Shown here: piece by piece, positions 1 to 64,000 of the stretch
How the letters are laid out: each line of letters opens with the position of its first letter
How positions within the stretch are numbered: the stretch's first letter is position 1
Assembly (NCBI GenBank): GCA_039621445.1
Contig: CP154954.1
Coordinates: forward strand, 12,952,716-13,016,715
Direction: 5' to 3'
DNA: 64,000 nucleotides
DNA from: Euglena gracilis
Lineage: Eukaryota
Translations under genes and position numbers: made by a program
The notes under the pieces: model-generated
The model's database searches: none
Seen by the model: only the letters and a program-made list of their open reading frames with translations
Told to the model about the DNA's origin: nothing

Positions 1-1369
1 CGACGAGGAACGGTTGTATGCAAATGCAATACTGATTTTTTCATCATTTTCACAGTTTATGTAAACCGACATGAAAATGATCGGCCTTCAGAGATTATGT
101 TCCCACCCGTATGTGTTTCATTTCGGCTTTTCGGCTTTTTGCCATTTTTCTCACATTTTGCTTTTTCGCCGTTTTTCCGACAGCAAAAAAAAAGCTGTTT
201 CGCCGTTTTCACCGATGGCGAAGTGATTTTTTCGCCGTTTTGACAAATAGCCATTCTGAAAAAAATCGGATTCTGATGGGTGGGAACTTAAGTCATACAA
301 AATTGCGCATGGTGTGGAGACAAATTTTTTGTCACAGTACGTAATTTACCGAACAGGATGCATTATCTGAGACCGGAGTTTCTTCATTATGCAATAGTTT
401 GCAATAATCCAGTATTCACAGTGGTTGGTGTGCAAATGTGCGCGTGAATTGTATTTTGAAAAACAACGAGTTCCGGAATTCAAAGTTGCGCATCTGTGAT
501 ATTCCTGTTAACTGGATCAAAATACCGGCTTTTGTTGCTCTTGTTGCTGCATTTTTGCATTTGTGATGATGCCAGTTTTCCATGGACCTGAAACATGTCC
601 ACCCCCCCCATTCTGACGACCCAGTCGTAGAGGATAACGTACCGACGACCCCCGGGGGTTGTTGGCAGCCTGGTAGCTGCCAGAACGCCATCACCTGCAA
701 TTGTGTAACGTGACTGTTGCGAAATCCAGGGGACGAACGGCAGGGGCTTTTGAGGATTTACCATAAGCCTAGTGCCGCTGGTGGGCGTGGTCCGCGACGT
801 GCACTTGGTTAACCACCTACCAGAGGTCTCCGTTTGGAAATGGACCTGGACCTGAAAAACCTGGTTGTTGGGAAGAGGGTGTGATAGCTGGAGTTGTGCA
901 CACCCGAAGAAGCTAATGCCAGTGTTGGTTGGGGCGGTACCTGATGGGGTCTGTCTGAACTGGACCAGGTTTTGAATGGTGTTGAGCTCTTAATGGGACT
1001 TGCACGTAATGGACGGCCGAAAAGACTAGCATTGCAAATTTCCCATAAATTATTATTTACAAATTCCACACCTGCAATTTACTGTTACTTACAGTAATCT
1101 TTGAAAGGTTAAGAGGTCAGCGACCCCCTCCCATACCCCTACACCCTAGACACCCCTTTGCGACCGAAAACTGGAGGTTGGAGGGGGGTCCTCCCACCCC
1201 CCCCCTCCCCCGAGATTCCCATACAAGCCTGGGGGTGTTATTCGCTGCCACACTTTACGGATTGGGCCGGAGCCAAGGTCCACAATCTGGCTGAGGTGTC
1301 TCAAGATCAATCCGCTTTTAGTTGTAAAAATTTGATTTTTTTTGATCCTCAATCAAGTTTTGTGGGCAA

Positions 1370-1490
1370 CAAAATTTTTTCTGGACACCCAAAAATTTTT
1401 TGTGGTTCACCTGTGGACACCAAAAAAATTTTGTGGTTCACATGTGGACACCCCAAAAAATTGTGGTTCACATGTCTTTTGTGAACCACA
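1370..1490. repeat. ~32-bp tandem minisatellite (ttgtggttcac(c/a)tgtggacacc) ending in an inverted unit
   Basis: Three copies of tgtggttcac, followed by gtgaaccaca. Confidence 0.8.
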
Positions 1491-4400
1491 CTAAATGTGA
1501 AGGGGCTCATCCCCGCGGCAAATTTGGGGCAGACTCCCGGCCCTTCCCGGGACTCCGGGCCCTTCTCTCCGCTGTGGACCATTTCCCCTCCAGTCTGCAA
1601 CGCCTTGATAAACACCCCAAACACACACTCCTTCCCTCCCATAAACCCCCATCATTTTCCCCTCCAGAAATCACCCAAACAAAATGTAAAACCCGAGATC
1701 TTTGGAGAACGAAGATGGACCGTTTATTCCTCCTCATTTCACCCGTCCTCATTCCTGCTGACGGTGACGAAAACCGAAATGCAACAGAAAAGAGATTTTC
1801 CCCCATTTTCATCCCCACACAAAAAAAATAAAATTCATTTGACCCCCACACCCCACACATGCTGCTTCAGAAAGTAAAAAGAAACTTGTTTTTGCCCCAC
1901 AGCCCGTGCAGAATTTTTCTGTGGTGGCGTTGAAAACATATTTTTGAGATTGTTTTTCATTTTCGTACACGACAGTTTAATGAACATTTTTTTTACAAAT
2001 TAATATTATTCCACTCCAGTTCAAAAAGTGTTTATTTCTTGAAGTGAATATTTCGGAACCTGTTTGTTTTATTGTCATATTCTGGCTTCCTTGGGCAGCT
2101 GTGCGTAACTGTGTGGACCAGCCATTCCATGTCAAAAACGATTATATGAGGCTCTGCGGACCCCCCTGGGGACCCTCCCCCCGGAGCCTTCCCAGAGGGC
2201 AGCCCAAATCAGTGAAAAATGTTTGCTCGTGGCATTTCAAGTCAGTTTGGCACCCACCCACCCACGGTTGAAAATAGGCCAATGTGACTTTGGCCTTTAC
2301 ATTCCAGTGGGTGGCCATTCCCATGTTCTCCATTCCACATCACAGCCTCCGTCGCCATATAACCACCGTGCGGGCCATGTTTGCCGCATTCCTTTAGGTT
2401 ACTTAGGTTACATTTCCTGCTACAAGTTCACATGTGTTGCTGCTCTTTTCCAGTCACTCTCATTTTCTAACGTCTATTTTTGTCTCCTCCCATTCTCTTT
2501 CTGATTTCTTTGTTCTTTGTATTTTTTGTTGAATTATTTGAGTGCTAGAAAATAGGACAACCTCAGTGGTACGTGGGGAAAACCGCGATCCTTTTTGGAA
2601 GGACATTTGGAATGGCCAACACATATGCTTCCTTCGAAAAAATGATCCTGGTTGATTCTGGGTTTGTTCCATTGGAACTATCTGCTCCAGCATAGCGGGT
2701 GTGTTGCATGTGTCTCAATGAGACAGACAGTCAGACACTCAGGCAGAGAAAGAATATTGACACGAAGAATGAGAGGGAGGGGTGTGGCTGGTGGTTCTTC
2801 CTGGGACCCCTGGGGTCCCCTATTGGAGGCAGGATTTTGGCTAAAGAAAACCATGATTTGGCTTTAAAACTGGAAACTGAATGGATGTTCCTATTGCGAT
2901 CTCAGGGATACCTATTCTGATGTGAGCCACCTCGGACCCTCTGCGGAGTTATTTCGAGCCTCCGCGGAGGCTAGTTACCATTAGACCAACAAAAAGTCAG
3001 TATTCCATTTTTGCAGTAGACCCGCACCTTCTTACACCGTTTCCATATGCCGATTCGCACGCAGAAACACATTCATGGAAAACAGGCAGAGTCGATTTTC
3101 TTCGGATTGCAGAGTGGCTGACCCATTGTAGTGACTGATTGTAAAGTGTCTGACTGGTTTTTCAAAAAGACCCCCCGCTGGGGGTAAAAAATTCTATAGT
3201 CCAGAGAAGAGTCGAGAAGAACGGAAGTTCAGACAGCTCCGGTTTTCCCGGTGTTTATTTGATATATTTTGCAAGAACGAAAATATGTGCAATGAACCTG
3301 ATGGGTGCAATGGAGCAGCAGCACACCACGCCGCGGACCAGTTTCTTGGAGCCATTTTGCGAACCCACCCAGGTTACAGTGGACACCCCCCGCCCCGTGA
3401 CAGCTGACCTTCAACCTACCCACCAGTATCAGCCCACAAGACAAGGAGCCTGGCCTCTGATTCTGCAACATGTAATTCATATATGATGCCAATATCTCTC
3501 ATTTAATTTAGAGTGTTTGTTTCCTAGACATGAATGAATTGAAGCACAGACCAATATTTGACCAAATAATTTTCGTTGCCTCCTTCACCGTATTTTTGAC
3601 ATTTTTTTTCAACTGTATGTCAGGAATTGGGGCTCATACCAAAACAGAAAACTACGGACGATTACAGATTGCTGCGGATAAGCCCAAAACCCCAACTATG
3701 AATAATTAATGATAACTGCAGATAAGCCAATTTTTTTTTGATTGTTGAGGCCATTAGCCACTTTCCGCTGTTGCATCTGGTTTTGCTACTTTGCTACATT
3801 TGCTACTTTTTGGCTGCTTCTGGCTGCTTTTTTTTTTTGGCAATTCTGGCCTCCTTTAGCCCTTTGTTTTTCGTCACCTTTAGCCGTTTCTGACTGCTTT
3901 TGTTTGCATTTTGTCGTTTTGGCTGATTCTGACGGTTTTGGCCGCTTCCACTATTTTTTAGCCAACAGTTGGCCATTTCTGGCTGTTCCTGGCCGCTTTC
4001 ATCCATTTTGTGGCCATTTGGCTATTTTTGACCTGTATCAGCCTTTTGTGCCCCCTTTTTTAAAGGCCGCTTTGCTGCTTCTGGCTGTTTCTGGCAGCTA
4101 CTGGCTGACTTATTCATTTTTGGTAACATTTTGCTTTTTGTGAGCATTTCAGAGATATTAGGATCAGTCTTTCTGTTGGTTGCAGCCAATTCTGGGTGGA
4201 TGTCCCCAGTCAACGCAAGCGTCGTTGCAATTTCTGGATTATTTGCAAATAATTACAAATAACAACAAATGGCGCCCCATGATTCCATGATGGCACCCTC
4301 TGATTATCGTCCTAATGATCGCCTCTCAAGAGCGATGCAAGGCTTGCAGCTGTCATTCAGTCTCTACTAAGACCCCGCCAAGACCCCGTGCCCTGGTTGC

Positions 4401-6377
4401 TATTGCTGTGCCTACACCAGGTGCGAGCACCCATGACCCATGATCCGCATCTGTTCACTGCCCTCTTTGTTTGACGAGGTGCCTTTTCGCACTCCATGCA
4501 GGGCGTCGCTTAAGGAAGGGCACCTCATCTCCGGGTGGGAGGGTCCACCAGCCAGCTGCCTTTGATTTTACAGTCCCAGCAAGAATCTTTTGAGGGACAC
4601 AAACGGACCAAATAAAGCAGGCAAGAATGGTCTGGAAAACTTTTGGCTTGCTAAATATTTGGGTGGAAAATCAAATGTTTTGCATAGTTGACTTTTTGTT
4701 TTCTTTTTTTTTGCAGCTTTGATTTTCTTTCGATCCAGTTCTGCCCCAGCAGCCTTTGTGCCTTTGTCCTGCTGCACCCCCCCACCCTGGTGGGTTTCTC
4801 AGGCGACGCCCTGTTTCCAAATTTGTGTTCTTGCAAGCTTCAGCTGCTTTCGAGACATTTAGCTCTTCCTGCCTCTCCTGATACTCCAACATGGCAACCG
4901 TCGGAATGTGTTCAACTCCCAGCCGAAGGGGTGGGGGTGGATGGGACCACCGCAGTGCATACCTCATCCCAGGGATCGAAAATGTGTTATGTGTGTTAAA
5001 TCACAGGATACACCCAGTCAGCGTTCGATTTCTGATTAGCTATTTTTTTTGGATCTGATCCTTTTTGAATTTTTTCTGAATCTTTTCTGAACATTTTTAA
5101 ACTCTTTCCTTCTTATTTTGGGTATTTCCAAGCCTTTCTGTGATTATCAAGAACTCGTGGCGCACTTTTTTTCCTCCGCCCAGGTTCTGGGGGAAACAAG
5201 TCTGGTAATTGGCTGGTTTGACATCACAGTTCTTTTGGGACGTGTTTTACTCTTATCACGGCAATATATCTTATGGTATTATCAGCAGGAAATTACTCAA
5301 ACATCCAGGATACCCCCAAATGAACACGAAAAAAAATTATATTACACGTATTATACACACAATTTAATCATATTGATATTATACATCAACAATATATTGT
5401 CAGAATAATTTTCTGATAACAGAACTCGGCAGGATAAGTGATGTAACAACTCGTTTATTTTCTTCTGATTTGCATAACCACATCCCATTTCTTGGGGGTC
5501 CTGATTAGGTTTTACTCTCCTCGTTCTTTTGCGCCACACCGATATACCGTCATGCCACAGTTTAGGGGGGGGGTGGCGCTCCCCGGCTCTTGGACCTCCT
5601 GCCTGGCCTTGAGTCCAACGCTGGGTTGGCTGCCTTGGAAGCCCCCCAAACAGTCAAATGCGCTCACCGTTGCCGTCCCAGCCAGACGGGTGTCTTGTGT
5701 GAAAAACACATTTATTCCGGCTGACCGCTTTCTGGCCCACCCAAATCCCCACCATCAGAAGCGCACCAATGGGGCACCACTGGACCACACTCTGCACAAC
5801 ATTCTTGCCGAAAAAGGCAGCTTTTCCTGGTTGACGTGTGTGTCTCTGTGGTTGATTTGTCAATTCATGCAACTGAAGACCTTCTGAAAATGAAGATATG
5901 TTGGCATGGATTTAAGCGGGTGCGCAGTATTCTCTTCTGGTCCAATGCGATCTTTTTGGATACGATGGCTCCATAAATTTGTACGTATTTTATTTTGCTT
6001 TTTGCTAATAAAAAAGGTCAAGAGACCAAAAATGAAAATTATGCGCCAATAAAAAATTCAATATGATGATGAAAAGGGGTAACACATTCCTAAAAATGTC
6101 TGAAATTCGACTTGAATTTTTAAAAGCAGCTTGTGTACATTGTGCTAGCTCGCAACAAATGACTGGCCAGAAGTGGCAAAAATGATCAAATAGTGACCCT
6201 GAAACGGTGAAAAATGGCCCCAGTAATGAATTAAAAGTCAAATGCCGAAATGGCCTCCCTTCGGAGCTTGCCACCACCCCGCCCCTCCTTCCATGCAAAC
6301 TTGGCCCCCCTAAAGCTTGGCCTTCCTATTTTTAAGGTTTTTGGTTTATTTTGCCTCTGGCCCACCACATTTCTAAA

Positions 6378-6555
6378 CCCCCCCCCATGCCCAATGAATG
6401 CCATTGCCCAATGAACAGGGGCTGTTCGGACCGTTTAGATCGTCACCATAATCCTTATCTACACAGAAATCGTACCCCGATGCCCAATGAACGCCCCCCT
6501 GTTCGAACCGTCTAGAATGTCACCTTAGTGTTCACTGGGCGTGGGGGGGGGGAGG
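6378..6555. mobile_element. MITE with C-run/GGAGG termini
   Basis: ccccccccatgcccaatgaa ... ttcactgggcgtggggggggggagg|ta. Same right terminus GGAGG|TA as 11786-11965. Confidence 0.55.
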
Positions 6556-7449
6556 TACAAACACAAAGGTACAAATTTGGCCCCCTAAGGTTGTCCCCCC
6601 CCCCGCCTTGCCTTCCATCGTGGCCCGGGTCAAGCGGCCTGGCCTGGCCGATGGCCCGGCGGCCCGGCTCAGCACAGTCCGGGAAGCCCAAAAAGATGAT
6701 TTCGGTATATAAAAAAAACAACTTTTTTTTGTCGACATCTTTGACCCGTAAATTTATTTCGACATTTTTAACCGGGAAATGACCCAAAACTCAAGCAGCC
6801 GGATTTGCATTTAAGCTTTTTCGTGTTGGTTTGTGCATTTGCGCAAATTACCTAATTAATTTTTTTTCCGGTTGTGTGGCTCCAGGGGGTTTGAAAACAC
6901 GGCAACAAGAGGTGCAAAAAATGAGCAAAGTTCTGTTTTTGGCGGTGTGACCCCTGTTACTTTGGGGGGAAATGGTGTTTTTGGGGCTCCGAAAATTGGC
7001 TCGGAATTTCGAAAACCCCGGGACCTTCCCCCCCGGGAGTGGAAAAAAAACACAAAAAAAAAAGCGGCACAGGATCTTTGCTGCCCTTTTTGCTCTTTTT
7101 TGTTGTTTCCCCCGGTGAACCCGATCTGCCGGCGCTGTGTGTCCTGGGTGATTGCAGAACTGTTTTTCTTGCGGCGCCTTGGTGTGGTGTTTTTGGGGAG
7201 TTTGGTAAAGCGCAGGGAGGAAGTGCCGGGGTGTGTGGGTGTGGTGTGACCAAGCCGGCAGGAAGGACATAGGGTAAGTAAGACAAGTGCGGGGTGTTTG
7301 GCAAAGGGTGCGCAGAGGGGAAGAAATAGGGTGCACAGTGAATGAAAGGGACGGGTGTCGCCCACCCAATTTATACTATAAAATATATATAATTATATTA
7401 TACAGTATTATATTATAGTAATTATATTATATAATTAATAATTATATAA

Positions 7450-7917
7450 TAGGGAATTTCTTAAGCCAGAGGGTCCCTACCCCCTCGGGGGGGGGGTCCA
7501 GCCAGCCAGCCAGCTCAAATCCAGCCAGCAGTCCAAATTTGGGCTGGGATCCCCCCACCCCGGGGGTCGACTGAAATAAAGTCGGGTCCAGCCCGGCCGG
7601 AGGCCGGGCCAGCCGGCCGCAGGCTGTCCAGCCAATTGGGCGGCCCAGTTCAACTATCCATGCATTTTTCCCCCTCATCAAAGCTTCCTCCATCGCAGCC
7701 CCCCAGCCTTGAGCTGGCTCTATCCATCAAATTGTCGAAAACGGGAAAACTTTGTTAGAAATTTTTGTTTTTAACCGACCCAGCACAGCCCAGACCCCTC
7801 CAGCCCCGGACCCCCCCCCCGGGGGGTCCAGCCAGCAGCTCATTTCCAGCCAGCAGCCTTTTTGCCAGCCGGAGGCTGGACCCCCCCCCCCCGGGGGGGT
7901 CCTTAAGAAATTCCCTG
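7450..7917. mobile_element. MITE, probably hAT-derived
   Basis: TIR (t)agggaatttcttaag / cttaagaaattccct(g); internal ccagc repeats; no clear TSD. Confidence 0.7.
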
Positions 7918-7946
7918 ATCTGCACAGCCCGGCAGAAGAAGCCCAA

Positions 7947-8048
7947 CCCTTGAAGGATAAAATTGTGTTTATGGGCGCAAATGCGCACCAACATGATTAT
8001 GTTGGTGCGCTCATTTGCGCTTATAAGCACAATTTTGTCTTTCAAGGG
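7947..8048 (+). repeat. ~100-nt fold-back palindrome
   Basis: Arm 7947-7994 pairs with 7999-8048 around a 4-nt loop, with one 2-nt bulge. Confidence 0.9.
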
Positions 8049-11000
8049 ATGAGGTTTAGTGCCCATGACGCCGTTGATGAACGGTGTGACAAAGGGGCCG
8101 TGACACCGCAGATCAGCGGGCCATCCAGAAACATAATTTCGTGGGCCGCCTAAGAAAAAGCATGGGGTTCGGGCTCAGAACAGGTCGAAAAAACACTCAT
8201 TTTCTGCTCGAGAACAGTTTTTTCTGGGTCCAGGAGGCCAAAAAAATACATGGATTTAGGCAGAATAAATTTTCGCTTTTTTTTCGACTTCCTGGGCCCA
8301 AGAGTCCGAAGGAAGCCTGCCGCGCTATTTTGGGCCGTAAATGGCCATATCTCGGGCTTGGCAGGGAGTTACGGGAAAATCAAAATGCCATTAGGTAGGG
8401 TGTTCCAAGGGCTTCAATTTAGGTCTCCGGGCCTTTATGATTTTGTTTCATTTCCGAGATATTTTAGAAACATCAATTTTTGACCTCTAAAATAGCCCAA
8501 AATGGCCCCAGAAACGTGCCAAAATTCATTAAAAAATGGCTGTAACTCGGACTACACGAAGATTTGGGGGAAAAGGAAAGCAACGTTGGGTGGGGCATTC
8601 CCAGGTTTGCTCTCCGGATTTTTCCTTTGATTTTGCTTCATTGTCCAGATATTTTGGAAATATCGATTATTTTGACCTCAAAAACCGTCCCAAAAAAACC
8701 CAAAATGGCTGTTTTGGGCCGCAAAAGCGCGCCGGAACACGGGCCAGGTGTCTCAGCAGCCAAAACGGCGAACGGAGGGTGATAGAGGTCCTCCAGGGGT
8801 ACATTTCTTCTGACCGACACTTCCGGAAATTATATTTTCTCGAGATATTTTCGAAAGTCGATTTATGACCGAAAATCCCCCCCCCCCGGCAAAATGGCAG
8901 AGTTGAAAATGGGGGGTTGACGAACCCCCACCCTTCGCGGGTGAATAACTCGGGGTCACACAAAGGTGATTCGAAAACTAGAAATCCAGTCTCTCGTGAC
9001 TGAAAAAAAGTTTTTCCGGGAACCGGGCCAAGGTCATGGTGATAATCTGCGGTTTTCATAACCATCCCAGGAGGGGGGAGGGTCTTTATACACCCCTTTT
9101 TCCTGGGTGGCAAGCTTCGCTTTTACTCTAAAGGGATAAGAGCTCAGCGAAAAATGAGACCGCACCACCCTCACCGTGGGCCGATCGACAGGGGGGGATT
9201 TGATATTTGCAATTCTTCCATTATTTCTGTAACATTTTTTTCCGGCAATCTTCCCTCCATTTTTTACATTTCCACAATGGGTTTTAGCCATTCTTTGAAC
9301 GTTCCACAAGGGAACAGAGGTGATTTTTTGTTGTCATGTTGCAGATTGGGAAGTAATTTCGATTAGAAAAACTCACAATCCATTTTATCAGAGACCAAAC
9401 GTTTCAGCTGTTTTTTTGCCGTTTTTTTTGGGGGGGGGGGATTTTTCACCAAATCAATTCCATATTTCCAGAGTCAGCATGTTCCCAAAATTCCAAAAGT
9501 CGTGTTTTTTTTTTGGACCTCTTTGGTGGAAAGATGCGAATTGCAGCTCAAAAGTTCCATATATGTTGCAAAATGACCAAATTTGTGCAAAAAAATTTTT
9601 ATGCTCTCTCCAGCAGAAGTGTATTCATTCCTAAAACCACAATTTCCACAATTTTTTGCGCAATTTTTCCGCAAGTCCAGCACTTTTTCAGCAATTTTTC
9701 CGAAGGTCTCCGATATCAATTCCCCTTCTCTCTTAACTCCTCAAAAAAGCAAGTCTCTTTTTTTTCAGAAAATATTTTTCCCTCCCCCTGATGCTTCGCA
9801 CCAGGCGTCTTATTTGGGTGCCTTATTTTTTTAATTTTTTCTCAATCGCAGCGTTGGTTTTGTACAGGGGGTTCCAGACCACCCCCCTCCCTTCTTCAGA
9901 CTGATGGGGGGTTGGAACCCCCAGGAACCAAAAACACTTTTTTGTTCTCCGGCTTTGCGCCGGAACACATGATTTTTTTCCTGAACATTTTGCTTATTTT
10001 TCAAAAAATCAAAAAATGTTGTTTTTGGGCCTTTCTCAAGTCCAATTCTACAGCGCTTTGTTTTTTTCCCAGGAGAGAGTCCAACACCGTCCCCCTCCAG
10101 GAGGTCCGGACCAGCCCCCCCCCCCCTGCCCGCTCATTTCATAACCTGGTTGAACCCCCTCCTTGTCAGAGACAAAAAAATATTTTAGTGACCGCCTCCC
10201 TGGTCAGAGACTGGGGGGTCGACTGCAGCTAGTCCAAACTTGGCTTGGACCCCCTGGGGGAGGGTCCGCTTGCAGGCTAGTGGTGTGCAAGTGACTGGCA
10301 GGAAGCACCGGAAAAAATTTTGTCCCCCCAAAGCCTGCCAAAAATGCCCGTTTTTTGGAATGTTTTTTTTGTACAAAACAAACCGAAAAAAAATCTCACC
10401 GAACACCCATTTTTGCCTGGGCGTGCAGCCTGTTTTTACCAGTTGGGGGGCCTGGGGGACCCGGACCCCGAACCGTTCAGGAGAGAGAAGTGGTGGATTT
10501 TCCAGTGGCAGGTTTTCAAAGCCCCTCGGGATCCCAAGCCTGGGTTTGCATGTGTGTATGTGCGTGTTTATGTTTGTGTATGTTTGTGTGTTTGGTTTTT
10601 GATTACCGGTCTTGATTTGCATTGCAAATTGTCCCATCGTGCTGATTTTTCGCATTGGCACTCGATTGACTCCACTGGTCCTGAACCTTTACACCTGCAA
10701 TCTGACTAAGTTTTTCAAAATTTATTCGTTCTGCCCTGCTTGCTATATATGCTACCTGCTTGCTGGAATACAGTAAGAGAGCACTTTCTTCCTTCTCACC
10801 TCATTCGTTGCACTGCGACCAGTTTGACCGTGCCACACCTTTGCCTGTGGTAAGTGTGAGGGTGCTTGTTTTAGTGGGCGTGTGTGCAGTGTCAACTGAA
10901 CTGTGCTCAAACCCTCCACTCCACTGGTGAGAGTGTGATGGAAAACTGCTTTTTGCTTTTTTTTCCTTGTCTGGCTCCTTGTCTTTTGAAAAGGTGATGT

Positions 11001-11785
11001 TTTTGGAGTTTTCCATTTTTTGAGTGGGTCCCACGGGACCCCCCCCCGGGTACCCCCCCCCCCAGGGGATGGGTGGGTTGATGGCCCTCCCCTCCCTCCC
11101 GGTTTTTAAAAAACCCCTGCATCCAGGCCATTTCGCATTCCCCGTTCGAAAGTGGTTAACCAACGATGGGGGGTCGGGCGTGAACCAGCAGTGCTTGACG
11201 GACAAGATATCGGAAGATTTGGCACAATGCTGCACTACGTTTTCATGGCATGCTCCCTTTCTAACCCATTGTGGAACCATGCAATGTGCTGAAGCGTCCC
11301 CCACTGGCTGTATCATTTGTTGAAGGTTGCAGCCTAATTTTTTTGAGTTGGATTGGACATTGTGAATTGGTCCATGTGAATAAGAATCTCAACTGCACCA
11401 GAACCCCCCAAATGTTCTGCTTCCCCAATTTTAATATTTTTGGTGGGATTTCAAGATCCACAGGGGGGGGCGGGGATTTACATTTTGGTGGGGGATGTCG
11501 TCAGTGATCTGGGTGAACAACACAAAATTTGTTTACACGCTATTTTCCCCAAATAATGGACATTTTTTTGTCCAAATTTGACATTTTCTGGTGAAACTGA
11601 TTATGTGCACCCAAAACTTTTCTGCTTTCTCCTGAATGGCACCATTGGCGGGCTTTGTGTTTGGGGCACCTGGGGGGTTTGCAATATTTTTGTGAACAAC
11701 ATCTTGAATTTCTGGGACAGGGACGCGCTTGGCTTTCGGAAGTTGAAAGTACCATGCTACATATGTATGAATGCATACACATGTG

Positions 11786-11965
11786 CCTCCCCCCCCTTGT
11801 CGTTGACACGGCGTGTCGTTGAAACATCCCCCGTGTCAACGACACTTTTCTGGAACACTACCTATTGAATCACAGTGACATTGACATGGCGTGTCGTTGA
11901 CACACCCCCCGTGTCAACGGCACTCTCCTGGAACATTGGCGTGTCAACGACAAGGGGGGGGGAGG
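11786..11965. mobile_element. MITE with ~25-bp TIRs
   Basis: cctcccccccccttgtcgttgacac / gtgtcaacgacaagggggggggagg. The paralogous site at 17340 (gttgaaagtagcagtttgact) lacks it. Confidence 0.8.
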
Positions 11966-12640
11966 TAGTAAGTTTGACTGCTTCAACCTATGCCAATCAG
12001 CCAATCTCCCCCGCCGACAGCTTTTGTACCACTTTTGGACAGACTAAATTGCACAGCTTCCCACGCTTTCCCCTGCTTGGAGCACAGGCTTCTTCGGGTA
12101 TTCTAAAATGCTGGTGAGTGAATTTTGAAGTCAAACCTGCTGGTTCACGAGGGTCATGTGCGGATTTTGCGCATTTGTCGCAGTTTTTTAATTTGGTCCC
12201 CCCCCCGGGTTATTGGTCCTCATCAGGGACCAATAACCAATTTAAACAATTTTTTTTTATCTTGGACCCCGGGGGGGGGGAAGGGTGGGTGGGCCGGCCA
12301 AGCCCACATTCCACCGGTGCTATACTTCGGCGCCGCAGGCACCAAACTTTTTTTGAAAAGAGTGCTTTTTTTCAGCCCCCATCCTCCTGAAATACCCCCC
12401 CCCCTAAAGTTGGCCTTTGGCCTTTTGCACATGGCCGCCGAAATTCTTGACATGCAGATTTGGCCCCCCTGATTTTGCCCCCCCCCGTCCGTACCTTCAA
12501 TCATGCCCCGGGGGAGGATGGGGAGGTAAGTGGAATCCAGACTGAAACTCGGTACGCTTCGGAGTAAAAAGAATTCACCAGAATCCCCGAAATATCTGTT
12601 TCCGAAGAAAACCTTCCCCAATTCCTTTGGGTGTCGGAGC

Positions 12641-12942
12641 CAGGCTTGTGCTTAGTTGGGTGCCTACCCCACGGGGGGGGGTGCTAGGGGCAGGCACCCT
12701 ATAGCACCCGTCCGACCCCCCCCCCGGAGGAGGTAGGGTTTTTTGGGCATGCCTGCACATAGCAGGCACCCCCCTCCGACCCCGGCGGCAAAGGTGCCCG
12801 GGGGTCCAGTAAAAAAATCCATTTTCAATGAAAAATTTCTGGTCCCCCCAGACCCCACCCCCTCCCCGGGGGTGTGCCTGCTGGGGACACCCTTTAGCAC
12901 CCACCCACCCCCCTCCCCCCCCGGTCGGTAAGCACAAGCCTG
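12641..12942. mobile_element. hAT-type MITE
   Basis: 14-bp TIR caggcttgtgctta / taagcacaagcctg; 8-mer gtcggagc at 12633 and 12955; empty site at ~17587. Confidence 0.8.
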
Positions 12943-13451
12943 TTCAGGCTCCGAGTCGGAGCCCGGAAGCCGTGCTGCAAGCTTGCTACGATTGAGGTGT
13001 GGAAGCGGCACAAGCTGCTGGGAACCTTGCTAAGTGGTTGCCTCCATGGGCTGTTGATCACAGAGGCTTTTGCTTTTGGCCCTTGTTGGCGTTTCTATGG
13101 GTTTCCTCATTTGGAACCAACCTGTGTGCAAGCACCAATAACGCTGTTCTTCAAACTCATTTTTTTGTGTTGGGTATATCATTTTGTAAATTTCTGATCC
13201 ACAACTCTCTAATCCCATCGACAGAAATGCTTCTTTTGCATTTCCAACTCAGGCGAATTATCTTTGATGTGAAGTTGGGGAACGGGATCGAATTCCTCGG
13301 GTCGCCCGGTCTCCCCCTCGGGTTTCAAAGTACCCCCCACGGGGATCTGTGAAAACTGACGGGCCAGCGAACTTTTGTTGTGTTTGATGTTTTTTCAAAT
13401 GAACATGTTGAAACCGCGGCTCGTTTTCGGCGTCCCATTTTCCGGCCCTGG

Positions 13452-13726
13452 CGGTCTCTTCCTCACGCCGTTGTGCCTCTGCCACTTAGCCGGGGCACTC
13501 CCCCCCTCCGGTCTCCACCGCCAGCGCTGGTTGTACCTCCAGCGCTGGGCCTTCCACACGCGCCCAGCCACCGCGAGTCGCGCACTCTCGGTCTCTTCCT
13601 CCCGCCGTTGTGCCTCTGCCACTTAGCCGGGGCACTCCCCCCTCCGGTCTCCACCGCCAGCGCTGGTTGTACCTCCAGCGCTGGGCCTTCCACACGCGCC
13701 CAGCCACCGCGAGTCGCGCACTCTCG
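13452..13726. repeat. 137-bp tandem duplication inside a GC-rich module (single copy at 21080-21230 and 48355-48500)
   Basis: cggtctcttcctc at 13452 and 13589; units almost identical. Confidence 0.9.
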
Positions 13727-15459
13727 GGTGGCAAAGGGACCTTTCCACCCCTTGACTGACCCCGTGTGAATGCCGTGCAAGACAGCGACAAGAACGTTTG
13801 GGTGGTTGATGTGCGCAATTGTTGATTGTGCCTCATTTTCAGACTAAATTGCTGTGGGTGAAGGGCACCTTTAAACTCATTTTTTTTCAGGACATCCTGG
13901 AAATATTGCTTATTTTGATGTTTCAGGCCACAAGAAATGGTTTTTCCTAGATTTAATTGCTGATGTCCAGATTTGGCTCTTCAGACTGATGGGGGGTCTG
14001 GGAACCCCCAGGAAGCAAAAACAAAAACCTTATTTTTATTCTCCGGCGCGTTGCATAAATTTTATGTACATTTTTGCTCGTTTTTCAAAAAGAAAATATA
14101 GAAAAACATAATTTTGGGGTATTTTTTCTCAAGTCTTCTTTCTCGAGTCCAAAATTTTCCGGCGCCTTTTTTCCCCCAGGAGGGAATCCAGCCTCCCCTC
14201 CTCCGGGGGTATCCAGGCCAGTCCTCCCCCTGTCTGCCACTTCATAATCTGGTCGACCCCCCTCCTGGTCAGAGACAAAGCAATGTTTTACCGACCGCGT
14301 CCCTGGTCACAGACCAACATTCATGGCCGTTCAACTGGGGGAGGACGTTGTTGGGGGTTGAGAACACGTCGAGGCCAACCTGGACACCATTGAACAATGC
14401 AACCCCATTCCCGGTGATCAGGTTTCCTCATAACTTTTCACAAAACAACCCTGGGGGGGTCGACTGCAGCTAGTCCAAATTTGATTTGGGCCCCGGGGGT
14501 TCCGCTTGCAGGCTAGGTGGTGTTTTTTTTTTTAACAAGTGATTGGCACGAGGAAATATTTTATTTGACCTCCCAAAACCTTCCAAAATACCCGTTTTGT
14601 ATTTTTTGGAATGTGTTTTTTTTGGACAAAACCAGCCGAAAAGAGACTCACCAAACTCCCATTTCCACCTGGGCAAGCAGCCAGTTTTTTCCGATTGGGG
14701 GACCTGGGGGACCCGGACCCCGAGCCGTTCAGGAGAGAGGGGTCCAGCTGGTGGCTTTTCCGGTTTCTGGTTTTCAAAGCCCCTCGGGATCCCAAGGCAA
14801 AGTGTGGCTCTGATAATGCAAAGTGGTGTGGGTTTGTATGTGTGTATATGTGCGGGTTTATGGTTGTGCATGTTTGTGTGTTTGGTTTTGATTACGGGTC
14901 TTCAAGTCTTGATTTTGCATTGCAAGTTGTCCCATCGTGCTGGTTTTTCGCTTTGGCACTCGGTTCCCGCTCCACTTGGACCTTTACACCTGCAATCTGA
15001 CTAAGTTTTTCAAACTCATTCGTTCCGCCCTGCTTGCTGTATGTGCTACCTGAAGAGAACAGTTTCTTCCTTCCCACCTTTCGTTGCACTGCGACCAGTT
15101 TGACCGTGCCATACCTTTGCCTGTGGTAGTGTGTGAGGGTGCTTGTTTTAGTGGGCGTGTGTGCAGTGTCAACTGAACTGTGCTCCAACCCTCCACTCCA
15201 CTGGTGAGAGTGTGACGGAAAACTGCTTTTTGCTTTTTTCCTTTGTCTGGCTCCCTGTTTGTGTTTTGAGGTGCCTACGACGCACTTATAGAAAATTTGC
15301 CGAAAATGGCCGAAAATGACGTTTTTTGCTCCATGAGTGGGGATCCCGAAAAGGGCCGAAAATGGCCGAAAATTGCCGAAAATTGCCGAAAATGGAAAAA
15401 AATTGCTGCAAAAATTTTTTCGCCTTTTTTTTTTGCCTAGCGGTTGCTTTTTTCCTAAG

Positions 15460-16470
15460 GGGCCAATTTTCAGTGCGACTGATTCTTGTCTCTATGCAGC
15501 CTCTCTTCTCCTGCCATTGTGCCTGGACCTGGAACACATCCTGCTCAAAGAACCACCTCCAAATGGGTTTTTTTTTTGTGCCAAAGCTGGAGGTTTTGAT
15601 GGCATTTCACAAAGAGATTTTTGAAAGATGTTGTAAGTGCGATGGCCTCAAGCAACATCCAGGGTTCGATATAAGGAGGGCGTACATGGTTTAGGTGGGG
15701 GGGTGTCCCCCCCACCCCCCCCCCCCCTCCTGGCCCGCAGGGGGGGGTCCGGACCACCCCCCACCTGCAAGGGGGGTCCGGACCGACCCTCGGGGGCAAA
15801 AATTGACCCCCCCCAAAAAGGGTCAATTTTTTCCTCCGGCGCTTTGCGCCGAAAATTTTTTGCATTTTTGGCACATTTTTGCCCAAAAAGTGCCCAAAAT
15901 GGCACTTTTGGTCGTTTTGGGGGGTCAAAAATTTTCGGCCACCCTGACCGCGCACCTGTTTAGGTGGGGGGGGTGTCCCCCCCCCCCCCCCCTCCTGGCC
16001 CGCAGGGGGGGTCCCCCCCCCCCCCCCCCCACCTGTCCTTATATCGAACCCTGGCAACATCCCGCTCGCGAAACTGAATGACGGAAGTCCTCTAAGAAAT
16101 TTGTTTCTGAAGTATATGCATTTCGATGGCTGGTGGATCCCATCAACCTTTGTGGCTTTTGGTGAGTCTCATCCACGCCAAAAGCCACATAAAAATGTCC
16201 ATCACGAAGGAGGTCATTCAACTTTCTCTGACCACCCCTGCCCCACCAATGATTTCGTTCACAATTATGTTTTTGGTCCTTTTTGACAAAAGGGGTTGAT
16301 CCCACAAAAGTTCAATGATTTAGCCTACGGTTGGCATTCCTCAAGGTCGCCATCGCTTACCTCTTTGCACCTCACACACAAAATTATAAGTTAGATGTTT
16401 GCAAATGCTTAGCGCACTTTCACCCAGACGGATGATCGTCTCAACATGGTGGAGGAAACTTTGGATCAAG
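15460..16470 (+). pseudogene. N-terminal remnant of a CGGBP1-like hAT transposase
   Basis: Removing the MITE and one TSD gives FLKDVVSAMASSNIPLAKLNDGSPLRNLFLKYMHFDGWWIPS, matching the ANIPLxKL..FLxKY..IP pattern. Downstream MVEETLDQG resembles the first catalytic DETTD motif. Confidence 0.65.
15660..16053. mobile_element. hAT-type MITE, perfect TIR and TSD
   Basis: 18-bp TIR cagggttcgatataagga / tccttatatcgaaccctg; 8-bp TSD gcaacatc at 15652 and 16054. Confidence 0.95.
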
Positions 16471-18277
16471 GATTTAACGTAATTTTACCCTCCCCCCACC
16501 TATAGGAAAAATGGCCGAAAATGGCCGAAAATGGCCGAAAGTGGCAAAAATCAGGGGGTCAACAAGAGGTGCTTGGTACCTACCCCCACCCATGAAACCC
16601 CCTTGCCCAATGTACAGGAGGTCCGAGCCTTCCAGTTTGTCAGCTCTTATAGCATTGCGGATGCTCATACACTCACGCTCAAAGGATTAGCCCAATTCAG
16701 ACTGTCTAGATTTCATTTTGGTGTCCAGCAGGCTTGGGGGGAAGGTACATGAAGTATTACTGCACAATAAAAATAAAAACAACAAGAATAATAATAATAG
16801 TAACAGTAATAATAATAACAATGAACCTGTATTTTTATGGATTCCAGGTCATTTAGCATTCCCCGTCTGGAAAGTGGTCAACCAACTATGGTGGGTCGGG
16901 CGTGAACCAGCAGTGCTTGACGGACAAGATACCGGAAGATTTGGCACAATGCTGCACTACGTTTTCATGGCATCGCCCCTTTCTAACCCATCGTGGAACC
17001 ATGGCATCCTGCTGAAGCGTCCCCAACAGGCTGCATCATTGGTTGAACACTGGTTGCAGTCTATTTCACTCGAGTTGGATTGGACATTGCGATGGTCCAT
17101 CTGCATGAAAAACTCACCTTCAGCTAACCCCGACCAGATGTTCTGCTCCCCTTTATATTTTGGTGGGATTTCAAGATACTCTGGGGATTTTTCATTTGGG
17201 GAGGGAGTCATTGGTTTTTTTGGGTGATTCATACAAAATTCGTTTACACCCTATGTGCATTTATTTTATCCAAAATGGGCGTTTTCTGGTACAACTTCCT
17301 GAATTTCTGGGACAATGAAGGGGGTATGCTTTCGGAAGTTGAAAGTAGCAGTTTGACTCAACCTCTGTCCATCAACCAATAGCCCCCGCCGACACCTAAT
17401 TGTAGCTTTCCCCTGCTTCGAGCCCAGGGTTCTTCAGTTGTTCTGAAATCCTCAATTTGTGTGTGGATTTTGAAGCCAAACCTGCTGGGTACGAGGGTCA
17501 TGTGCGGATTTCACCCAATTGTCGCTCAGTTTTGTTTCGGAGCCCGAAAACTCTGTTTCCGAAGAAGTCTCTCTCTTCCTTTGGAAGTCGGAGCCCGGAA
17601 GCTGTGTGGCAAGCTTGCTACCATTGAGGTGTGGAAGCGGGACAAGCTGCAGGGAATCCTGCTCAGTGGTTGCCTCCATGGGCTGTTGACCATGGCTGCC
17701 TTTGCCTTTGCCTTTGGCTCTTGCTGGCTTTACTATGGGTTTCCTCGGTTGGAACCAACCCTTGTGCCTAGTTGCCGTGTGCCAAGTACCTAAAATGGCC
17801 CAAAAAGCCTTCTTCGACCGAATATGCTTAAAATGTTTTCACCTTTGCCTAAAATTGTGTTATATGGACGCAAATGTGCCCACAAACGTTCGCGCACCCA
17901 CACAACACAATTTTCTCATTCAAGGGTCGGGCTGCAGCGCTTATGAACGGACAGCGTCGATAAACGGCGTGACAAAGGAGCCGGGGCCGCGCGAACCAGC
18001 GGACCGGACCGTCCAGAAACATGATTTGGTGGGTTTGTCACACCGTTCGTCGAGTTCATGGGCGCCAAAGCGCGCACGACAACACAATTGTGGTTGTGCA
18101 CACAAACGTGCGCAGAAACGAAATATTTTTATGGGTTCTGCATGGTCGATAAATGCTGTGACAAACCACAACCTTCAAACGCCGGCAGTGGTTCTTGTGT
18201 ACTAAAGCGCACAGCGTGTCGTTGGTGGACGAGAAGGGCAAATGAATTTCCAGACATGAAGTACCAGAAATTCATAA

Positions 18278-18420
18278 GTGGTTCATTTGCACCTGAACGG
18301 CCACAAATTGAACGACTGAACCGAACTGAACTGAACGACGACTGAACGACTGAACGAATTCAACTGAACTGACTGAACTGAACTGAACGACATGACGCGC
18401 GCTTGGCGCAAATGAACCAC
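18278..18420. mobile_element. Small MITE with internal (ctgaa/ctgaacga) repeats
   Basis: 13-bp TIR gtggttcatttgc / gcaaatgaaccac. Confidence 0.6.
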
Positions 18421-21400
18421 CAATGGAGAAGTGAAAGAGCGACATCATTGGACCCCAGGGTTGTATGAGGTACGTGGTGGGGGGATCACCTCTTCCCAGG
18501 GGGTAAGGTGGCAGGGGGTCGCAGAGATTTTATCACTTTTGTGGGTGAGAGCGAAGATCACCCCTGGGCAAATGGGGGTCCCTGTCGAACCCCCCCCCCC
18601 GGGGTTCGGGCCACCTCGAGAACCGGAGGATTATCACCATTATCCCGGCCCGGTTCCTGGATTTTTTTTTCAGTTACCATCCCAAATTGATTTTTGCTGC
18701 AAAGAGTTATTAATCAAAATCTGGTCAATTAGGGCACCAGACGAGGCCACCAGAGGCAGAGGGTGGCAATCTGCCCCGGAATGACACACCTCAAAACAAA
18801 AAAAAGGGCCCACCCAAACCCCAAGGACGCAATTCCACCAACCTGCCAGGGTCACCGCTACCGCCGACGTTGTTGTTCGCTTGGGGGGCACAGTTCTTGC
18901 AATCTGAAGTGTGCCACTGGTTGAATGACTCTCCTTCCCAGCCTGCCATGGGGTTGACTCCGGGCTGTATCAGATCTCCTCGCTCTCCCCAACCCTGACA
19001 GCTTTTGCGGGTCATTTGCCTTAACGTTCTGAACCATCAAATGTGTTGGAGGGAGTTGCTTGTTGTGCACTTCATTGGCGATTTTCCACGATTCCAGTGA
19101 TTTTGTTCAGCAGAATGACAAAAGATTGTGCTTTGTTCCTGTTCCAATGAGCGCATGAACCGGGCATTTCCCCCTGACCATGAACTGACCATGAAATTCA
19201 AACAGAGCAGCCACGGAGGCCTTTCAAACCCATGGGGAGATGTACCTCCCCACAACGTGGGAACGTGCCTTCAACCAAAAGATGGCGTTTTGCACTTGCC
19301 CGGGAATATCTGTGTCGGGTGTGCTTCCCAACTCCTCTGTGACATGATGAAGGGGCAGTGCTCAGGGGGATTTTTTAAAAGTATCTGAAGCGTGTTTTCA
19401 AGTAATTTCTGTTTTTAGCATTGTTTTCTTTTTTCTGCTTTTTTTTCTTTGTTTCAAGTTGGCAACTCCGGGGCTGTCAAAGGTTGAAGCGCCACAGAGC
19501 GGCTCGTGCAACACATAATAAAAAAGGAACTAAACGAATTAGAATATGACTAAAGAAAGTCAACATAAAATAAGAATAACGACAAAAATTCAAAAATAAT
19601 TTATTAGATAAATACCAAAAATATATGACAAGCAAAAAATATAGAAACCATAAAAATATGACACAAATCGAAATGATGAAACAAATTAAAGCAAAATAAA
19701 TATAAATGCACACAGCAGGCAGCATCTGGAGCATGATTTGTGCTGCATCTCCTTTGAAGTTCTGGGCATACCCCATTTTGTGGCCTGACAGATGATTCCA
19801 CCTTTCGCTTTCAGGAATCCGAAGCTGTTTTCTTTAGGACCCTGAAGGGGAGTCCAGCCGTCCGGCTGCAGAGGTGCCGGCTGGAGTCCCCCCTTTTCAG
19901 CTGAAAAATTACGGTAATAAAAAAAACCGAACAACCACCCTGAAAACACCCGCTTTTGACCATATTCAGACCAATTTTCACCAACTTGCTTCCGGAAAAG
20001 GATCCTCCAGCCCACCTCCCCCATAACCTTCTACACCCATTTTGTGATGGCATTTTTTTTACCCCCCCTAACTTGGTCAGAAATGCCCCAAACGAGTGGG
20101 GTTGTCTGCGTGTCTCTCCTCCTTCCCCGGAAAATCGCCGCCGCGGGGCCCTCACGGTCACACGCCCCCCAGGCTGGTGCCCTGCTCCGGGGCGTGTGCC
20201 GGCCCCTCACTTGCCCCCGCTGCTTTCAGCCTGGGTCGCCTCCATTCAGGGTGGGACGTGCTGCCGGCTGCCCAGGTGTGGGATATGTCATTTTCCGGAA
20301 AGCTACCATGGAAGCTGGGGACCAGCCTCCGTCTCGTGCGTGTAGTCTCCTCTTCCTAACCGGGGGTTTTCACTTTGCACCTTGTTTTTCACAAGAAAGA
20401 TTGATGGTTTTTTTTTGGCAATGAAGGTGTCCGATGTCCATTTTCCCTAACCACAGAGCCCCTCTCCAGGCTTATGGTTGGGACAGTTTATTGTGGTATA
20501 ACTTTTGTGGTTATTCAGACTCGTTGGCTGTTTTGGTTTGGCAAGATTTTTGCTGTGTGTTTTGTTGGTTTCGAGAGCTTTGCTTAGAAGTGAGTTTCAT
20601 TCAATACAATTGCTTGATTTGGGACCGAATTTTCAGCTGAAACCATTGCTACCCTTTATTTTTGCTATTTTTTCCAGAAATCGAAAATTTCAAATCCTCA
20701 TGCTCCCAAAGATTCAAAGCGTCCTGTTTCCTGATGATTTGATAACAACACATTTCTTTTAGGCAGCCCAAACGTTCAGTCTGGAACAATTTTCAGTATA
20801 GTTTCCTAATTGATGCATTGTGTTTCTAGCTTAAAATTTTTTTTCAGCAAAATATGTTGTATATCATTTTGTAAATTCTGATCATTAATTCCTCAATTGA
20901 CAGAAATGCTTCTTTTGCATTTCCAACTCAGGCAAATTGTTCTTGATGTGAAGTCGGGGAATGGGATCGGGTCGCCCAGTCTCCCCCTCGGGTTTCCAAG
21001 TGCCCTCCACGGGGGATCTGTGAAAACTGACGGGGCGCCAGCCGGCGTCCCATTCTCCGCCAGCACTGCCGGCCCACCCTGGCGGTCTCTCCCTTCCAGC
21101 GTCGTGCCTCTGCCACTTGGCTGGGACGCTCCCCCTCCGGTCTGCACCGCCAGCGCTGACTGCACCTCCAGCGCGCCAGGCCTTCCACACTCGCTCAGCC
21201 ACCGCGCTTCGCGCACTGTCGGGTGGCAAAGAGACCTTTCCACCCCTGGACTGACCCCATGTGGAAAGCCGTGCAAGACAACCGTTCAAGAAACTCTCTT
21301 TTGCTCTTTGCCAGGAACCATTTCAATGCGCTATTTGCAAGGGTGGTCCAAGGGCTATCGAACCAACATTTTTGATATTGAATGTTCTCCAAAATCAAAA

Positions 21401-21947
21401 AGCAAAAAAAAACACTTTTTTTTTGAGTTCTGGAGTTGGACAGATAGAAATCGTTTTTTTCTTCTTGGATTTGGCTCCTTTTTGGCGGGATTTTGTGCTT
21501 TGTTTTTTTTTGTTTGGTCGGAGAAAATTCTGCCAATCCGAAGTATTTAAGCCTTTTTGAAGCATTATAAATTTCTCAAAAAAGGACTTAAAAAATAATG
21601 CCTGGCCAGGAGGGAGGGGGCTGGTGTGGACAGGGCTAGCCAGACGGGATCAATTAAACCGGAAAGTCTCGTGAAAAAACACCCAATGTAATCAACTCCT
21701 TTGTGAGCAACCCCCAAATTTCGCATTTGCACACCAACCAACCAAGAGGCTCAGCGTGTTTGGAGCTGGAAAATGAAGGTGATGAAATTGTGGTATATTT
21801 CACTTGTATTCTTATGGTGCTGAACCCTGTCCACATAAACATTGCTGGTGCCTTTCGGGGATTGGTGTGCGCAAATGCTGCAAATCAACCATATGCAAAC
21901 ACGGTGCATTTTTTGGACAATCATTTGCACTTTTCTCTGCCGAAACA

Positions 21948-21971
21948 AATATATATATATATATAATATAT

Positions 21972-22019
<48 letters not shown>

Positions 22020-22020
22020 T
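21948..22020. repeat. (TA)n microsatellite
   Basis: Direct reading. Confidence 0.95.
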
Positions 22021-24539
22021 AAACATAAAACACCACAGAGTCATTTTTTTGCAAGAAATCTTTTTTTTTCAAAAAAAAACGATAAACACCATACACCATA
22101 GTCACGCCAAAAGAAAGCGTCACAAAAAAAGACATGGTTTGTTTCCCCAATTGAATATTTTTATTTCATGATGTGATTACTGCTTCTTCATCGTCTATGT
22201 ACGCATTCGCGCACACTACCGTCAGTTTTACTGTGGTGTGGGTGTCACAGAGTTTAAACATCACTGGGATAGTTATAGACACTGAATTCTACCGATAATT
22301 GGTGGCAGTCCTCCTATGTCTTTTATACCCTCATCAACCATCAGTGGCAGATTTAACAGCCAGTTTCTACCTGTTTTATTTGTTGCTTGTGAATTTCCTC
22401 TCTGTTTGTAACCAACTTCAAAAAAAACCTTCACAACGCATTGCAGGGCTTCAGAAGCAACCAAAGGGTGGATATGTCACCCCACCCCCAAAAAACCACC
22501 TCCCGCAAGCAGTTGTCAAGGAAAGAGAAGGACCGGGGTTGTGTGTATGTGTGTGTCTGTGTGTGTGTGTGTCTCACCCCCCCGTCAAACAAATTGTTAA
22601 ATTGAAATGAAAATTAAGAGTATTTGATTAAGATTTGAATTATATTAGAACAGCAGACCCAAAACAACGATGGGCCCAAAAATTACCTGTTATTGTTTGC
22701 ACAACCTTTCATGATCACATCTTTTTTGGTGTCTGACACGGTACAATAAGCAACATTTTTTGTTCCACAGGGGCGTTTTGTTCCTGCAACGCGTGCCGAT
22801 GACCGCCAGCAAAGCCACCGCGCCGCGGCCGCCCCAGCCTGCCAAGCTCGTAGTCTGCCTGAAGGGCCCGGCTGCCAAGCGGTCCGCGACCAGAGGGGGC
22901 CCGTGTCGGTACCACTCCTGCCTCAACTCCTGCAACGTGTGTCAGCATCGCATTTCTGGGGCGGTATTTTTTTCCAAGCTGTTTTATCTTTTACACCAGT
23001 GAAGTACGATATATTATGGTGTCGTCAAGTTACGATGCATGGTGTGGCGATAACAGCTCCCCCCCCGGCGATTCCAGGGGTGGAAAAGTTGAAGAATTTG
23101 GATGAAATATTGTCTTCAAATTAATAAAAAACATTAACCCAAAATGCTGGGGAATTACCCCCAACATTGTGGACCCCTCCCCGAGGTCCTTTGGCACCAT
23201 CTTTATCCTCCCATCAACGGGAACACACAGCACCCAGCAGCGGGGATTCACTAGTGCTTGTTTGATGGCGGTGGGGGCATGTTTTTTTGTAGCCTCTCAA
23301 TGGTCCACCCCACCACCGTCCAACGTCATCGACATTTAGCCCCCTTGTCCACCGACCACTTATATAAACACCAAGCACCCCGGGTGGGGCATGCAGGTCA
23401 AGGGGTGCGTATAACCCACCCTGGTCAGGGGTTGTTTGGCCACGGTTGGTGGGCAAGGGGGGGGGCAGGGGGTGGCGGGTGCAATTGTTATGATTCACCC
23501 CAGTTGATTTAATCAAACCCCAGTTCACCCCAAGTTCATTATTAAACTTTTCTGGAGTCGCAGTCTGCAATGTCTGTTGTTGATTTGTAATTCCTCCTGG
23601 TTTCACAGTGTTCTTGGGGCTACTGAAGAGAACGGAGTCAAATGGTGAATGCACAGGAAGGATGGTGCCCATGCACAGGAAGGACGACCTCCTCATCGTT
23701 GTCTCCAATCTTCCATCCTTCTATTAATGTTTGTGTCAAATTTATGGGCCGACATTTCTAAGTTTATCTCCTTGCAGGTGTTTAACCTCCCTCTCTCCAA
23801 GCATCACGCCACCTCAACCACGCCAGATGCCATAAGGGTTGGGGTTCAGATTTGGAAATGGTAGGGTTTGGTGCAGGGAATGGGTTTTGGAATGGGATGG
23901 GGTTAGAATTTGAAGGTTGAGGATATGGATAGGGTTTGGGTGGGGACAGGGTCAGGTCGATAAATAAGTTTAGGAAGAACGTCTGCCGTTTACTCTGAAA
24001 ATATATTGTTTTTTCAACAAAAAATGATATTGGGGATTGAAGTGATACCTTCTTTAAAGTGAATTTAGATGGCCTGGAATGCATTTTTCACTGTTTTGGG
24101 GTTTTTTTTGCGCACATTTGCTTTTTTGACCAACTGCGTTGCCATCACTGCACAGGGCGGCGTGCCCAACAAGCCGAGACGAACAAGTGGGGACGTACAA
24201 CACCGACCTCCGGCGTCCGAGAATTTTTTTGACAATTCCCACTTTTCTTCACCCTTTTGCACACCTTTTTGGGGTTTCCACCGGAAGGGAGAAACCGTCA
24301 ATCAAAACAGGTGCGACACAAAACACTGGTTTTCGGGGAGCAACCCCCATCCGGTGAAGCCATGGTTCCAAAGCACCGGAAGTAAAAGTTGACTTTCTGG
24401 GGGGTCCGGGTCCCCCCCCCCCCGGGATCGGTCTGGACCTTGCTTGGCAGGTTGGGGGGGATCCGAACCACCTCCGGGGTCCGGGGGGAGGGGGGCACAG
24501 CCCACATCTAATCCATATACCCCGCCCCATATTTACCCC

Positions 24540-25774
24540 TCTTACTGCACCCATGAAGAGCCTGGGCAAGGCTGAGCCTGTCGTGGTGAGCGGCACAGAC
24601 GGTCCGGGTCTCGGTGTATGCGAGAGGGGTTGAAGAGTCCCTCTTCGCCATTTTCGCCACCCACCACCGGCGCCGAGGCAGCCTCCCCCTCCGGGATTTC
24701 GGGTGCCTCCCTCATTGCTGGGGTGGGACGACGGCGGCGACGATCGGCCAGTGGCCTCATCGACGCCTTCTTCTTCCTCATCCTTATCCGCTGTGGAGAA
24801 CTCAGGAGGGGGCAACCCCTTCTGCTGGGCTTCCTGTCTCCTGCTGCTCGAACCCGCTTCACCTGGCAGAGGAGCTTCTCAGGCAGCTTGGATGTGGGCT
24901 TCGTGCTGGCCCCTCGCCCCACCTTAGTTGCGCGGAGCGTTTGGATCCTTGCGTCACTGGATGGCCTCCGTCTGTGCCTGTTTCTCCGTCGCCTTCACCT
25001 CCAGGATATGCTTCAGCACCTCAGAAGTTCACAGCGGCTCGGCATTCCACCAGACCGGCATGCTGCACCGTGTTCCAGATGTGCTCAGTGTACTCGGACG
25101 CCTGTATTTTCTCCTTCCCCGTCAGCACTGTCACTATGTGCAGGAGGCTGGGGTTCGACACGTGGTCCCAGAGCATCACGGGGGAGGGGGACTTCAGATG
25201 GGTGGAGACGGGACATTGCACAGGTGCGCATTACATCGTATGCATCAACAGACAGATATGGAACTTGCACATTCATCCCTGTTGGAATGAATGCGCAAGT
25301 GCGCATTCTTATACTACTACCCAGGTGAATGATGCATCCAGACTGATTTCATTTTTTAATATCATGGGTCACGTGTTCGTGGTGTGGTCACACACACACA
25401 AACACATATTTTGAGCTTATCCATCTCGGTGTCGTGCAGGAGTATGTGGAGGGAAAATTTCACCGGCCGGGCCCGCGACGACGGAGCTCTGGCTGGAGAT
25501 GGCCACGCCCCTCTTCGCCTGCAGCCCCACCATCCGCTTTTTGGAATTCTGCCTGTTATGGCACCCCTGCCTCGGACGCCGCTGCGTAGCAGTTCACCCT
25601 TTTCATCGTCCTCAGCTCCTCATGGACCTCCCAGGCGTCGTCCACAGGCCAAGTGTACCGGGTCCTCGGTCATGACCTCTTCAAAGAGAAGAATGCGCAG
25701 ATGTGCAATCATGTCATGTCACATATTGACTGTTGCAATGCATATCCGTGGCTCTACAAAATATATCGTATCAT

Positions 25775-25805
<31 letters not shown>

Positions 25806-26372
25806 CCAGACACAATGCTTACCGTCTTCTGCGTCCGTTTGTAGCCCGCCTTGCGCAGCGCCAGAACTCAACACCCACCGGTACCGCCCTGGCGCCTCCT
25901 GCCGCTCTCCCTCCTTGTAGTTGTCCTCCGACATCTTCTTCAGGCGGCCGTGAGGTGCTGCCCAACAACTACGACATGCTCCCGGTCTGTGACGGAGGGT
26001 GCGAGGCAGGCAGGAGGGGAAAGGCCCACCACCGGCCCAGGGGCGTCGGGCAACACCACCACCTTCTTCTTCTCCCTCTTCTTCTCCGCCTCCAATTCCT
26101 CCACTTCCGCGTCTTGGGGGATTTGGGTTGGAACGGGTTGCAAGGAGGTGTAGCTGCCACAGCTGCTCCAAGTAGTGGCTGCGGAACGGGACATGGGGTC
26201 CACCAGGGGCAGCACCGCCACCACCACCCGTTCAGGTGTTCCGGTAACGCCGCCTGTAGTCGTTGTCGAACCACAAACCGGGGTTCCCGGCCAGGTCGCG
26301 CCGCAACTGGGCCTGCCGCTCCAGGGCCAGCTGGGAACGGTAGGCAGCGGAGTGAGCAGGGTGGCGGGGCGC
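24540..26372 (-). pseudogene. Decayed multi-exon GC-rich gene, product unknown
   Basis: Protein-like stretches (QDAEVEELEAEKKREKKKVVV; LKKMSEDNYKEGERQE; EVLKHILEVKATEKQAQ; DKDEEEEGVDE) with in-frame stops. Canonical donor G|GTAAGC near 25822, followed by a (TG)n-containing intron. Confidence 0.4.
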
Positions 26373-28353
26373 ACCCTAACCCTAAGTTGTACCCTAACCC
26401 TATTCCATCATTAACGGAAAAAAAATTTGACCCCCCCTCCCAACTATAGGCCCCCCCCTGGGGGGCCCTATGGTTGGGAGCTGCCAATTTTGACCCCCCT
26501 CCAAACTCTAGCCCCCCACCCCCTGGGGGGCCGGGCCCAGTAGTTGGGAGCTACCAAAATTTTTAGCTTTGGTCTCTGGACAGGCTGGATTTACCCCAGG
26601 GGAGGGGAGTCCAAGGCGAGGGAGAAGCATTCAGGATGCAGCAGCCTCGTAATCATGTGAAACTCTCCGTTCTGACACGTACTCACATAACGCAAGCAAG
26701 GGCTTGAACTGTGTCAAACCTTGGGGGTAGCAGCAACCACCACTGGCACGCTTCCAACTGCTGGTGGTGCCAGAAGGGGGATTTCGTTTGGTTATATGTA
26801 TTGTGTAGATGCGCATTTTCCAACTGACCAACATCTGCGCATTCACACCTTCCTTTCTACCAGAAGGGCAATCTCTAACAAATACACCCTCGATTTCTGC
26901 CCTCGTCCTCTTACACACACCGGACCAATTAGAACCTTCCAATTGGAAACAGATGCCACATCACCGGACCGTAGGCCCCACCCCACTCAAAACCACCCAT
27001 CACATCCATACCACCCCAATTATTTTCTCCAAAATCCCTCAATTGCTGCCCCGGCGGGGTGAAGGGGTTGGGCAGCGTCAACTGGAGGTCACCTCACATT
27101 CTAGGGTAGGGTTTTGGGGATCGGTTGGGCAGGCACCCCTGTCCGGTGCCCGGTCTTGTTTTCTTTACCCTTTTTGCAAAAACCAACCCGACCCGGGGTA
27201 CCCCGGGCTACCCCCCTCGGGTGGTGTGCCTGCTAGGGGCAGGCATCTTATGGCACTCACCCCCACTCCCCCCCTGTCGGTAAAAACAAAACCTCACAAG
27301 CACTTCAAGGTTCACAAGCACTTTTGTAGTTTATGGCCAATCTCATGCCACCATCCGAGGTATGTGCCTCTCCCGTGCACCCATAGTGCCAGTCGGTGCC
27401 CGCCAGCTGAGAAACAATGAAGAAAACCTTGTGATCCCTGCACCATTGTGTCGTGCAATGAATCACGTCATCAAAAGTTGTTCAGTTTTGGGGTTAACGG
27501 AATGTTGCTTTTGACATATTATTGTTTTTCTGTTGGGTTTTTTAATTCGGCAGCCCATTTTGCTCACTCATTTGTGAGTGTCCAGTGGTTTTTCCATGGC
27601 CAAAGAGTATTTAAAACGTCTATCAATCGATAGGAGGGAGCAGGTTTGGAGGGACACGTTTCATTTGAGATAGCTGCCTGTGCAGCCATCTCCCAGCCGG
27701 AGCATTGCTATGTGCTTCAGAAAGCAACTGTTTTGCTTCATCATATTTGCCCGACAATGGTGGATTTAACCTCATCCCACACTTGGACGGCATTTGCAAC
27801 GTTCCGTTCCATCCGCCCCCACCCCCACCTTTTCCCAGGCAAGCCATCCTCCCAACAAAATGCTCTCCTCTCTGTCGCTGCCCTGCGGTGCCGATGTGCG
27901 GGTTGAGTGGACGGGCTCCAGAGCGGCTCGGACGGCGTGCAGGCGATTGCCGTGTTTAGCCGAAGGTTGGGGTATCCTTCTGTGACAATCATGTCCCGAA
28001 TCGTAATCTTCCCTGGATGGGTATGCTTTTTATGATTGCATTGGATTGCATACAATTTGTAAATATAGGACAAAATAGTACGCAGGGTCGTCGACCATTG
28101 TTTTTGTATGGGTCTGCAGCACGCCGCTTCCACCAGAGAGTGATTTCCAGAAACAAATTCATATGCTCGCGCCAACAATCAGCGATTTTTTATTCATTAC
28201 TCGTCTTTTTTTCCCCTGGATATTTCATTCTTGAGGGGGTTGTGGTCGTTGGGTTATAGAGCCATCGTTGTTGCTATTTACCATTTGGCCCAGTCGGCCC
28301 TCTCAGTGCCAACCAGGGCCGATTTTGCCGATACTCGTAGGGCTGGTGGGGAA

Positions 28354-28611
28354 CAGGCTTCTTTATAAGTCACCTGACCCCCCCCCCCGGGTGAGGGGGG
28401 ATGGGTGGGTGGATCCGGGCCGGACCCCCCTGGGGGGGGGTCCCGCGCCGGAGGCGCCGGGTATTCCTTTTCGGGGCGAAGCGCCAAAATTTTTTGAAAA
28501 TTGCCTTTAGCGGGCCCGATTTTGGGGGGGTCCCCCCCCAGGGGGGGGTCCCACACCACCCTGGGTGGGTGGGGGGGGACCCCCCCCCCGGCGGTCTTAA
28601 AAAGAAGCCTG
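28354..28611. mobile_element. hAT-type MITE, present in copy B and absent from copy C
   Basis: TIR caggcttctttataag / cttaaaaagaagcctg; 8-bp TSD gtggggaa (28346, 28612); single gtggggaa at paralog 57937. Confidence 0.95.
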
Positions 28612-29925
28612 GTGGGGAAGCTGCCACACCGCGTGCACCTCGTGCAGCACCGCATGCGCCGCATGGCGCACCGTGTGCACCATGTACATTTTTTCCAGAA
28701 ATTCTCTGCATGAAATTACTCACTTGATTTTGCCGTACTGAAGCTGGAAAAACTGTGCTGGCTGGATCCCTTGGACCCGGCTGGCACCCGAAAGCTGGCA
28801 AAAAGGCCCAAATACACCTGCCTTGGGTTTTTTCCCGGCCAGTTTATTGAGGTGGAAATTTAAATAACGACAAAAAAGGGAATTTGACAATTTTTTTTGG
28901 CCGTTATGGACCTCTTTTAATCTTTTTTTTTTTGGTTCTGGCCAGTTTCGCTGCCCTGTGAAGATTTTATTGACACTCACCCTCACCACTCCCACTCACT
29001 TTTTGGGGGAGTGTCAGCCATCCGAATGGCAGTGTTCGCTGGAAAAAACGGTGCTGGCTCGGACTCCCCGGCAGGGGTGGCGGCAGGGGGGGTCCAGGCT
29101 GAAGTCATCAAAAAGTCAAGTAACTGAATTCATCGAATATTCAAAATATTGTGTGTCAAAGAGTAAAAAGTATGGCATATTCTGTGACAAAAATTCCCAG
29201 CCTTGACGATGAAAAATGTATGACATTGTTACAAGTATCATTGTGTGGTTTTGAATCATGATTATTTTGTATTGGCATACCCTCCTGAACCTCCGGCCAA
29301 TTAAGTGCCGGCTGGAACACCAAATTCAGAATGAACCATGGAACTGTTAGGAGCCGTGTAAGGGACCACATATGCACAGTGGCCTGGGGCTGCTGAAGCT
29401 CTTGCAGTCCCATCACCGCCAGTTGGCCATCCAAGTCGGCAGAGCTTTTGCTGATAACTAAGGTTCATTTATTACCATTTGAACCAATTGCCATAGTTAA
29501 GGTGCATTTACTAATATTTGAACTCCAAGCCTCCAAGCCAATACACCTTTGTTGGGTTTTATACCAATTTTAAAAATATTTTATAATTATTCTATGTTCC
29601 ATTTTTTTTTTCATATTCTGGCTTTATGTGCAATAACGTGTTGTTGTTGTTGTTGTTGTTGTTGGTTTTTTCTGTCTTTTTTTGCTGCATTTGGCCAGGC
29701 AAAAATGCATTCCAACAACGTGTGAAGTGTTCCATGAGTCATTCCCAAGTTAAAGCGCGCCCACCTCACTGTTCCATACCGACAAAGGCTCTTCAAGGAC
29801 GAAAGGACATCCCCACCGACGTCACCGTTCATGTCCGTTAGCCCCGGCCTCCATTCCCTGGCTGATATGTCCCGCTGCAGGGTTCTCCTACAATGTAAAA
29901 GAGTGGTTATGAGTTTTTTTGTCGT

Positions 29926-29958
<33 letters not shown>

Positions 29959-30947
29959 GTGTGTGCTTGAGTGTGTCTGTCTGTATATTGACAAGCATAA
30001 ATAATTTGGGCGTCCAAAGTCGGGGGACCTAAATTCACTTGATATGAGAGGGTGAGTTCTTGCCAACAATATCAGAACAATAAGAACTCAGAACAATAAT
30101 AAAAATTGTACCGTGTGTTTGCCAAAAGCAGGCTGCTATTCCAGTATGACCCTGTGCTCGCCTTGCACACCCCACTCCCTCCAGCCCCGCCAGCTCGGAC
30201 AGCAGTGTTGGGACCCACGGTCCATTCGGCAGGAGCCCTCCGCTCACCCCGGCGGTGACCACGCCACCCGTTCTTCCACGGTGGTCGTGTGGCTCTGTTG
30301 ATTGCCACCGACTTCGCCTTATCATGAAAACCACACAACTGCCGATACTGGAATTCTTGTCCAGCTGAAGAGGTGGAAGGATTCTGAATTTGAGAAATGG
30401 AAAGGCAATGTAAAATAACCTTATTTCTTTTGTGCTTCCGAGAGTATACCGTAAAGTGCTTGGTGGAGGTCTTAAATGCATTTTTTTCTGAGGTAATAAA
30501 TGTTGCATAACAATTGGTTATTTACAATATTGCTTGTGGCAGTATACGTTTTCAGTAACGAGAAGCCTTGTCTTCTTTTCTTTCACACTGTCAAGTGTTT
30601 TTCCTACAGTTTTTTTTTTGAATATTTTTTTTAGGCTCTCAATCAGGTGTAAGGTTTTGTCACCAGGGTGCAATTGTGTGTGCAAAACAGATGCTATTGC
30701 CGAATTGTATGCCATGCCACAGATAGCCCCGCTTCTTGAGGAGCCTCCCCATTTCACTGCAAAACCCTCCGACGAGGGTTACCCCACTGCATCACAGACA
30801 CACAACCAGGTTTGTTTCTGTGACAATCATGTCCCGAATCGTACAGTGTCCCCTGGGAATCTCTCTCTCTCTCTCTCCTCTCTTCTCAATCGGTGTTGCT
30901 GGGGGTTGCCGACCATGTGTGGGTGCGTGTGTTGTCAGTCTGTTGTT

Positions 30948-31020
30948 GCGGTTTCGCCCCAGGCTGGCAGGTCGGGTATCGTCAGGGGTGACGACCCTGC
31001 CGACCCTCGTCCCCGACCGC
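30948..31020 (-). ncRNA. Type III hammerhead ribozyme (intact core)
   Basis: Minus strand reads GCGG-UC|GGGGACGA-[GGGUCGGCAGGG]-UCGUCACCC-CUGACGA-U-ACCCG-[ACCUGCCAGCC]-UGGGGC-GAAA-CCGC. It has the CUGANGA and GAAA boxes, a GUC site and three stems. The base of stem II is imperfect. Confidence 0.85.
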
Positions 31021-31300
31021 TCTTGTATGTGTGGTGCAGACCGTTAAAAACGAGCTCTGCGCCACCCTCCCAGGGGGGGGGGGTCGGGGGGCTGAAAAAA
31101 ATAGCCCCCGGAAAACAAGGCAGCGCAGGACGGAAAAATGGCTCCGCTACCTACGGGGCACCCCCGGGAACAGCACCATTTGGGGAGGGCTAGTCAAGGC
31201 CCTTTTGGTGCGGAGAAAGACAAAATTGCCGAAAAATACGGACAGTACCCGAAGGCGAGAGCGTGATCGGTGTGGTGGGCGTGTGTTGTCAGTCCATGTT

Positions 31301-31373
31301 GCGGTTTCGCCCCAAGCGGGCAGGTGGGGCATCGTTACGGGTGAAGACCCTGCCAACCCTCGTCCCCAACCGC
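31301..31373 (-). ncRNA. Type III hammerhead ribozyme, degenerate core
   Basis: Same scaffold with perfect stem II GCCCC/GGGGC and a GUU site, but the core reads GUAACGA. Confidence 0.7.
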
Positions 31374-31470
31374 TCTTGTCTGGGTGTTGTCAGCCTGGGT
31401 GTGTTGGTTGCTGGATGGCTGGCTGGACTCCGAGGGTGGGGTCCCCTCCGGCTTTTAGGAAACCCTTGCA

Positions 31471-31519
31471 TACCCCAGTACCCCAGTACCCCAGTACCCC
31501 AGTACCCCAGTACCCCAGT
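31471..31519. repeat. (TACCCCAG)6 octamer repeat (also 61581-61629)
   Basis: Direct reading. Confidence 0.95.
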
Positions 31520-34500
31520 GACACTGTTCATTCATTCGTTTTGTTTGAGAAGTTGTAGTTGGTCCGTTTACAATTTCGGTGCCGTTCCACCCAGCAGGAT
31601 GGACAGCGAAGCGGCCTGCTGCTGATAGCCAGTCTCCCCATTCCCTCGGTGCCCATGCCACGCCTCTGCCAATCGCGACCCTTTGCTTTGTTCATGACCC
31701 ATATTCGTTCAACTGTCCCTGGTTTGAAGCCAAGAAAATTCTTCAATGTCTTTTCAGAGGAGCCTTGGAAGCACAATCCAGTCATTGTTTTTCTGCTTTT
31801 CAAGTTGTATTTGCCGTCTTCCAGCATCCCCCCAACCAGCAGTTTCTTATTTTGGCTTGCTGGATCCCCGGATTCTGAAACAGCCAGAGAATCAGCAATT
31901 CATCAATGGCTAGTTCATTTTGACAAACAATCAGAAACATGTTTGTAGAAGCGTTTTTCTTGTGGCCAACCAACCCACGACCCCCACACTCAAGAGAAGT
32001 TTGGCCAGCTATTTTTTTTGTTTCTAACGTCTTTTTACAACGAGTTGCATAGTCGTCAGGGCATTTCTTTTTCGTGTGTCGTAAATGTTATGGCGTAATG
32101 TACACCATTTTTTTTTCTCAAAAAGGAGTTTAAAGTCAATTCCTTCAGTATTATTTTTAGGTTTGCTTGGAAACCAATTTGCAAAAATTTTGTCATGTGG
32201 ATACCAGGGACTGCGCCAACGGACCCCGTGCCATATGCTGACGACCCATCCCAGCACCTTCCTCTCGGCCTGAGAATGGAACGCCAAGTAAAAACCCTGT
32301 GTTATCAGTGGGGTTTGTCACCAAAGACATTGGCTGAGCAATGTATAATTTAATAAGGGACAATCAAAAAAGGTTGGGCAATGGATGCTTTCCCACCCCA
32401 TTTGAAATGGTACATCTGATATACAAAAGGCTTTGGGTCAATATATTATATTTTTTTGCATGCAGCTGTTCTTCGTTTTCACATTGCACACTGTTCCCAT
32501 TCACAAACCTTAAACAATTTACACTGAAAACAGGAAAAAAGGTAGCTGTGCATTTCATGAGGCAAACGAAAGAACAAGCAGCATGTTTTCCACAATTTCA
32601 GCCGAAGGGATGGATTGCGCAAATGCGTTACACTGACCATGTGCACATTTGCACACACCATCCATTTGTGTACAGACCCCGAGGCAGGTAAAAGCGAAAA
32701 CGTTCATCAAAAATTCCAGGGGAGAAGCAGGAGAGAAACAATGGGTGTAGGGTGTGTGTAGGGGGGAGGGTTCCGGGACTGTCGTGCATACCAGGGATTT
32801 TGTGTCGTGCAGAAATAAAACAGCCAAAAAAAAAGAAATTCGGCCAAAGCTGTGGAGTGACAGCCCCAAAAAAAGAGAATTCGCTCAGATCTCTCGCAGT
32901 CATGATCCCCCTCGATCCAATTTCTCAAAGTTCTGGAATTCCTTGCGAAGAAATAAAATTCCGTTAGTGTATGTGTTTGCGCACACCAACCAAAAGAAGT
33001 TTATTTGTGAGTTATGCCGTCCAAGTCAGTGAAAAAAAGTGTACTCCTGGCATTTCACCCAGTTGTCAGTTCCAGGTTAAATCAATTTCAATTCAAAATC
33101 AGTTTCAATCAATTTCAGTCAGTTTGGCACCCACCCACCCACTGTCGGAAAGGGCTGTTATGGCCAATATGGCTTTGGCCTTTATATTCCAGTGGTTGGC
33201 CATTCCCATGTTTTCCCTCCACCGCTTTTCCACATCACGGCCTCGGTAGCCATACGGCCACCGTGCAGGCCATATTTTTTTTTTAGGTCACCCCTCCTGC
33301 TACAAGTTCACATGTGCTGCTTCTCTTTTCCAATCACTCACATTGTCCATCACCCTTTCTTTCTTATCTCCCCCCATTCTCTTTCTGACTTCTGTTTCTG
33401 ATTCTTTCTTTTTTATATTTTTTTGAATTATTTTAATGCCGGAAAAAAATAGAAAAACAACGTAAAAAAAATAAAAAACACAAAAAAAAAAAAACGTAAA
33501 CAACAAAAAAAAAAAAAAAAAAAAAAAGTCAGGGGGATTGGAAAATTGCGATTCTTTTTGGAAGAGCATTTGGAACGCCCCTCGCACAATCTCCCATCAA
33601 CAACTATCCCAGATGATTCTGGGCCTGTTTCATTGGAACTTGGTGCTCCAGATTGGCGGATGTGTTGCGAGTGTGTTATTTGGGCAGCCAGACAGACAGG
33701 CAGACAAAGACAGAAAGAGTGAGAGGGAGGGGATAGGTGGATAGGGGATAGGTGGGTCTGCCAGGGCTTTCGGGAATCCCCAAAACAAACCCCAATGGGT
33801 AATGGGCGGTGGGTGGGGTGGTCGATCCCTAGGGGGGGGGCTGCACAGGCAGGTGGGATGGTCGACCAGATAGGTGGTCGACAACCCACCCATCCAAGCC
33901 CGCAGAGAAAATTCTGACCTTAAAACCAGTATTATGGGAAGGCCTTGCAGGTATGGGGGGGGGGGCACAAGGCTCTTGGGGTCCCCTGCTGGAATGCGGG
34001 GTTTCGGCTATTTTTGGCACGAAAGACCGACTTTTTCTAACCCCCGAAATGTGGGGACCTGCTGGGAGAAACCCTGGGTCGGTGCGCCTGGCAGGGGGCA
34101 TGGGTACCTTCCCCTTGTCTCTGAAAAAATACCTGATTTATATGCAAGAAAGGGAGGCAGACAGAGACAGATATTGGTTGTTTCATGCATTGCATTTCAT
34201 TTTTATAATTTCAATGTAGTTATCCTCTGACACAAATTGACCAAATATTCCGGTACCTGGGGCATGTCATTTTCCAAACCTTTTTTTGCACCGTTGCTTT
34301 TTGACATTCGGGCAGTCACCGTGAAGAATCTCGATGTCTGCTGGGTGGGAGAGAAAAAGGAAGGTCTCCCCGCCCTGTTGCCATCACTCAGCGATTGTCG
34401 CAAAGTCCATTTTCAGTCCAGAGGATAGTTGAGAAGAACGGATAGCTCCGGTTGCCACAGTATTTTTTTTATATTTAAGTTAAAACAGGCGCAATGAACC

Positions 34501-37500
34501 TGATGGGTGCAGCAGAGCAGGAGCACACCACGCCGCGGACCAGTTGCCTGGAGCCCTTTCGCGAACCCGCCCAAATTATTTTAGAACCCCCGCGTGATAG
34601 CTGACCTTCAACCTGCCGGCCAGTATCAGCCCACAAGACAAGGAGCCTGGCTTCTGATTCTGTAACGTATAATTCATATATGACGTCAAACTCCCACATT
34701 TAATTTGGAGTGGTTGTTTCCTAGACATGAATGAATTGAAGCACAGACCCATATCTGAGCAAAGAATTTTTTTGCCTTCTTTGTATTTTTGCAAAAAAAG
34801 ATTCAGCGGCATGTGTCAGGGATTGGTGCTCATACCGAAAGAGATAATTACGGAAGATTACGGATAACTACGGATAAGCCAATTTTTTTGGTTGTTGAAG
34901 CCAATTTTTGGAATTGTGGGCCATTTTTCGCTGCTGCTTCTGGGTATTTTGAGCACTTTTTGACTGCTACTGGCTGCTTTTTGGGCAATTTTGGCCTCCT
35001 TTAGCAGGTTTTTTGTCACTTTTGGCCACTTCTGACTGCTTTTGGTTGCCTTTGGCCATTTTTATCTGTTTCTGACTGTTTTGCCGCTTCCCATTTTTAG
35101 CCCATATTTGGCCATTTCTGGCTGTTTGGTCATTTGGATTCTTTTTGACTAGGTTTAGCTTTTTGTGCTTTTGGGGGGGGTGTTTTACTACTTCTGGCTG
35201 CTTCTAGTTCCTTTTAACTGATTTAGTCACTTTCAGTGATATTTTCCTTATTGTACGCATTTGTGAGGCGATGTTAGGAGCCATTTCTGGGTGGATGTCC
35301 CCAGTCAGCACAGGCATTGTTGCAATTTTGAATAATTACGGATAATTGCGGAGAGCAACGAATGTTTCCCCATGCTCTTATATTCGTCCTAATGCCCATC
35401 TCTTAATAGCAATGCGAGGCTTGCAGCCGTCACTCAGTCTCCGCTAAGATTCCGTGCCCTGGTAGCCATTGTATTGCCGTACCCGCGCCAGGTATGCAAG
35501 GTGTAAACAGCCTATCGGCTCATGACCCATCTCTGTTCACTCCCCTCGTTGTTTGACGAGGTGTCTCTCGCATTCCAAGCAGGGCGTCGCTTAAGCCTAA
35601 GGGCACCTCATCCCCGGGTGGGATGGTCCACCAGCCAGCTGCCTTTTTCCAGCCTACCCCCCTATCGAGGGGTTTGATTTACTTTGCACTTAGACGGCCT
35701 AACTTGCACTTCAGGTTTTGATCTTTGCATTGCGCCTAAGCGCAATGTTTGCAATCTTTTAAAACGGCAGTGAAACCCATCCTTTTGACCCTTTGGCCCC
35801 ACGGAGACCCTCCATGGTGACAGCTGCATCATTTGCCGATGTTGGGACCCATGGAACAGGGCCAATTTTGGTGTTTTTCAGCCTGTTCACCGTTTTAAAA
35901 TAAGGTTCAAGACCCAGTATTTGAACTCCGGGACACGTGAATATTCCCAAAAAAAAGTCCCAAAACCCCATTGCGAGTTCCTCTTTTTTGAAGCCTTGTT
36001 TGTGTTCCCAGACGGTGCTACACAGGCCGGGTGAAATTTGGCCCCTTTTTAGGTGCGATATGTCTGTGAAGGGTTGACTGCTAAGGCATCCAGAGAGTGG
36101 ACTCTGCAAACACATTGTGAACAGTTGGCACCATAGAAACACAATTTTTAAAATTCTAATGCAGCGTGGCTGTAGCGCCGATGCGCAATGTTGACCCAAT
36201 TTCAAGACAATGTGATTGAGAGTTTCCTTCCACCTGTCCTAAGTTTTGTCCTCTGTCCCCTCTGGTGTTCATGAATGCGACCGTTGAACGGACACGAACT
36301 GAAAACACATGTTGACGCATATGTTTTTGTTATTGTGCAAGTGCGCAATGATCAGCCACATGTATAATTACAAAAAAAAATAAACATCACGTAGGGTGTA
36401 CGGACACATTAATTCGGATTGTACTGAACCTCAGGCCTAGATGTTCCAAAACAGGCCTGTTTGGGACATCGGCGAAATTTTTCAGTCATTTTCAAAATTT
36501 TTCAAAGCTAATTTTGTACCCCAGCCCTGGGGGTACAGCTAGAAACTAATTCGGACTGTCCTCAACCTCAGGATTTGGTGTACCAAAACAGACCTTTTTG
36601 GGAAATTGCGCATCAGCGAAATTTCCAGTCATTTTCAAAGCTAACTGCGAGTTAGGCCGCCTAAGTTGCAGCCCCAGAAGGAAAGCTTGACGGTGAAATA
36701 TTCTTTTTTTTGAGGGGCACAAACGGACCAAATAACGCGCTAAAACGGCCGGAAAAATTCCTGGCGAGCGCAATATTTGAGTCAAAAATTGATTTTTTTT
36801 ATACATATTTGGCCTTTTGGACAAGTGTTTTTTGAAGTTTCGACTTTTTTTTTTCTGCCCAGTTCGACCCTGGCCGCCCAAATTTTCCAGCCACCTGGGC
36901 GCTGGGGGGAGGGTCCTCGAGCGATGTCCTGTTTCCAAATTTCTGTTTTTGTAAGCCTCAGCTCCTGTGGCGATTCATAAGTCTTCCTGAATGCGATACT
37001 CCAACATGGCAACTGTCCGAATGTGTCCAACTCCTAGGCTGAGGGGGAGGGTGGATGGGACCACGGAATGCTTCCCTCATCCCAGGGGTCAAATGTATTT
37101 TCTATTTGTTAAATCACGGGATATACTGAGTCAATGTTCTGATTATTTTTTTTTTGATCTGATCATTCTTGGACAAACTTTTTTTTTAAAGGGTATTTTC
37201 AAGCCTTTCTGTTTTCATTCAGAACTCCTGGCGCATTTTTTTCCTCCGCCCAGGTTCTGGGGGGAAAAAGCTTCTGGTTATTAGCTGGTTTGATATCAAA
37301 GTTTAATGGGTACGTGTGATAATAGAAGGAAGTTTTTACAAATTTCGTCATTTGCGACATCGATGGAAATTTTGAGCCGTAATTCACATCCTTCAAAAGA
37401 GAAACTCGCATCCTTCCACAAAAAAAGGTCCATAAGCACGACTTCTGGCATTTTGAAAACACGCTGATTCTGGACATGTGGAATTTATTTGGTGAAAAAT

Positions 37501-38194
37501 CCAAAAGCGCAAAAAAACATGCCGAAAAGTTTGGTCTCAAATGAAATCTGGTCCAGGATGGGGAGTTTTTTTTATTTTTTAAGTAAAAAAAAGCTTAAAA
37601 AAGCTCAATAATCGCCAAATTTTGTCAAAAATTGTAAATACTGGAAATTTCGGCAAAACTGCAACAAATTAACAAAAAAATCACCTCGGTTCCCTTGTGG
37701 AACGTTCAAGGAATTGCCGGAATTCATTGTAGAACGGAAAAAAAATTGCGAAAAATTGAACAAAAATTGCGAAAATTGTGGACAACGGCGACAAAGAACA
37801 AAAAAAAATATTGGATATATATTGGATATTGGATATATAAATATTGGATATCAATCCCCCCCAACTGTCAATCGCATTTATTTTTGGGGAATCTCGTAAT
37901 TGAAGCGTCATATCGTTTGGGGGGTAATTGAAGGGTCAATACCTTGGGGTCCACAGACCAGTGAAGGGAAGGGGAGCCCATAACGGGGAAAACTTCGCCA
38001 TATCCTCTCTTCCTCTGGGACCTGGTCCCGTGCCAGGGGGCAACCTTAGGGGGGCCAAATTTGTGCTTTTAGAATTTTGGTGCGCTAGTTGCAAAAGAAG
38101 CCAAAAACGTTAAACACAAGGAGCCAAACTTTAGGGCGGGGGGAAAGATGATGGGTGATGAAGAGGTTGGGAGGGGTGGCAAACGCCTGGTGGG

Positions 38195-38196
<2 letters not shown>

Positions 38197-38276
<80 letters not shown>
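38197..38276. repeat. (TA)n microsatellite
   Basis: Direct reading. Confidence 0.95.
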
Positions 38277-38278
<2 letters not shown>

Positions 38279-41200
38279 CAATTTTCTGGCTAATTTCATC
38301 ACTCTGACCGTTTTTGACCGTTTGAGGGACATTTTTTTTGACCAAATTGCCATTTCTGGCCACTTTTAGCAACTGATGTCAATTTTTTGCTAGCTTGAAC
38401 AGCGTCAAGCTTTAAACATTCAGGTCAAGACATTTTGAGTAATGTGTTACCCTTTCTGCTCGTAATCATCATTTTCAGCATTTTATTGTGATATTTTGTT
38501 GTTTTACTATTTTTATTAGTAAAAAAAACATGTTCATGGAGCCAAAGTATCCAACAAGAGCGCATTGGACTTGAATATCTGGTCGGCTCGTCAATTCACA
38601 AATCATGTCAGTGGAAGACCTTCTGAAAACGAATATTTTCTGAAATGGATTCACATCACCGAAGCTACATTTTGTCAAACAGGAAAATATGCCTTTTTTT
38701 CGGCAAGAATGTGTGTGCAGAGAGTGGTCCAGTGCTCCACTGATGTGCTTCTGGGTCTTGGATGGGCGTACAGAAAACGGTCAGCAGCAGCACAACAGGA
38801 ACTAACGTGTTGTTCGCACAAGATACCCTGTGCTGTAATACGGTAGCGGCGAAGTGCATTTGACTGTTTGAGAGGGCTTCCAAGGCAGCCAACCCAGCGT
38901 TGGATACACAAAGCCAGGCGGTGGTCCATCTTATGGTTTGAGGAGCCGGGGAGTGCCCCCCCCCACCTAAACTGTGGCGTGATGGATTATCGGTGCGGCA
39001 CAAAAGAACGAGGAGATTAAAGCAAATCAGGTACCCGCAAAATAGGATGTGGCTAATACAGTACAAACAAAAAAGGAGTTGCTTGCCCCCTCCAGCAGAA
39101 GTGTAAAAATACAAAAAAACCACAATTCCCGCAATTTTACATCAATTTTTCCGCAATTTTTCCGAAAGTATATCAATTTTTCACCTCCTGGTGATTAAGC
39201 AAAAATTCAAACGAGAACACCCCAAATAAGACCCCTGGTGCGAAGCGTCGGGGAGGGCGAATTTTTTCCTGAAATTTTTGGGGTTTACCCCAATAATCCC
39301 TCATTTCTATCTGGTATTGTTTTTGGGCGTAGCGCCAGAGGATATTTTGTTTGCTTCTTTTGAAACCTGCCAAGGAGGGGGTTGCGGTCCAGGAACTCTC
39401 CCAACGTCTGGGGGGGGGGGACAAAACCTGCCGAAAAAAGCCACACCAAATACCCATTTTCACCTGGGCGAGCAGGCAGTTGGGATGGGTTTTTCAGTTG
39501 GAGGAGCCTGGAGGACCAGGACCCCAGACCTCCCAGGAGAAAGGGGTCCAGCCAGTGGCTTTTCTTGTGGCTAGTTTTCGGACCGCCTGGGGTCCCAAGA
39601 CAGATCCTGGCTCTGATTATGAAATAGGTGTGTGTGTGTGTGTGTGTTTATGTGTTTGTGTGTTTGTGTGTTTGGTTTTTGATTACAGGTCTTTATTTTT
39701 CATTGCAAATTGTCCCATCATGCTGCACTGGTCCTGCACCTTTACACCTGCGATCTGACACAAGGTTTTCAAAATTCATTTGCGTTCGGCCCTGCTTGCT
39801 GGAGAACAGTAAGAGAACGCTTTCTTCCTTCCTACCTCATTTGTTGCACTGCGACCACTTTGGCCGTGCCATGTCTTTGCCTGTGGAACAGAGGGCTTTG
39901 TTTGTGGGCCAATTGAACTGCACTCGAACCATCCACTCCGCTGGTGAGATTGTGATCAAAGCCTGCTTTTTGCGTTTTTCCCTTGTTTGACTCCCTGTGC
40001 GCGTGTTTTCAGGTGTCTACCCCCGCATCAGTAATGAACAGGGGGTCCGGACCTTCCAGTTTGTCAGCTTTTATAGCAATCAAATGCCATACACTCACGC
40101 TCAAAGAATTAGCCCTATTCGGAATATTTTGGTGTCCATTCGGTTTGGGGGGGGAGGTCCATGAAATATTATTGCACAAAAATATTGACCTTCCTTTTTA
40201 TGGATTCCAGAACATTTCACATCACCAAGTAGTCAACCAACGATGGTGGGTCAGGTGTGAACCGTCACTGCTTGATGGGACAAGATGCCACAATATTTGG
40301 CACAATGCAGCTTTCGCGGCATGGCACTTTTCCAACCCATCATGGAACCATGGCAACTTGCTAACATGTATTTTTTGCAGTTTCGACTTTTTTATCCAGT
40401 TCGACCCCAGCAGCCTTTGTCCATTCAGCCCTCAGCCCCCCCCCCCAAAGCTACGCCTAAAGCTGATCTGAAATTAAAGCTGAGTATATCCTATGATTTA
40501 AAAAAAATATATAATACATGAGATGAGGTATGCATTCTGGTGGTCCCATCCACCCTCCCCCTCCGCCTAGGAGTTGGACACATTCCGACGGTTGCCACGT
40601 TGGAGTATCGCATTCAGGAAGACCTAAGCATTGCCACAGCAGCTGAAGCTTCCAAGAACAGAAATTTGGAAACAGGGTTTATTTTTTTTGATCTGATCGT
40701 TTTTGGGCATTTTTAATTTATTTCCTTCTTTTGGGTAATTTCGAGCCTCTCTGTTTTGATTCAGAACTCCTGGCGTCTTTTTTTTTCCTCCGCCCAGGTT
40801 CTCGGGGGAGAAAAAGATTCTGGTCATTAGGTGGTTTGATATCAGAGTTCTTTGGTGATGTGTCTTACTCTTGTTCCCATCAATGCAATACATCTTGTTG
40901 TATTTCTCAGCAGGAAAACACACACACACATCAGGGTTATCCCCAAATGAATACGAAGAAATTATTGTAAATTAACAATGTATTGTCCCAAAAAATTTCT
41001 GATAGCAGAATTGGGGAAGGATAATAGAAGGAGCAACTCCTTTTTTTGTTTTTATTGTATTAGCCATATCCTATTTTGCGGGTACCTGATTTGCTTTTAA
41101 TCTCCTCGTTCTTTTGTGCCGCACCGATACGCCACAGTTTAGGCGGGGGGGGTCAAACCATAAGATGGACCACCGCCTGGCTTTGTGTGTCCAACGCTGG

Positions 41201-42324
41201 GTTGGCTGCCTTGGAAGCCCTCTCAAACAGTCAAATGCACTTCGCTGCTACCGTACTACAGCACAGGGTATCTTGTGCGAACAACACGTTAGTTCCTGTT
41301 GTGCTGCTGCTGACCGTTTTCTGTACGCCCATCCAAGACCCAGAAGCACATCAGTGGAGCACTGGACCACTCTCTGCACACACATTCTTGCCGAAAAAAG
41401 GCAGCTTTTCCTGTTTGACGAAATGTAGCTTCGATGACGTGTGTGTTTCTGTGGTCGGCTCGTCGTTTTGTGAAAATTTTCTGCCCCCCCCCCCCAGCAG
41501 CAGTGTATTAATTACCAAAACCGCAATTTCCGCATTTTTTTGCGCAACTTTCCCGCAATTCCCGCAATTTTTCAGCAATTTACCCGCAATTTTTTCTGAA
41601 GTCCTCCGATGTCAATTCCCCCCTCCCTGCGATGAGCAAAAATTAGCCCCCTTGTGCGAAGAGTCGGGGACCGTAATTTTTTCCTGAAAAAAACTCTGGA
41701 AAGAGACCTGAAAGAAACTGCCACAATCCCTCGTTTCTATCTGGGATGTCTTTGGGCGTAGCACCGGAGGAAAATTTTTCGCATCTTTTGAAACCTGCCG
41801 AGGAGGGGGTGTTTTGCGGTCCAGACACCCCCTCCCAACGGCGGGCTGTCACGTCACCCCCAGGGGGGAGGTCCAGATTCCAATCAAATTCAATACTGGA
41901 ATGCTTCCCATTCCTGGTGATCAGGCTCCCCCATGAGGGTTCACAGTACAACCCTGGGGGGGTCGACTGCAGCTAGTCCAAATTTGGCTTGGACCCCCTG
42001 GGTGAGTTCTGCTTGCAGGCTAGGTCGTTGATTTTTTTTACAAGTGACCAGCGCGAAGCACCAGAAAAATTGACTGGCCAAAACCTGCCAAAAATGGCCG
42101 TTTTGCAGGTTTTGCATTTTTTTGGGAACAAAACCAGCCGAAAAGTAAAAAAAAAAACCACAAAAACTCATCTCCACCTGGGCCAGCAGCCAGTTGGGAT
42201 GAGTTTTCCATTTGGCGGACCTGGGGGACCCAAACTCCGGACCTCCCAGCAGAGAGAGGTCCAGCTAGTGGCTTTTCTAGTGGCTAGTTTTAGGACCCCA
42301 AGGCAGAGCCTGGCTCTGATACAA

Positions 42325-42361
42325 TGTGTGTGTGTTTAGGTGTGTGTGTGTGTGTGTGTGT

Positions 42362-42392
<31 letters not shown>
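42325..42392. repeat. (TG)n microsatellite
   Basis: Direct reading. Confidence 0.95.
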
Positions 42393-43770
42393 CATTTGGT
42401 TTTTGATTGCAGGTGTTGATTCTTCATTGCAAATTGTCCCACCATGTTGGTTTTTCACTGGCACTCGATTCGGCTGCATTGGTCCTGCACCTTTACACCT
42501 GCAATCTAACCAAGTTTTTCAGAATTCATTTTCGTTCCACTTGCTTGCTGGAGTATAGTAAGAGAACACTATCTTCCTTCCCACCTCATTTGTTGCACTG
42601 CGACCACTTTGACCGTGCCATGTCTTTGCCTGTGGTAACAGAGGGTGCTTTGTTTGTGAGTGGATGTGCAGTGTTGACTGAACTGCACTCCAACCCTGCA
42701 GCGTGAGTGTATGGGTTGGATTGCTATAAAAGCTGACGAACTGGAAGGCCCGGACCCCTTTTCATTGGGCAAGGGGTCTCGTTACACATGGGTGGGTAGG
42801 TGCTTGATGGGACAAGATGCCGCAAGATTTGGCACAATGCAGCTTTCGCGGCATGGCGCCTTTCCAACCCATCGTGGATCCATGGCAACCTGCTGAAGCG
42901 TCCCCCGCTGGCTGTATCATTTGTTGACCACTAGTAGCAGTCTATTTTATTTGAGTTGGATTGGTCCATCTGTTGAGTTCGATTGGTTTCGATGGTCAAA
43001 CTGAATGTGAATCTTACCTGCAGCTAACCCCCAACACGTTCAGGATGCGCAATGAAAACACATGTTGACACGTACGTTGTTAGCATTGCGCAAATGTATT
43101 ATTTCTGGTGAAAACCGTTATATCCCCAACAAATTTTTTCTGCTTTCTCCTGAATGGTACCATTTTGCGGGCTTTTCGTTGGGGCGGGTTATTATATTTG
43201 GGGGGTTTGCAATATTTTTGTGTACGACCCCCTGAAATTCTGGAACAAGGAGGGGGCTTTCAGAAGTAGTGAGTGTGACTGGTTCAGCCTGCGTCCATCA
43301 ACCAATCGCCCCCCCGCCGACACCTAATTGTACAGCTTCCCACGCTTTCCCCTGCTTCGGGCCCAGGCTTCTTCAGCTGTTCTGAAACGCTGAATTGGTG
43401 AGTTAATTTTGAAGTCAAACCTGCTGGGTCACGAGAGTTATGTGCGGATTTTGTGCATAACCATGATTTCGTAGTTTTTGCATTTCGGAAGAGGAATCCA
43501 GACCGAATCTCGGTATGCTTCGGAGTAGTAAGAGAGTACGAATTCACCAGAAGCCCCAAAAACTCTGATTCTGAAGAAGTCTCTCCGCATTCCTTTGGGA
43601 GTCGCTGCCCGGAAGCCGTGCGGCAAGCTTGCTACCATTGAGGTGTGGTGCGGAAGCTGCAGGGAATCCTGCTCAGTAGTTTCCTCCATGGGCTGTTTAC
43701 CACAGCTGCCTTTGCTTTTGGCTCTTGCTAACTTTTTTATGGGTTTCTTCGGTTGGGATCAACCCGCGTG

Positions 43771-45462
43771 CGAGCACCTATAGTTAAAATGGCCGAAATT
43801 GGACTAAAATTTTTTTGACCCGCTGTAGGTGGGGGTCCGCAACCTGGAGCCATCAGGTGATGATTTCTGTGTAAGTGGATGGCAACCGGTGGCCCATTTG
43901 CGTGAAGATAAAAAAAACATTGATATCTGATCGCACACATTGCAACTGAGCAGTTACAGCGAAAAATGGCCTAATTAGGCCTAAAATGGGCTAAAAATGG
44001 CCCAAAATGGAAACAAAATGCGGTGTGAATGTTTTATGACCCGTTGGATATTTTTGTTGTGAGTGGAGCTTGAAACACTTTGAATGACTTTTTGACCTCC
44101 TGCAAATGTGAAATGGATTCCATCATCTTGAATGGTTTATATGGCAAATGATTGTCTCTTCTGATATGTGGTGGGATCCATGCTCATGGCTTCAGCAAGC
44201 TTCTCCTGCAAGGACTTAAAATCGAGGCACCTGGAACACTCCTTTAAATTTTATTGAAAAGGTAAGCAATTGAATTGAAAAAATATTCGATTTTCCCACA
44301 CCTTCAGTTCTATTTTAGCACGTTTACTTTGCACATTTGAGCAATTGTCCCACGATGAATGTGTGTGTATATATGTATATATTATATTGTATTATATATA
44401 TATTATATATAATATATTTAATTCTATAATTAATAATATAATATATATATATATATTATATAATAATATTTTCAATTTTTAAAGTTTTTTGAGCTGGAAA
44501 AGTAGAAGGTTTGCAATCAGCGCTATTGTATTTCCTCAGAACAGGGTTTTGCATCCATACCAGACAACATTTTGTCCAACATCTTTTTTTCACAGGATTT
44601 GTTTATGTCCAATAGTTTTCATCAAATGCACAGGAGTTCACTGAACCATGATGTTTTTTTCTCTTGGTCCATTGCTTGATTTTGGCCCATCCAACTAGAG
44701 GAAGTTGTGAGGTTCGTGTGCTCCGCTACATTCTTATACCTGCGGCATCTAGGTTTTTCGGCCAGTGGCACACTCCTCTTAAAAGCATGAATGCATACAT
44801 GCATGCATTTGAAAAATTTTGCGGGAAAACACCTATGAAATGACTGGGCACTACTGGGCGCACTGTTCATGAGTGGGGCGACTGGCTTTGCTGACACTCA
44901 TGGGTGGGGTTCCGTGCATACATTCATTTAGTGACTGGGGGGGAACTTTTTCCCGGGCCTAAAAAAAATGACCAACCAATGACCCCCCCCCCCCAGGATG
45001 GTTAACCACCCACCTGCCCACTCAAAATCCGGCCAAAATCGACGGGGCCTCTGGAACCACCCGGGGGGGGGTGCGCCATGGGTCAGAATTTCGCAGCATT
45101 TTTTTTGCTTCTTCAGCAACCCACCCACCCACTCTCGGAATCCCCCTGGAGGAGTGGTCGCATAGGTGTTAAGGTAAGGTTCCATGACTGGGCGTGATTT
45201 CGGCCACATCTAGCCACGTTTGGCCCCATTTATCCTTTCTTCTCCCTTTTTGTCCGCTTCTGGCCATCTTTGGCCGTTTGTATTTATGCCTGTTTTGGAG
45301 TATTTTTGTCATTTTTTACCCACCGTTGACCTTGACCATTTTTGGCCTGTTTTGACCTTTTCTGAAACTGGGATTTCTGTGTGTGGACTGGTTGTGAGTG
45401 AGCGTGACTGGGCATGACTGAGTGCGACTGCGTCTGGGATTCTGGATGACCATAGGTGCTTG
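43771..45462. mobile_element. Non-autonomous DNA transposon of the CAAGCACC end family
   Basis: Ends cgagcacctata / cataggtgcttg; aaaatggcc arrays on the left and tgactggg arrays on the right; flanks do not form a TSD. Confidence 0.5.
44040..44650 (-). pseudogene. Fragment of a probable SGNH/GDSL-fold hydrolase
   Basis: CLDFKSLQEKLAEA[54-nt insert with stop]IQDDGIHFTFAGGQKVI matches SGNH block V (DGxHxxxxG). No GDS block I found. Confidence 0.35.
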
Positions 45463-48400
45463 GTGGGGAATAATTCCTTAAAAATTTCTTTTAACTCGCG
45501 TTCACACACGTTTCGATGTGTTCTGGTATAAATCCTGAAACTAAAATGTGGAACCATCCCACAGGCCACAAAATGGGGTATGTCGAAGACAAAACGCAGC
45601 ACACATCATGTCTGCCAAATAATTGCAAAAAAGTCTGCAGTTGCCGCTCAAAGGCGAGTTGAATATAGTGAAGGTTGCTCCGTGCTCTCAGATGGTGCTT
45701 GTATATTTTTTTCACATTCTAATTATACCTGTATCTCAAAGATTGCGATGTTTGCGAGCACTCGGGGTTCCCCAACTGGAAAAAAGTGCTGGCTTGAACA
45801 AAGTGTTGGCTAAAGAAAGGTGGGGTCCACCGGTTGGCAGTTGGACCCGGTTGGTAAAACAAGCAACCAAAGTTCAAATACATTGGGCTTGTTGGGACTT
45901 TTCGGTGAATCTTTTGAGTATATATTTGAATATATTGAAAAATATGAAAACACTTCAAAATGCTTTTGTTATGCGCCATTTTTTTGCGTTCAAAAAAATT
46001 CTTCTGCGTTAAGTTCTTTTTCTTGGTCCAGCCCAGCTTCGTCGCGAAGCCCCACAGGGAAGCGTCTGCAGCTGCTTGTAGCTGGGACCAGAATAAGGTC
46101 CCCTCGGGCTTAAGAAAACCTTTGGTGATGCTTTGCTGATTTTTGTGACCCAATGCCTCCAAGATGACCAAATAACAAAAGGATGGTAAATCAGTTTCAG
46201 CGTGAAGCACCACATTTTTTTCCATTCGCGGTTATTCATTTAGCACTCATCTTTTCCAGGTCTTTTCAGGAGAGGTGCATCACCATCCCAGAATGATTTT
46301 GCTGCAAATAGCTGTTGATCAAACCCTGGTCAATCAGGGCACCAGACGAGGCCACCGGAGGCAGAGCACAAAATTCAAAACTCAACTCAAAACAGAAAAG
46401 GGCTCGCCCAGACCCCAGGGATGCAATTCCCCCAACCTACGCACTCAATGTCCAGCCTACCTCTCAGCATTTCAGCATTGAAATGCGCTGCACCGATTCA
46501 GTTCTTGACTGGGGGGCACACCTCTTGCAATCTGAGGTGTGCCACTGGTTGAATGACTCTCCTTCCCAGCCTGCCACGGGGTTGCCTCCGGGCTATGCCG
46601 GACCTCCTTCCCCCCCCCCAACCCTGACCGCTTTGTGTGCACCAGTGGTGCTGGTTTGACCTCGCTGAACCATCAAATGTGCTGGAGGGAGCCGCCTGTG
46701 GGACGCTTCACAGGCGAATTTCCACGATTCCAGTAACTTTGTTTGGGAGATTGGCGAAGGTTGTTTTGTTCTTGTTCCAATAATCGGGAAGCGGTCAGTG
46801 CTGTATGAACCAGGCATTTCCCCCTGACCATGGGATAAAAAATTGCAAGCGATGTAAAGCAAATCTCGGAAATTCAATCAGAGCCGCCATGGAGGCCTTT
46901 CAAACCCACGGGGACATGTACCTCCCCACAACGTGGGAACGTGCCTTTGGCCATGTTGCCTGCCAGAGCAGAAACACAAAGGAGTTCCCATAGAGATGGC
47001 ATTTTTCCCCCCTGGCACTATCCGTGTCGGGTGTGCCGCTCTCTACTCCTGTGACATCCCCCTCCCCTGGCGAAGGGGGCAGTGCTTGGGGGGGGGGCTG
47101 ACCTGGTTTTTTTTAAAGTATCTGAAGCATATCTTCAAATATTTTTTCACTGCTGTTTTATTTTTTCTGCTTTTTTCAAGCTTGCAGATCTGGGGCTGGC
47201 AAAGGACAAAAGCCCCAGATTAACGAATTCTTTACGTATTTAATTTTTTTTTGCTGTTTCCCTCCTCAGTCGGTCAGAAATGCCCCAAAGGAGTGGGGAT
47301 GTCTGCTTGTCTCCTCCCCCTTCGCCGGAAAATTGCCGCCATGGCGTCCACGTCGTCATTCGCCTCCCAGTCATGTGCCCCGGGCACTGTACCAGCCCCT
47401 CACTCGCCCCGGCACACTGTATTCTGCCTCGATCGCCTCCATTCCCAGGGTGGGACACGACGCCGGTTGCCCAGGCGTGGGGATGCCATTTTCCAGAAAG
47501 GGGCCAATGGAAGCTGAGTACCAGCCTCGGTACATCGTCGTGGATTTGGCCTCCCTGTCTGAACCCCGGATATCAGGATATTCGCCTCGCACTTTCTTTT
47601 TGACAATTCAGGATTCTTGAATAATGAAGGTGTCCATTTCCCCATTGGACCACAGAGCCCCCCCCCCATCAGGCTTATGGTTGGGACAATTTAGTGTGGT
47701 ATATTATTTGCGGTTATAAGACGCTGTTCCTCAAACTCTTTTTTTTGTGCAGGTTGTTTTATTTTTTGCAAGGTTTTGTTGTATGTGCGTGTGTTGATTT
47801 TGAGAGATTTACTTGGAAACTGATTCAATTTTCCAATTTGGGATCCAATTTTCAGCTGAGACCTTTTTTTGCCAGAATCGAAGTTTTCAAATCCTTATAT
47901 TTCTTATATAAATACGTTCTGTTTATTGACAATTTGATAACAGCAGCTTTCTTTTAGGTGGCCCAATCGTTTAGTCTGGAACCAATTTTCTGTATAATTT
48001 CCGAATTGCGTTTTGCATCTCGTTTCTAGCTTATTTTTTTTCTACAGCTAAATGTATTGTAGATCATTTGTAAAATTCCTGATCCACAAATATCCACCCC
48101 CAATCGACAGACGTGCGACTTTTGCATTTCCAACTCAGGCGAAATGTAATTTGATGTGAACTCAGGGAGTGGGTTCGGATCCCCCTTCGGGTCGCCCAGT
48201 CTCCCCCTCGGGTTTCCAAGTACGCTCCACCAGTCCACGGCCACAGGGATCTGTGAAAATTGACGGGGCGAAATTTTTTTCCCAGTAAAAATGGTGAAAC
48301 CGCGGCTCGTTTTTTTTTTGTGTCCCGTTCTCTACCGGTGCTGCCGGCCCACCCTGGCGGTCTCTCCCTCCCGCCGTCGTGCCTCTGCCACTTGGCTGAG

Positions 48401-51400
48401 ACGCTCCCCCCTCCGGTCTGCACGGCAGCGCTGACTGCACCGCCAGTGCACCGGGCCTTCCACACGCGCTTAGCCGCCGCGAGTCGCACACTCTTGGGTG
48501 GCAATGAAATATTTCCACCCCTGGACTGACCCTATGTAGAAAGCCATCAACAACCGTTCACATGTCTCTGTCTTTTGCTCTTTGCCAATTTCATCATTTT
48601 AATGCATTTTTTCCCGAAATTTTTACGGCTTTTTAAGGTTTTTTTAAGACATTTTAGGTCATTTTAAGGCTTTTAAGGCGCTATTTTCCAGGATGGTCTA
48701 CGGGTTATCCAACCAACGTTTTTGATTTTGAATGTTCTCCAAAATCAAAAAGTCTGAGGAACACATTTTTTTTGAGTTTTGGTTCGACAAATAATGTTTC
48801 AGCGATGCCAGAAATCATCTTCTTACTGGAGTTGGCTCATTTTTGGCGAGGTTTTGTGCCTTGCTATTTGTTCGGTCGGAGAAAATTCTGCCAGTCCAAG
48901 ATTTTAAGGCATTTTAAGGCGTTTTTGGCAAAAACTTTCTGGTATATTAAAAGTATTATATATAGTGTAGGTATTATTCTGGTGCCTTAAAAGGAATAAT
49001 GCCTGGCCAGGAGGAAGGTGCTGGGGGTGAACTGTGCCAGCCAGATGGGGCCAGACGGAGTCAGACAGGAAACACCACAGCAAGTCCCGTGAAAAAGAAT
49101 CCACCCAATGAAAGCAACCCCTTCGTGAGTATCTTTTAAATTTCCGCAACCCTTTCAATAATTTGTCCTGAAACCTTAATGCAAGCAACCTTCAAATAGA
49201 AACAACCGCTAACCAGATGCCATGAAGATAAATTTTATGAAAATTGCATTGAGCGACTGAAAAAAGCAATCCAAATTTGAGCAACCCCCGAATTTTGATC
49301 AATTTAAACCTTTTTTCGGAAACACATATGTAGGACTGGTGTTTCGGGGGATTTAACAATCGAAGCAGGGGACAGACATGGGACAGACATGCCTTTTTCT
49401 CCTCTTCTAAGATACAATGTGCCATTGCTTGCCCGTGCCAGGAACAATACACACAAATATTGACGTGTTTTGAACAGGGGGGTGTGTTTCGCTTGCTAGT
49501 TCAGGGGAGGGTGTCTCTCCTCTAAACAACCCCCCCCCCTCAGTGCTTCGCCCTTTGGCTTGTTTTGCTCATGGCCCAAAAAAACCCGTTAACCAGCAAA
49601 ATTGTCCTCTTAAGATTCATCCCCCGGCCTTCTCTTCATCTGTACTGGGTCAAAGCGCTGGGTGGGGGTTATGTCAAAAAAGCACTGCAATTTTGACTAG
49701 GCAGAATGCATCTCTTTACACTGCGCTCTCAACCTGGCGATGGTTCTGATGTGCAAGTTGAATTATTTACATTTTTTTGCACAACCCAAAACTGTAAATT
49801 TTTTCGAATTTTTTTTGGGAACTCGCCAAAATGAAGTTGCATAAACATATTTTTCGACCAATTCCATATCAGCAGTAATTGCATCATAAAATATGCAAAT
49901 TGTGCAAACCAACCATGCCATTTTGCATATTCCGTGTCAGGTTTTCTTTTGGTGAAGCATTTTCGCTGTTTATTCGTTTTTTTTTGAAGAAAAAGAAAAT
50001 GATTATGTTGTGTTTATGTTATGTTAAAAAATGGTTGTGTTGTGTTATGTTTTTTTATTCCTGGCACAGAAAAGTGCAAATAATTTTCTGAAGAACACAT
50101 TGTGTTTGCATATGGTGATGGTTTATTTGCAGCATTTGCACACATTAATCACCCAAAGACACCAGCAATGTTTGTGTGGACAGAGTTATAAGAAAACAAG
50201 TGAAATAATACCACAGTTTCATCACATTTATTTTCCAGCTCCAAACGTTAAGGCTCTTGGTTTGTTTTAAAGTGGTTGGGGCACAAATGCGAATATCGTC
50301 CATGTATGTAGTTGCGGACATTGACATCATTTTTATTGTGGTGTGGATGTCACAGAGTTTGGATATAATAGTCACTGAACTCTACTGGTAACCGATTGCA
50401 GTCCTCCTATGTGTTTTATCCCCTCACCAACAACCAGTCGACCACCGGTGGCATATTTAACAGCGCTTTCTACCTATTTATTTTGTTGCATGTGAATTTC
50501 CACTCTTTTCGGAACCAAAAACCTTCACAACGCAGGGCTTCGGAAAGCAACCAAAAGGGTGGGTATGTTACCCCACCCCCGGAAAACCACGTCCCGCTGA
50601 CAGTAGTGTATATACAAACATGCATACAAAACATACACATATATGCCTGATATATGCCATACATATATAGATATGTGCATATACACGTAAATGTACATAT
50701 ACATATGTCCAAACAGCTGCCATGTGTATACATATACACATGTATATACGTATGTATAATGTATATGTGTATACATACACATGTGTAATACACACATGCA
50801 TACACATACGTAAACATGCACACCCCCGGGGGGGCCAAGTAGAGTGATCCAGGGGGGGGGTCGTAGAGAGTGATCCGCGCCTGGGCGTTTTGTCCCTGGG
50901 GTCCACCCCTCTGTCAAACATATCGTGAAATTGAAAGTAAAGATTAAGATTATTTAAATAAAATTTGAATTGCAGATTTATATTTAAATTGCAGACCAAA
51001 TTTAAAACAACGACTCTCCCAAAAAATATATGTCATTGTTTGCACAACCATTCATGATCACACAGTTGTATGTCCGTTATGGCGTCTGACACAGTACAAT
51101 AAGCAACACTTTTTGTTGCGGGGTCCGTCCACAGGGCTTTTTGTTCCTGCGACGCGTGCCAATGACCGCCAGCAAAGCCACTTCGCCATGGCCGCTGAAG
51201 GGCCCGGTTGCCAGGTGGACCGCGACCAGATGGGCCCGGGGGGCAGTCAACTATAGCTAAAATGGCCTAAAATGGCCTATAATGGCCTAAAATGACTTTT
51301 TGACCCCCTATCTTAGGCGGCACGAATTGCCCAAATTTTTTGGCAGTTTTTGAGTGTTTAAATTGCGCGGGTTTCCGAGTACATTGGCCAGGTGTTCTCC

Positions 51401-51961
51401 CGCTCTTTTCTGTTTTTCACATTTTTGGGCCGTTTTGGGGGGGTGTTTGCCCAAACTCCCCTTTTACGGCCATAAATTTATAAAATCGTTCATTTATCAA
51501 ATGACTGAAAACAGACATAAACGTGCTCAAAATTTTCAGTTCACATCAGCGCCTAAAATTTTTGAGCACAAAAGTGTGGGGAAGCGGGCGGGGGCGGGCA
51601 GCCGGTCGACCCAGGGCCGGAGGCGGGCGGCGGCGGAGGGTTGGAAGAGCCAAGAGCCGTCCCGCCCTGGCCCACGTAGTACCCATTCACCACTCCGCGG
51701 CCATGCCGCGGGAGATCATGGAGCTGCAGGTGGACGCGGTGGTGGTGGAGATGCTGGACGGACTGAGCGACGCGGACGTGTACCCGGAGCAGCTGCGGGC
51801 GGCTGTGGAGCAGGGGGGTCCCGTTCGTGGCGACGGGAAGGCGTTCGCCATCGGGGTGCTGCAGCAGGCGCTGGTGAAGACCATGGACGTCCCGGAGGAC
51901 CTTCGCCGGGTGGACGTGACGCTGCACCATCCGGTCAAGGCCGCTGCCGACCGCACTTACC

Positions 51962-52202
51962 CAGGGGGGGGGAAATTATGTGGTCCGCATTATTCCGCAT
52001 TATTCCGCATTTTTCCGCATTTCCGCATTATTCCGCATTATTCCGCATTTTTCCGCATTTTTCCGCATATTTTCCGCATTTTTTTTGTAAATTTTCCGCA
52101 TTTTTCCGCATTTTCGCATTTGACCGCATTTTTTCCGCATTTTTCCGCATTTTGCCGCATTTTTCCGCATAATTTCCGCATTATCCCGCATTTTCCGCAT
52201 TT
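51962..52202. repeat. (ttccgcat)n degenerate array with CAGGGG start, likely a truncated hAT MITE inside the transposase
   Basis: About 20 copies of ccgcat spaced by T/A runs. Confidence 0.8.
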
Positions 52203-53219
52203 CAACCATGCCAACAGAAATGTATTTGTTTAGTCTCCAAAGCTGGTTGCTGTTTGTCTCTGCGGAGCACATTCTTAAATCTCTGTGGGTTAATGCCCAT
52301 TGGTTTCTTTGTGTGCCTCACAAATTGCACGGCATAGGCAGTTTGATGAAGTCTGACCGCTCTTTTGAAGGGCAAGGATGGATGGACGTTGTATGTTTCC
52401 AGAAAGGGTGGATTTATTTCCTTAAGGACCGCCCCCCTTTCGGCCAAAGGGCCGGCCAAGGGTCAGGCTGGGACTTGAACGGGGGCAAAATTTTAACAGT
52501 CAATAAAACACAGTTTTCGATGATTTGGGTGGATGGGCGATGGTTCAAGGGTGCCAGGAATCAATTTTTTTCCTGATGTCGACCTGTTCTCGCTGAAAAA
52601 TGCCAAAAATTCTTGCCCATTTTATTGTATATTTTTCACTGAGTGTGCTGGGACAGCAGAGTTTTTTTTTTATTTGCTTAAGGACCGCCCTGATGTTCAT
52701 GCATGGTTTTCACATACCATTGTTGCCCCACTCGCTTCTTTAATCGATGATTTGTTTGCCACATATTCTTTGCTGAAATGTCCCGCTCATGCTGCCAGGC
52801 GCCGTCGTTGGGTCGCTCACCTCAAGGCGCACCTGCATGCGGTGACATTGCCACCGCAAGTTGTGTGCACCCGATGGAACGCCTGGCGTGACATGGTTTC
52901 TGGTTGCGGAAAAGCAGAAGTCATGGTTGACCGCGCTTTGTGGCATCTAGACAACTTTCAATTGTGGGGCACGTTTCTTGCAGACGAAGCAAAGAAAATG
53001 CCGTGGAAGCCCAAGGAGTCAGAAAAGGGTAAGCAGAAATCCAAGGAGATCCCCCCGTTGTTGCATCGGGTTGCAAAGTCACAGGAAACCCATGGGAAGG
53101 GCTTGTTATTGCGGCTGGTTTTCATTTCAGACCATGGGGAGCCTTTGGATATTTGTTTGAATTGTGCGCAGGCTGACCGTCCTGTAGCTTGTTATTTGTA
53201 TGACTATTTGATGAACCTC

Positions 53220-53293
53220 AACCAAGCTTTTGCTCAATCACGTTGTTACAATGGTTTTTTTGACATAATCTTTTTGAGCAATCGCTTTTCATC
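53220..53293 (+). other. Candidate non-conventional (non GT-AG) intron, 74 nt
   Basis: tcaa direct repeat; stem aagc..ttgctcaa / ttgagcaa..gctt; C|A at both junctions. Removal joins the two ORFs as YLMNLKALWDSTISSAQFSPRLEEQL. Confidence 0.65.
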
Positions 53294-53370
53294 AAGGCGC
53301 TTTGGGACAGCACAATTTCATCTGCGCAGTTTTCACCCCGCTTGGAAGAGCAACTGACCCTTCTTTCATC

Positions 53371-53406
53371 GTTCAGGACCCTTTTTTTCAAAAGGGTCCT
53401 AGTTCA
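53371..53406 (+). other. Candidate non-conventional intron, 36 nt
   Basis: CAG at +4..+6 and CTA at -8..-6; 11-bp stem aggaccctttt / aaaagggtcct. In-frame removal gives LLSSVQAQFLRD. Confidence 0.55.
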
Positions 53407-54120
53407 GGTGCAAGCCCAGTTTCTGCGTGATATGTTCATCAGAGTTTTGAAATCGTTGCAGGACGGTTTGAATGTTCGCTTTGAGAAAAGCAAGGAACAA
53501 ATTGAGTTTTATCGTCAACTTCGTGTGCTCAACCCAAATAATTTGCCTCTTATGTCATCAGCTCCCACAGATTACTCAGCGTTGCGTTTGGATGGATGTG
53601 ATGAAGATTTCATACAATATTTGCAATGCACAAAAAGGGATATTGACGGCCCAGAGGAGTTAATTGAATGGTGGAAGACACACCGGACATCTCTTTTTCG
53701 TGAACGTGTTTTGTTTCTGATTTCCTCCCCGGTCGCCACTGCAAGTGTGGAAAGGTTTTTTTCCATTTGCGGACAGCTGGATGCCGATCAGTGGGCTTTG
53801 TCACATAATGCACGGAGGTTGGAATTCATGCTTCAATTTAATGGTGATTTGTCTGGGCGTTTCACCTCCCTCTGTGTGGGTTTCTGTGTAAACAAACAGG
53901 GCACTTTTTACATGGAAACCCGCACACCCACCCTGTTCTAAAATCAAATGTGAGTGTTGCATTGCACCCTGTGAGCTTTATTGTAAATCCAGAGAAGATG
54001 TTGCTGTTTTTTTTAATGTCTCAAGAATATAAGGGCTCAGTTGTTGTCAAATGTGGTCATGGAGTCAATCAGACAAACATAATTGAGCCAAGGGGTACAT
54101 TGTGTGATTGACAAGACCTC

Positions 54121-54841
54121 CTAGGCGGAAAACCGTGCACTTGCCGTGCGGAGCATCATCGTCACGCCAACCGAACTGACGGGGAACAGAGTAGGCACCC
54201 TGAACCCAGCGCGGTGAAGTTGCGGTTGTAGCTGGACTGGGCGGGGTCCGTGCCCTACCGCAGCCAGCAGAAGTTGTCTAGCCACGGCACACACTGGTGG
54301 CCGTCCAACGCCCGCAGCACCGCCTCCCGGGCCTTCCGGGCCCGCTCCCGCACCAGCTCCTCGGTGGGGCCCACCTGCCCGGCGGGGCGCAGCAGCCAGC
54401 GAGTGGCGTGGGGCAAGTCCTGCAGCGTCTGCTGCGCCGGAGCGGGGGCGCTGCTCCGGCTCCCCCGGAGCAGGAGCAGCGCTGCTCCGGCTCTGCTGGA
54501 GCCGGAGCAGCGCATGACCACCTCGCCGGCATGACCACCTCGCCGTCGCAGCGTCCGCCACAGCGCCAGCAGTCCGTCCGTGAACCGGGCCATCCACATC
54601 GGCCGTTCTGAGGGGGGCCGGTTGTACTCCCGCCAGACCTCCCTCAGGCTGCGACGGGATCGGCGGTTGTCCCTGACGGCCAGACGACCCGTATCCACCA
54701 GGTTGATGGCTCCCTGGTGACCCCGGTGAAGGGCGTCCTCCAGGATCGCCCAGCCGTCAGCCGGGGGGTGGGGGGGGCACCGGCCAGGTACTCCCGCAGT
54801 TGCTCCGGCTGCAATACAAGCGTCTCAGAGGTGGCCGCCAT
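54121..54841 (-). pseudogene. Decayed GC-rich ORF, unknown (possibly transposon-related) protein
   Basis: MAATSETLVLQ..(frameshift in C run)..PADGWAILEDALHRGHQGAINLVDTG..EAVLRALDGHQCVPWLDNFCWLR*GTDPAQSSYNRNFTAL. GC-rich third codon positions, one stop, and a 17-bp tandem duplication at 54512-54545. Confidence 0.55.
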
Positions 54842-57800
54842 TTCTTTTCAGGGTCTGAGATCGTAAAAATTTTCAAGCCTATTGTACACGTTCAAGAATG
54901 TGGGTGAGTGAATGGACAAAGACCACTCAGTGTATATAGATGCGGCAGTGTTTCGCTTGCCCGACAGCCCATCATCGTGTTTAAATAAGAACATCGTATT
55001 GTACGGCCACTTCAAGACCAGCGTTCGAATCTTTACGTGGGAATCCGCCCACAACTACATTCAGTTTGATTCAAACCAAACGTCATGGACATAGACCATT
55101 ACTCACTGTATTGTAAATTATTTCTACGCGGGTTTCCTCACACTGGTGAATCACACATGATTTGTCCTTCCTTATTAAAGGAAATCAGTCTTATTCTCAA
55201 GTTGGGCGGGTTCCCGTGTATATCATGGAATACTGGTGTTCAGAATGCTTAAATTCAAAGCCGGTGGGTGCAACAGGACCCAGAGTGGTTCGTACGGCGC
55301 AATCCTGAGCGCAATTACAGGTAAGACTGCCCTCCAAAACCACAGGATTTGGGATTTTGTCGCAATTCAGGGTGTTTAGTGGTACAAGTGGACGTTACAA
55401 TTCTCGCGATTTGTCCTCGCTCGCTAACGGGATGTACCGCTGCGACGTGACCTCCAGGAAAGCCCCGTATTCTGAAGGGATGTGCTGCGACTTGTGCGGA
55501 AAACCGCACAAGCTGCAGCACCAGGTCGTGGAAAGTGACTGCTTTTGGGTGGTGTTCGGGGAGCAACGGCCAGCCCTACGGATCTGTCTCGCGCACCTGT
55601 CAGGGTTCGTAAACCAGCGGTGTACCACCAACCACCCTGAGCCGCAAAAGGGTCCCAGGTAACCGTGGTGGGGAGGGGTGTATGGCACGACATCGTGCGG
55701 CCCAGACGGGCGTATGTTCCGGGTCCCTCCGGTGGCCCGGAGCCACCCCCCTCGGCGGAACTGCTACCAGCTTCCGCTTCACTTCTCCTCCGTCACGCCA
55801 TCCACAGAAAAGCGAGACAGGGACCGGTACGGACGACAACGCCGCGTACCGCGGGTATCCTGAGAGGGTACCCATCCATTCAGGGTTCGGTCAAAAAAAA
55901 GTAGGCAAGTCACCGCACCGGCGGGAACCAGTGGCGTTGCCCGCTGGGGTGGGCGGTCCTAGGGAGCTCGGCCACAAGAGGCCGTTACAGCCACTTGCCC
56001 AACCTACCTCCCTGAAAATCGCACTTGGGCCGTTCAACTTTTGCGGAACCACTGTTGGTGGTCACGTCGGCGGTTACACCAAATGAAGGCCTCGCGATCC
56101 AGATCCTGTACAAAAGCGAAGGGGGGGGGTGGCATCGGATCCGTACAGAGGAGCGCTTCACCGCTCATCGCTGGTATGTTGTACGCGGAAACCCGCACAC
56201 AACGTCCCCATCCTGAGACCACACCCACGCCCCAACCTCGCTCCCTACTCCTCTCCCTCAACAACACACACACGCCTGTCCGCTCCTCACACCCTTAAAA
56301 CCGTCCCCTACACATTCTGGTCGCAACTACTTTTGTACCACCAAACATCCAGAACGCGGAACACACACGACACGCTTGGGCAGGTCTGGGCAGCCTGTCC
56401 TGGTGGTGCGGGGAGGTCAAAGGACCACCCGGGCTCCTCACTGTCTTTTGTGTAGTCAGCACCCAAACCGTGTGTGCGGATTCTGCCCTCGTCCTCTTAC
56501 ACACACCGGACCAATTAGAACCTTCCAATTGGAAACAGATGCCACATCACCGGACCGTAGGCCCCACCCCACTCAAAACCACCCATCACATCCATACCAC
56601 CCCACCCATCACATCCATACCACCCCAATTATTTTCTCCAAAATCCCTCAATTGCTGCCCCGGCAGGGTGAAGGGGTTGGGCAGCGTCAACTGGAGGTCA
56701 CCTCACATTCTAGGGTAGGGTTTTGGGGACCGGTTGGGCAGGCACCCCTGTCCGGTGCCCGGTCTTGTTTTCTTTACCCTTTTTGCAAAAACCCACCCGA
56801 CCCTGGGTACCCCGGGCTACCCCCCTCGGGTGGTGTGCCTGCTATGGGCAGGCACCTTATGGCACCCACCCCCACCCCCCCCTGTCGGTAAAAAAAAACA
56901 ACCTCACAAGCACTTAAAGGTTCGCAAGCACTTTTGTAGTTTATGGCCAATTTCATGCCACCATCCGAGGTGTGTGCCTCTCCCGTGCACCCATAGTGCC
57001 AGTCGGTGCCCGCCAGCTGAGAAACAATGAAGAAAACCTTGTGATCCCTGCACCATTGTGTCGTGCAATGAATCACATCATCAAAAGTTGTTCAGTTTTG
57101 GGGCTAACGGAATGTTGTTTTTGACGTATTATTGTTTTTCTGTTGGGTTTTTTAATTTGGCAGCCCATTTTGCTCACTCATTTGTTGTTGTCCAGTGGTC
57201 ACCATTGTCGAGCAAATATGATGAAACAAAACAGTTGCTTTCTGAAGCACATAGCAATGCTCTGGCTGGGAGATGGCTGCACAGGCAGCTATCTCAAATG
57301 AAACGTGTCCCTACAAACCTGCTCCCTCCTATCGAATGATAGACTTTTTAAATACTCTTTGGCCATGGAAAAACGATTTAACCTCAACCCACACTTGGAC
57401 GGCATTTGCAACATTCCATCCGCCCCCACCCCCACGTTTTCCCAGGCAAGCCATCCTCCCAACAAAATGCTCTCCTCTCTGTTGCTGCCCTGCGGTGCTG
57501 ATGTGCGGGTTGAGTGGACGGGCTCCAGAGCGGCTCGGACGGCGTGCAGGCGATTGCCGTGTTTAACCGAAGGTTGGGGTGGTATTAGCCTTCCCTGGGT
57601 GGGTATGCTTTTTATGGTTGCATTGGATTGCATACAATTTGGAAATATAGGACAAAATAGTACGCCGGGTCGTCGACCATTGTTTTTGTATGGGTCTGCC
57701 GCACGCCATCGTCAAATGCTTCCACCAGACAGTGATTTCCAGAAACAAATTCATATGCTCGGGCCAACAATCAGCGATTTTTTCTTCATTACTCGTCTTT

Positions 57801-58999
57801 TTTTCCCCTGGAGATTTCATTCTTGAGGGGGTTTGTGGTCGTTGGGTTATAGAGGCATCGTTGTTGCTATTTACCATTGGCCCAGTCGCCCTCTCAGTGC
57901 CAACGAGGGCCGATTTTGCCGATACCCGTAGGGCTGGTGGGGAAGCTTGGGAATGCGGTTGTCCAGGAATCGGTTCCCGCACCCTCAATCATGAACTCCT
58001 TGGGGCCAAAGGGAATATGAAAATGAATGAAAATGGATTTGTGCGGCACAGGAAAAAATGACAGATGGGTGACACATGGCAACCCACTGGGTATTGGCAA
58101 CAGACGGTGCAGGAAGGCAGGAGAGGCATCCCCCACAGGAGACATTTCCTGTGCATCCACATGATGTACATTGCAAAATATTTAATAATTTCGAAATAGG
58201 AACACTCTGTCAGAGTCAGGGGCAGGTGCTTTTTTAGTCTTCCCCCCCCCAGGGGAGAGGGGGGCAGAGTGGGCCAGGGGCCAGGGGGTTCCCCCAGGGG
58301 GGGGGTCCAGCTCAGAGGCTGGAAAATTTGGGCTGGCTAGAAAAAGACTCCTGGCTGACGCCCCCCCCCCCAGGGGGTCCTGGACTGGAGCTGGGCGCGT
58401 GCACCTCGTGCAGCACCGCATGCGCCGCATGGCGCACCGTGTGCACCATGTACATTTTTTTCCAGAAATTCTCTGCATGAAATTACTCAGTTGATTTTGC
58501 CGTGCTGAAGCTGGAAAAACTGTGCTGGCTGGATCCCTTGGACCCGGCTGGCACCCGAAAGCTGGCAAAAAGGCCCAAATACACCTGTCTTGGGTTTTTT
58601 TCCGGCCAGTTTATTGAGGTGTGAATTTAAATAACGACAAAAAAGGGAATTTGACATTCTTTTTGGCCATTATGGACCTCTTTTAATCATTTTTTTTGGT
58701 TCTGGCCGGTTTTGCTGCCCTGTGAAGATTTTATTGACACTCACTCACTCTTTGGGGGGGGGGTGTCAGCCATCCGAATGGCAGTTGTTCGCTTGAAAAA
58801 ACGGTGCTGGCTCGGACTCCCCGGCAGGGGTGGGGGCAGGGGGGTCCATTCCCAGCCTTGACGATGAAAAATGTATGACATTGTTACAAGTATCATTGTG
58901 TGGTTTTGAATCATGATTATTTTGGATTGGCATACCCTCCTGAACCTCCGGCCAATTACGTGCCGGCTGGAACACCAAATTCAGAATGAACCATGGAAC

Positions 59000-59108
59000 C
59001 AGGCTTCTTTTTAAGTCAGCAGCCCCCCCTCCCCCCCCCCGGGGGGGGAGGGGGGTGGGTGGGTCCGTGCCGGACCCCCCGGGGGGGGGGGTCCCGCGCA
59101 GGAGACGC
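59000..59108. mobile_element. Truncated copy of the 28354 MITE family, copy C only
   Basis: Starts caggcttctttttaagtca; absent at paralog 29345. Confidence 0.7.
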
Positions 59109-61056
59109 TCGTGTAAGGGACCACATATGCACAGTGGCCTGGGGCTGCTGAAGCTCTTGCAGTCCCATCACCGCCAGTTGGCCATCCAAGTCGGCAGAGC
59201 TCTTGCTGATAACTAAGGTTCATTTATTACCATTTGAACCAATTGCCATAGTTAAGGTGCATTTACTAATATTCGAACTCCAAGCCTCCAAGCCAATACA
59301 CCTTTGTTGGGTTTTATACCAATTTTAAAAATGTTTTATATTTGTTCTATGTTCCATTTTTTTCACATTCTGGCTTTATGTGCAATAACATAACTCCTCC
59401 CTCCCGGTTTCTGATGATTCTAGGTCCAGTCCATCTTCCCTGACCTTTTGGATCCTTTTTGCCAGGGCTCCTAGTTTCAAAGGTACCAACTCCTTCCACA
59501 TTGGTTGACCAGTTTGACTGAGCCCAGTGTGTGTGATTGCGTATTTTTGCAACTTTTGGTCCACCGCCCTTGCGTGACGAAAAACTTTGAGCATCTTCCC
59601 ACTTGTTCGTTTTGTGTTGTTGTTGTTGTTGTTGGTTTTTCCTGTCTTTTTTTGCTGCATTTGGCCAGGCAAAAATGCATTCCAACAACGTGTGAAGTGT
59701 TCCATGGGTCATTCCCAAGTTAAAGCGCGCCCACCTCACTGCTCCATACCAGCAAAGGCTCTTCAAGGACGAAAGGACATCCCCACCGACGTCACCGTTC
59801 ATGTCTGTTAGCCCCGGCCTCCATTCCCTGGCTGATATGTCCCGCTGCAGGGTTCTCCTGTAATGTAAAAGAGTGGTTATGAGTTTTTTTGTCATTGTTG
59901 TGTGTGTGTGTGTGTGCTTGAGTGTGTCTGTCTGTATATTGACAAGCATAAATAATTTGGGCGTCCAAAGTCGGGGGACAGGGCGCTGTAAGTTGGGTAG
60001 GATGTAAGTTTTTGGTGTGTAATTTTGGACAGCAACATATTATGCAAGCTGTTTATGAGTTGCACCGAATGTTTATTCTCACATGGGGCAGGGGATTGGT
60101 TAGGTTCCGGTTCCGGGTTCCCCCCATTGGTATTTTTCCCTCCTAAATTCGCTTGATATGAGAGGGAGTTCTTGCCAACAATATCAGAACAATAAGAACT
60201 CAGAACAATAATAAAAATTGTACCGTGTGTTTGTCAAAAGCAGGCTGCTATTCCAGTGTGACCCTGTCCTTGCCTTGCACACCCCACTCCCTCCAGCCCC
60301 GCCAGCTCGGACAGCAGTGTTGGGACCCACGGTCCATTCGGCAGGAGCCCTCCGCTCACCCCGGCGGTGACTACGCCACCCGTTCTTCCACGGTGGTCGT
60401 GTGGCTCTGTTGATTGCCACCGACTTCGCCTTATCATGAAAACCACACAACTGCCGATACTGGAATTCTTGTCCAGCTGAAGAGGTGGAAGGTTTCTGAA
60501 TTTTAGAAATGGAAAGGCAATGTAAAATAACCGTATTGCTTTAGTGCTTCCGAGAGTATACCGTAAAGTGCTTGGTGGAGGTCTTAAATGCATTTTTTTC
60601 TGAGGTAATAAATGTTGCATAACAATTGGTTATTTACAATATTGCTTGTGGCAGTATACGTTTTCAGTAAAGAGAAGCCTTGTCTTCTTTTCTTGCACAC
60701 TGTCAAGTGTTTTTCCTACAGTTTTTTTTGAATATTTTTTTTAGGCTCTCAATCAGGTGTAAGGTTTTGTCACCACGGTGCAATTGTGTGTGCAAAACAG
60801 ATGCTATTGCCGAATTGTATGCCATGCCACAGATAGCCCCGCTTCTTGAGGAGCCTCCCCATTTCACTGCAAAACCCTCCGACGAGGGTTACCCCACTGC
60901 ATCACAAGACAACCAGGTTTGTTTCTGTGACAATCATGTCTTGAATCGTACAGTGTCCCCTGGGAATCTCTCTCTCTCTCTCTCCTCTCTCTTCTGAATC
61001 GGTGTTGCTGGGGGTTGCCGACCATGTGTGGGTGCGTGTGTTGTCAGTCTATTGTT

Positions 61057-61129
61057 GCGGTTTCGCCCCAGGCTGGCAGGTCGGGTATCGTCAGGGGTGA
61101 CGACCCTGCCGACCCTCGTCCCCGACCGC
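61057..61129 (-). ncRNA. Type III hammerhead ribozyme (intact core), paralog of 30948-31020
   Basis: Identical by eye to 30948-31020. Confidence 0.85.
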
Positions 61130-61410
61130 TCTTGTATGTGTGGTGCAGACCGTTAAAAACGAGCTCTGCGCCACCCTCCCAGGGGGCGGGGTCGGGGGGC
61201 TGAAAAAAAAATGGCCCCCAGAAAACAAGGCAGCGCGGGACTGAAAAATGGCTCCGCTACCTACGGGGCACCCCCCGGAACAGCACCATTTGGGGAGGGC
61301 TAGTCAAGGCCCTTTTGGTGCGGAGAAAGGCAAAATTGCCGAAAAATACGGACAGTACCCGAAGGCGAGAGCGTGATCGGTGTGGTGGGCGTGTGTTGTC
61401 AGTCCATGTT

Positions 61411-61483
61411 GCGGTTTCGCCCCAAGCGGGCAGGTGGGGCATCGTTACGGGTGAAGACCCTGCCAACCCTCGTCCCCAACCGC
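61411..61483 (-). ncRNA. Type III hammerhead ribozyme, degenerate core, paralog of 31301-31373
   Basis: Identical by eye to 31301-31373. Confidence 0.7.
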
Positions 61484-64000
61484 TCTTGTCTGGGTGTTGT
61501 CAGCCTGGGTGGGTTGGTTGCTGGATGGCTGGCTGGACTCCGAGGGTGGGGTCCCCTCCGTCTTTTAGAAAACCCTTGCATACCCCAGTACCCCAGTACC
61601 CCAATACCCCAGTACCCCAGTACCCCAGTGGCACTGTTCATTCATTCGTTTTGTTTGAGAAGTTGTAGTTGGTCCGTTTACAATTTCGGTGCCGTTCCAC
61701 CCAGCAGGATGGACAGCGAAGCCACCTGCTGCTGATAGCCAGTCTCCCCATTCCCTCGGTGCCCATGCCACGCCTCTGCCAATCGCGACCCTTTGCTTTG
61801 TTCATGACCCGTATTCGTTCAACTGTCCCTGGTTTGAAGCCAAGAAAATTATTCAATGTCTTTTCAGAGGAGCCTTGGAAGCACAATCCAGTCATTTTTT
61901 TTTCTGCTTTTCAAGTTGTATTTGCCGTCTTCCAGCAACCCCCCAACCAGCAGTTTCTTATTTTGGCTTGCTGGATCCCCGGATTCTGAAACAGCCAGAG
62001 AATCAGCAATTCATCAAGCGTTTTTATTGTGGCCAACCAACCCACGACCCCCACACTCAAGAGAAGTTTGGCCAGCTATTTTTTTTGTTTCTAACGTCTT
62101 TCTACAACGAGTTGCATGGTCGTCAGGGCATTTCTTTTTGTAAGTGTGTGTCGTAAATGTTATGGCGTAATGTACACCACTTTTTTTCTCAAAAAGGAGT
62201 TTGAAGTCAATTCCTTCAGTATTATTTTTAGGTTTGCTTGGAAACCAATTTGCAAAAATTTTGTCATGTTGATACCAGGGACTGCGCCAACGGACCCCGT
62301 GCCATATGCTGACGACACATCCCAGCACCTTCCTCTCGGCCTGAGAATGGAACGCCAAGTAAAAACCCTTGTGTTATCAGTGGGGTTTGTCACCAAAGAC
62401 ATTGGCTGAGCAATGTATAATTTAATAAGGGACAATCAAAAAAGGCTTTGGGTGATATACAAAAGGCTTTGGGTCAATATTTCAACCTCATTGTGCAAAG
62501 TGCATAACCCCCCAGGAGCACCAGGAAAAAACAGCGCACATGCCCTTGCGGGGGGGGGGGGTAAGCAAAAAATGACTCAGAAAAAATTGCTGTTAAGGAA
62601 TTTTCTTTTGTCGGTGCGAATGCTCGCAATGTTTTTCTACGACCATCCTGTGTGTCCGCTCTATGTGCAATTTTGTATGTTTTATCTCCTTCACCAATCA
62701 TTTTCATGAAAATGATGTAAAAACAGAGCTATATTATATTTTTTTTTGCATGCAGCTGTTCTTCGTTTTCACATTGCACACTGTTCCCATTCACAAACCT
62801 TAAACAATTTACACTGAAAACAGGAAAAAAGGTAGCTGTACATTTCATGAGGCAAACGAAAGAACAAGCAGCATGTTTTCCACAATTTCAGCCGAAGGGA
62901 TGGATTGCGCAAATGCGTTACACTGACCATGTGCATATTTGCACACACCATCCATTTGTGTACAGACCCCGAGGCAGGTAAAAGCAAAAACGTTCATCAA
63001 AAATTCCAGGGAGAAGCAGGAGAGAAACAATGGGTGTAGGGTGTGTGTAGGGGGGAGGGTTCCGGGACTGTCGTGCATATCAGGGATTTTGTGTCGTGCA
63101 GAAATAAAAAAGCCAAAAAAAGAAATTCGGCCAAAGTTGTGGAGTGACAGCCCCAAAAAAAGAGAATTCGCTCAGATCTCTCGCACTCGTGAACCCCCTC
63201 GATCCAATTTCTCAAAGTTCTTGACTTCCTTGCGAAGAAATAAAATTCCGGACGTGTATGTGTTTGCGCACACCAAACAAAAGAAGTTTATTTGTGAGTT
63301 ATGCCGTCCAAGTCAGTGAAAAAAGTGTGCTCCTGGCATTTCATTCAGTTTCAGTTCCAGGTTAAATCAATTTCAATTCAAAATCAGTTTCAATCAATTT
63401 CAGTCAGTTTGGCACCCACCCACCCACTGTCGGAAAGGGCTGTTGGGGCCAATATGGCTTTGGTCTTTACATTCCATTGGTCGGCCATTCCCATGTTTTC
63501 CCTCCACCGCGTGTCCAGATCACAGCCTCGGTAGCCATATAGCCACCGTGCAGGCCATGTTTGCCGCCTTTTTTTTTAGGTCACCCCTCCTGCTACAAGT
63601 TCACATGTGCTGCTTCTCTTTTCCAGTCACTCCCATTGTCCATCACCCTTTCTTATCTCCCCCAATTCTCTTTCTGGATTCTGTTTCTGATTCTTTCTTT
63701 TTTATATTTATATTTATTTGAATTATTTTAATGCCAGAAAATAGAACAACGTCAGTGGGATGTGGGGAAAATTGCGATTCTTTTTGGAAGAGCATTTGGA
63801 AGGCCCCTCACACATGCTCCCATCAACAACTATCCCAGATGATTCTGGGCCTGTTCCACTGGAACTTGGTGCTCCAGATTGGCGGATGTGTTGCAAGTGT
63901 GTTATTTGGGCAGCCAGACAGACAGGCAGACAAATAAACCGAGACAGAAAGAGTGAGAGGGAGGGGTGGGATAGGTGGGTCTGGGGCTTTCGGGAATCCC

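Follow-up and report, generated by a model that had tools for sequence, protein, structure and literature searches.

The window analysed here, a 64,000-nt stretch of Euglena gracilis DNA, contains an expressed multicopy gene on its plus strand and, within an intron of that gene, a short non-coding repeat that reads on the minus strand. Public DNA contigs (run X1) and RNA reads (runs X21, X22 and X24) were mapped to positions 30600-31700. The host exon that precedes the element-bearing intron, at 30684..30803 (+), was covered at a depth of 10-34 per mate direction in X21 and X22, and RNA joints connected it to position 31624 across an intron occupying 30804..31623 (+). Two such joints were observed, 30803->31624 (9 reads in X21 and 12 in X22) and 30796->31624 (26 reads in X21 and 15 in X22), which together comprise 62 reads. 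A loose end at 30684 led back to 30302-30326 and marks a second intron, and the plus-strand frame is open for ~190 codons across three exons.

Both mapped introns are without GT-AG ends in either orientation. Read on the plus strand, the element-bearing intron opens with AAC-CAG and closes with CTG-CTGCT ahead of a purine, which fits the genetically defined code for Euglena nonconventional introns described in PMC12501133, N3CDG..CH'G N5-6|R, whereas the reverse orientation does not fit. Given that nonconventional introns are, according to PMC6221363, known only from euglenids and diplonemids, the intron code identifies the host as a Euglena-type euglenid and assigns the gene to the plus strand. 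A probable euglenid host had been proposed in the preliminary description of this DNA, which was made from the letters alone, and the introns agree with that proposal. The element is antisense to the host gene.

The limits of the insertion were placed from jumps in contig depth. Summed DNA contig depth was 20,000-630,000 over the element and 150-1,000 in the flanks, with the change from 23-600 to 22,000-630,000 falling between bins 30859-30895 and 30896-30932 on one side and between bins 31377-31413 and 31414-31450 on the other. The whole insertion, with approximate edges, is therefore placed at 30903..31406 (-), a length of ~504 nt or ~1.4 units of 353 nt. Taken as relative values and not as copy numbers, these depths show that the locus belongs to a repeat family of very high copy number.

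Two direct repeats of ~124 nt that are 86% identical (14% diverged) are contained in the insertion. The upstream copy, 31270..31393 (-), was found by local alignment and repeat finding and is 5'-truncated relative to the family module, and the downstream copy, 30917..31039 (-), was found by local alignment; the repeats noted earlier are thus present, at a length slightly below the 130-150 bp given for them. Between them lies a non-coding, multicopy spacer at 31040..31269 (-), with a DNA depth of 20,000-132,000 in bins 31081-31265 and no credible ORF. The family-conserved module, common to expressed members, spans ~166 nt at 30917..31082 (-) and was delimited by loose ends of X24 reads (41 reads at 30917 and 9 at 31082, with a depth of 18-51 between them). 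Since the X24 reads diverge from the locus beyond 30917 and 31082, they derive from other family members. The order of the insertion is 5'-truncated module A, spacer and full module B. As for coding capacity, the longest minus-strand ATG ORF touching the 353-nt unit encodes 61 aa of low complexity, which upholds the earlier statement that this unit holds no credible ORF.

An 8-nt direct repeat, GTTGCTGG on the plus strand, coincides exactly with both depth edges of the insertion (left copy, 30895..30902; right copy, 31407..31414; no strand assigned). This repeat may be a target-site duplication, tentatively and as a candidate, because four 8-nt repeats were found by repeat finding in the 621-nt stretch, where ~3 are expected by chance according to our own calculation. 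No paralogue of the insertion with an empty site was found within the window. The 8-nt duplication prompted consideration of a hAT-type MITE, which was rejected for lack of inverted repeats at the ends of the element; a tRNA-derived SINE was also rejected, there being no tRNA gene in the element region and no Rfam family. In a Pfam search of 10 ORFs, the only match was a sub-threshold one to a hAT dimerisation domain at 53342-53941.

Inspection of the minus strand, together with repeat finding, revealed two hammerhead-III-like motifs of the same sense with a start-to-start spacing of 353 nt. Copy A lies at 31301..31373 (-), as read from the sequence and from alignment, and copy B at 30948..31020 (-), where the register is also that of the non-significant RF00008 alignment described below. 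On re-reading, the orientation of the two motifs, their coordinates, both predicted cuts (31368|31367 and 31015|31014) and the 353-nt unit were all as first described. Copy B, which runs from 31020 to 30948, has a stem III of GCGGU/ACCGC, a GUC with C17 at 31015 and a predicted cut at 31015|31014, and a stem I of 3+5 bp that contains a bulged A and is closed by a loop of 12 nt. Its core is intact (GUC/CUGACGA/GAAA), and the invariant hammerhead positions, C3 U4 G5 A6 N7 G8 A9, G12 A13 A14, A15.1-U16.1 and H17, are present in copy B as well as in the family consensus. Stem II of copy B is weak (A.C, three C-G pairs and G.G), having been weakened by two private substitutions at 30973 and 30977.

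Copy A, which runs from 31373 to 31301, carries GUU at its predicted cut site (31368|31367), GUAACGA in place of CUGACGA, with loss of C3 and G5, and one C.U mismatch in stem I. Its stem II is clean, with 5 bp (GCCCC/GGGGC). The invariant core is broken in copy A (GUAACGA), which is predicted to be catalytically dead as a hammerhead. Damage differs between the copies in the manner previously pointed out, affecting stem II in copy B and the CUGACGA box in copy A; both carry mutations that would be disabling, and the locus is thus predicted to be dead. In every copy, A9 is followed by one extra U, a departure that counts against a hammerhead; De la Pena and Flores reportedly found in 2001 a nucleotide inserted at this place, ahead of stem II, in a natural viroid hammerhead, where it is said to be tolerated.

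The whole element recurs in the window at 61009-61560 with 97.8% identity. There, the hammerhead segments at 61057..61129 (-) and 61411..61483 (-) are identical, by alignment, to copies B and A, respectively. The second locus falls within a ~30-kb segmental duplication that fills the window, and the recurrence is therefore not independent evidence.

Neither window copy is significant alone. Searches with Rfam at gathering thresholds gave 0 matches in the whole window, and a search of 1.1 kb around the element at E<=10 gave no hammerhead; an HDV-like ribozyme was likewise without a match in both searches. When a 101-nt segment was searched, RF00008 aligned end to end (model 1-54) with copy B and matched the predicted register, at a score of 12.1 bits and an E value of 4.3, as compared with a gathering score of 48.5 bits. 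Thus, the Rfam search with Hammerhead_3-type models that had been suggested as a check yielded no significant match. A custom descriptor for type III hammerheads was used in a strict form (stem I of 8 bp, stem II of at least 5 bp and stem III of 5 bp, with an extra U, a bulge and loops of up to 14 nt allowed) and in a relaxed form (stems of 3/5/3 bp), and none of the four window copies passed either form.

The minimum-energy folds of copies A and B are not hammerheads, and the stability of the copy B hairpin is not unusual for its composition (z -1.41). The fold of the 353-nt monomer from this locus was no more stable than those of shuffled sequences (z -0.62), and a "rod" structure for the monomer was rejected on this value. 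An IUPAC pattern for both copies and the consensus gave 0 matches in metagenome contigs. A single pattern match in a genome contig was attributed to chance: the match falls within a bacterial coding sequence, its flanks show no similarity, and Rfam detects no hammerhead there.

The sequence of the family was read from the mapped contigs and RNA reads. Over 30933-31080, module B was covered at a DNA depth of 335,000-628,000, and copy A was covered at 85,000-161,000. At four sites, the family differed from copy B of the locus (letters are those of the plus strand; reads are X24 reads with the first mate on the plus strand): 30973 C>G (470,570 of 471,562 contig depth and 47/47 reads), 30977 T>C (494,932 of 495,499 and 46/46), 31002 G>A (398,325 of 399,663 and 40/40) and 31027 A>C (556,413 of 558,167 and 29/31). 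The non-copy-B letter accounts for 99.7-99.9% of contig depth at each site. No deviation was found, in contigs or reads, within GUC, CUGACGA, GAAA, stem I or stem III of module B.

The majority letters at 30973 and 30977 restore stem II to GCCCC/GGGGC, and because the core is unchanged, the family consensus reads as a complete type III hammerhead motif. That the two damaged copies have a complete ribozyme as their consensus was first surmised from the locus itself and is now borne out by independent family majority letters in public DNA contigs and RNA reads. All five ribozyme-relevant differences between A and B resolve in the ribozyme's favour in the family consensus, for which the probability would be ~0.03, by our own rough estimate, if the motif were meaningless.

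A consensus sequence was built by script from copy B and the four majority changes. This consensus passed the strict descriptor with a stem I of 3+5 bp, a stem II of 6 bp and a stem III of 5 bp, the topology being that of an open helix III with capped helices I and II. The RNAMotif-type check proposed in the preliminary description was therefore passed by the family consensus, but not by the window copies, which failed even the relaxed form. In Markov-1 random sequence, the strict descriptor gave 0 matches in 2 x 30 Mb and the relaxed descriptor gave 4 matches in 30 Mb of window-trained and 0 in 30 Mb of element-trained sequence, rates that apply to a descriptor written after the candidate was known and to Markov sequence that is poorer in helices than real repeats.

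The region of copy A (31246-31402) showed no deviating letters on DNA contigs at its depth of 85,000-161,000, and A type and consensus have zero identical 31-mers in common inside the motif. Accordingly, the core-dead A type forms a subfamily that is abundant in its own right, reaching roughly one quarter of the level of the intact type. Three deviations of copy B are private, unlike the A-type letters. The original view of the locus as a relic is too simple with respect to copy A, which is no private relic given that its dead-core letters are carried by contigs at such depth. Since the A type was amplified despite its dead core, amplification needed no intact core in that module.

The A-type letters are common to many copies, which implies a later amplification of the A-spacer-B composite in one piece and points to at least some DNA-level or composite amplification. 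A copy that is 5'-truncated and exceeds one unit would be compatible with reverse transcription from a template that was circular or multimeric. Compensatory changes in favour of a stem were not seen among the four window copies, which comprise two distinct sequences, and the A/B differences break pairs. The family reads are too uniform (at least 92% identity) to be informative on covariation.

Family RNA was detected in X24, a library of size-fractionated RNA. The depth of 18-51 over 30917-31082 was that of reads with the first mate on the plus strand, as compared with a depth of at most 5.5 for first mates on the minus strand. By contrast, five of the five X24 reads from host exons had the first mate on the minus strand. 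Given that the host gene is on the plus strand, the module reads represent minus-strand RNA, that is, RNA of the hammerhead sense. In X21 and X22, module depth was no greater than 5, as against the exon depth given above, and the module-to-exon depth ratio was ~17 in X24 versus ~0.1-0.2 in X21 and X22. Family RNA was thus ~100-fold enriched relative to host mRNA in the size-fractionated library.

Only the core-intact type was detected as RNA in X24, where the A type was essentially absent (depth of 0 for first mates on the plus strand and at most 0.76 for those on the minus strand). No pile-up of read ends was observed at 31015|31014, where X24 depth was 33-44 and reads spanned both sides, a result that circles or uncleaved RNA would produce alike. 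Go-back joints were also absent from the RNA runs, the reads of which were mapped to a diverged linear locus.

The ribozyme encoded by the consensus would consist of GUC, an 8-bp stem I with a bulged A, CUGACGA followed by the extra U, a 5-6-bp stem II, GAAA and a 5-bp stem III. Between loops 1 and 2, complementarity extends over 11 of 12 positions and includes 6 Watson-Crick pairs as its core, and a kissing contact may form in which GGCAGG of loop 1 pairs with CCUGCC of loop 2. Pseudoknots of 4-6 bp between stem I and stem II are reported in PMC3088659 for ~40% of hammerheads, in all three types, and such loop pseudoknots are described there as needed for fast cleavage.

Folded as a hammerhead (secondary structure only), the consensus had a calculated energy of -27 to -28 kcal/mol, as compared with -37.5 kcal/mol for a nested fold, a difference of ~10 kcal/mol. 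In the nested fold, the CUGACGA box is paired with the 3' strand of stem I (UCGUCA). This alternative could be a conformational switch as in viroid-like RNAs, or else the fold that a repeat without catalysis actually adopts. Because transcription reaches stem I ahead of the CUGACGA box, co-transcriptional folding would be expected to favour the ribozyme.

From the observed motif, copy number and sense RNA, we infer a course of events that would involve catalysis, circles and retro-mobility of the family. Members would be transcribed on the hammerhead strand, and stem I would form first during transcription, such that the ribozyme fold may win kinetically and cut after GUC. The released unit may then refold into the more stable hairpin, in which the CUGACGA box would be hidden. 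Units would persist as small RNAs, possibly circularised, and might be copied back into DNA, as has been proposed for retrozymes.

Taking these results together, we estimate a probability of roughly 0.55 that the locus is a dead copy of a genuine hammerhead-bearing euglenid repeat family that is abundant and transcribed in sense. The layout of two same-orientation motifs 353 nt apart counts for this reading, same-orientation tandem motifs being the classic layout of hammerhead repeats according to PMC4918200 and PMC7761336. That Euglena harbours an active and massively amplified type III kissing-loop hammerhead, the unit-length RNAs of which are released, circularised and spread by reverse transcription into the nonconventional introns that prevail in such genomes, is a more tentative proposal, and one that we regard with some doubt. 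The main rival, rather unlikely in our judgement, is an ordinary high-copy interspersed or satellite repeat that yields a GC-rich hairpin transcript, with a hammerhead core that arose by coincidence in a palindrome and performs no catalysis. The nested hairpin as the most stable consensus fold would be expected of such a repeat, and the palindrome explains part of the "core"; yet the copy B hairpin is not unusually stable for its composition, every invariant hammerhead position is correctly placed in the consensus, and the three helices have the right topology. The absence of significant Rfam detection would likewise fit an ordinary repeat, as would the fact that the candidate was drawn from very many scanned windows, among which rare chance motifs are expected somewhere, but the strict descriptor was without a match in 60 Mb of random sequence. 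Coincidence would also account for the predicted cut without read ends, the abundance of the core-dead subfamily and the absence of covariation. It would account less well for five ribozyme-relevant differences that all resolve the right way in an independent consensus and for the detection of RNA only from the core-intact type.

A genuine hammerhead may alternatively belong, as in newt satellite 2 or schistosome SM-alpha, to a tandem satellite that was amplified as DNA, the transcripts of which are cut to monomers and form no circles and undergo no retrotransposition. The very high copy number and the fact that the module-spacer-module (alpha-spacer-beta) composite is itself multicopy would fit such a satellite; moreover, the modules differ by 14% and yet A-type letters are common to many copies, a combination that fresh cDNA of one circle would fit worse. 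The locus itself, however, is an isolated 1.4-unit insertion in an intron, with sharp depth edges and a possible 8-nt duplication, and is insertion-like rather than array-like, and we regard the satellite as improbable. Least probable of all, to the point of being very remote, is a strict plant-type LTR retrozyme, which would show LTRs, a primer site for tRNA-Met, a polypurine tract and a duplication of 4 bp. The locus has in common with such an element the type III topology and a non-coding centre enclosed by direct repeats that hold two same-sense motifs. Its repeats, however, measure 124 nt instead of 300-400 nt and show 14% divergence, inspection by eye revealed neither a TGG-initiated primer site next to 31270 nor a purine tract next to 31039, and the candidate duplication is of 8 nt and not 4.

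If the dead-copy reading of a genuine hammerhead family is correct, ribozyme-processed repeats would extend to a third eukaryotic supergroup, and a major component of the large and poorly annotated Euglena genome would be identified. If the family were, in addition, active and circularising, Discoba would provide the first example of a retrozyme-like system beyond plants and animals. Full-text searches yielded no paper that, judged by title and abstract, links natural hammerheads to Euglena or Euglenozoa, in keeping with the initial remark that no euglenid case was known. Genomic type III hammerheads and retrozymes are assigned to plants, and type I to animals, in passages of a 2020 review, a 2011 survey and a 2026 preprint, none of which mentions euglenid, other Discoba or protist hosts.

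Comparison with type III hammerheads of RF00008 reveals the same arrangement of an open helix III and closed helices I and II around GUC, CUGANGA and GAAA. The present motif differs from that family in its score of 12.1 versus 48.5 bits, its loops of 10-12 nt, the bulged A in stem I and the extra U. It also resembles the hammerheads with Watson-Crick loop-loop pseudoknots of Perreault et al. 2011 (PMC3088659), since loops 1 and 2 are complementary. The difference in length between stem I and stem II is tied to pseudoknots in type III hammerheads according to the same survey, and stems I and II of the consensus, with 8 and 6 bp, differ by 2 bp.

The plant LTR retrozymes of Cervera et al. 2016, as described in PMC4918200, share with the present element type III hammerheads in direct repeats that flank a non-coding centre, as well as many genomic copies with ribozyme-killing point mutations. 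They differ in having LTRs of 300-400 nt, a tRNA-Met site, a polypurine tract, 4-bp duplications and RNAs of 600-1000 nt (PMC4918200), and assignment of the element to this class was rejected on LTR length and identity, primer site, polypurine tract and duplication length. Newt satellite 2, Schistosoma SM-alpha and cave-cricket pDo500, as described in PMC4918200 and PMC6155905, are similarly abundant repeats of a few hundred nucleotides, with transcripts that contain one hammerhead per unit. Those satellites, however, are animal repeats with hammerheads of type I, in contrast to the type III motif of the present euglenid repeat.

Animal non-LTR retrozymes, as described in PMC7229834 and bioRxiv 10.64898/2026.07.22.740005, are short non-coding units of 150-400 nt bounded by same-sense hammerheads. 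They have no LTR, primer-site or polypurine features and combine a high copy number with small RNAs, in all of which they are like the family described here, and the 353-nt period and ~1.4 units of the locus constitute a short tandem unit of the kind that characterises them. In contrast to the GC-rich, type III euglenid family, their hammerheads are of type I, and they are associated with Penelope-like elements of metazoans; no autonomous element could be linked to the present family. The definition of an animal non-LTR retrozyme, with a type I hammerhead in each unit, does not fit a locus of type III in which one of the two units is core-dead. In layout, the element resembles animal non-LTR retrozymes most.

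Within Euglenozoa, an HDV-like ribozyme is located at the 5' end of the L1Tc and NARTc retrotransposons of Trypanosoma cruzi. These elements are like the present family in linking a self-cleaving ribozyme to a repeat, and differ from it in ribozyme class and in kinetoplastid lineage. Type III topology, a non-LTR layout, kissing loops and the extra U would, if real, be an unusual mix of features and an intermediate form that bears on the origin of retrozymes and viroid-like RNAs. In such a family, the ribozyme topology of the plant elements would be joined to the non-LTR layout of the animal ones.

A short motif of 14-16 nt (RNA sense GACUGACAACACAC) was found immediately 3′ of each hammerhead-like module, at 30925-30940 and 31279-31294, and a diverged form is also present 5′ of copy A, at 31380-31395. 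The dominant expressed family RNA carries two copies of the motif in tandem 3′ of the module (loose end at 30917). Simple repeats flank the element without touching it: ∼60 nt separate the element's edge from a perfect (TACCCCAG)x6 microsatellite at 31471-31519, which recurs at 61580-61630, and the opposite side has a (GA)n tract at ∼30860-30886.

Public genome contigs yielded one match (L001, 2032-2056) to the pattern from this eukaryotic repeat, which has 21 specified bases. It is a chance match inside a coding region of a bacterial MAG (Blastocatellia) and illustrates that 596 Gb of sequence does contain matches of this size.

A ∼30-kb segmental (tandem) duplication is also present twice in the window (26895-33780 and 56481-64000); its copies are 80-98% identical and include a local inversion of 175 nt (27588-27762 versus 57200-57374), with weaker matches starting at 3280 and continuing onward. 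A separate inverted duplication of ∼430 nt (38652-39083 versus 41032-41441; 91% identity) has its two arms separated by ∼2 kb. Three successive ORFs of 272, 274, and 199 amino acids at 51354-53941 (+) may represent a decayed hAT transposase: the last scores 17.4 bits against the C-terminal dimerisation domain of hAT, below the threshold of 21.4.

The host gene, which is expressed from the plus strand (exons 30140-30326, 30684-30803, and 31624-∼31880), is apparently multicopy; its RNA reads comprise several paralogous variants, and its DNA depth is 150-1,000. Its frame spans ∼190 codons, and the last exon has no match in Pfam. RNA-seq defined both introns (30327-30683 and 30804-31623) as nonconventional, that is, non-GT-AG. 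Intron 30804-31623 matches N3CDG..CH'G N5-6|R, the code published for Euglena, and intron 30327-30683, with the 5-nt direct repeat AAAAC at each junction, departs from it.

Follow-up and report, generated by a model that had tools for sequence, protein, structure and literature searches.

The repeat insertion and its surroundings

The hammerhead-like motif lies on the minus strand at 31020..30948 (73 nt) of the window, that is, of the whole stretch of 64,000 nucleotides analysed here; the segment at 30961-31007 singled out by the original prediction is its middle part. The motif forms one of two related modules of a repeat insertion on the minus strand at 30917..31393, which consists of about 1.3 units of a 353-nt period, in the order module A, a spacer of about 233 nt, and module B. 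The insertion is recognised by a direct repeat of 120 nt with 86% identity at an offset of 353 nt and by the summed depth of matching genomic contigs, a figure that does not give a copy number: it is 110-260 in the flanks and climbs to 10^4-10^5.9 inside. The repeat unit has a GC content of 61%. A viroid-like compact fold was considered for this copy and rejected, the 353-nt unit giving z = -0.62 against shuffles.

The hammerhead modules are bracketed by three direct repeats of the 10-mer CTGACAACAC, located on the minus strand at 30929..30938 and at 31283-31292 and 31384-31393. This 10-mer has six matches in the window (duplicates included) against 0.12 expected, with a spacing of 101 nt around copy A, and a smaller sub-unit, mobile or tandem, may have its borders there. 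In other family members, a further copy of the 10-mer beyond 30917 is revealed by the loose ends of contigs and reads.

The insertion is part of a segmental duplication that measures at least about 7 kb and the two copies of which (26895-33780 and 56481-64000, that is, roughly 26.9-33.8 kb and 56.5-64.0 kb) lie 30 kb apart. The duplicated blocks are 87-99% identical, with 97.3% identity for the block that includes the motif (30028-31906 versus 60142-62017). A 175-bp stretch is inverted between the two copies (27588-27762 versus 57374-57200), and many stretches in the rest of the two window halves are linked by weaker similarity, of 75-85%.

Simple repeats lie close to the insertion on both sides: a perfect 8-nt minisatellite, TACCCCAG x 6.1, at 31471-31519, about 80 nt away (its duplicate lies near 61580), and a (TC)15 microsatellite on the other side, at 30860-30887. 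Homopolymer runs of G or C are unusually common: those of at least 9 nt number 52 in the 64 kb, including one in the repeat spacer at about 31067-31085, and the observed-to-expected ratios of the window are 0.65 for CpG and 0.54 for TpA. The frequency of homopolymers and the dinucleotide bias could be a trait of the genome or of other repeat families. A Pfam search of 20 ORFs yielded only two matches, both sub-threshold (hAT dimerisation and WXXGXW), and no gene was recognised near the insertion. The first of these matches, at 17.1 bits, belongs to decayed frames of a hAT-type transposase at 52524-53938 on the plus strand; the nearest Atlas clusters of this ORF contain hAT dimerisation proteins from mixed eukaryotes (score 0.95). 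tRNA genes were sought and none was found.

Anatomy of the hammerhead-like modules

Read 5' to 3' on the minus strand, the module at 30948..31020 (copy B1) has the sequence GCGGUC/GGGGACGA-GGGUCGGCAGGG-UCGUC(A)CCC-CUGACGA-U-ACCCG-ACCUGCCAGCCU-GGGGC-GAAA-CCGC, with the predicted cleavage site marked by the slash and a bulged nucleotide in brackets. Stem III comprises 5 bp formed by GCGGU on the 5' side and ACCGC on the 3' side, and is followed by a GUC site with C17; stem I comprises 8 bp and one bulged A, with GGGGACGA as the 5' strand and UCGUC-A-CCC as the 3' strand. Placed relative to the core and stem III, the predicted scissile bond (31014..31015, minus strand) lies between C31015, position 17, and G31014, position 1.1. 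The core box C3-A9, at 30985..30979, is CUGACGA and agrees with the hammerhead pattern CUGANGA, and the same box is found in the segmental duplicate B2. In copy A as in copy B, the GAAA box (G12-A14 plus A15.1), the A15.1-U16.1 pair and H17 are all present, with GAAAC pairing with GCGGU. With loops closing stems I and II and an open stem III, the topology is that of type III hammerheads. Loop 1 occupies 30995..31006 on the minus strand, where C31002 is replaced by U in the family majority (G to A at 31002 on the plus strand), and loop 2, at 30961..30972 on the same strand, is complementary to it according to a pairing computation.

The core is followed by an additional U at 30978, between A9 and position 10.1 (core and U together, 30978..30985, minus strand). 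The original prediction had listed this U, and it is indeed carried by all four copies in the window. Because of the insertion, a G10.1-C11.1 pair directly after A9 is absent in every copy; copy A and the family majority have the G-C pair at 10.1-11.1 after the inserted U, whereas B has A·C. Over the core and the extra U, the sequencing runs contain no variant at 5% or more except for a 1-base deletion at 30984, seen in 4 of 50 reads of the RNA run X24. Stem II of B1 is weak: the 5' strand, ACCCG at 30973..30977 on the minus strand, forms A·C at 10.1-11.1 and G·G on top, leaving 3 bp, whereas the majority letters in the sequencing runs, G at 30977 and C at 30973, yield GCCCC/GGGGC.

Copy A1, at 31301..31373, lies 353 nt upstream of B1 on the same strand, within the 120-nt direct repeat. 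It has a GUU site, the core GUAACGA, an intact stem II (GCCCC/GGGGC, 5 bp versus 3 bp in B), a C·U mismatch in stem I, GGGUUGGCAGGG as loop 1 and ACCUGCCCGCUU as loop 2. Nine of the 73 positions separate A from B: the cleavage nucleotide, one position in loop 1, one in stem I (where a pair is lost in A), two in the core, two in stem II and two in loop 2. The cleavage nucleotide, U17 in A and C17 in B, is of an allowed kind in both. The core changes C3G and G5A remove A1 and its duplicate A2 from the CUGANGA pattern and, given the established requirements for C3 and G5, would render copy A catalytically dead. Thus, judged by their sequences, both window copies are defective, each in a different way, A through its dead core and B through its weakened stem II.

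The other two copies, B2 at 61057..61129 and A2 at 61411..61483, both on the minus strand, are segmental duplicates identical over the domain to B1 and A1, respectively, so that the four copies amount to two independent observations. The complementary segments GGCAGG and CCUGCC of the two loops, originally described as intact in all four copies, are present in all four, but come from only two independent sequences.

The family in genomic DNA and RNA reads

In the genomic DNA run X1, which carries the same species label, 1684 Logan contig pieces match the insertion at 88% or better. Over the ribozyme, the depths of these contigs sum to 4.8-6.2x10^5; most of the spacer has 3x10^4-1.5x10^5, and the flanks have 110-260. 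These values show that the repeat is very abundant and that its hammerhead module is several-fold commoner than the spacer.

At the nine positions that distinguish A from B, the majority of the family has the letter of B at six and that of A at three. The letters of B prevail at the cleavage site (C), in stem I (G), at both core positions and at two positions of loop 2, with no variant at 5% or more, although an absent variant is no proof of identity. The letters of A prevail at G10.1 (30977; summed depth 508,970.1 of 510,096.1), at the C closing stem II (30973; 483,709.1 of 485,482.8) and at the U in loop 1 (31002; 404,826.7 of 406,313.8). The majority form accordingly combines a GUC site, an intact stem I, the CUGACGA core, the extra U, the G10.1-C11.1 pair, a 5-bp stem II, loop 1 GGGUUGGCAGGG and loop 2 ACCUGCCAGCCU; the loop letters that the original prediction had proposed as a consensus match these majority letters. 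By its sequence, the majority form appears to be a better hammerhead than either window copy and nearer to the hammerhead consensus. This form is the strongest argument for the descent of the family from a real ribozyme, and we consider it quite probable that the hammerhead reading is right at the level of the family.

Over the dead core of A (31330-31349), the contig depth sums to about 4x10^4 and no variant reaches 5%, so that the dead-core variant itself is multi-copy. Apparently, the inactive version of the module was amplified too, perhaps as part of an A-spacer-B dimer. Searches for further copies with IUPAC patterns in which the loops or the variable sites were left free produced no matches in the collections viral_contigs, metagenome_contigs and genome_contigs.

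Three raw RNA runs with the same species label contain 30, 19 and 112 matching reads. Among these 161 reads, similarity to the locus reaches 99% or more in one at most and is 88-99% in the others, and the share of matched RNA that runs on into unlike sequence is 0.65-1.0, which indicates that the transcripts come from other copies in other contexts. The reads of all three runs have the majority letters (in X24, 53/53, 52/52 and 48/48 at three diagnostic places). In X24, reads with the first mate on the plus strand prevail by about 10:1, which, given the usual type of stranded library, fits minus-strand RNA, that is, RNA of the ribozyme sense. The depth in X24 shows no dip at the cleavage site (44, 37.6 and 34 in successive bins), and no pile-up of read starts or ends was found there among the 19-112 reads per run, a pattern that circular or religated RNA would share. 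Because the reads cross the site without a dip, the expressed copies of the majority type appear to be mostly uncleaved or religated.

Loop complementarity and competing folds

Each window copy can form six contiguous Watson-Crick pairs between the loops, GGCAGG with CCUGCC; beyond these come a mismatch, which is C·A in B and U·C in A, and three to four more pairs, with duplex energies of -17.8 kcal/mol for B and -15.3 for A. Both copies thus have at least the four Watson-Crick pairs between loop 1 and loop 2 by which pseudoknot-type hammerheads are recognised. When loop 1 of A is combined with loop 2 of B, which reproduces the majority letters and restores the U-A pair between the loops, 11 contiguous Watson-Crick and G-U pairs with -21.8 kcal/mol are obtained. 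The 10-bp loop helix of the original prediction had joined the same two loops; it is consistent with the majority form, where the run extends to 11 pairs, but not with the individual window copies, each of which has six.

The significance of this complementarity depends on the sequences compared. Since loop 1 is G-rich and loop 2 is C-rich, runs of six pairs are common in shuffled loops: among 20,000 shuffles, a run of at least six Watson-Crick pairs occurs in 6.4% (B) and 5.1% (A), and the observed duplex energy is reached in 1.0% (B) and 3.9% (A) of 4,000 shuffles. The run of 11 pairs from the majority loops is reached in 47 of 50,000 shuffles. As support against a chance match, the complementarity is therefore of mixed value, the six pairs of the window copies being attained by 5-6% of the shuffled loops. 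Between the two independent sequences, A and B, there is no compensatory double change; their differences at paired positions are one replacement of G-C by G·U and two single changes, each of which breaks the central pair in one copy. The family sequencing reads contain no loop variants at 5% or more.

If the central 6 bp form while stems I and II are in place, the linkers are 5 nt and 1 nt in loop 1 and 1 nt and 5 nt in loop 2. In pseudoknots, linkers of 1 nt and 5 nt are the classic arrangement by which the shallow and deep grooves are bridged in a helix of 6-7 bp, and the central 6 bp are, by this geometry, a plausible pseudoknot of realistic dimensions. With a helix of 10-11 bp, one nucleotide would have to bridge an entire helical turn, which we judge to be sterically implausible as long as both stems stand. 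The long Watson-Crick kissing helix originally proposed would thus have to shrink to about 6 bp to be plausible.

Moreover, the same complementarity can build a different structure. The core (UGACGA) offers a second partner to the 3' strand of stem I (UCGUCA), so that GGCAGGGUCGUCA can pair with UGACGAU...CCUGCC in a nested hairpin, and the complementarity of the loops alone is therefore no sign of a kissing contact. This hairpin, in which the core is buried, is the minimum free energy structure of copy B (-33.8 kcal/mol, 28% of the ensemble). The hammerhead fold of B without the pseudoknot has -19.1 kcal/mol, and a loop helix of 6 bp would contribute about -10 more, with any pseudoknot penalty left aside; because the energies exclude this penalty, they do not rank the hairpin and pseudoknot states against each other. 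In folds of growing prefixes, stem I is the best structure at 35 nt, before the core has been transcribed, and this order of formation allows a kinetic route to the active fold.

These observations raise the alternative that the family is a true hammerhead family, in which the loop complementarity serves the long nested hairpin and not a pseudoknot. The hairpin would consist of 10-11 bp, an internal loop and a 7-bp GUCGUCA/UGACGAU helix, and could be the stable conformation of the RNA with the ribozyme switched off, or function as a hairpin in DNA or in a small RNA, with the active fold either relying on other contacts or being slow. Apart from the folding energy of copy B, this alternative accounts well for the length of the complementarity: a helix longer than about 6-7 bp should not fit two 12-nt loops, yet the majority is complementary over 11 positions, and the extra length would make sense only in a nested helix. 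The RNA reads that span the cleavage site without a dip are also in keeping with it. However, stem I can form ahead of the core, the linkers around the central 6 bp would have the geometry expected of a pseudoknot, and the published type III pseudoknot hammerheads, in the accounts given in PMC3088659 and PMC7936874, share the same logic. Furthermore, the changes in copy A damage the hairpin and the hammerhead to the same extent, so that no differential conservation favours either structure. We consider it somewhat unlikely that a hairpin takes the place of the pseudoknot.

Chance level and covariance model scores

The alternative that no ribozyme exists, and that a GC-rich repeat with an internal palindrome mimics CUGANGA, GAAA and the pairings, has to be judged against the chance level of the motif. 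We used a descriptor comprising CUGANGA, 0-1 extra nucleotide, stem II, GAAA, stem III with A15.1-U16.1, H17 and stem I. In the 64-kb window, this descriptor has only two sites, the two B copies. With the observed stem lengths, 1 of 1000 dinucleotide shuffles of the window contains a match, and a relaxed version of the descriptor matches 5 of 200 shuffles. A chance match within the window is therefore improbable, although in a scan of very many windows this level alone is insufficient, since such matches will be met there.

Rfam gives no match for the whole window at gathering thresholds, and an E-value scan over 2 kb detected no ribozyme family. In a scan of 111 nt, Hammerhead_3 (RF00008) scored 12.1 bits (E=4.8), far under the gathering score of 48.5, with an alignment that covers the core, stem III and 3 bp of stem I. 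Such a score speaks for a mimic, as do RNA reads in which no cleavage signature appears. The 12 bits, where 48.5 are required, also show that variants of this kind are overlooked by the standard covariance model. Conservation offers no help either, being uninformative at such a high copy number. Against mimicry, besides the rarity of matches at the observed stem lengths, stands the majority form, which adds the G10.1-C11.1 pair and a 5-bp stem II that the descriptor does not demand. In addition, periodic modules of about 350 nt are described as a known habitat of genomic hammerheads (PMC7229834, PMC7761336). Taken together, the data support the conclusion that the motif in the window is a real hammerhead-like type III motif and not a random match, and we consider it unlikely that the family never included a ribozyme.

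That the module instead regulates a host gene at this site as an active hammerhead, for example in an intron or UTR, is highly improbable: some RNA reads do cover the region, but no more than one of them is 99% or more alike to the locus and the rest are from other copies, the core of A is dead, stem II of B is weak, and no gene is recognised nearby.

Probable nature of the element

The reading we prefer is that the locus holds a dimer, now decayed, of a retrozyme-like repeat that is very abundant, has a period of 353 nt and carries a minus-strand type III hammerhead with complementary loops that form a pseudoknot of about 6 bp; we assign this reading, as a whole, a probability of about 0.5. 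Of its parts, the descent of the locus from a retrozyme-like family of type III hammerheads is probable, as far as sequence comparison can tell, and the pseudoknot of about 6 bp is plausible.

A switch between two states, with the short pseudoknot in the nascent, active fold and the long hairpin at rest, would most likely account for the dual complementarity. Stems I and II would fold first, during transcription; the central GGCAGG and CCUGCC segments would then pair into a pseudoknot of about 6 bp with linkers of 1 nt and 5 nt. By analogy with published cases, this pseudoknot would hold stems I and II side by side and so permit cleavage after C17 at cellular Mg2+. The same segments, together with the pairing of UCGUCA with UGACGA, could later refold into the long hairpin, in which the core is buried; this inactive state could protect a unit-length or circular RNA.

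A bolder version of the preferred reading holds that the family represents an undescribed class of short, high-copy, retrozyme-like elements of type III with a period of about 350 nt, in which a pseudoknot of about 6 bp activates the ribozyme, whereas the helix of 10-11 bp and the UCGUCA/UGACGA pairing lock the core in the mature, possibly circular RNA. We regard this version as rather unlikely; if true, no natural hammerhead would have a longer pairing between its loops, and the ribozyme would come with an on/off device of its own. The stakes at the locus itself appear low, because both copies are degenerate and both odd features have published precedents. For the family, if it is active, they are higher: it would be a natural case of one pair of complementary loops serving both an active pseudoknot and an inactive hairpin, and such dual loops would help to explain how circular-RNA elements strike a balance between cleavage and persistence, and to design switchable ribozymes.

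Comparison with known hammerheads and retrozymes

No publication describing this family was found in the main-text literature, and short motif strings sought there gave only two unrelated primer matches; supplements, such as Figure S4 of PMC3088659, may hold closer examples. The principle of loop pairing is well represented. In about 40% of hammerhead representatives, among all three types, stems I and II are reported to be joined by pseudoknots of at least 4 pairs (Perreault 2011, PMC3088659), so that the idea of a Watson-Crick contact between the loops is not new. According to the same source, pseudoknots of 4-6 bp are needed for fast cleavage, with activity abolished by disruption and rescued by compensation, and a pseudoknot hammerhead's crystal structure contains a pseudoknot helix of 6 bp (PMC11300833). 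Atypical type III hammerheads with long helices and Watson-Crick contacts that link loop 1 to loop 2 are described in insect genomes and HDV-like RNAs (De la Pena 2021, PMC7936874).

The present motif resembles these hammerheads in the Watson-Crick pairing between loops I and II, which Perreault proposed to hold the stems parallel, in the type III topology and in having helices and loops longer than those of plant and viroid hammerheads. It differs in the potential length of the pseudoknot, published as 4-6 bp and here 6 in the window copies and 11 in the majority, nearly all of the two 12-nt loops. Further differences are the lack of an internal loop or extra hairpin in helix I, the extra U after A9, and the fact that the motif is known from sequence alone.

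The extra U has precedents of its own. In 2001, de la Pena and Flores reportedly described an A10 between A9 and G10.1 in the CChMVd (+) hammerhead. According to a review, replacement of this extra A10 by U raised trans-cleavage 3-4 fold (PMC3705267), and in the hammerheads of Penelope elements a nucleotide between 9 and 10.1 is conserved (PMC4209133). As the original prediction had assumed for some natural hammerheads, an extra residue after A9 is tolerated, and judging from these two sources a U at this place is compatible with catalysis. CChMVd (+) and Penelope hammerheads are thus like the present one in having one inserted nucleotide at the same place, with U tolerated or favourable. The former, from a viroid, is of type III and its loop contacts are non-canonical; the latter are minimal type I motifs, and neither, as described there, has complementary loops.

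Among retrozymes, the plant LTR elements contain type III hammerheads spaced by 600-1000 nt (PMC7761336, PMC7229834); their hallmarks are LTRs of about 350 bp, a tRNA-Met PBS, a PPT and a 4-bp TSD. With these, the present element shares a type III hammerhead in direct repeats that flank a non-coding stretch, the high GC content and the multi-copy state (PMC7761336). It departs from them in size, with a period of 353 nt and repeats of about 120 nt versus periods of about 600-1000 nt and repeats of about 350 (PMC7761336). It also has no match to the tRNA-Met PBS motif in 30917-31393 when up to 2 mismatches are allowed.

The metazoan tandem repeats of 150-450 nt carry type I hammerheads (PMC7761336, PMC7229834). 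The non-LTR retrozymes and satellites of newt, axolotl, mussel and coral resemble the present family in their period of 170-400 nt, high copy number, tandem or partially tandem arrangement and transcription (PMC7229834). As characterised in that source, they have one type I hammerhead per unit, with a weak helix III and less than 50% GC, whereas the motif here is of type III with a 5-bp helix III, although the 353-nt period fits. The axolotl retrozyme Rtz353 has the same size of 353 nt, but its hammerhead is of type I, and we take the agreement as a coincidence. From its sequence, the element appears to fit neither the plant LTR nor the metazoan class of retrozymes cleanly. An active family would combine the architecture of type III with a short-period, high-copy lifestyle for which all descriptions so far concern type I hammerheads.

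What the first reader, a model, noticed from the sequence alone, without database searches (positions are those of the whole stretch)
52340..53941. hAT transposase split by a series of tiny stem-loop, non-GT-AG intron-like inserts
Seen: hairpin segments with short direct repeats at 53220-53293 (74 nt, repairs the frame break), 53371-53406 (36 nt), ~52890-52928 (39 nt, 11-bp stem catggtttctg/cagaagtcatg; removal gives TRWNAWRDRALWH), ~52354-52416 (10-bp stem) and ~53866-53930 (19-bp stem before the stop). None has GT-AG ends. The first two pair +5 with -7 and have mostly Y|R junctions. Established: euglenid non-conventional introns have this geometry (CAG +4..+6 with CTG -8..-6), and their splicing machinery is unresolved. 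Inference: a DNA transposon whose expression depends on, and could spread, non-conventional introns, some of them very short.
Basis: partly seen in the sequence, partly recalled or inferred. Interest (0 to 1): 0.75.

Follow-up and report, generated by a model that had tools for sequence, protein, structure and literature searches.

The report
Broken Euglena hAT transposon with hairpin inserts
This is a truncated, dead copy of a highly amplified hAT DNA transposon in a Euglena-type genome, interrupted by short hairpin insertions and a nested repeat that show no sign of being spliced out as introns.

Summary
The hairpins and the frame break are in the sequence as described. The gene is a hAT transposase remnant. 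A profile of its relatives hits Hermes transposase at E 1.5e-5, and Euglena gracilis transcript peptides are 95-97% identical to it.

Against related proteins, three of the five segments are real insertions: 39 nt in frame (52890-52928), 74 nt frame-breaking (53229-53302), and 55 nt splitting the TGA stop (53875-53929). The 36-nt palindrome encodes residues that close relatives keep. The fifth hairpin (52354-52416) is no better than shuffles. It abuts a 281-nt copy of an ultra-abundant ~256-nt repeat that some DNA copies lack.

No insert fits the experimentally defined Euglena non-conventional intron code. Three RNA runs show no splice joints and keep the 74-nt and 36-nt segments. That RNA depth simply tracks DNA copy number, so it is a weak test. 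The copy lacks the N-terminal half, terminal inverted repeats and target-site duplication.

Best reading: a decayed non-autonomous fragment carrying DNA-level insertions (confidence 0.55). The main rival (0.25) is that the 74-nt segment, and perhaps the 39-nt one, is a non-consensus non-conventional intron.

The parts
52223..52354 (+). Coding block 1 of the hAT transposase remnant (frame 2): ...WFLCVPHKLHGIGSLMKS. The copy begins here; the N-terminal part is absent.
   Evidence: tblastn: P0007 residues 1-35 and P0008 residues 263-288 align here. tblastn of P0008 and P0017 against the whole window finds no N-terminal match. The block is open, 132 nt.
52355..52742 (+). First interruption, 388 nt where P0007 has 7 residues. 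It holds the nested repeat plus about 86 nt of extra sequence, and the frame changes from 2 to 0.
   Evidence: P0007 colinearity. Fold z -1.71, with 11 of 200 shuffles as good.
52411..52691 (+). Nested 281-nt copy (about 1.08 units) of an ultra-abundant ~256-nt repeat. It starts and ends with the same ~21-nt motif and is flanked by a 3-nt repeat, gat.
   Evidence: DNA word depth is 1.1-2.1 million here against about 500 in the flanks. One DNA contig joins 52410 to 52692 (skips 281, side 53, both 3). Joints that go back from 52667-52670 to 52412-52415 show tandem arrays.
52743..52889 (+). Coding block 2 (frame 0): IDDLFATYS...ARRRRW...TRWNAWR.
   Evidence: Aligns to P0007 residues 43-91 and P0017 from residue 252. 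Open, 147 nt.
52890..52928 (+). Insert A: 39 nt, in frame, no stop codon (DMVSGCGKAEVMV). It has an 11-bp stem with two G.U pairs and is flanked by direct repeats gac / atggtt, so its position can slide.
   Evidence: Absent from P0007 (TRWGSWRD|AADWY). P0008 has about 15 nt between the conserved arms plus a frame change. The P0002 ORF starts at its 3' end. Fold z -1.45. RNA depth is 0 here.
52929..53228 (+). Coding block 3 (frame 0): DRALWHLDNF...ACYLYDYLMNLNQA. At 52992 the abundant copies diverge upstream, marking the junction of a deletion derivative.
   Evidence: P0070 and P0071 read ...LLRMW|KKMPW. The DNA loose end before 52992 and the depth step from 544 to 8328 agree.
53229..53302 (+). 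Insert B: 74 nt, frame-breaking, with a 12-of-14 bp stem (53224-53237 / 53274-53287). It can slide by 1 nt.
   Evidence: P0005 and P0011 become colinear with the window only after exactly 74 nt are removed. P0070 reads through it. Abundant DNA contigs span its 3' edge (variant 53299, 35 nt from the contig end, depth 10904). RNA depth inside it is 7.7 and 4.3, against 10.2 and 4.8 in the flanks. Fold z -2.51.
53303..53872 (+). Coding block 4 (frame 2): WDSTISSAQFSPRLEE...VERFFS...FNGDLSGRFTSL. It includes the hAT C-terminal dimerisation region with the catalytic-E motif.
   Evidence: Pfam PF05699, E 0.0048. The family profile hits Hermes at E 1.5e-5 and aligns VERFFS with SERTFS. P0072 is identical at 156 of 164 residues.
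53371..53406 (+). It is in-frame coding sequence (FRTLFFKRVLVQ) and a hotspot of deletion breakpoints.
   Evidence: P0008 has NRSLLRRHL here. P0017, P0002 and P0072 keep the 3' half. Six distant homologues lack about 13 residues. Two DNA joints end at 53382-53384, and DNA depth doubles downstream. Fold z about -6 on both strands.
53875..53929 (+). Insert E: a 55-nt hairpin (20-bp stem, + strand only) that splits the TGA stop used by relatives. The ORF therefore runs on to 53941.
   Evidence: Eleven RNA reads in run X24 leave the window after 53874 with ACCTGTTC..., which gives TGA. P0072 ends ...GRFTSL. DNA depth falls from about 44,000 to 236 after it. One DNA contig of depth 126 spans it exactly.

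Best explanation
Window 52223-53941 is a dead, non-autonomous fragment of a hAT-superfamily transposase gene. It belongs to a family heavily amplified in Euglena gracilis or a very close relative.

Four open coding blocks (1,149 nt) survive. DNA-level insertions interrupt them:
- a nested 281-nt copy of an ultra-abundant ~256-nt repeat, plus about 86 nt of extra sequence;
- an in-frame 39-nt hairpin;
- a frame-breaking 74-nt hairpin, shared with the amplified deletion-derivative subfamily;
- a 55-nt hairpin in the stop codon, carried by only a small minority of copies.

The 36-nt palindrome is ordinary coding sequence of this subfamily and doubles as a deletion hotspot.

Inferred steps:
- The family spread as Ds-like internal-deletion derivatives mobilised in trans.
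- The hairpin insertions are fold-back or template-switch repair scars, or small palindromic insertions. This fits a genome rich in short palindromes.
- They are not removed from RNA.
For: Identity and organism:
- hAT: Pfam PF05699 E 0.0048; family profile against Hermes E 1.5e-5.
- Organism: P0071 and P0072 carry Euglena gracilis transcript labels. P0071 is identical at 76 of 78 aligned residues and P0072 at 156 of 164.

It is a fragment:
- No N-terminal match anywhere in the window.
- No terminal inverted repeats or target-site duplication.

The family is amplified and full of deletions:
- DNA depth runs from 8e3 to 1.6e5 over 52981-53874, with steps at 52992 and about 53384.
- DNA joints run 53228>53382 and 52780>53384.
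- P0070 and P0071 diverge from the window upstream of 52992.

Nested repeat: an empty-site DNA contig exists (52410>52692).

Insert E is rare: depth is 126-236 against about 44,000, and the transcribed paralogue has TGA at that site.

Evidence against splicing:
- No RNA joints in 3 runs.
- B and C are retained at the same depth as their flanks.
- P0070 reads through B.

Intron code:
- Matches in the region are at chance level: 340 against 293+-61 in shuffles.
- None coincides with an insert.
- There are zero candidates at B and at E.

Other points:
- Hairpins are a genome-wide feature.
- Relatives are themselves degenerate. P0002's middle 44 residues match no frame of the window. P0007, P0017 and P0074 have internal deletions.
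Against: - Every defect is a discrete insert. The 1,149 nt of coding blocks contain no stop codon or frameshift.
- B is removed cleanly, by exactly 74 nt, with respect to two distant homologues. Its predicted fold brings both junctions together.
- B is shared by this copy and the abundant subfamily. Among the listed differences between them in ORF2, 8 of 10 are at third codon positions: 6 synonymous and 3 non-synonymous, with one more inside B. This hints at past coding constraint on B-bearing elements. It is weak (p about 0.05-0.1), and 51 further differences were not shown.
- The gene models P0008 and P0017 change frame or skip sequence at the same three sites as this copy: 52355-52742, A and B.
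- Peptide P0071 stops at ...LMNLNQ, 3 nt before B.
- The RNA test is weak. RNA depth follows DNA copy depth (Spearman 0.92 over 30 bins). Only about 5% of each run was read. Joints need at least 3 reads to be listed. Site A had no RNA coverage.
- By the paper's figures, 38.8% of annotated non-conventional introns in E. agilis do not fit the code (PMC12501133).
Confidence: 0.55

Rival explanations
1. The 74-nt segment, and possibly the 39-nt one and the ~86 nt around the nested repeat, are genuine euglenid non-conventional introns of the non-consensus class. They were inherited from a functional hAT transposase gene. This copy is a truncated descendant that still shows the exon-intron structure.
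For: - The host is a Euglena. There, 57% (E. gracilis, PMC11170887 Table 1) to 71.8% (E. agilis, PMC12501133) of introns are non-conventional, with minimum lengths of 30-36 nt.
- Removing exactly 74 nt makes the window colinear with P0005 and P0011.
- The inserts have discrete boundaries with short direct repeats, the 'slidable' feature of 84% of E. agilis introns.
- The coding blocks are otherwise intact.
- P0008 and P0017 are disrupted at the same three sites.
- B is shared across the family, with a hint of synonymous bias.
- The stems of A and E contain G.U pairs, and E is structured on the sense strand only.
Against: - No CDG/CH'G motif at B or E. At A only a 27-nt variant fits, with a pyrimidine at the exon start and no inward pairing.
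- The terminal 10-nt pairing energy of B is -0.4 to -2.2 kcal/mol, close to the median of random pairs.
- RNA reads and P0070 retain B.
- If each insert had the 61.2% chance of fitting the code, four misses in a row would occur about 2% of the time.
- P0008 and P0017 are gene models of unknown structure on short contigs.
Confidence: 0.25
2. The hairpin segments are copies of small mobile palindromic (MITE-like) elements that insert at the DNA level. They are the proposed raw material of non-conventional introns, caught here before, or without, becoming spliceable.
For: - Insert E is a recent insertion carried by a small minority of copies.
- Short perfect hairpins are about ten times enriched in the window.
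- The MITE origin of these introns is a published hypothesis (PMC11282704, passages read).
Against: - BLAST of 51900-54200 against the window finds no second copy of any insert.
- The shared 8-mer GGTTTCTG in A and E is not enriched: 5 matches against 3.8 expected.
- The stems of B and E extend 5 and 2 nt into flanking native sequence. This fits fold-back copying better than a self-contained element.
Confidence: 0.12
3. ORF1 and ORF2 are fused by programmed -1 ribosomal frameshifting in their 94-nt overlap, as in IS3-type transposases.
For: The frame-0 and frame-2 ORFs overlap at 53264-53357, and a hairpin lies nearby.
Against: The only frame-0 slippery heptamer (T TTT TTT at 53255) lies upstream of the frame-2 stop TGA at 53261-53263. 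A slip there terminates at once, and there is no heptamer inside the overlap. The product would also carry about 25 residues that homologues lack.
Confidence: 0.02

Closest known systems
hAT superfamily transposons and their internal-deletion derivatives (Ac/Ds type; Hermes as the structural reference)
   Same: - The C-terminal dimerisation region with the catalytic-E motif aligns to Hermes.
- The CxxH-like and TRW-type blocks are present.
- The family consists of nested deletion derivatives at very different copy numbers.
   Different: - It is very divergent. Only 69 proteins out of 1.8 billion representatives reach E 1e-3, and none of those named is a plant or animal hAT.
- This copy lacks termini, target-site duplication, the BED/DUF659 part and the first catalytic D.
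- That Ds elements arise by abortive gap repair with filler DNA is recalled from the maize literature and was not checked here.
Euglenid non-conventional introns (code N3-CDG...CH'G-N5-6|R; Nomura et al. 2025, PMC12501133)
   Same: - Non-GT-AG ends.
- Hairpin potential.
- Short flanking direct repeats.
- Lengths within the reported range of 30-36 nt upward.
- Same host genus.
   Different: - No CAG/CTG pair at the required distances.
- The stems extend outward or into exons rather than inward from the motif.
- No removal seen in RNA.
- The 36-nt case is coding.
Introner / MITE-derived introns (Micromonas, dinoflagellates; review PMC11282704)
   Same: Short insertions with inverted-repeat ends and small direct repeats inside coding sequence.
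   Different: No multi-copy family of the inserts was found in the window, and no splice sites are donated.

Membership tests
hAT superfamily transposase | C-terminal hAT dimerisation region with the catalytic E (ERxFS motif) | tested here: met
   PF05699 scores E 0.0048 and 17.1 bits, below the 21.4-bit cut-off. A profile of 18 relatives hits Hermes chains 4d1q and 2bw3 at E 1.5e-5 and aligns VERFFS to SERTFS.
hAT superfamily transposase | Complete DDE domain and an N-terminal DNA-binding part (BED/DUF659) | tested here: not met
   P0008 (550 aa) and P0017 (491 aa) match the window only from residues 238 and 252 onward. Nothing matches upstream anywhere in the 64 kb.
hAT superfamily transposase | Terminal inverted repeats and an 8-bp target-site duplication | tested here: not met
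   Comparing 51900-52300 with 53940-54250 gives only chance 6-10 nt matches.
Euglenid non-conventional intron | Borders other than GT/GC-AG | tested here: met
   Read directly from the sequence. No GT...AG pair of the right phase exists at B, and there is no AG at all in 52692-52742.
Euglenid non-conventional intron | CDG at +4..+6 paired with CH'G followed by 5-6 nt and a purine-starting exon (PMC12501133) | tested here: not met
   - B and E: 0 candidates.
- A: only 52897-52923 (27 nt, exon starts with T, 0 inward pairs).
- 52397-52697: the exon starts with C and there are 0 extra pairs.
- C: CAG at +4..+6, but the 3' side reads CTAG. All compliant pairs would delete conserved residues.
- Region-wide count is at chance.
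Euglenid non-conventional intron | Terminal base pairing that brings the intron ends together (the 10+10 nt test of PMC11170887) | tested here: inconclusive
   A -3.1, B -0.4 to -2.2, C -1.9 to -3.9, E -5.3 kcal/mol. Random pairs in the window have a median of -0.8 and a 10th percentile of -4.7, and 36% score zero.
Euglenid non-conventional intron | Absent from mature RNA | tested here: not met
   No RNA joints in 3 runs. B and C are covered like their flanks. The test is weak: depth is 1-10, RNA tracks DNA copy number, there is no coverage at A, and E is absent from the other copies' DNA.
Euglenid non-conventional intron | Excised as full-length circular RNA | not testable with these tools
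   This feature is taken from passages of PMC11282704. It needs RNase R treatment and divergent-primer RT-PCR.

The most novel reading that the evidence does not exclude
The 74-nt and 39-nt segments, and the ~86 nt around the nested repeat, are position-conserved, very short non-conventional introns of a class that does not use the CAG/CTG code. They would be carried by a hAT transposase gene across family members that are only about 45% identical. On this reading, a DNA transposon in Euglena both depends on the unidentified non-conventional splicing machinery and carries such introns around the genome.
Probability: 0.2. Interest if true: 0.65.

Novelty: new member of a known kind. Interest (0 to 1): 0.3.

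Why it matters
As it stands, this is an ordinary decayed transposon copy in a repeat-rich protist genome. Three things give it some value.

- It documents a very divergent, highly amplified hAT family in Euglena. The two literature searches I ran listed no paper on such a family, judged by titles and abstracts.
- It shows that short hairpin insertions arise at the DNA level inside coding sequence in this genome. The 55-nt one is a minority insertion.
- It supplies three compact natural sequences (39, 55 and 74 nt) that lack the published CAG/CTG code. These could be put straight into the existing EgGSL2 knock-in assay to ask whether a second, code-independent class of non-conventional introns exists.

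Tried and rejected
- No whole genome is held for this window.
- A protein-mode search of the phage collection with an unframed DNA reference failed and was dropped.
- No DNA of other copies could be fetched:
  - Metagenome contigs, twice;
  - Viral contigs;
  - Genome contigs.

  Each returned pattern matches only, with no relative confirmed by tblastn.
- The word-index protein search in 'longer' mode found nothing. A search with P0008 found only P0008 itself and P0017.
- Rfam found no family in the window at gathering score.
- Pfam scans of 10 flanking or other ORFs found nothing.
- My idea that P0002 reads the middle region in another frame of the window was tested and rejected. All three frames gave z of -0.7 or lower.
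- The 8-mer shared by inserts A and E is not enriched.
- Programmed -1 frameshifting was rejected.
- The earlier-findings index returned nothing in 4 look-ups.
- Supplementary datasets of PMC12501133, which list intron classes, were closed. They could show whether introns resembling B exist among the 38.8% that do not fit the code.
Full report
**What is in the sequence**

Between about 52.2 and 53.95 kb the + strand carries two long open frames: 52524-53357 (frame 0) and 53264-53941 (frame 2). Against 200 dinucleotide shuffles their fold z-scores are:

| Segment | z-score | Shuffles folding as well |
|---|---|---|
| 39-nt | -1.45 | 19 of 200 |
| 74-nt | -2.51 | 4 of 200 |
| 36-nt palindrome | -6.12 | 0 of 200 |
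| 52350-52420 | -1.71 | 11 of 200 |
| 3' hairpin, + strand | -3.92 | 1 of 200 |
| 3' hairpin, minus strand | -0.2 | 85 of 200 |

Perfect hairpins with stems of 10 bp or more and loops of 40 nt or less are frequent throughout the window. There are 66 stem/loop combinations at roughly 30 places, against 0-5 in 10 shuffles. Hairpins are therefore a property of this genome's repeats, not of this gene.

**What the gene is and whose genome it is**

- ORF2 gives a sub-threshold Pfam match to the hAT dimerisation region (E 0.0048, 17.1 bits, cut-off 21.4).
- An exhaustive phmmer search found 69 relatives at E 1e-3 or better: 30 at 1e-10 and 4 at 1e-30.
- A profile of 18 of these hits Hermes transposase structures at E 1.5e-5. 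The alignment runs across the catalytic-E motif, VERFFS against SERTFS.
- Most relatives are short ORFs from unnamed metagenome contigs. Two are 'Genlisea aurea' hypothetical proteins on 2.9 and 3.7 kb contigs, one labelled DUF659.
- The closest named relatives are two peptides labelled Euglena gracilis transcripts.
  - P0071 (EG_transcript_44702) is identical at 76 of 78 aligned residues.
  - P0072 (EG_transcript_169) is identical at 156 of 164.

The window is therefore from E. gracilis or a very close relative.

**The copy is a fragment**

- P0008 and P0017, the longest relatives, match the window only from their residues 238 and 252 onward. Nothing matches upstream in the 64 kb.
- A 10-nt microsatellite sits immediately 5' of the first matching block.
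- No terminal inverted repeats or target-site duplication were found.
- Four coding blocks remain open: 52223-52354, 52743-52889, 52929-53228 and 53303-53872, together 1,149 nt.

**Site by site, against homologues**

- **First interruption, 52355-52742.**
  - P0007 has 7 residues where the window has 388 nt.
  - Of these, 281 nt (52411-52691) are a copy of an extremely abundant repeat. DNA word depth is 1.1-2.1 million here, against about 500 beside it.
  - One DNA contig joins 52410 directly to 52692, so copies without the repeat exist.
  - Joints that go back from about 52668 to about 52413 show that the repeat also stands in tandem arrays with a unit of about 256 nt.
- **Insert A, 52890-52928.**
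  - It is 39 nt, in frame, with no stop codon.
  - P0007 lacks it (TRWGSWRD|AADWY).
  - P0008 has a stretch of similar size there with a frame change.
  - The P0002 ORF begins at its 3' end.
- **Insert B, 53229-53302 (slidable by 1 nt).** P0005 and P0011 are colinear with the window only if exactly 74 nt are removed:

  ```
  window: LMNLNQA | WDSTISSAQFSPR
  P0005:  LMHVQSD   WEDLLKTKQFSPR
  ```

  P0070, which is 96% identical, reads straight through B to the same stop codon.
- **The 36-nt palindrome.**
  - Six distant relatives (31-38% identical) lack about 13 residues here.
  - The closer P0008 has similar residues (NRSLLRRHL against FRTLFFKRVL).
  - P0017, P0002 and P0072 keep the 3' half.

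  In this subfamily it is coding sequence.
- **Insert E, 53875-53929.**
  - Eleven RNA reads of run X24 leave the window after 53874 and continue ACCTGTTC..., which completes a TGA stop.
  - P0072 ends ...GRFTSL at that point.
  - The window resumes with ACCCTGTTC after the hairpin.
  - DNA depth drops from about 44,000 to 236 beyond it.
  - One contig of depth 126 spans the window's own arrangement.

  E is thus a 55-nt insertion carried by a small minority of copies. The abundant copies lack it in their DNA.

**Family structure**

- DNA depth steps up at about 52992, where P0070, P0071 and a DNA loose end all diverge from the window (LLRMW|KKMPW). It steps up again at about 53384.
- Two DNA joints (53228>53382 and 52780>53384) and the start of P0072 share that right-hand breakpoint, inside the palindrome's T-run.

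This is the pattern of nested internal-deletion derivatives of a DNA transposon, with the palindrome as a fragile site.

**Test against the known intron code**

- The literature defines the target.
  - I read the abstract and all of Results of PMC12501133. It defines the splice-competent signature 5'-N3CDG...CH'GN5-6|R genetically. Single substitutions in CAG or CTG abolish splicing. The signature is present in 61.2% of annotated non-conventional introns of E. agilis.
  - I read the abstract and sections 6 and 10 of PMC11170887. For E. gracilis it reports CCAGG at +3..+7, CCTG at -9..-6, minimum lengths of 30-36 nt, and about 1% of such introns under 60 nt.
- A scan of 52200-53960 finds 340 code matches, against 293+-61 in shuffles. 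None lies at an insert.
- A targeted scan allowing spacers of 4-7 nt gives:
  - zero candidates at B and at E;
  - at A, only a 27-nt variant with a pyrimidine exon start and no inward pairing;
  - at the first interruption, a 301-nt in-frame candidate with a C exon start and no extra pairs.
- The terminal-pairing test of PMC11170887 gives B -0.4 to -2.2 kcal/mol. The random median is -0.8. A scores -3.1 and E -5.3, against a 10th percentile of -4.7.

**RNA**

- Three raw RNA runs with the same species label were laid at 90% likeness or better, with about 5% of each run read.
- No joints were listed anywhere in RNA.
- Summed depth in the two bins holding B is 7.7 and 4.3, against 10.2 and 4.8 beside them. 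The bin holding the palindrome is covered likewise. Site A has zero coverage.
- RNA depth follows DNA copy depth across 30 bins (Spearman 0.92), with a ratio of 3e-5 to 6e-4 over four orders of magnitude.

These reads may therefore be background transcription or DNA carry-over. They show retention in bulk RNA, not the fate of a true transposase mRNA.

**What still speaks for introns**

- All defects are discrete inserts, and the coding blocks are otherwise clean.
- B is excised exactly with respect to distant homologues, and its fold pairs the two junction regions.
- B is shared by this longer copy and the amplified derivative. Of the 10 listed differences between them in ORF2, 8 are at third codon positions: 6 synonymous, 3 non-synonymous and 1 inside B. 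This is weak (p about 0.05-0.1), and 51 further differences were not shown.
- P0008 and P0017 change frame or skip sequence at the same three sites. They are gene models of unknown exon structure, and they also drop conserved motifs.
- P0071 ends 3 nt before B.

I therefore keep a 0.25 rival that B, and perhaps A, is a non-consensus non-conventional intron.

**Other readings**

- Programmed -1 frameshifting is excluded. The only frame-0 slippery heptamer lies before the frame-2 stop codon.
- A MITE-like family of the inserts has no support in the window.

**Novelty**

- One search combined 'Euglena', 'transposase' and 'nonconventional intron'. It found 3 papers, of which 2 were listed.
- Another combined 'Euglena gracilis', 'hAT', 'transposable elements' and 'genome assembly'. 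It found 8 papers, of which 7 were listed.
- By title and abstract, none describes this family or transposon-borne non-conventional introns.
- The MITE origin of these introns is already a published hypothesis (passages of PMC11282704).

**Verdict**

The identification as a hAT element in a euglenid is right. The intron interpretation is not supported for the 36-nt, 52354-52416 and 55-nt segments. It remains unproven, and on balance disfavoured, for the 74-nt and 39-nt segments.

Noticed in passing
window 52411-52691: A ~256-nt repeat unit with DNA word depth above one million in a 2.3-Gb DNA run. It occurs both dispersed (here, 1.08 units inside the hAT copy, flanked by a gat repeat) and in head-to-tail arrays. 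It is also the most covered part of the stretch in all three RNA runs.
   Followed up: partly
window 51976-52200: An imperfect 10-nt microsatellite (TTCCGCATTT-like, about 20 units) directly 5' of the truncated hAT copy.
   Followed up: no
window ~26990-33280 and ~56600-63560: A segmental duplication about 30 kb apart at 94-98% identity over many 200-300 nt blocks.
   Followed up: no
whole window: Perfect short hairpins (stem of 10 bp or more, loop of 40 nt or less) at about 30 places, against 0-5 hits in shuffles. Several recur as families, for example TGTCGTTGACA at 11798-11952, TGTGGTTCACA at 1432-1490 and GCGCTGCTCCGGCTC at 54448-54513.
   Followed up: no
window 54188-54300: The GC-rich flank 3' of the hAT copy is itself a high-copy repeat (DNA depth 16,000-29,000) with a few RNA reads. 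Its long ORFs have no Pfam match.
   Followed up: no
proteins P0008, P0017 (not in the window): The only database-named full-length-like relatives are annotated as Genlisea aurea proteins on contigs of 2.9 and 3.7 kb. Given 44-56% identity to a Euglena element, they may be contaminant protist DNA in that plant assembly.
   Followed up: no
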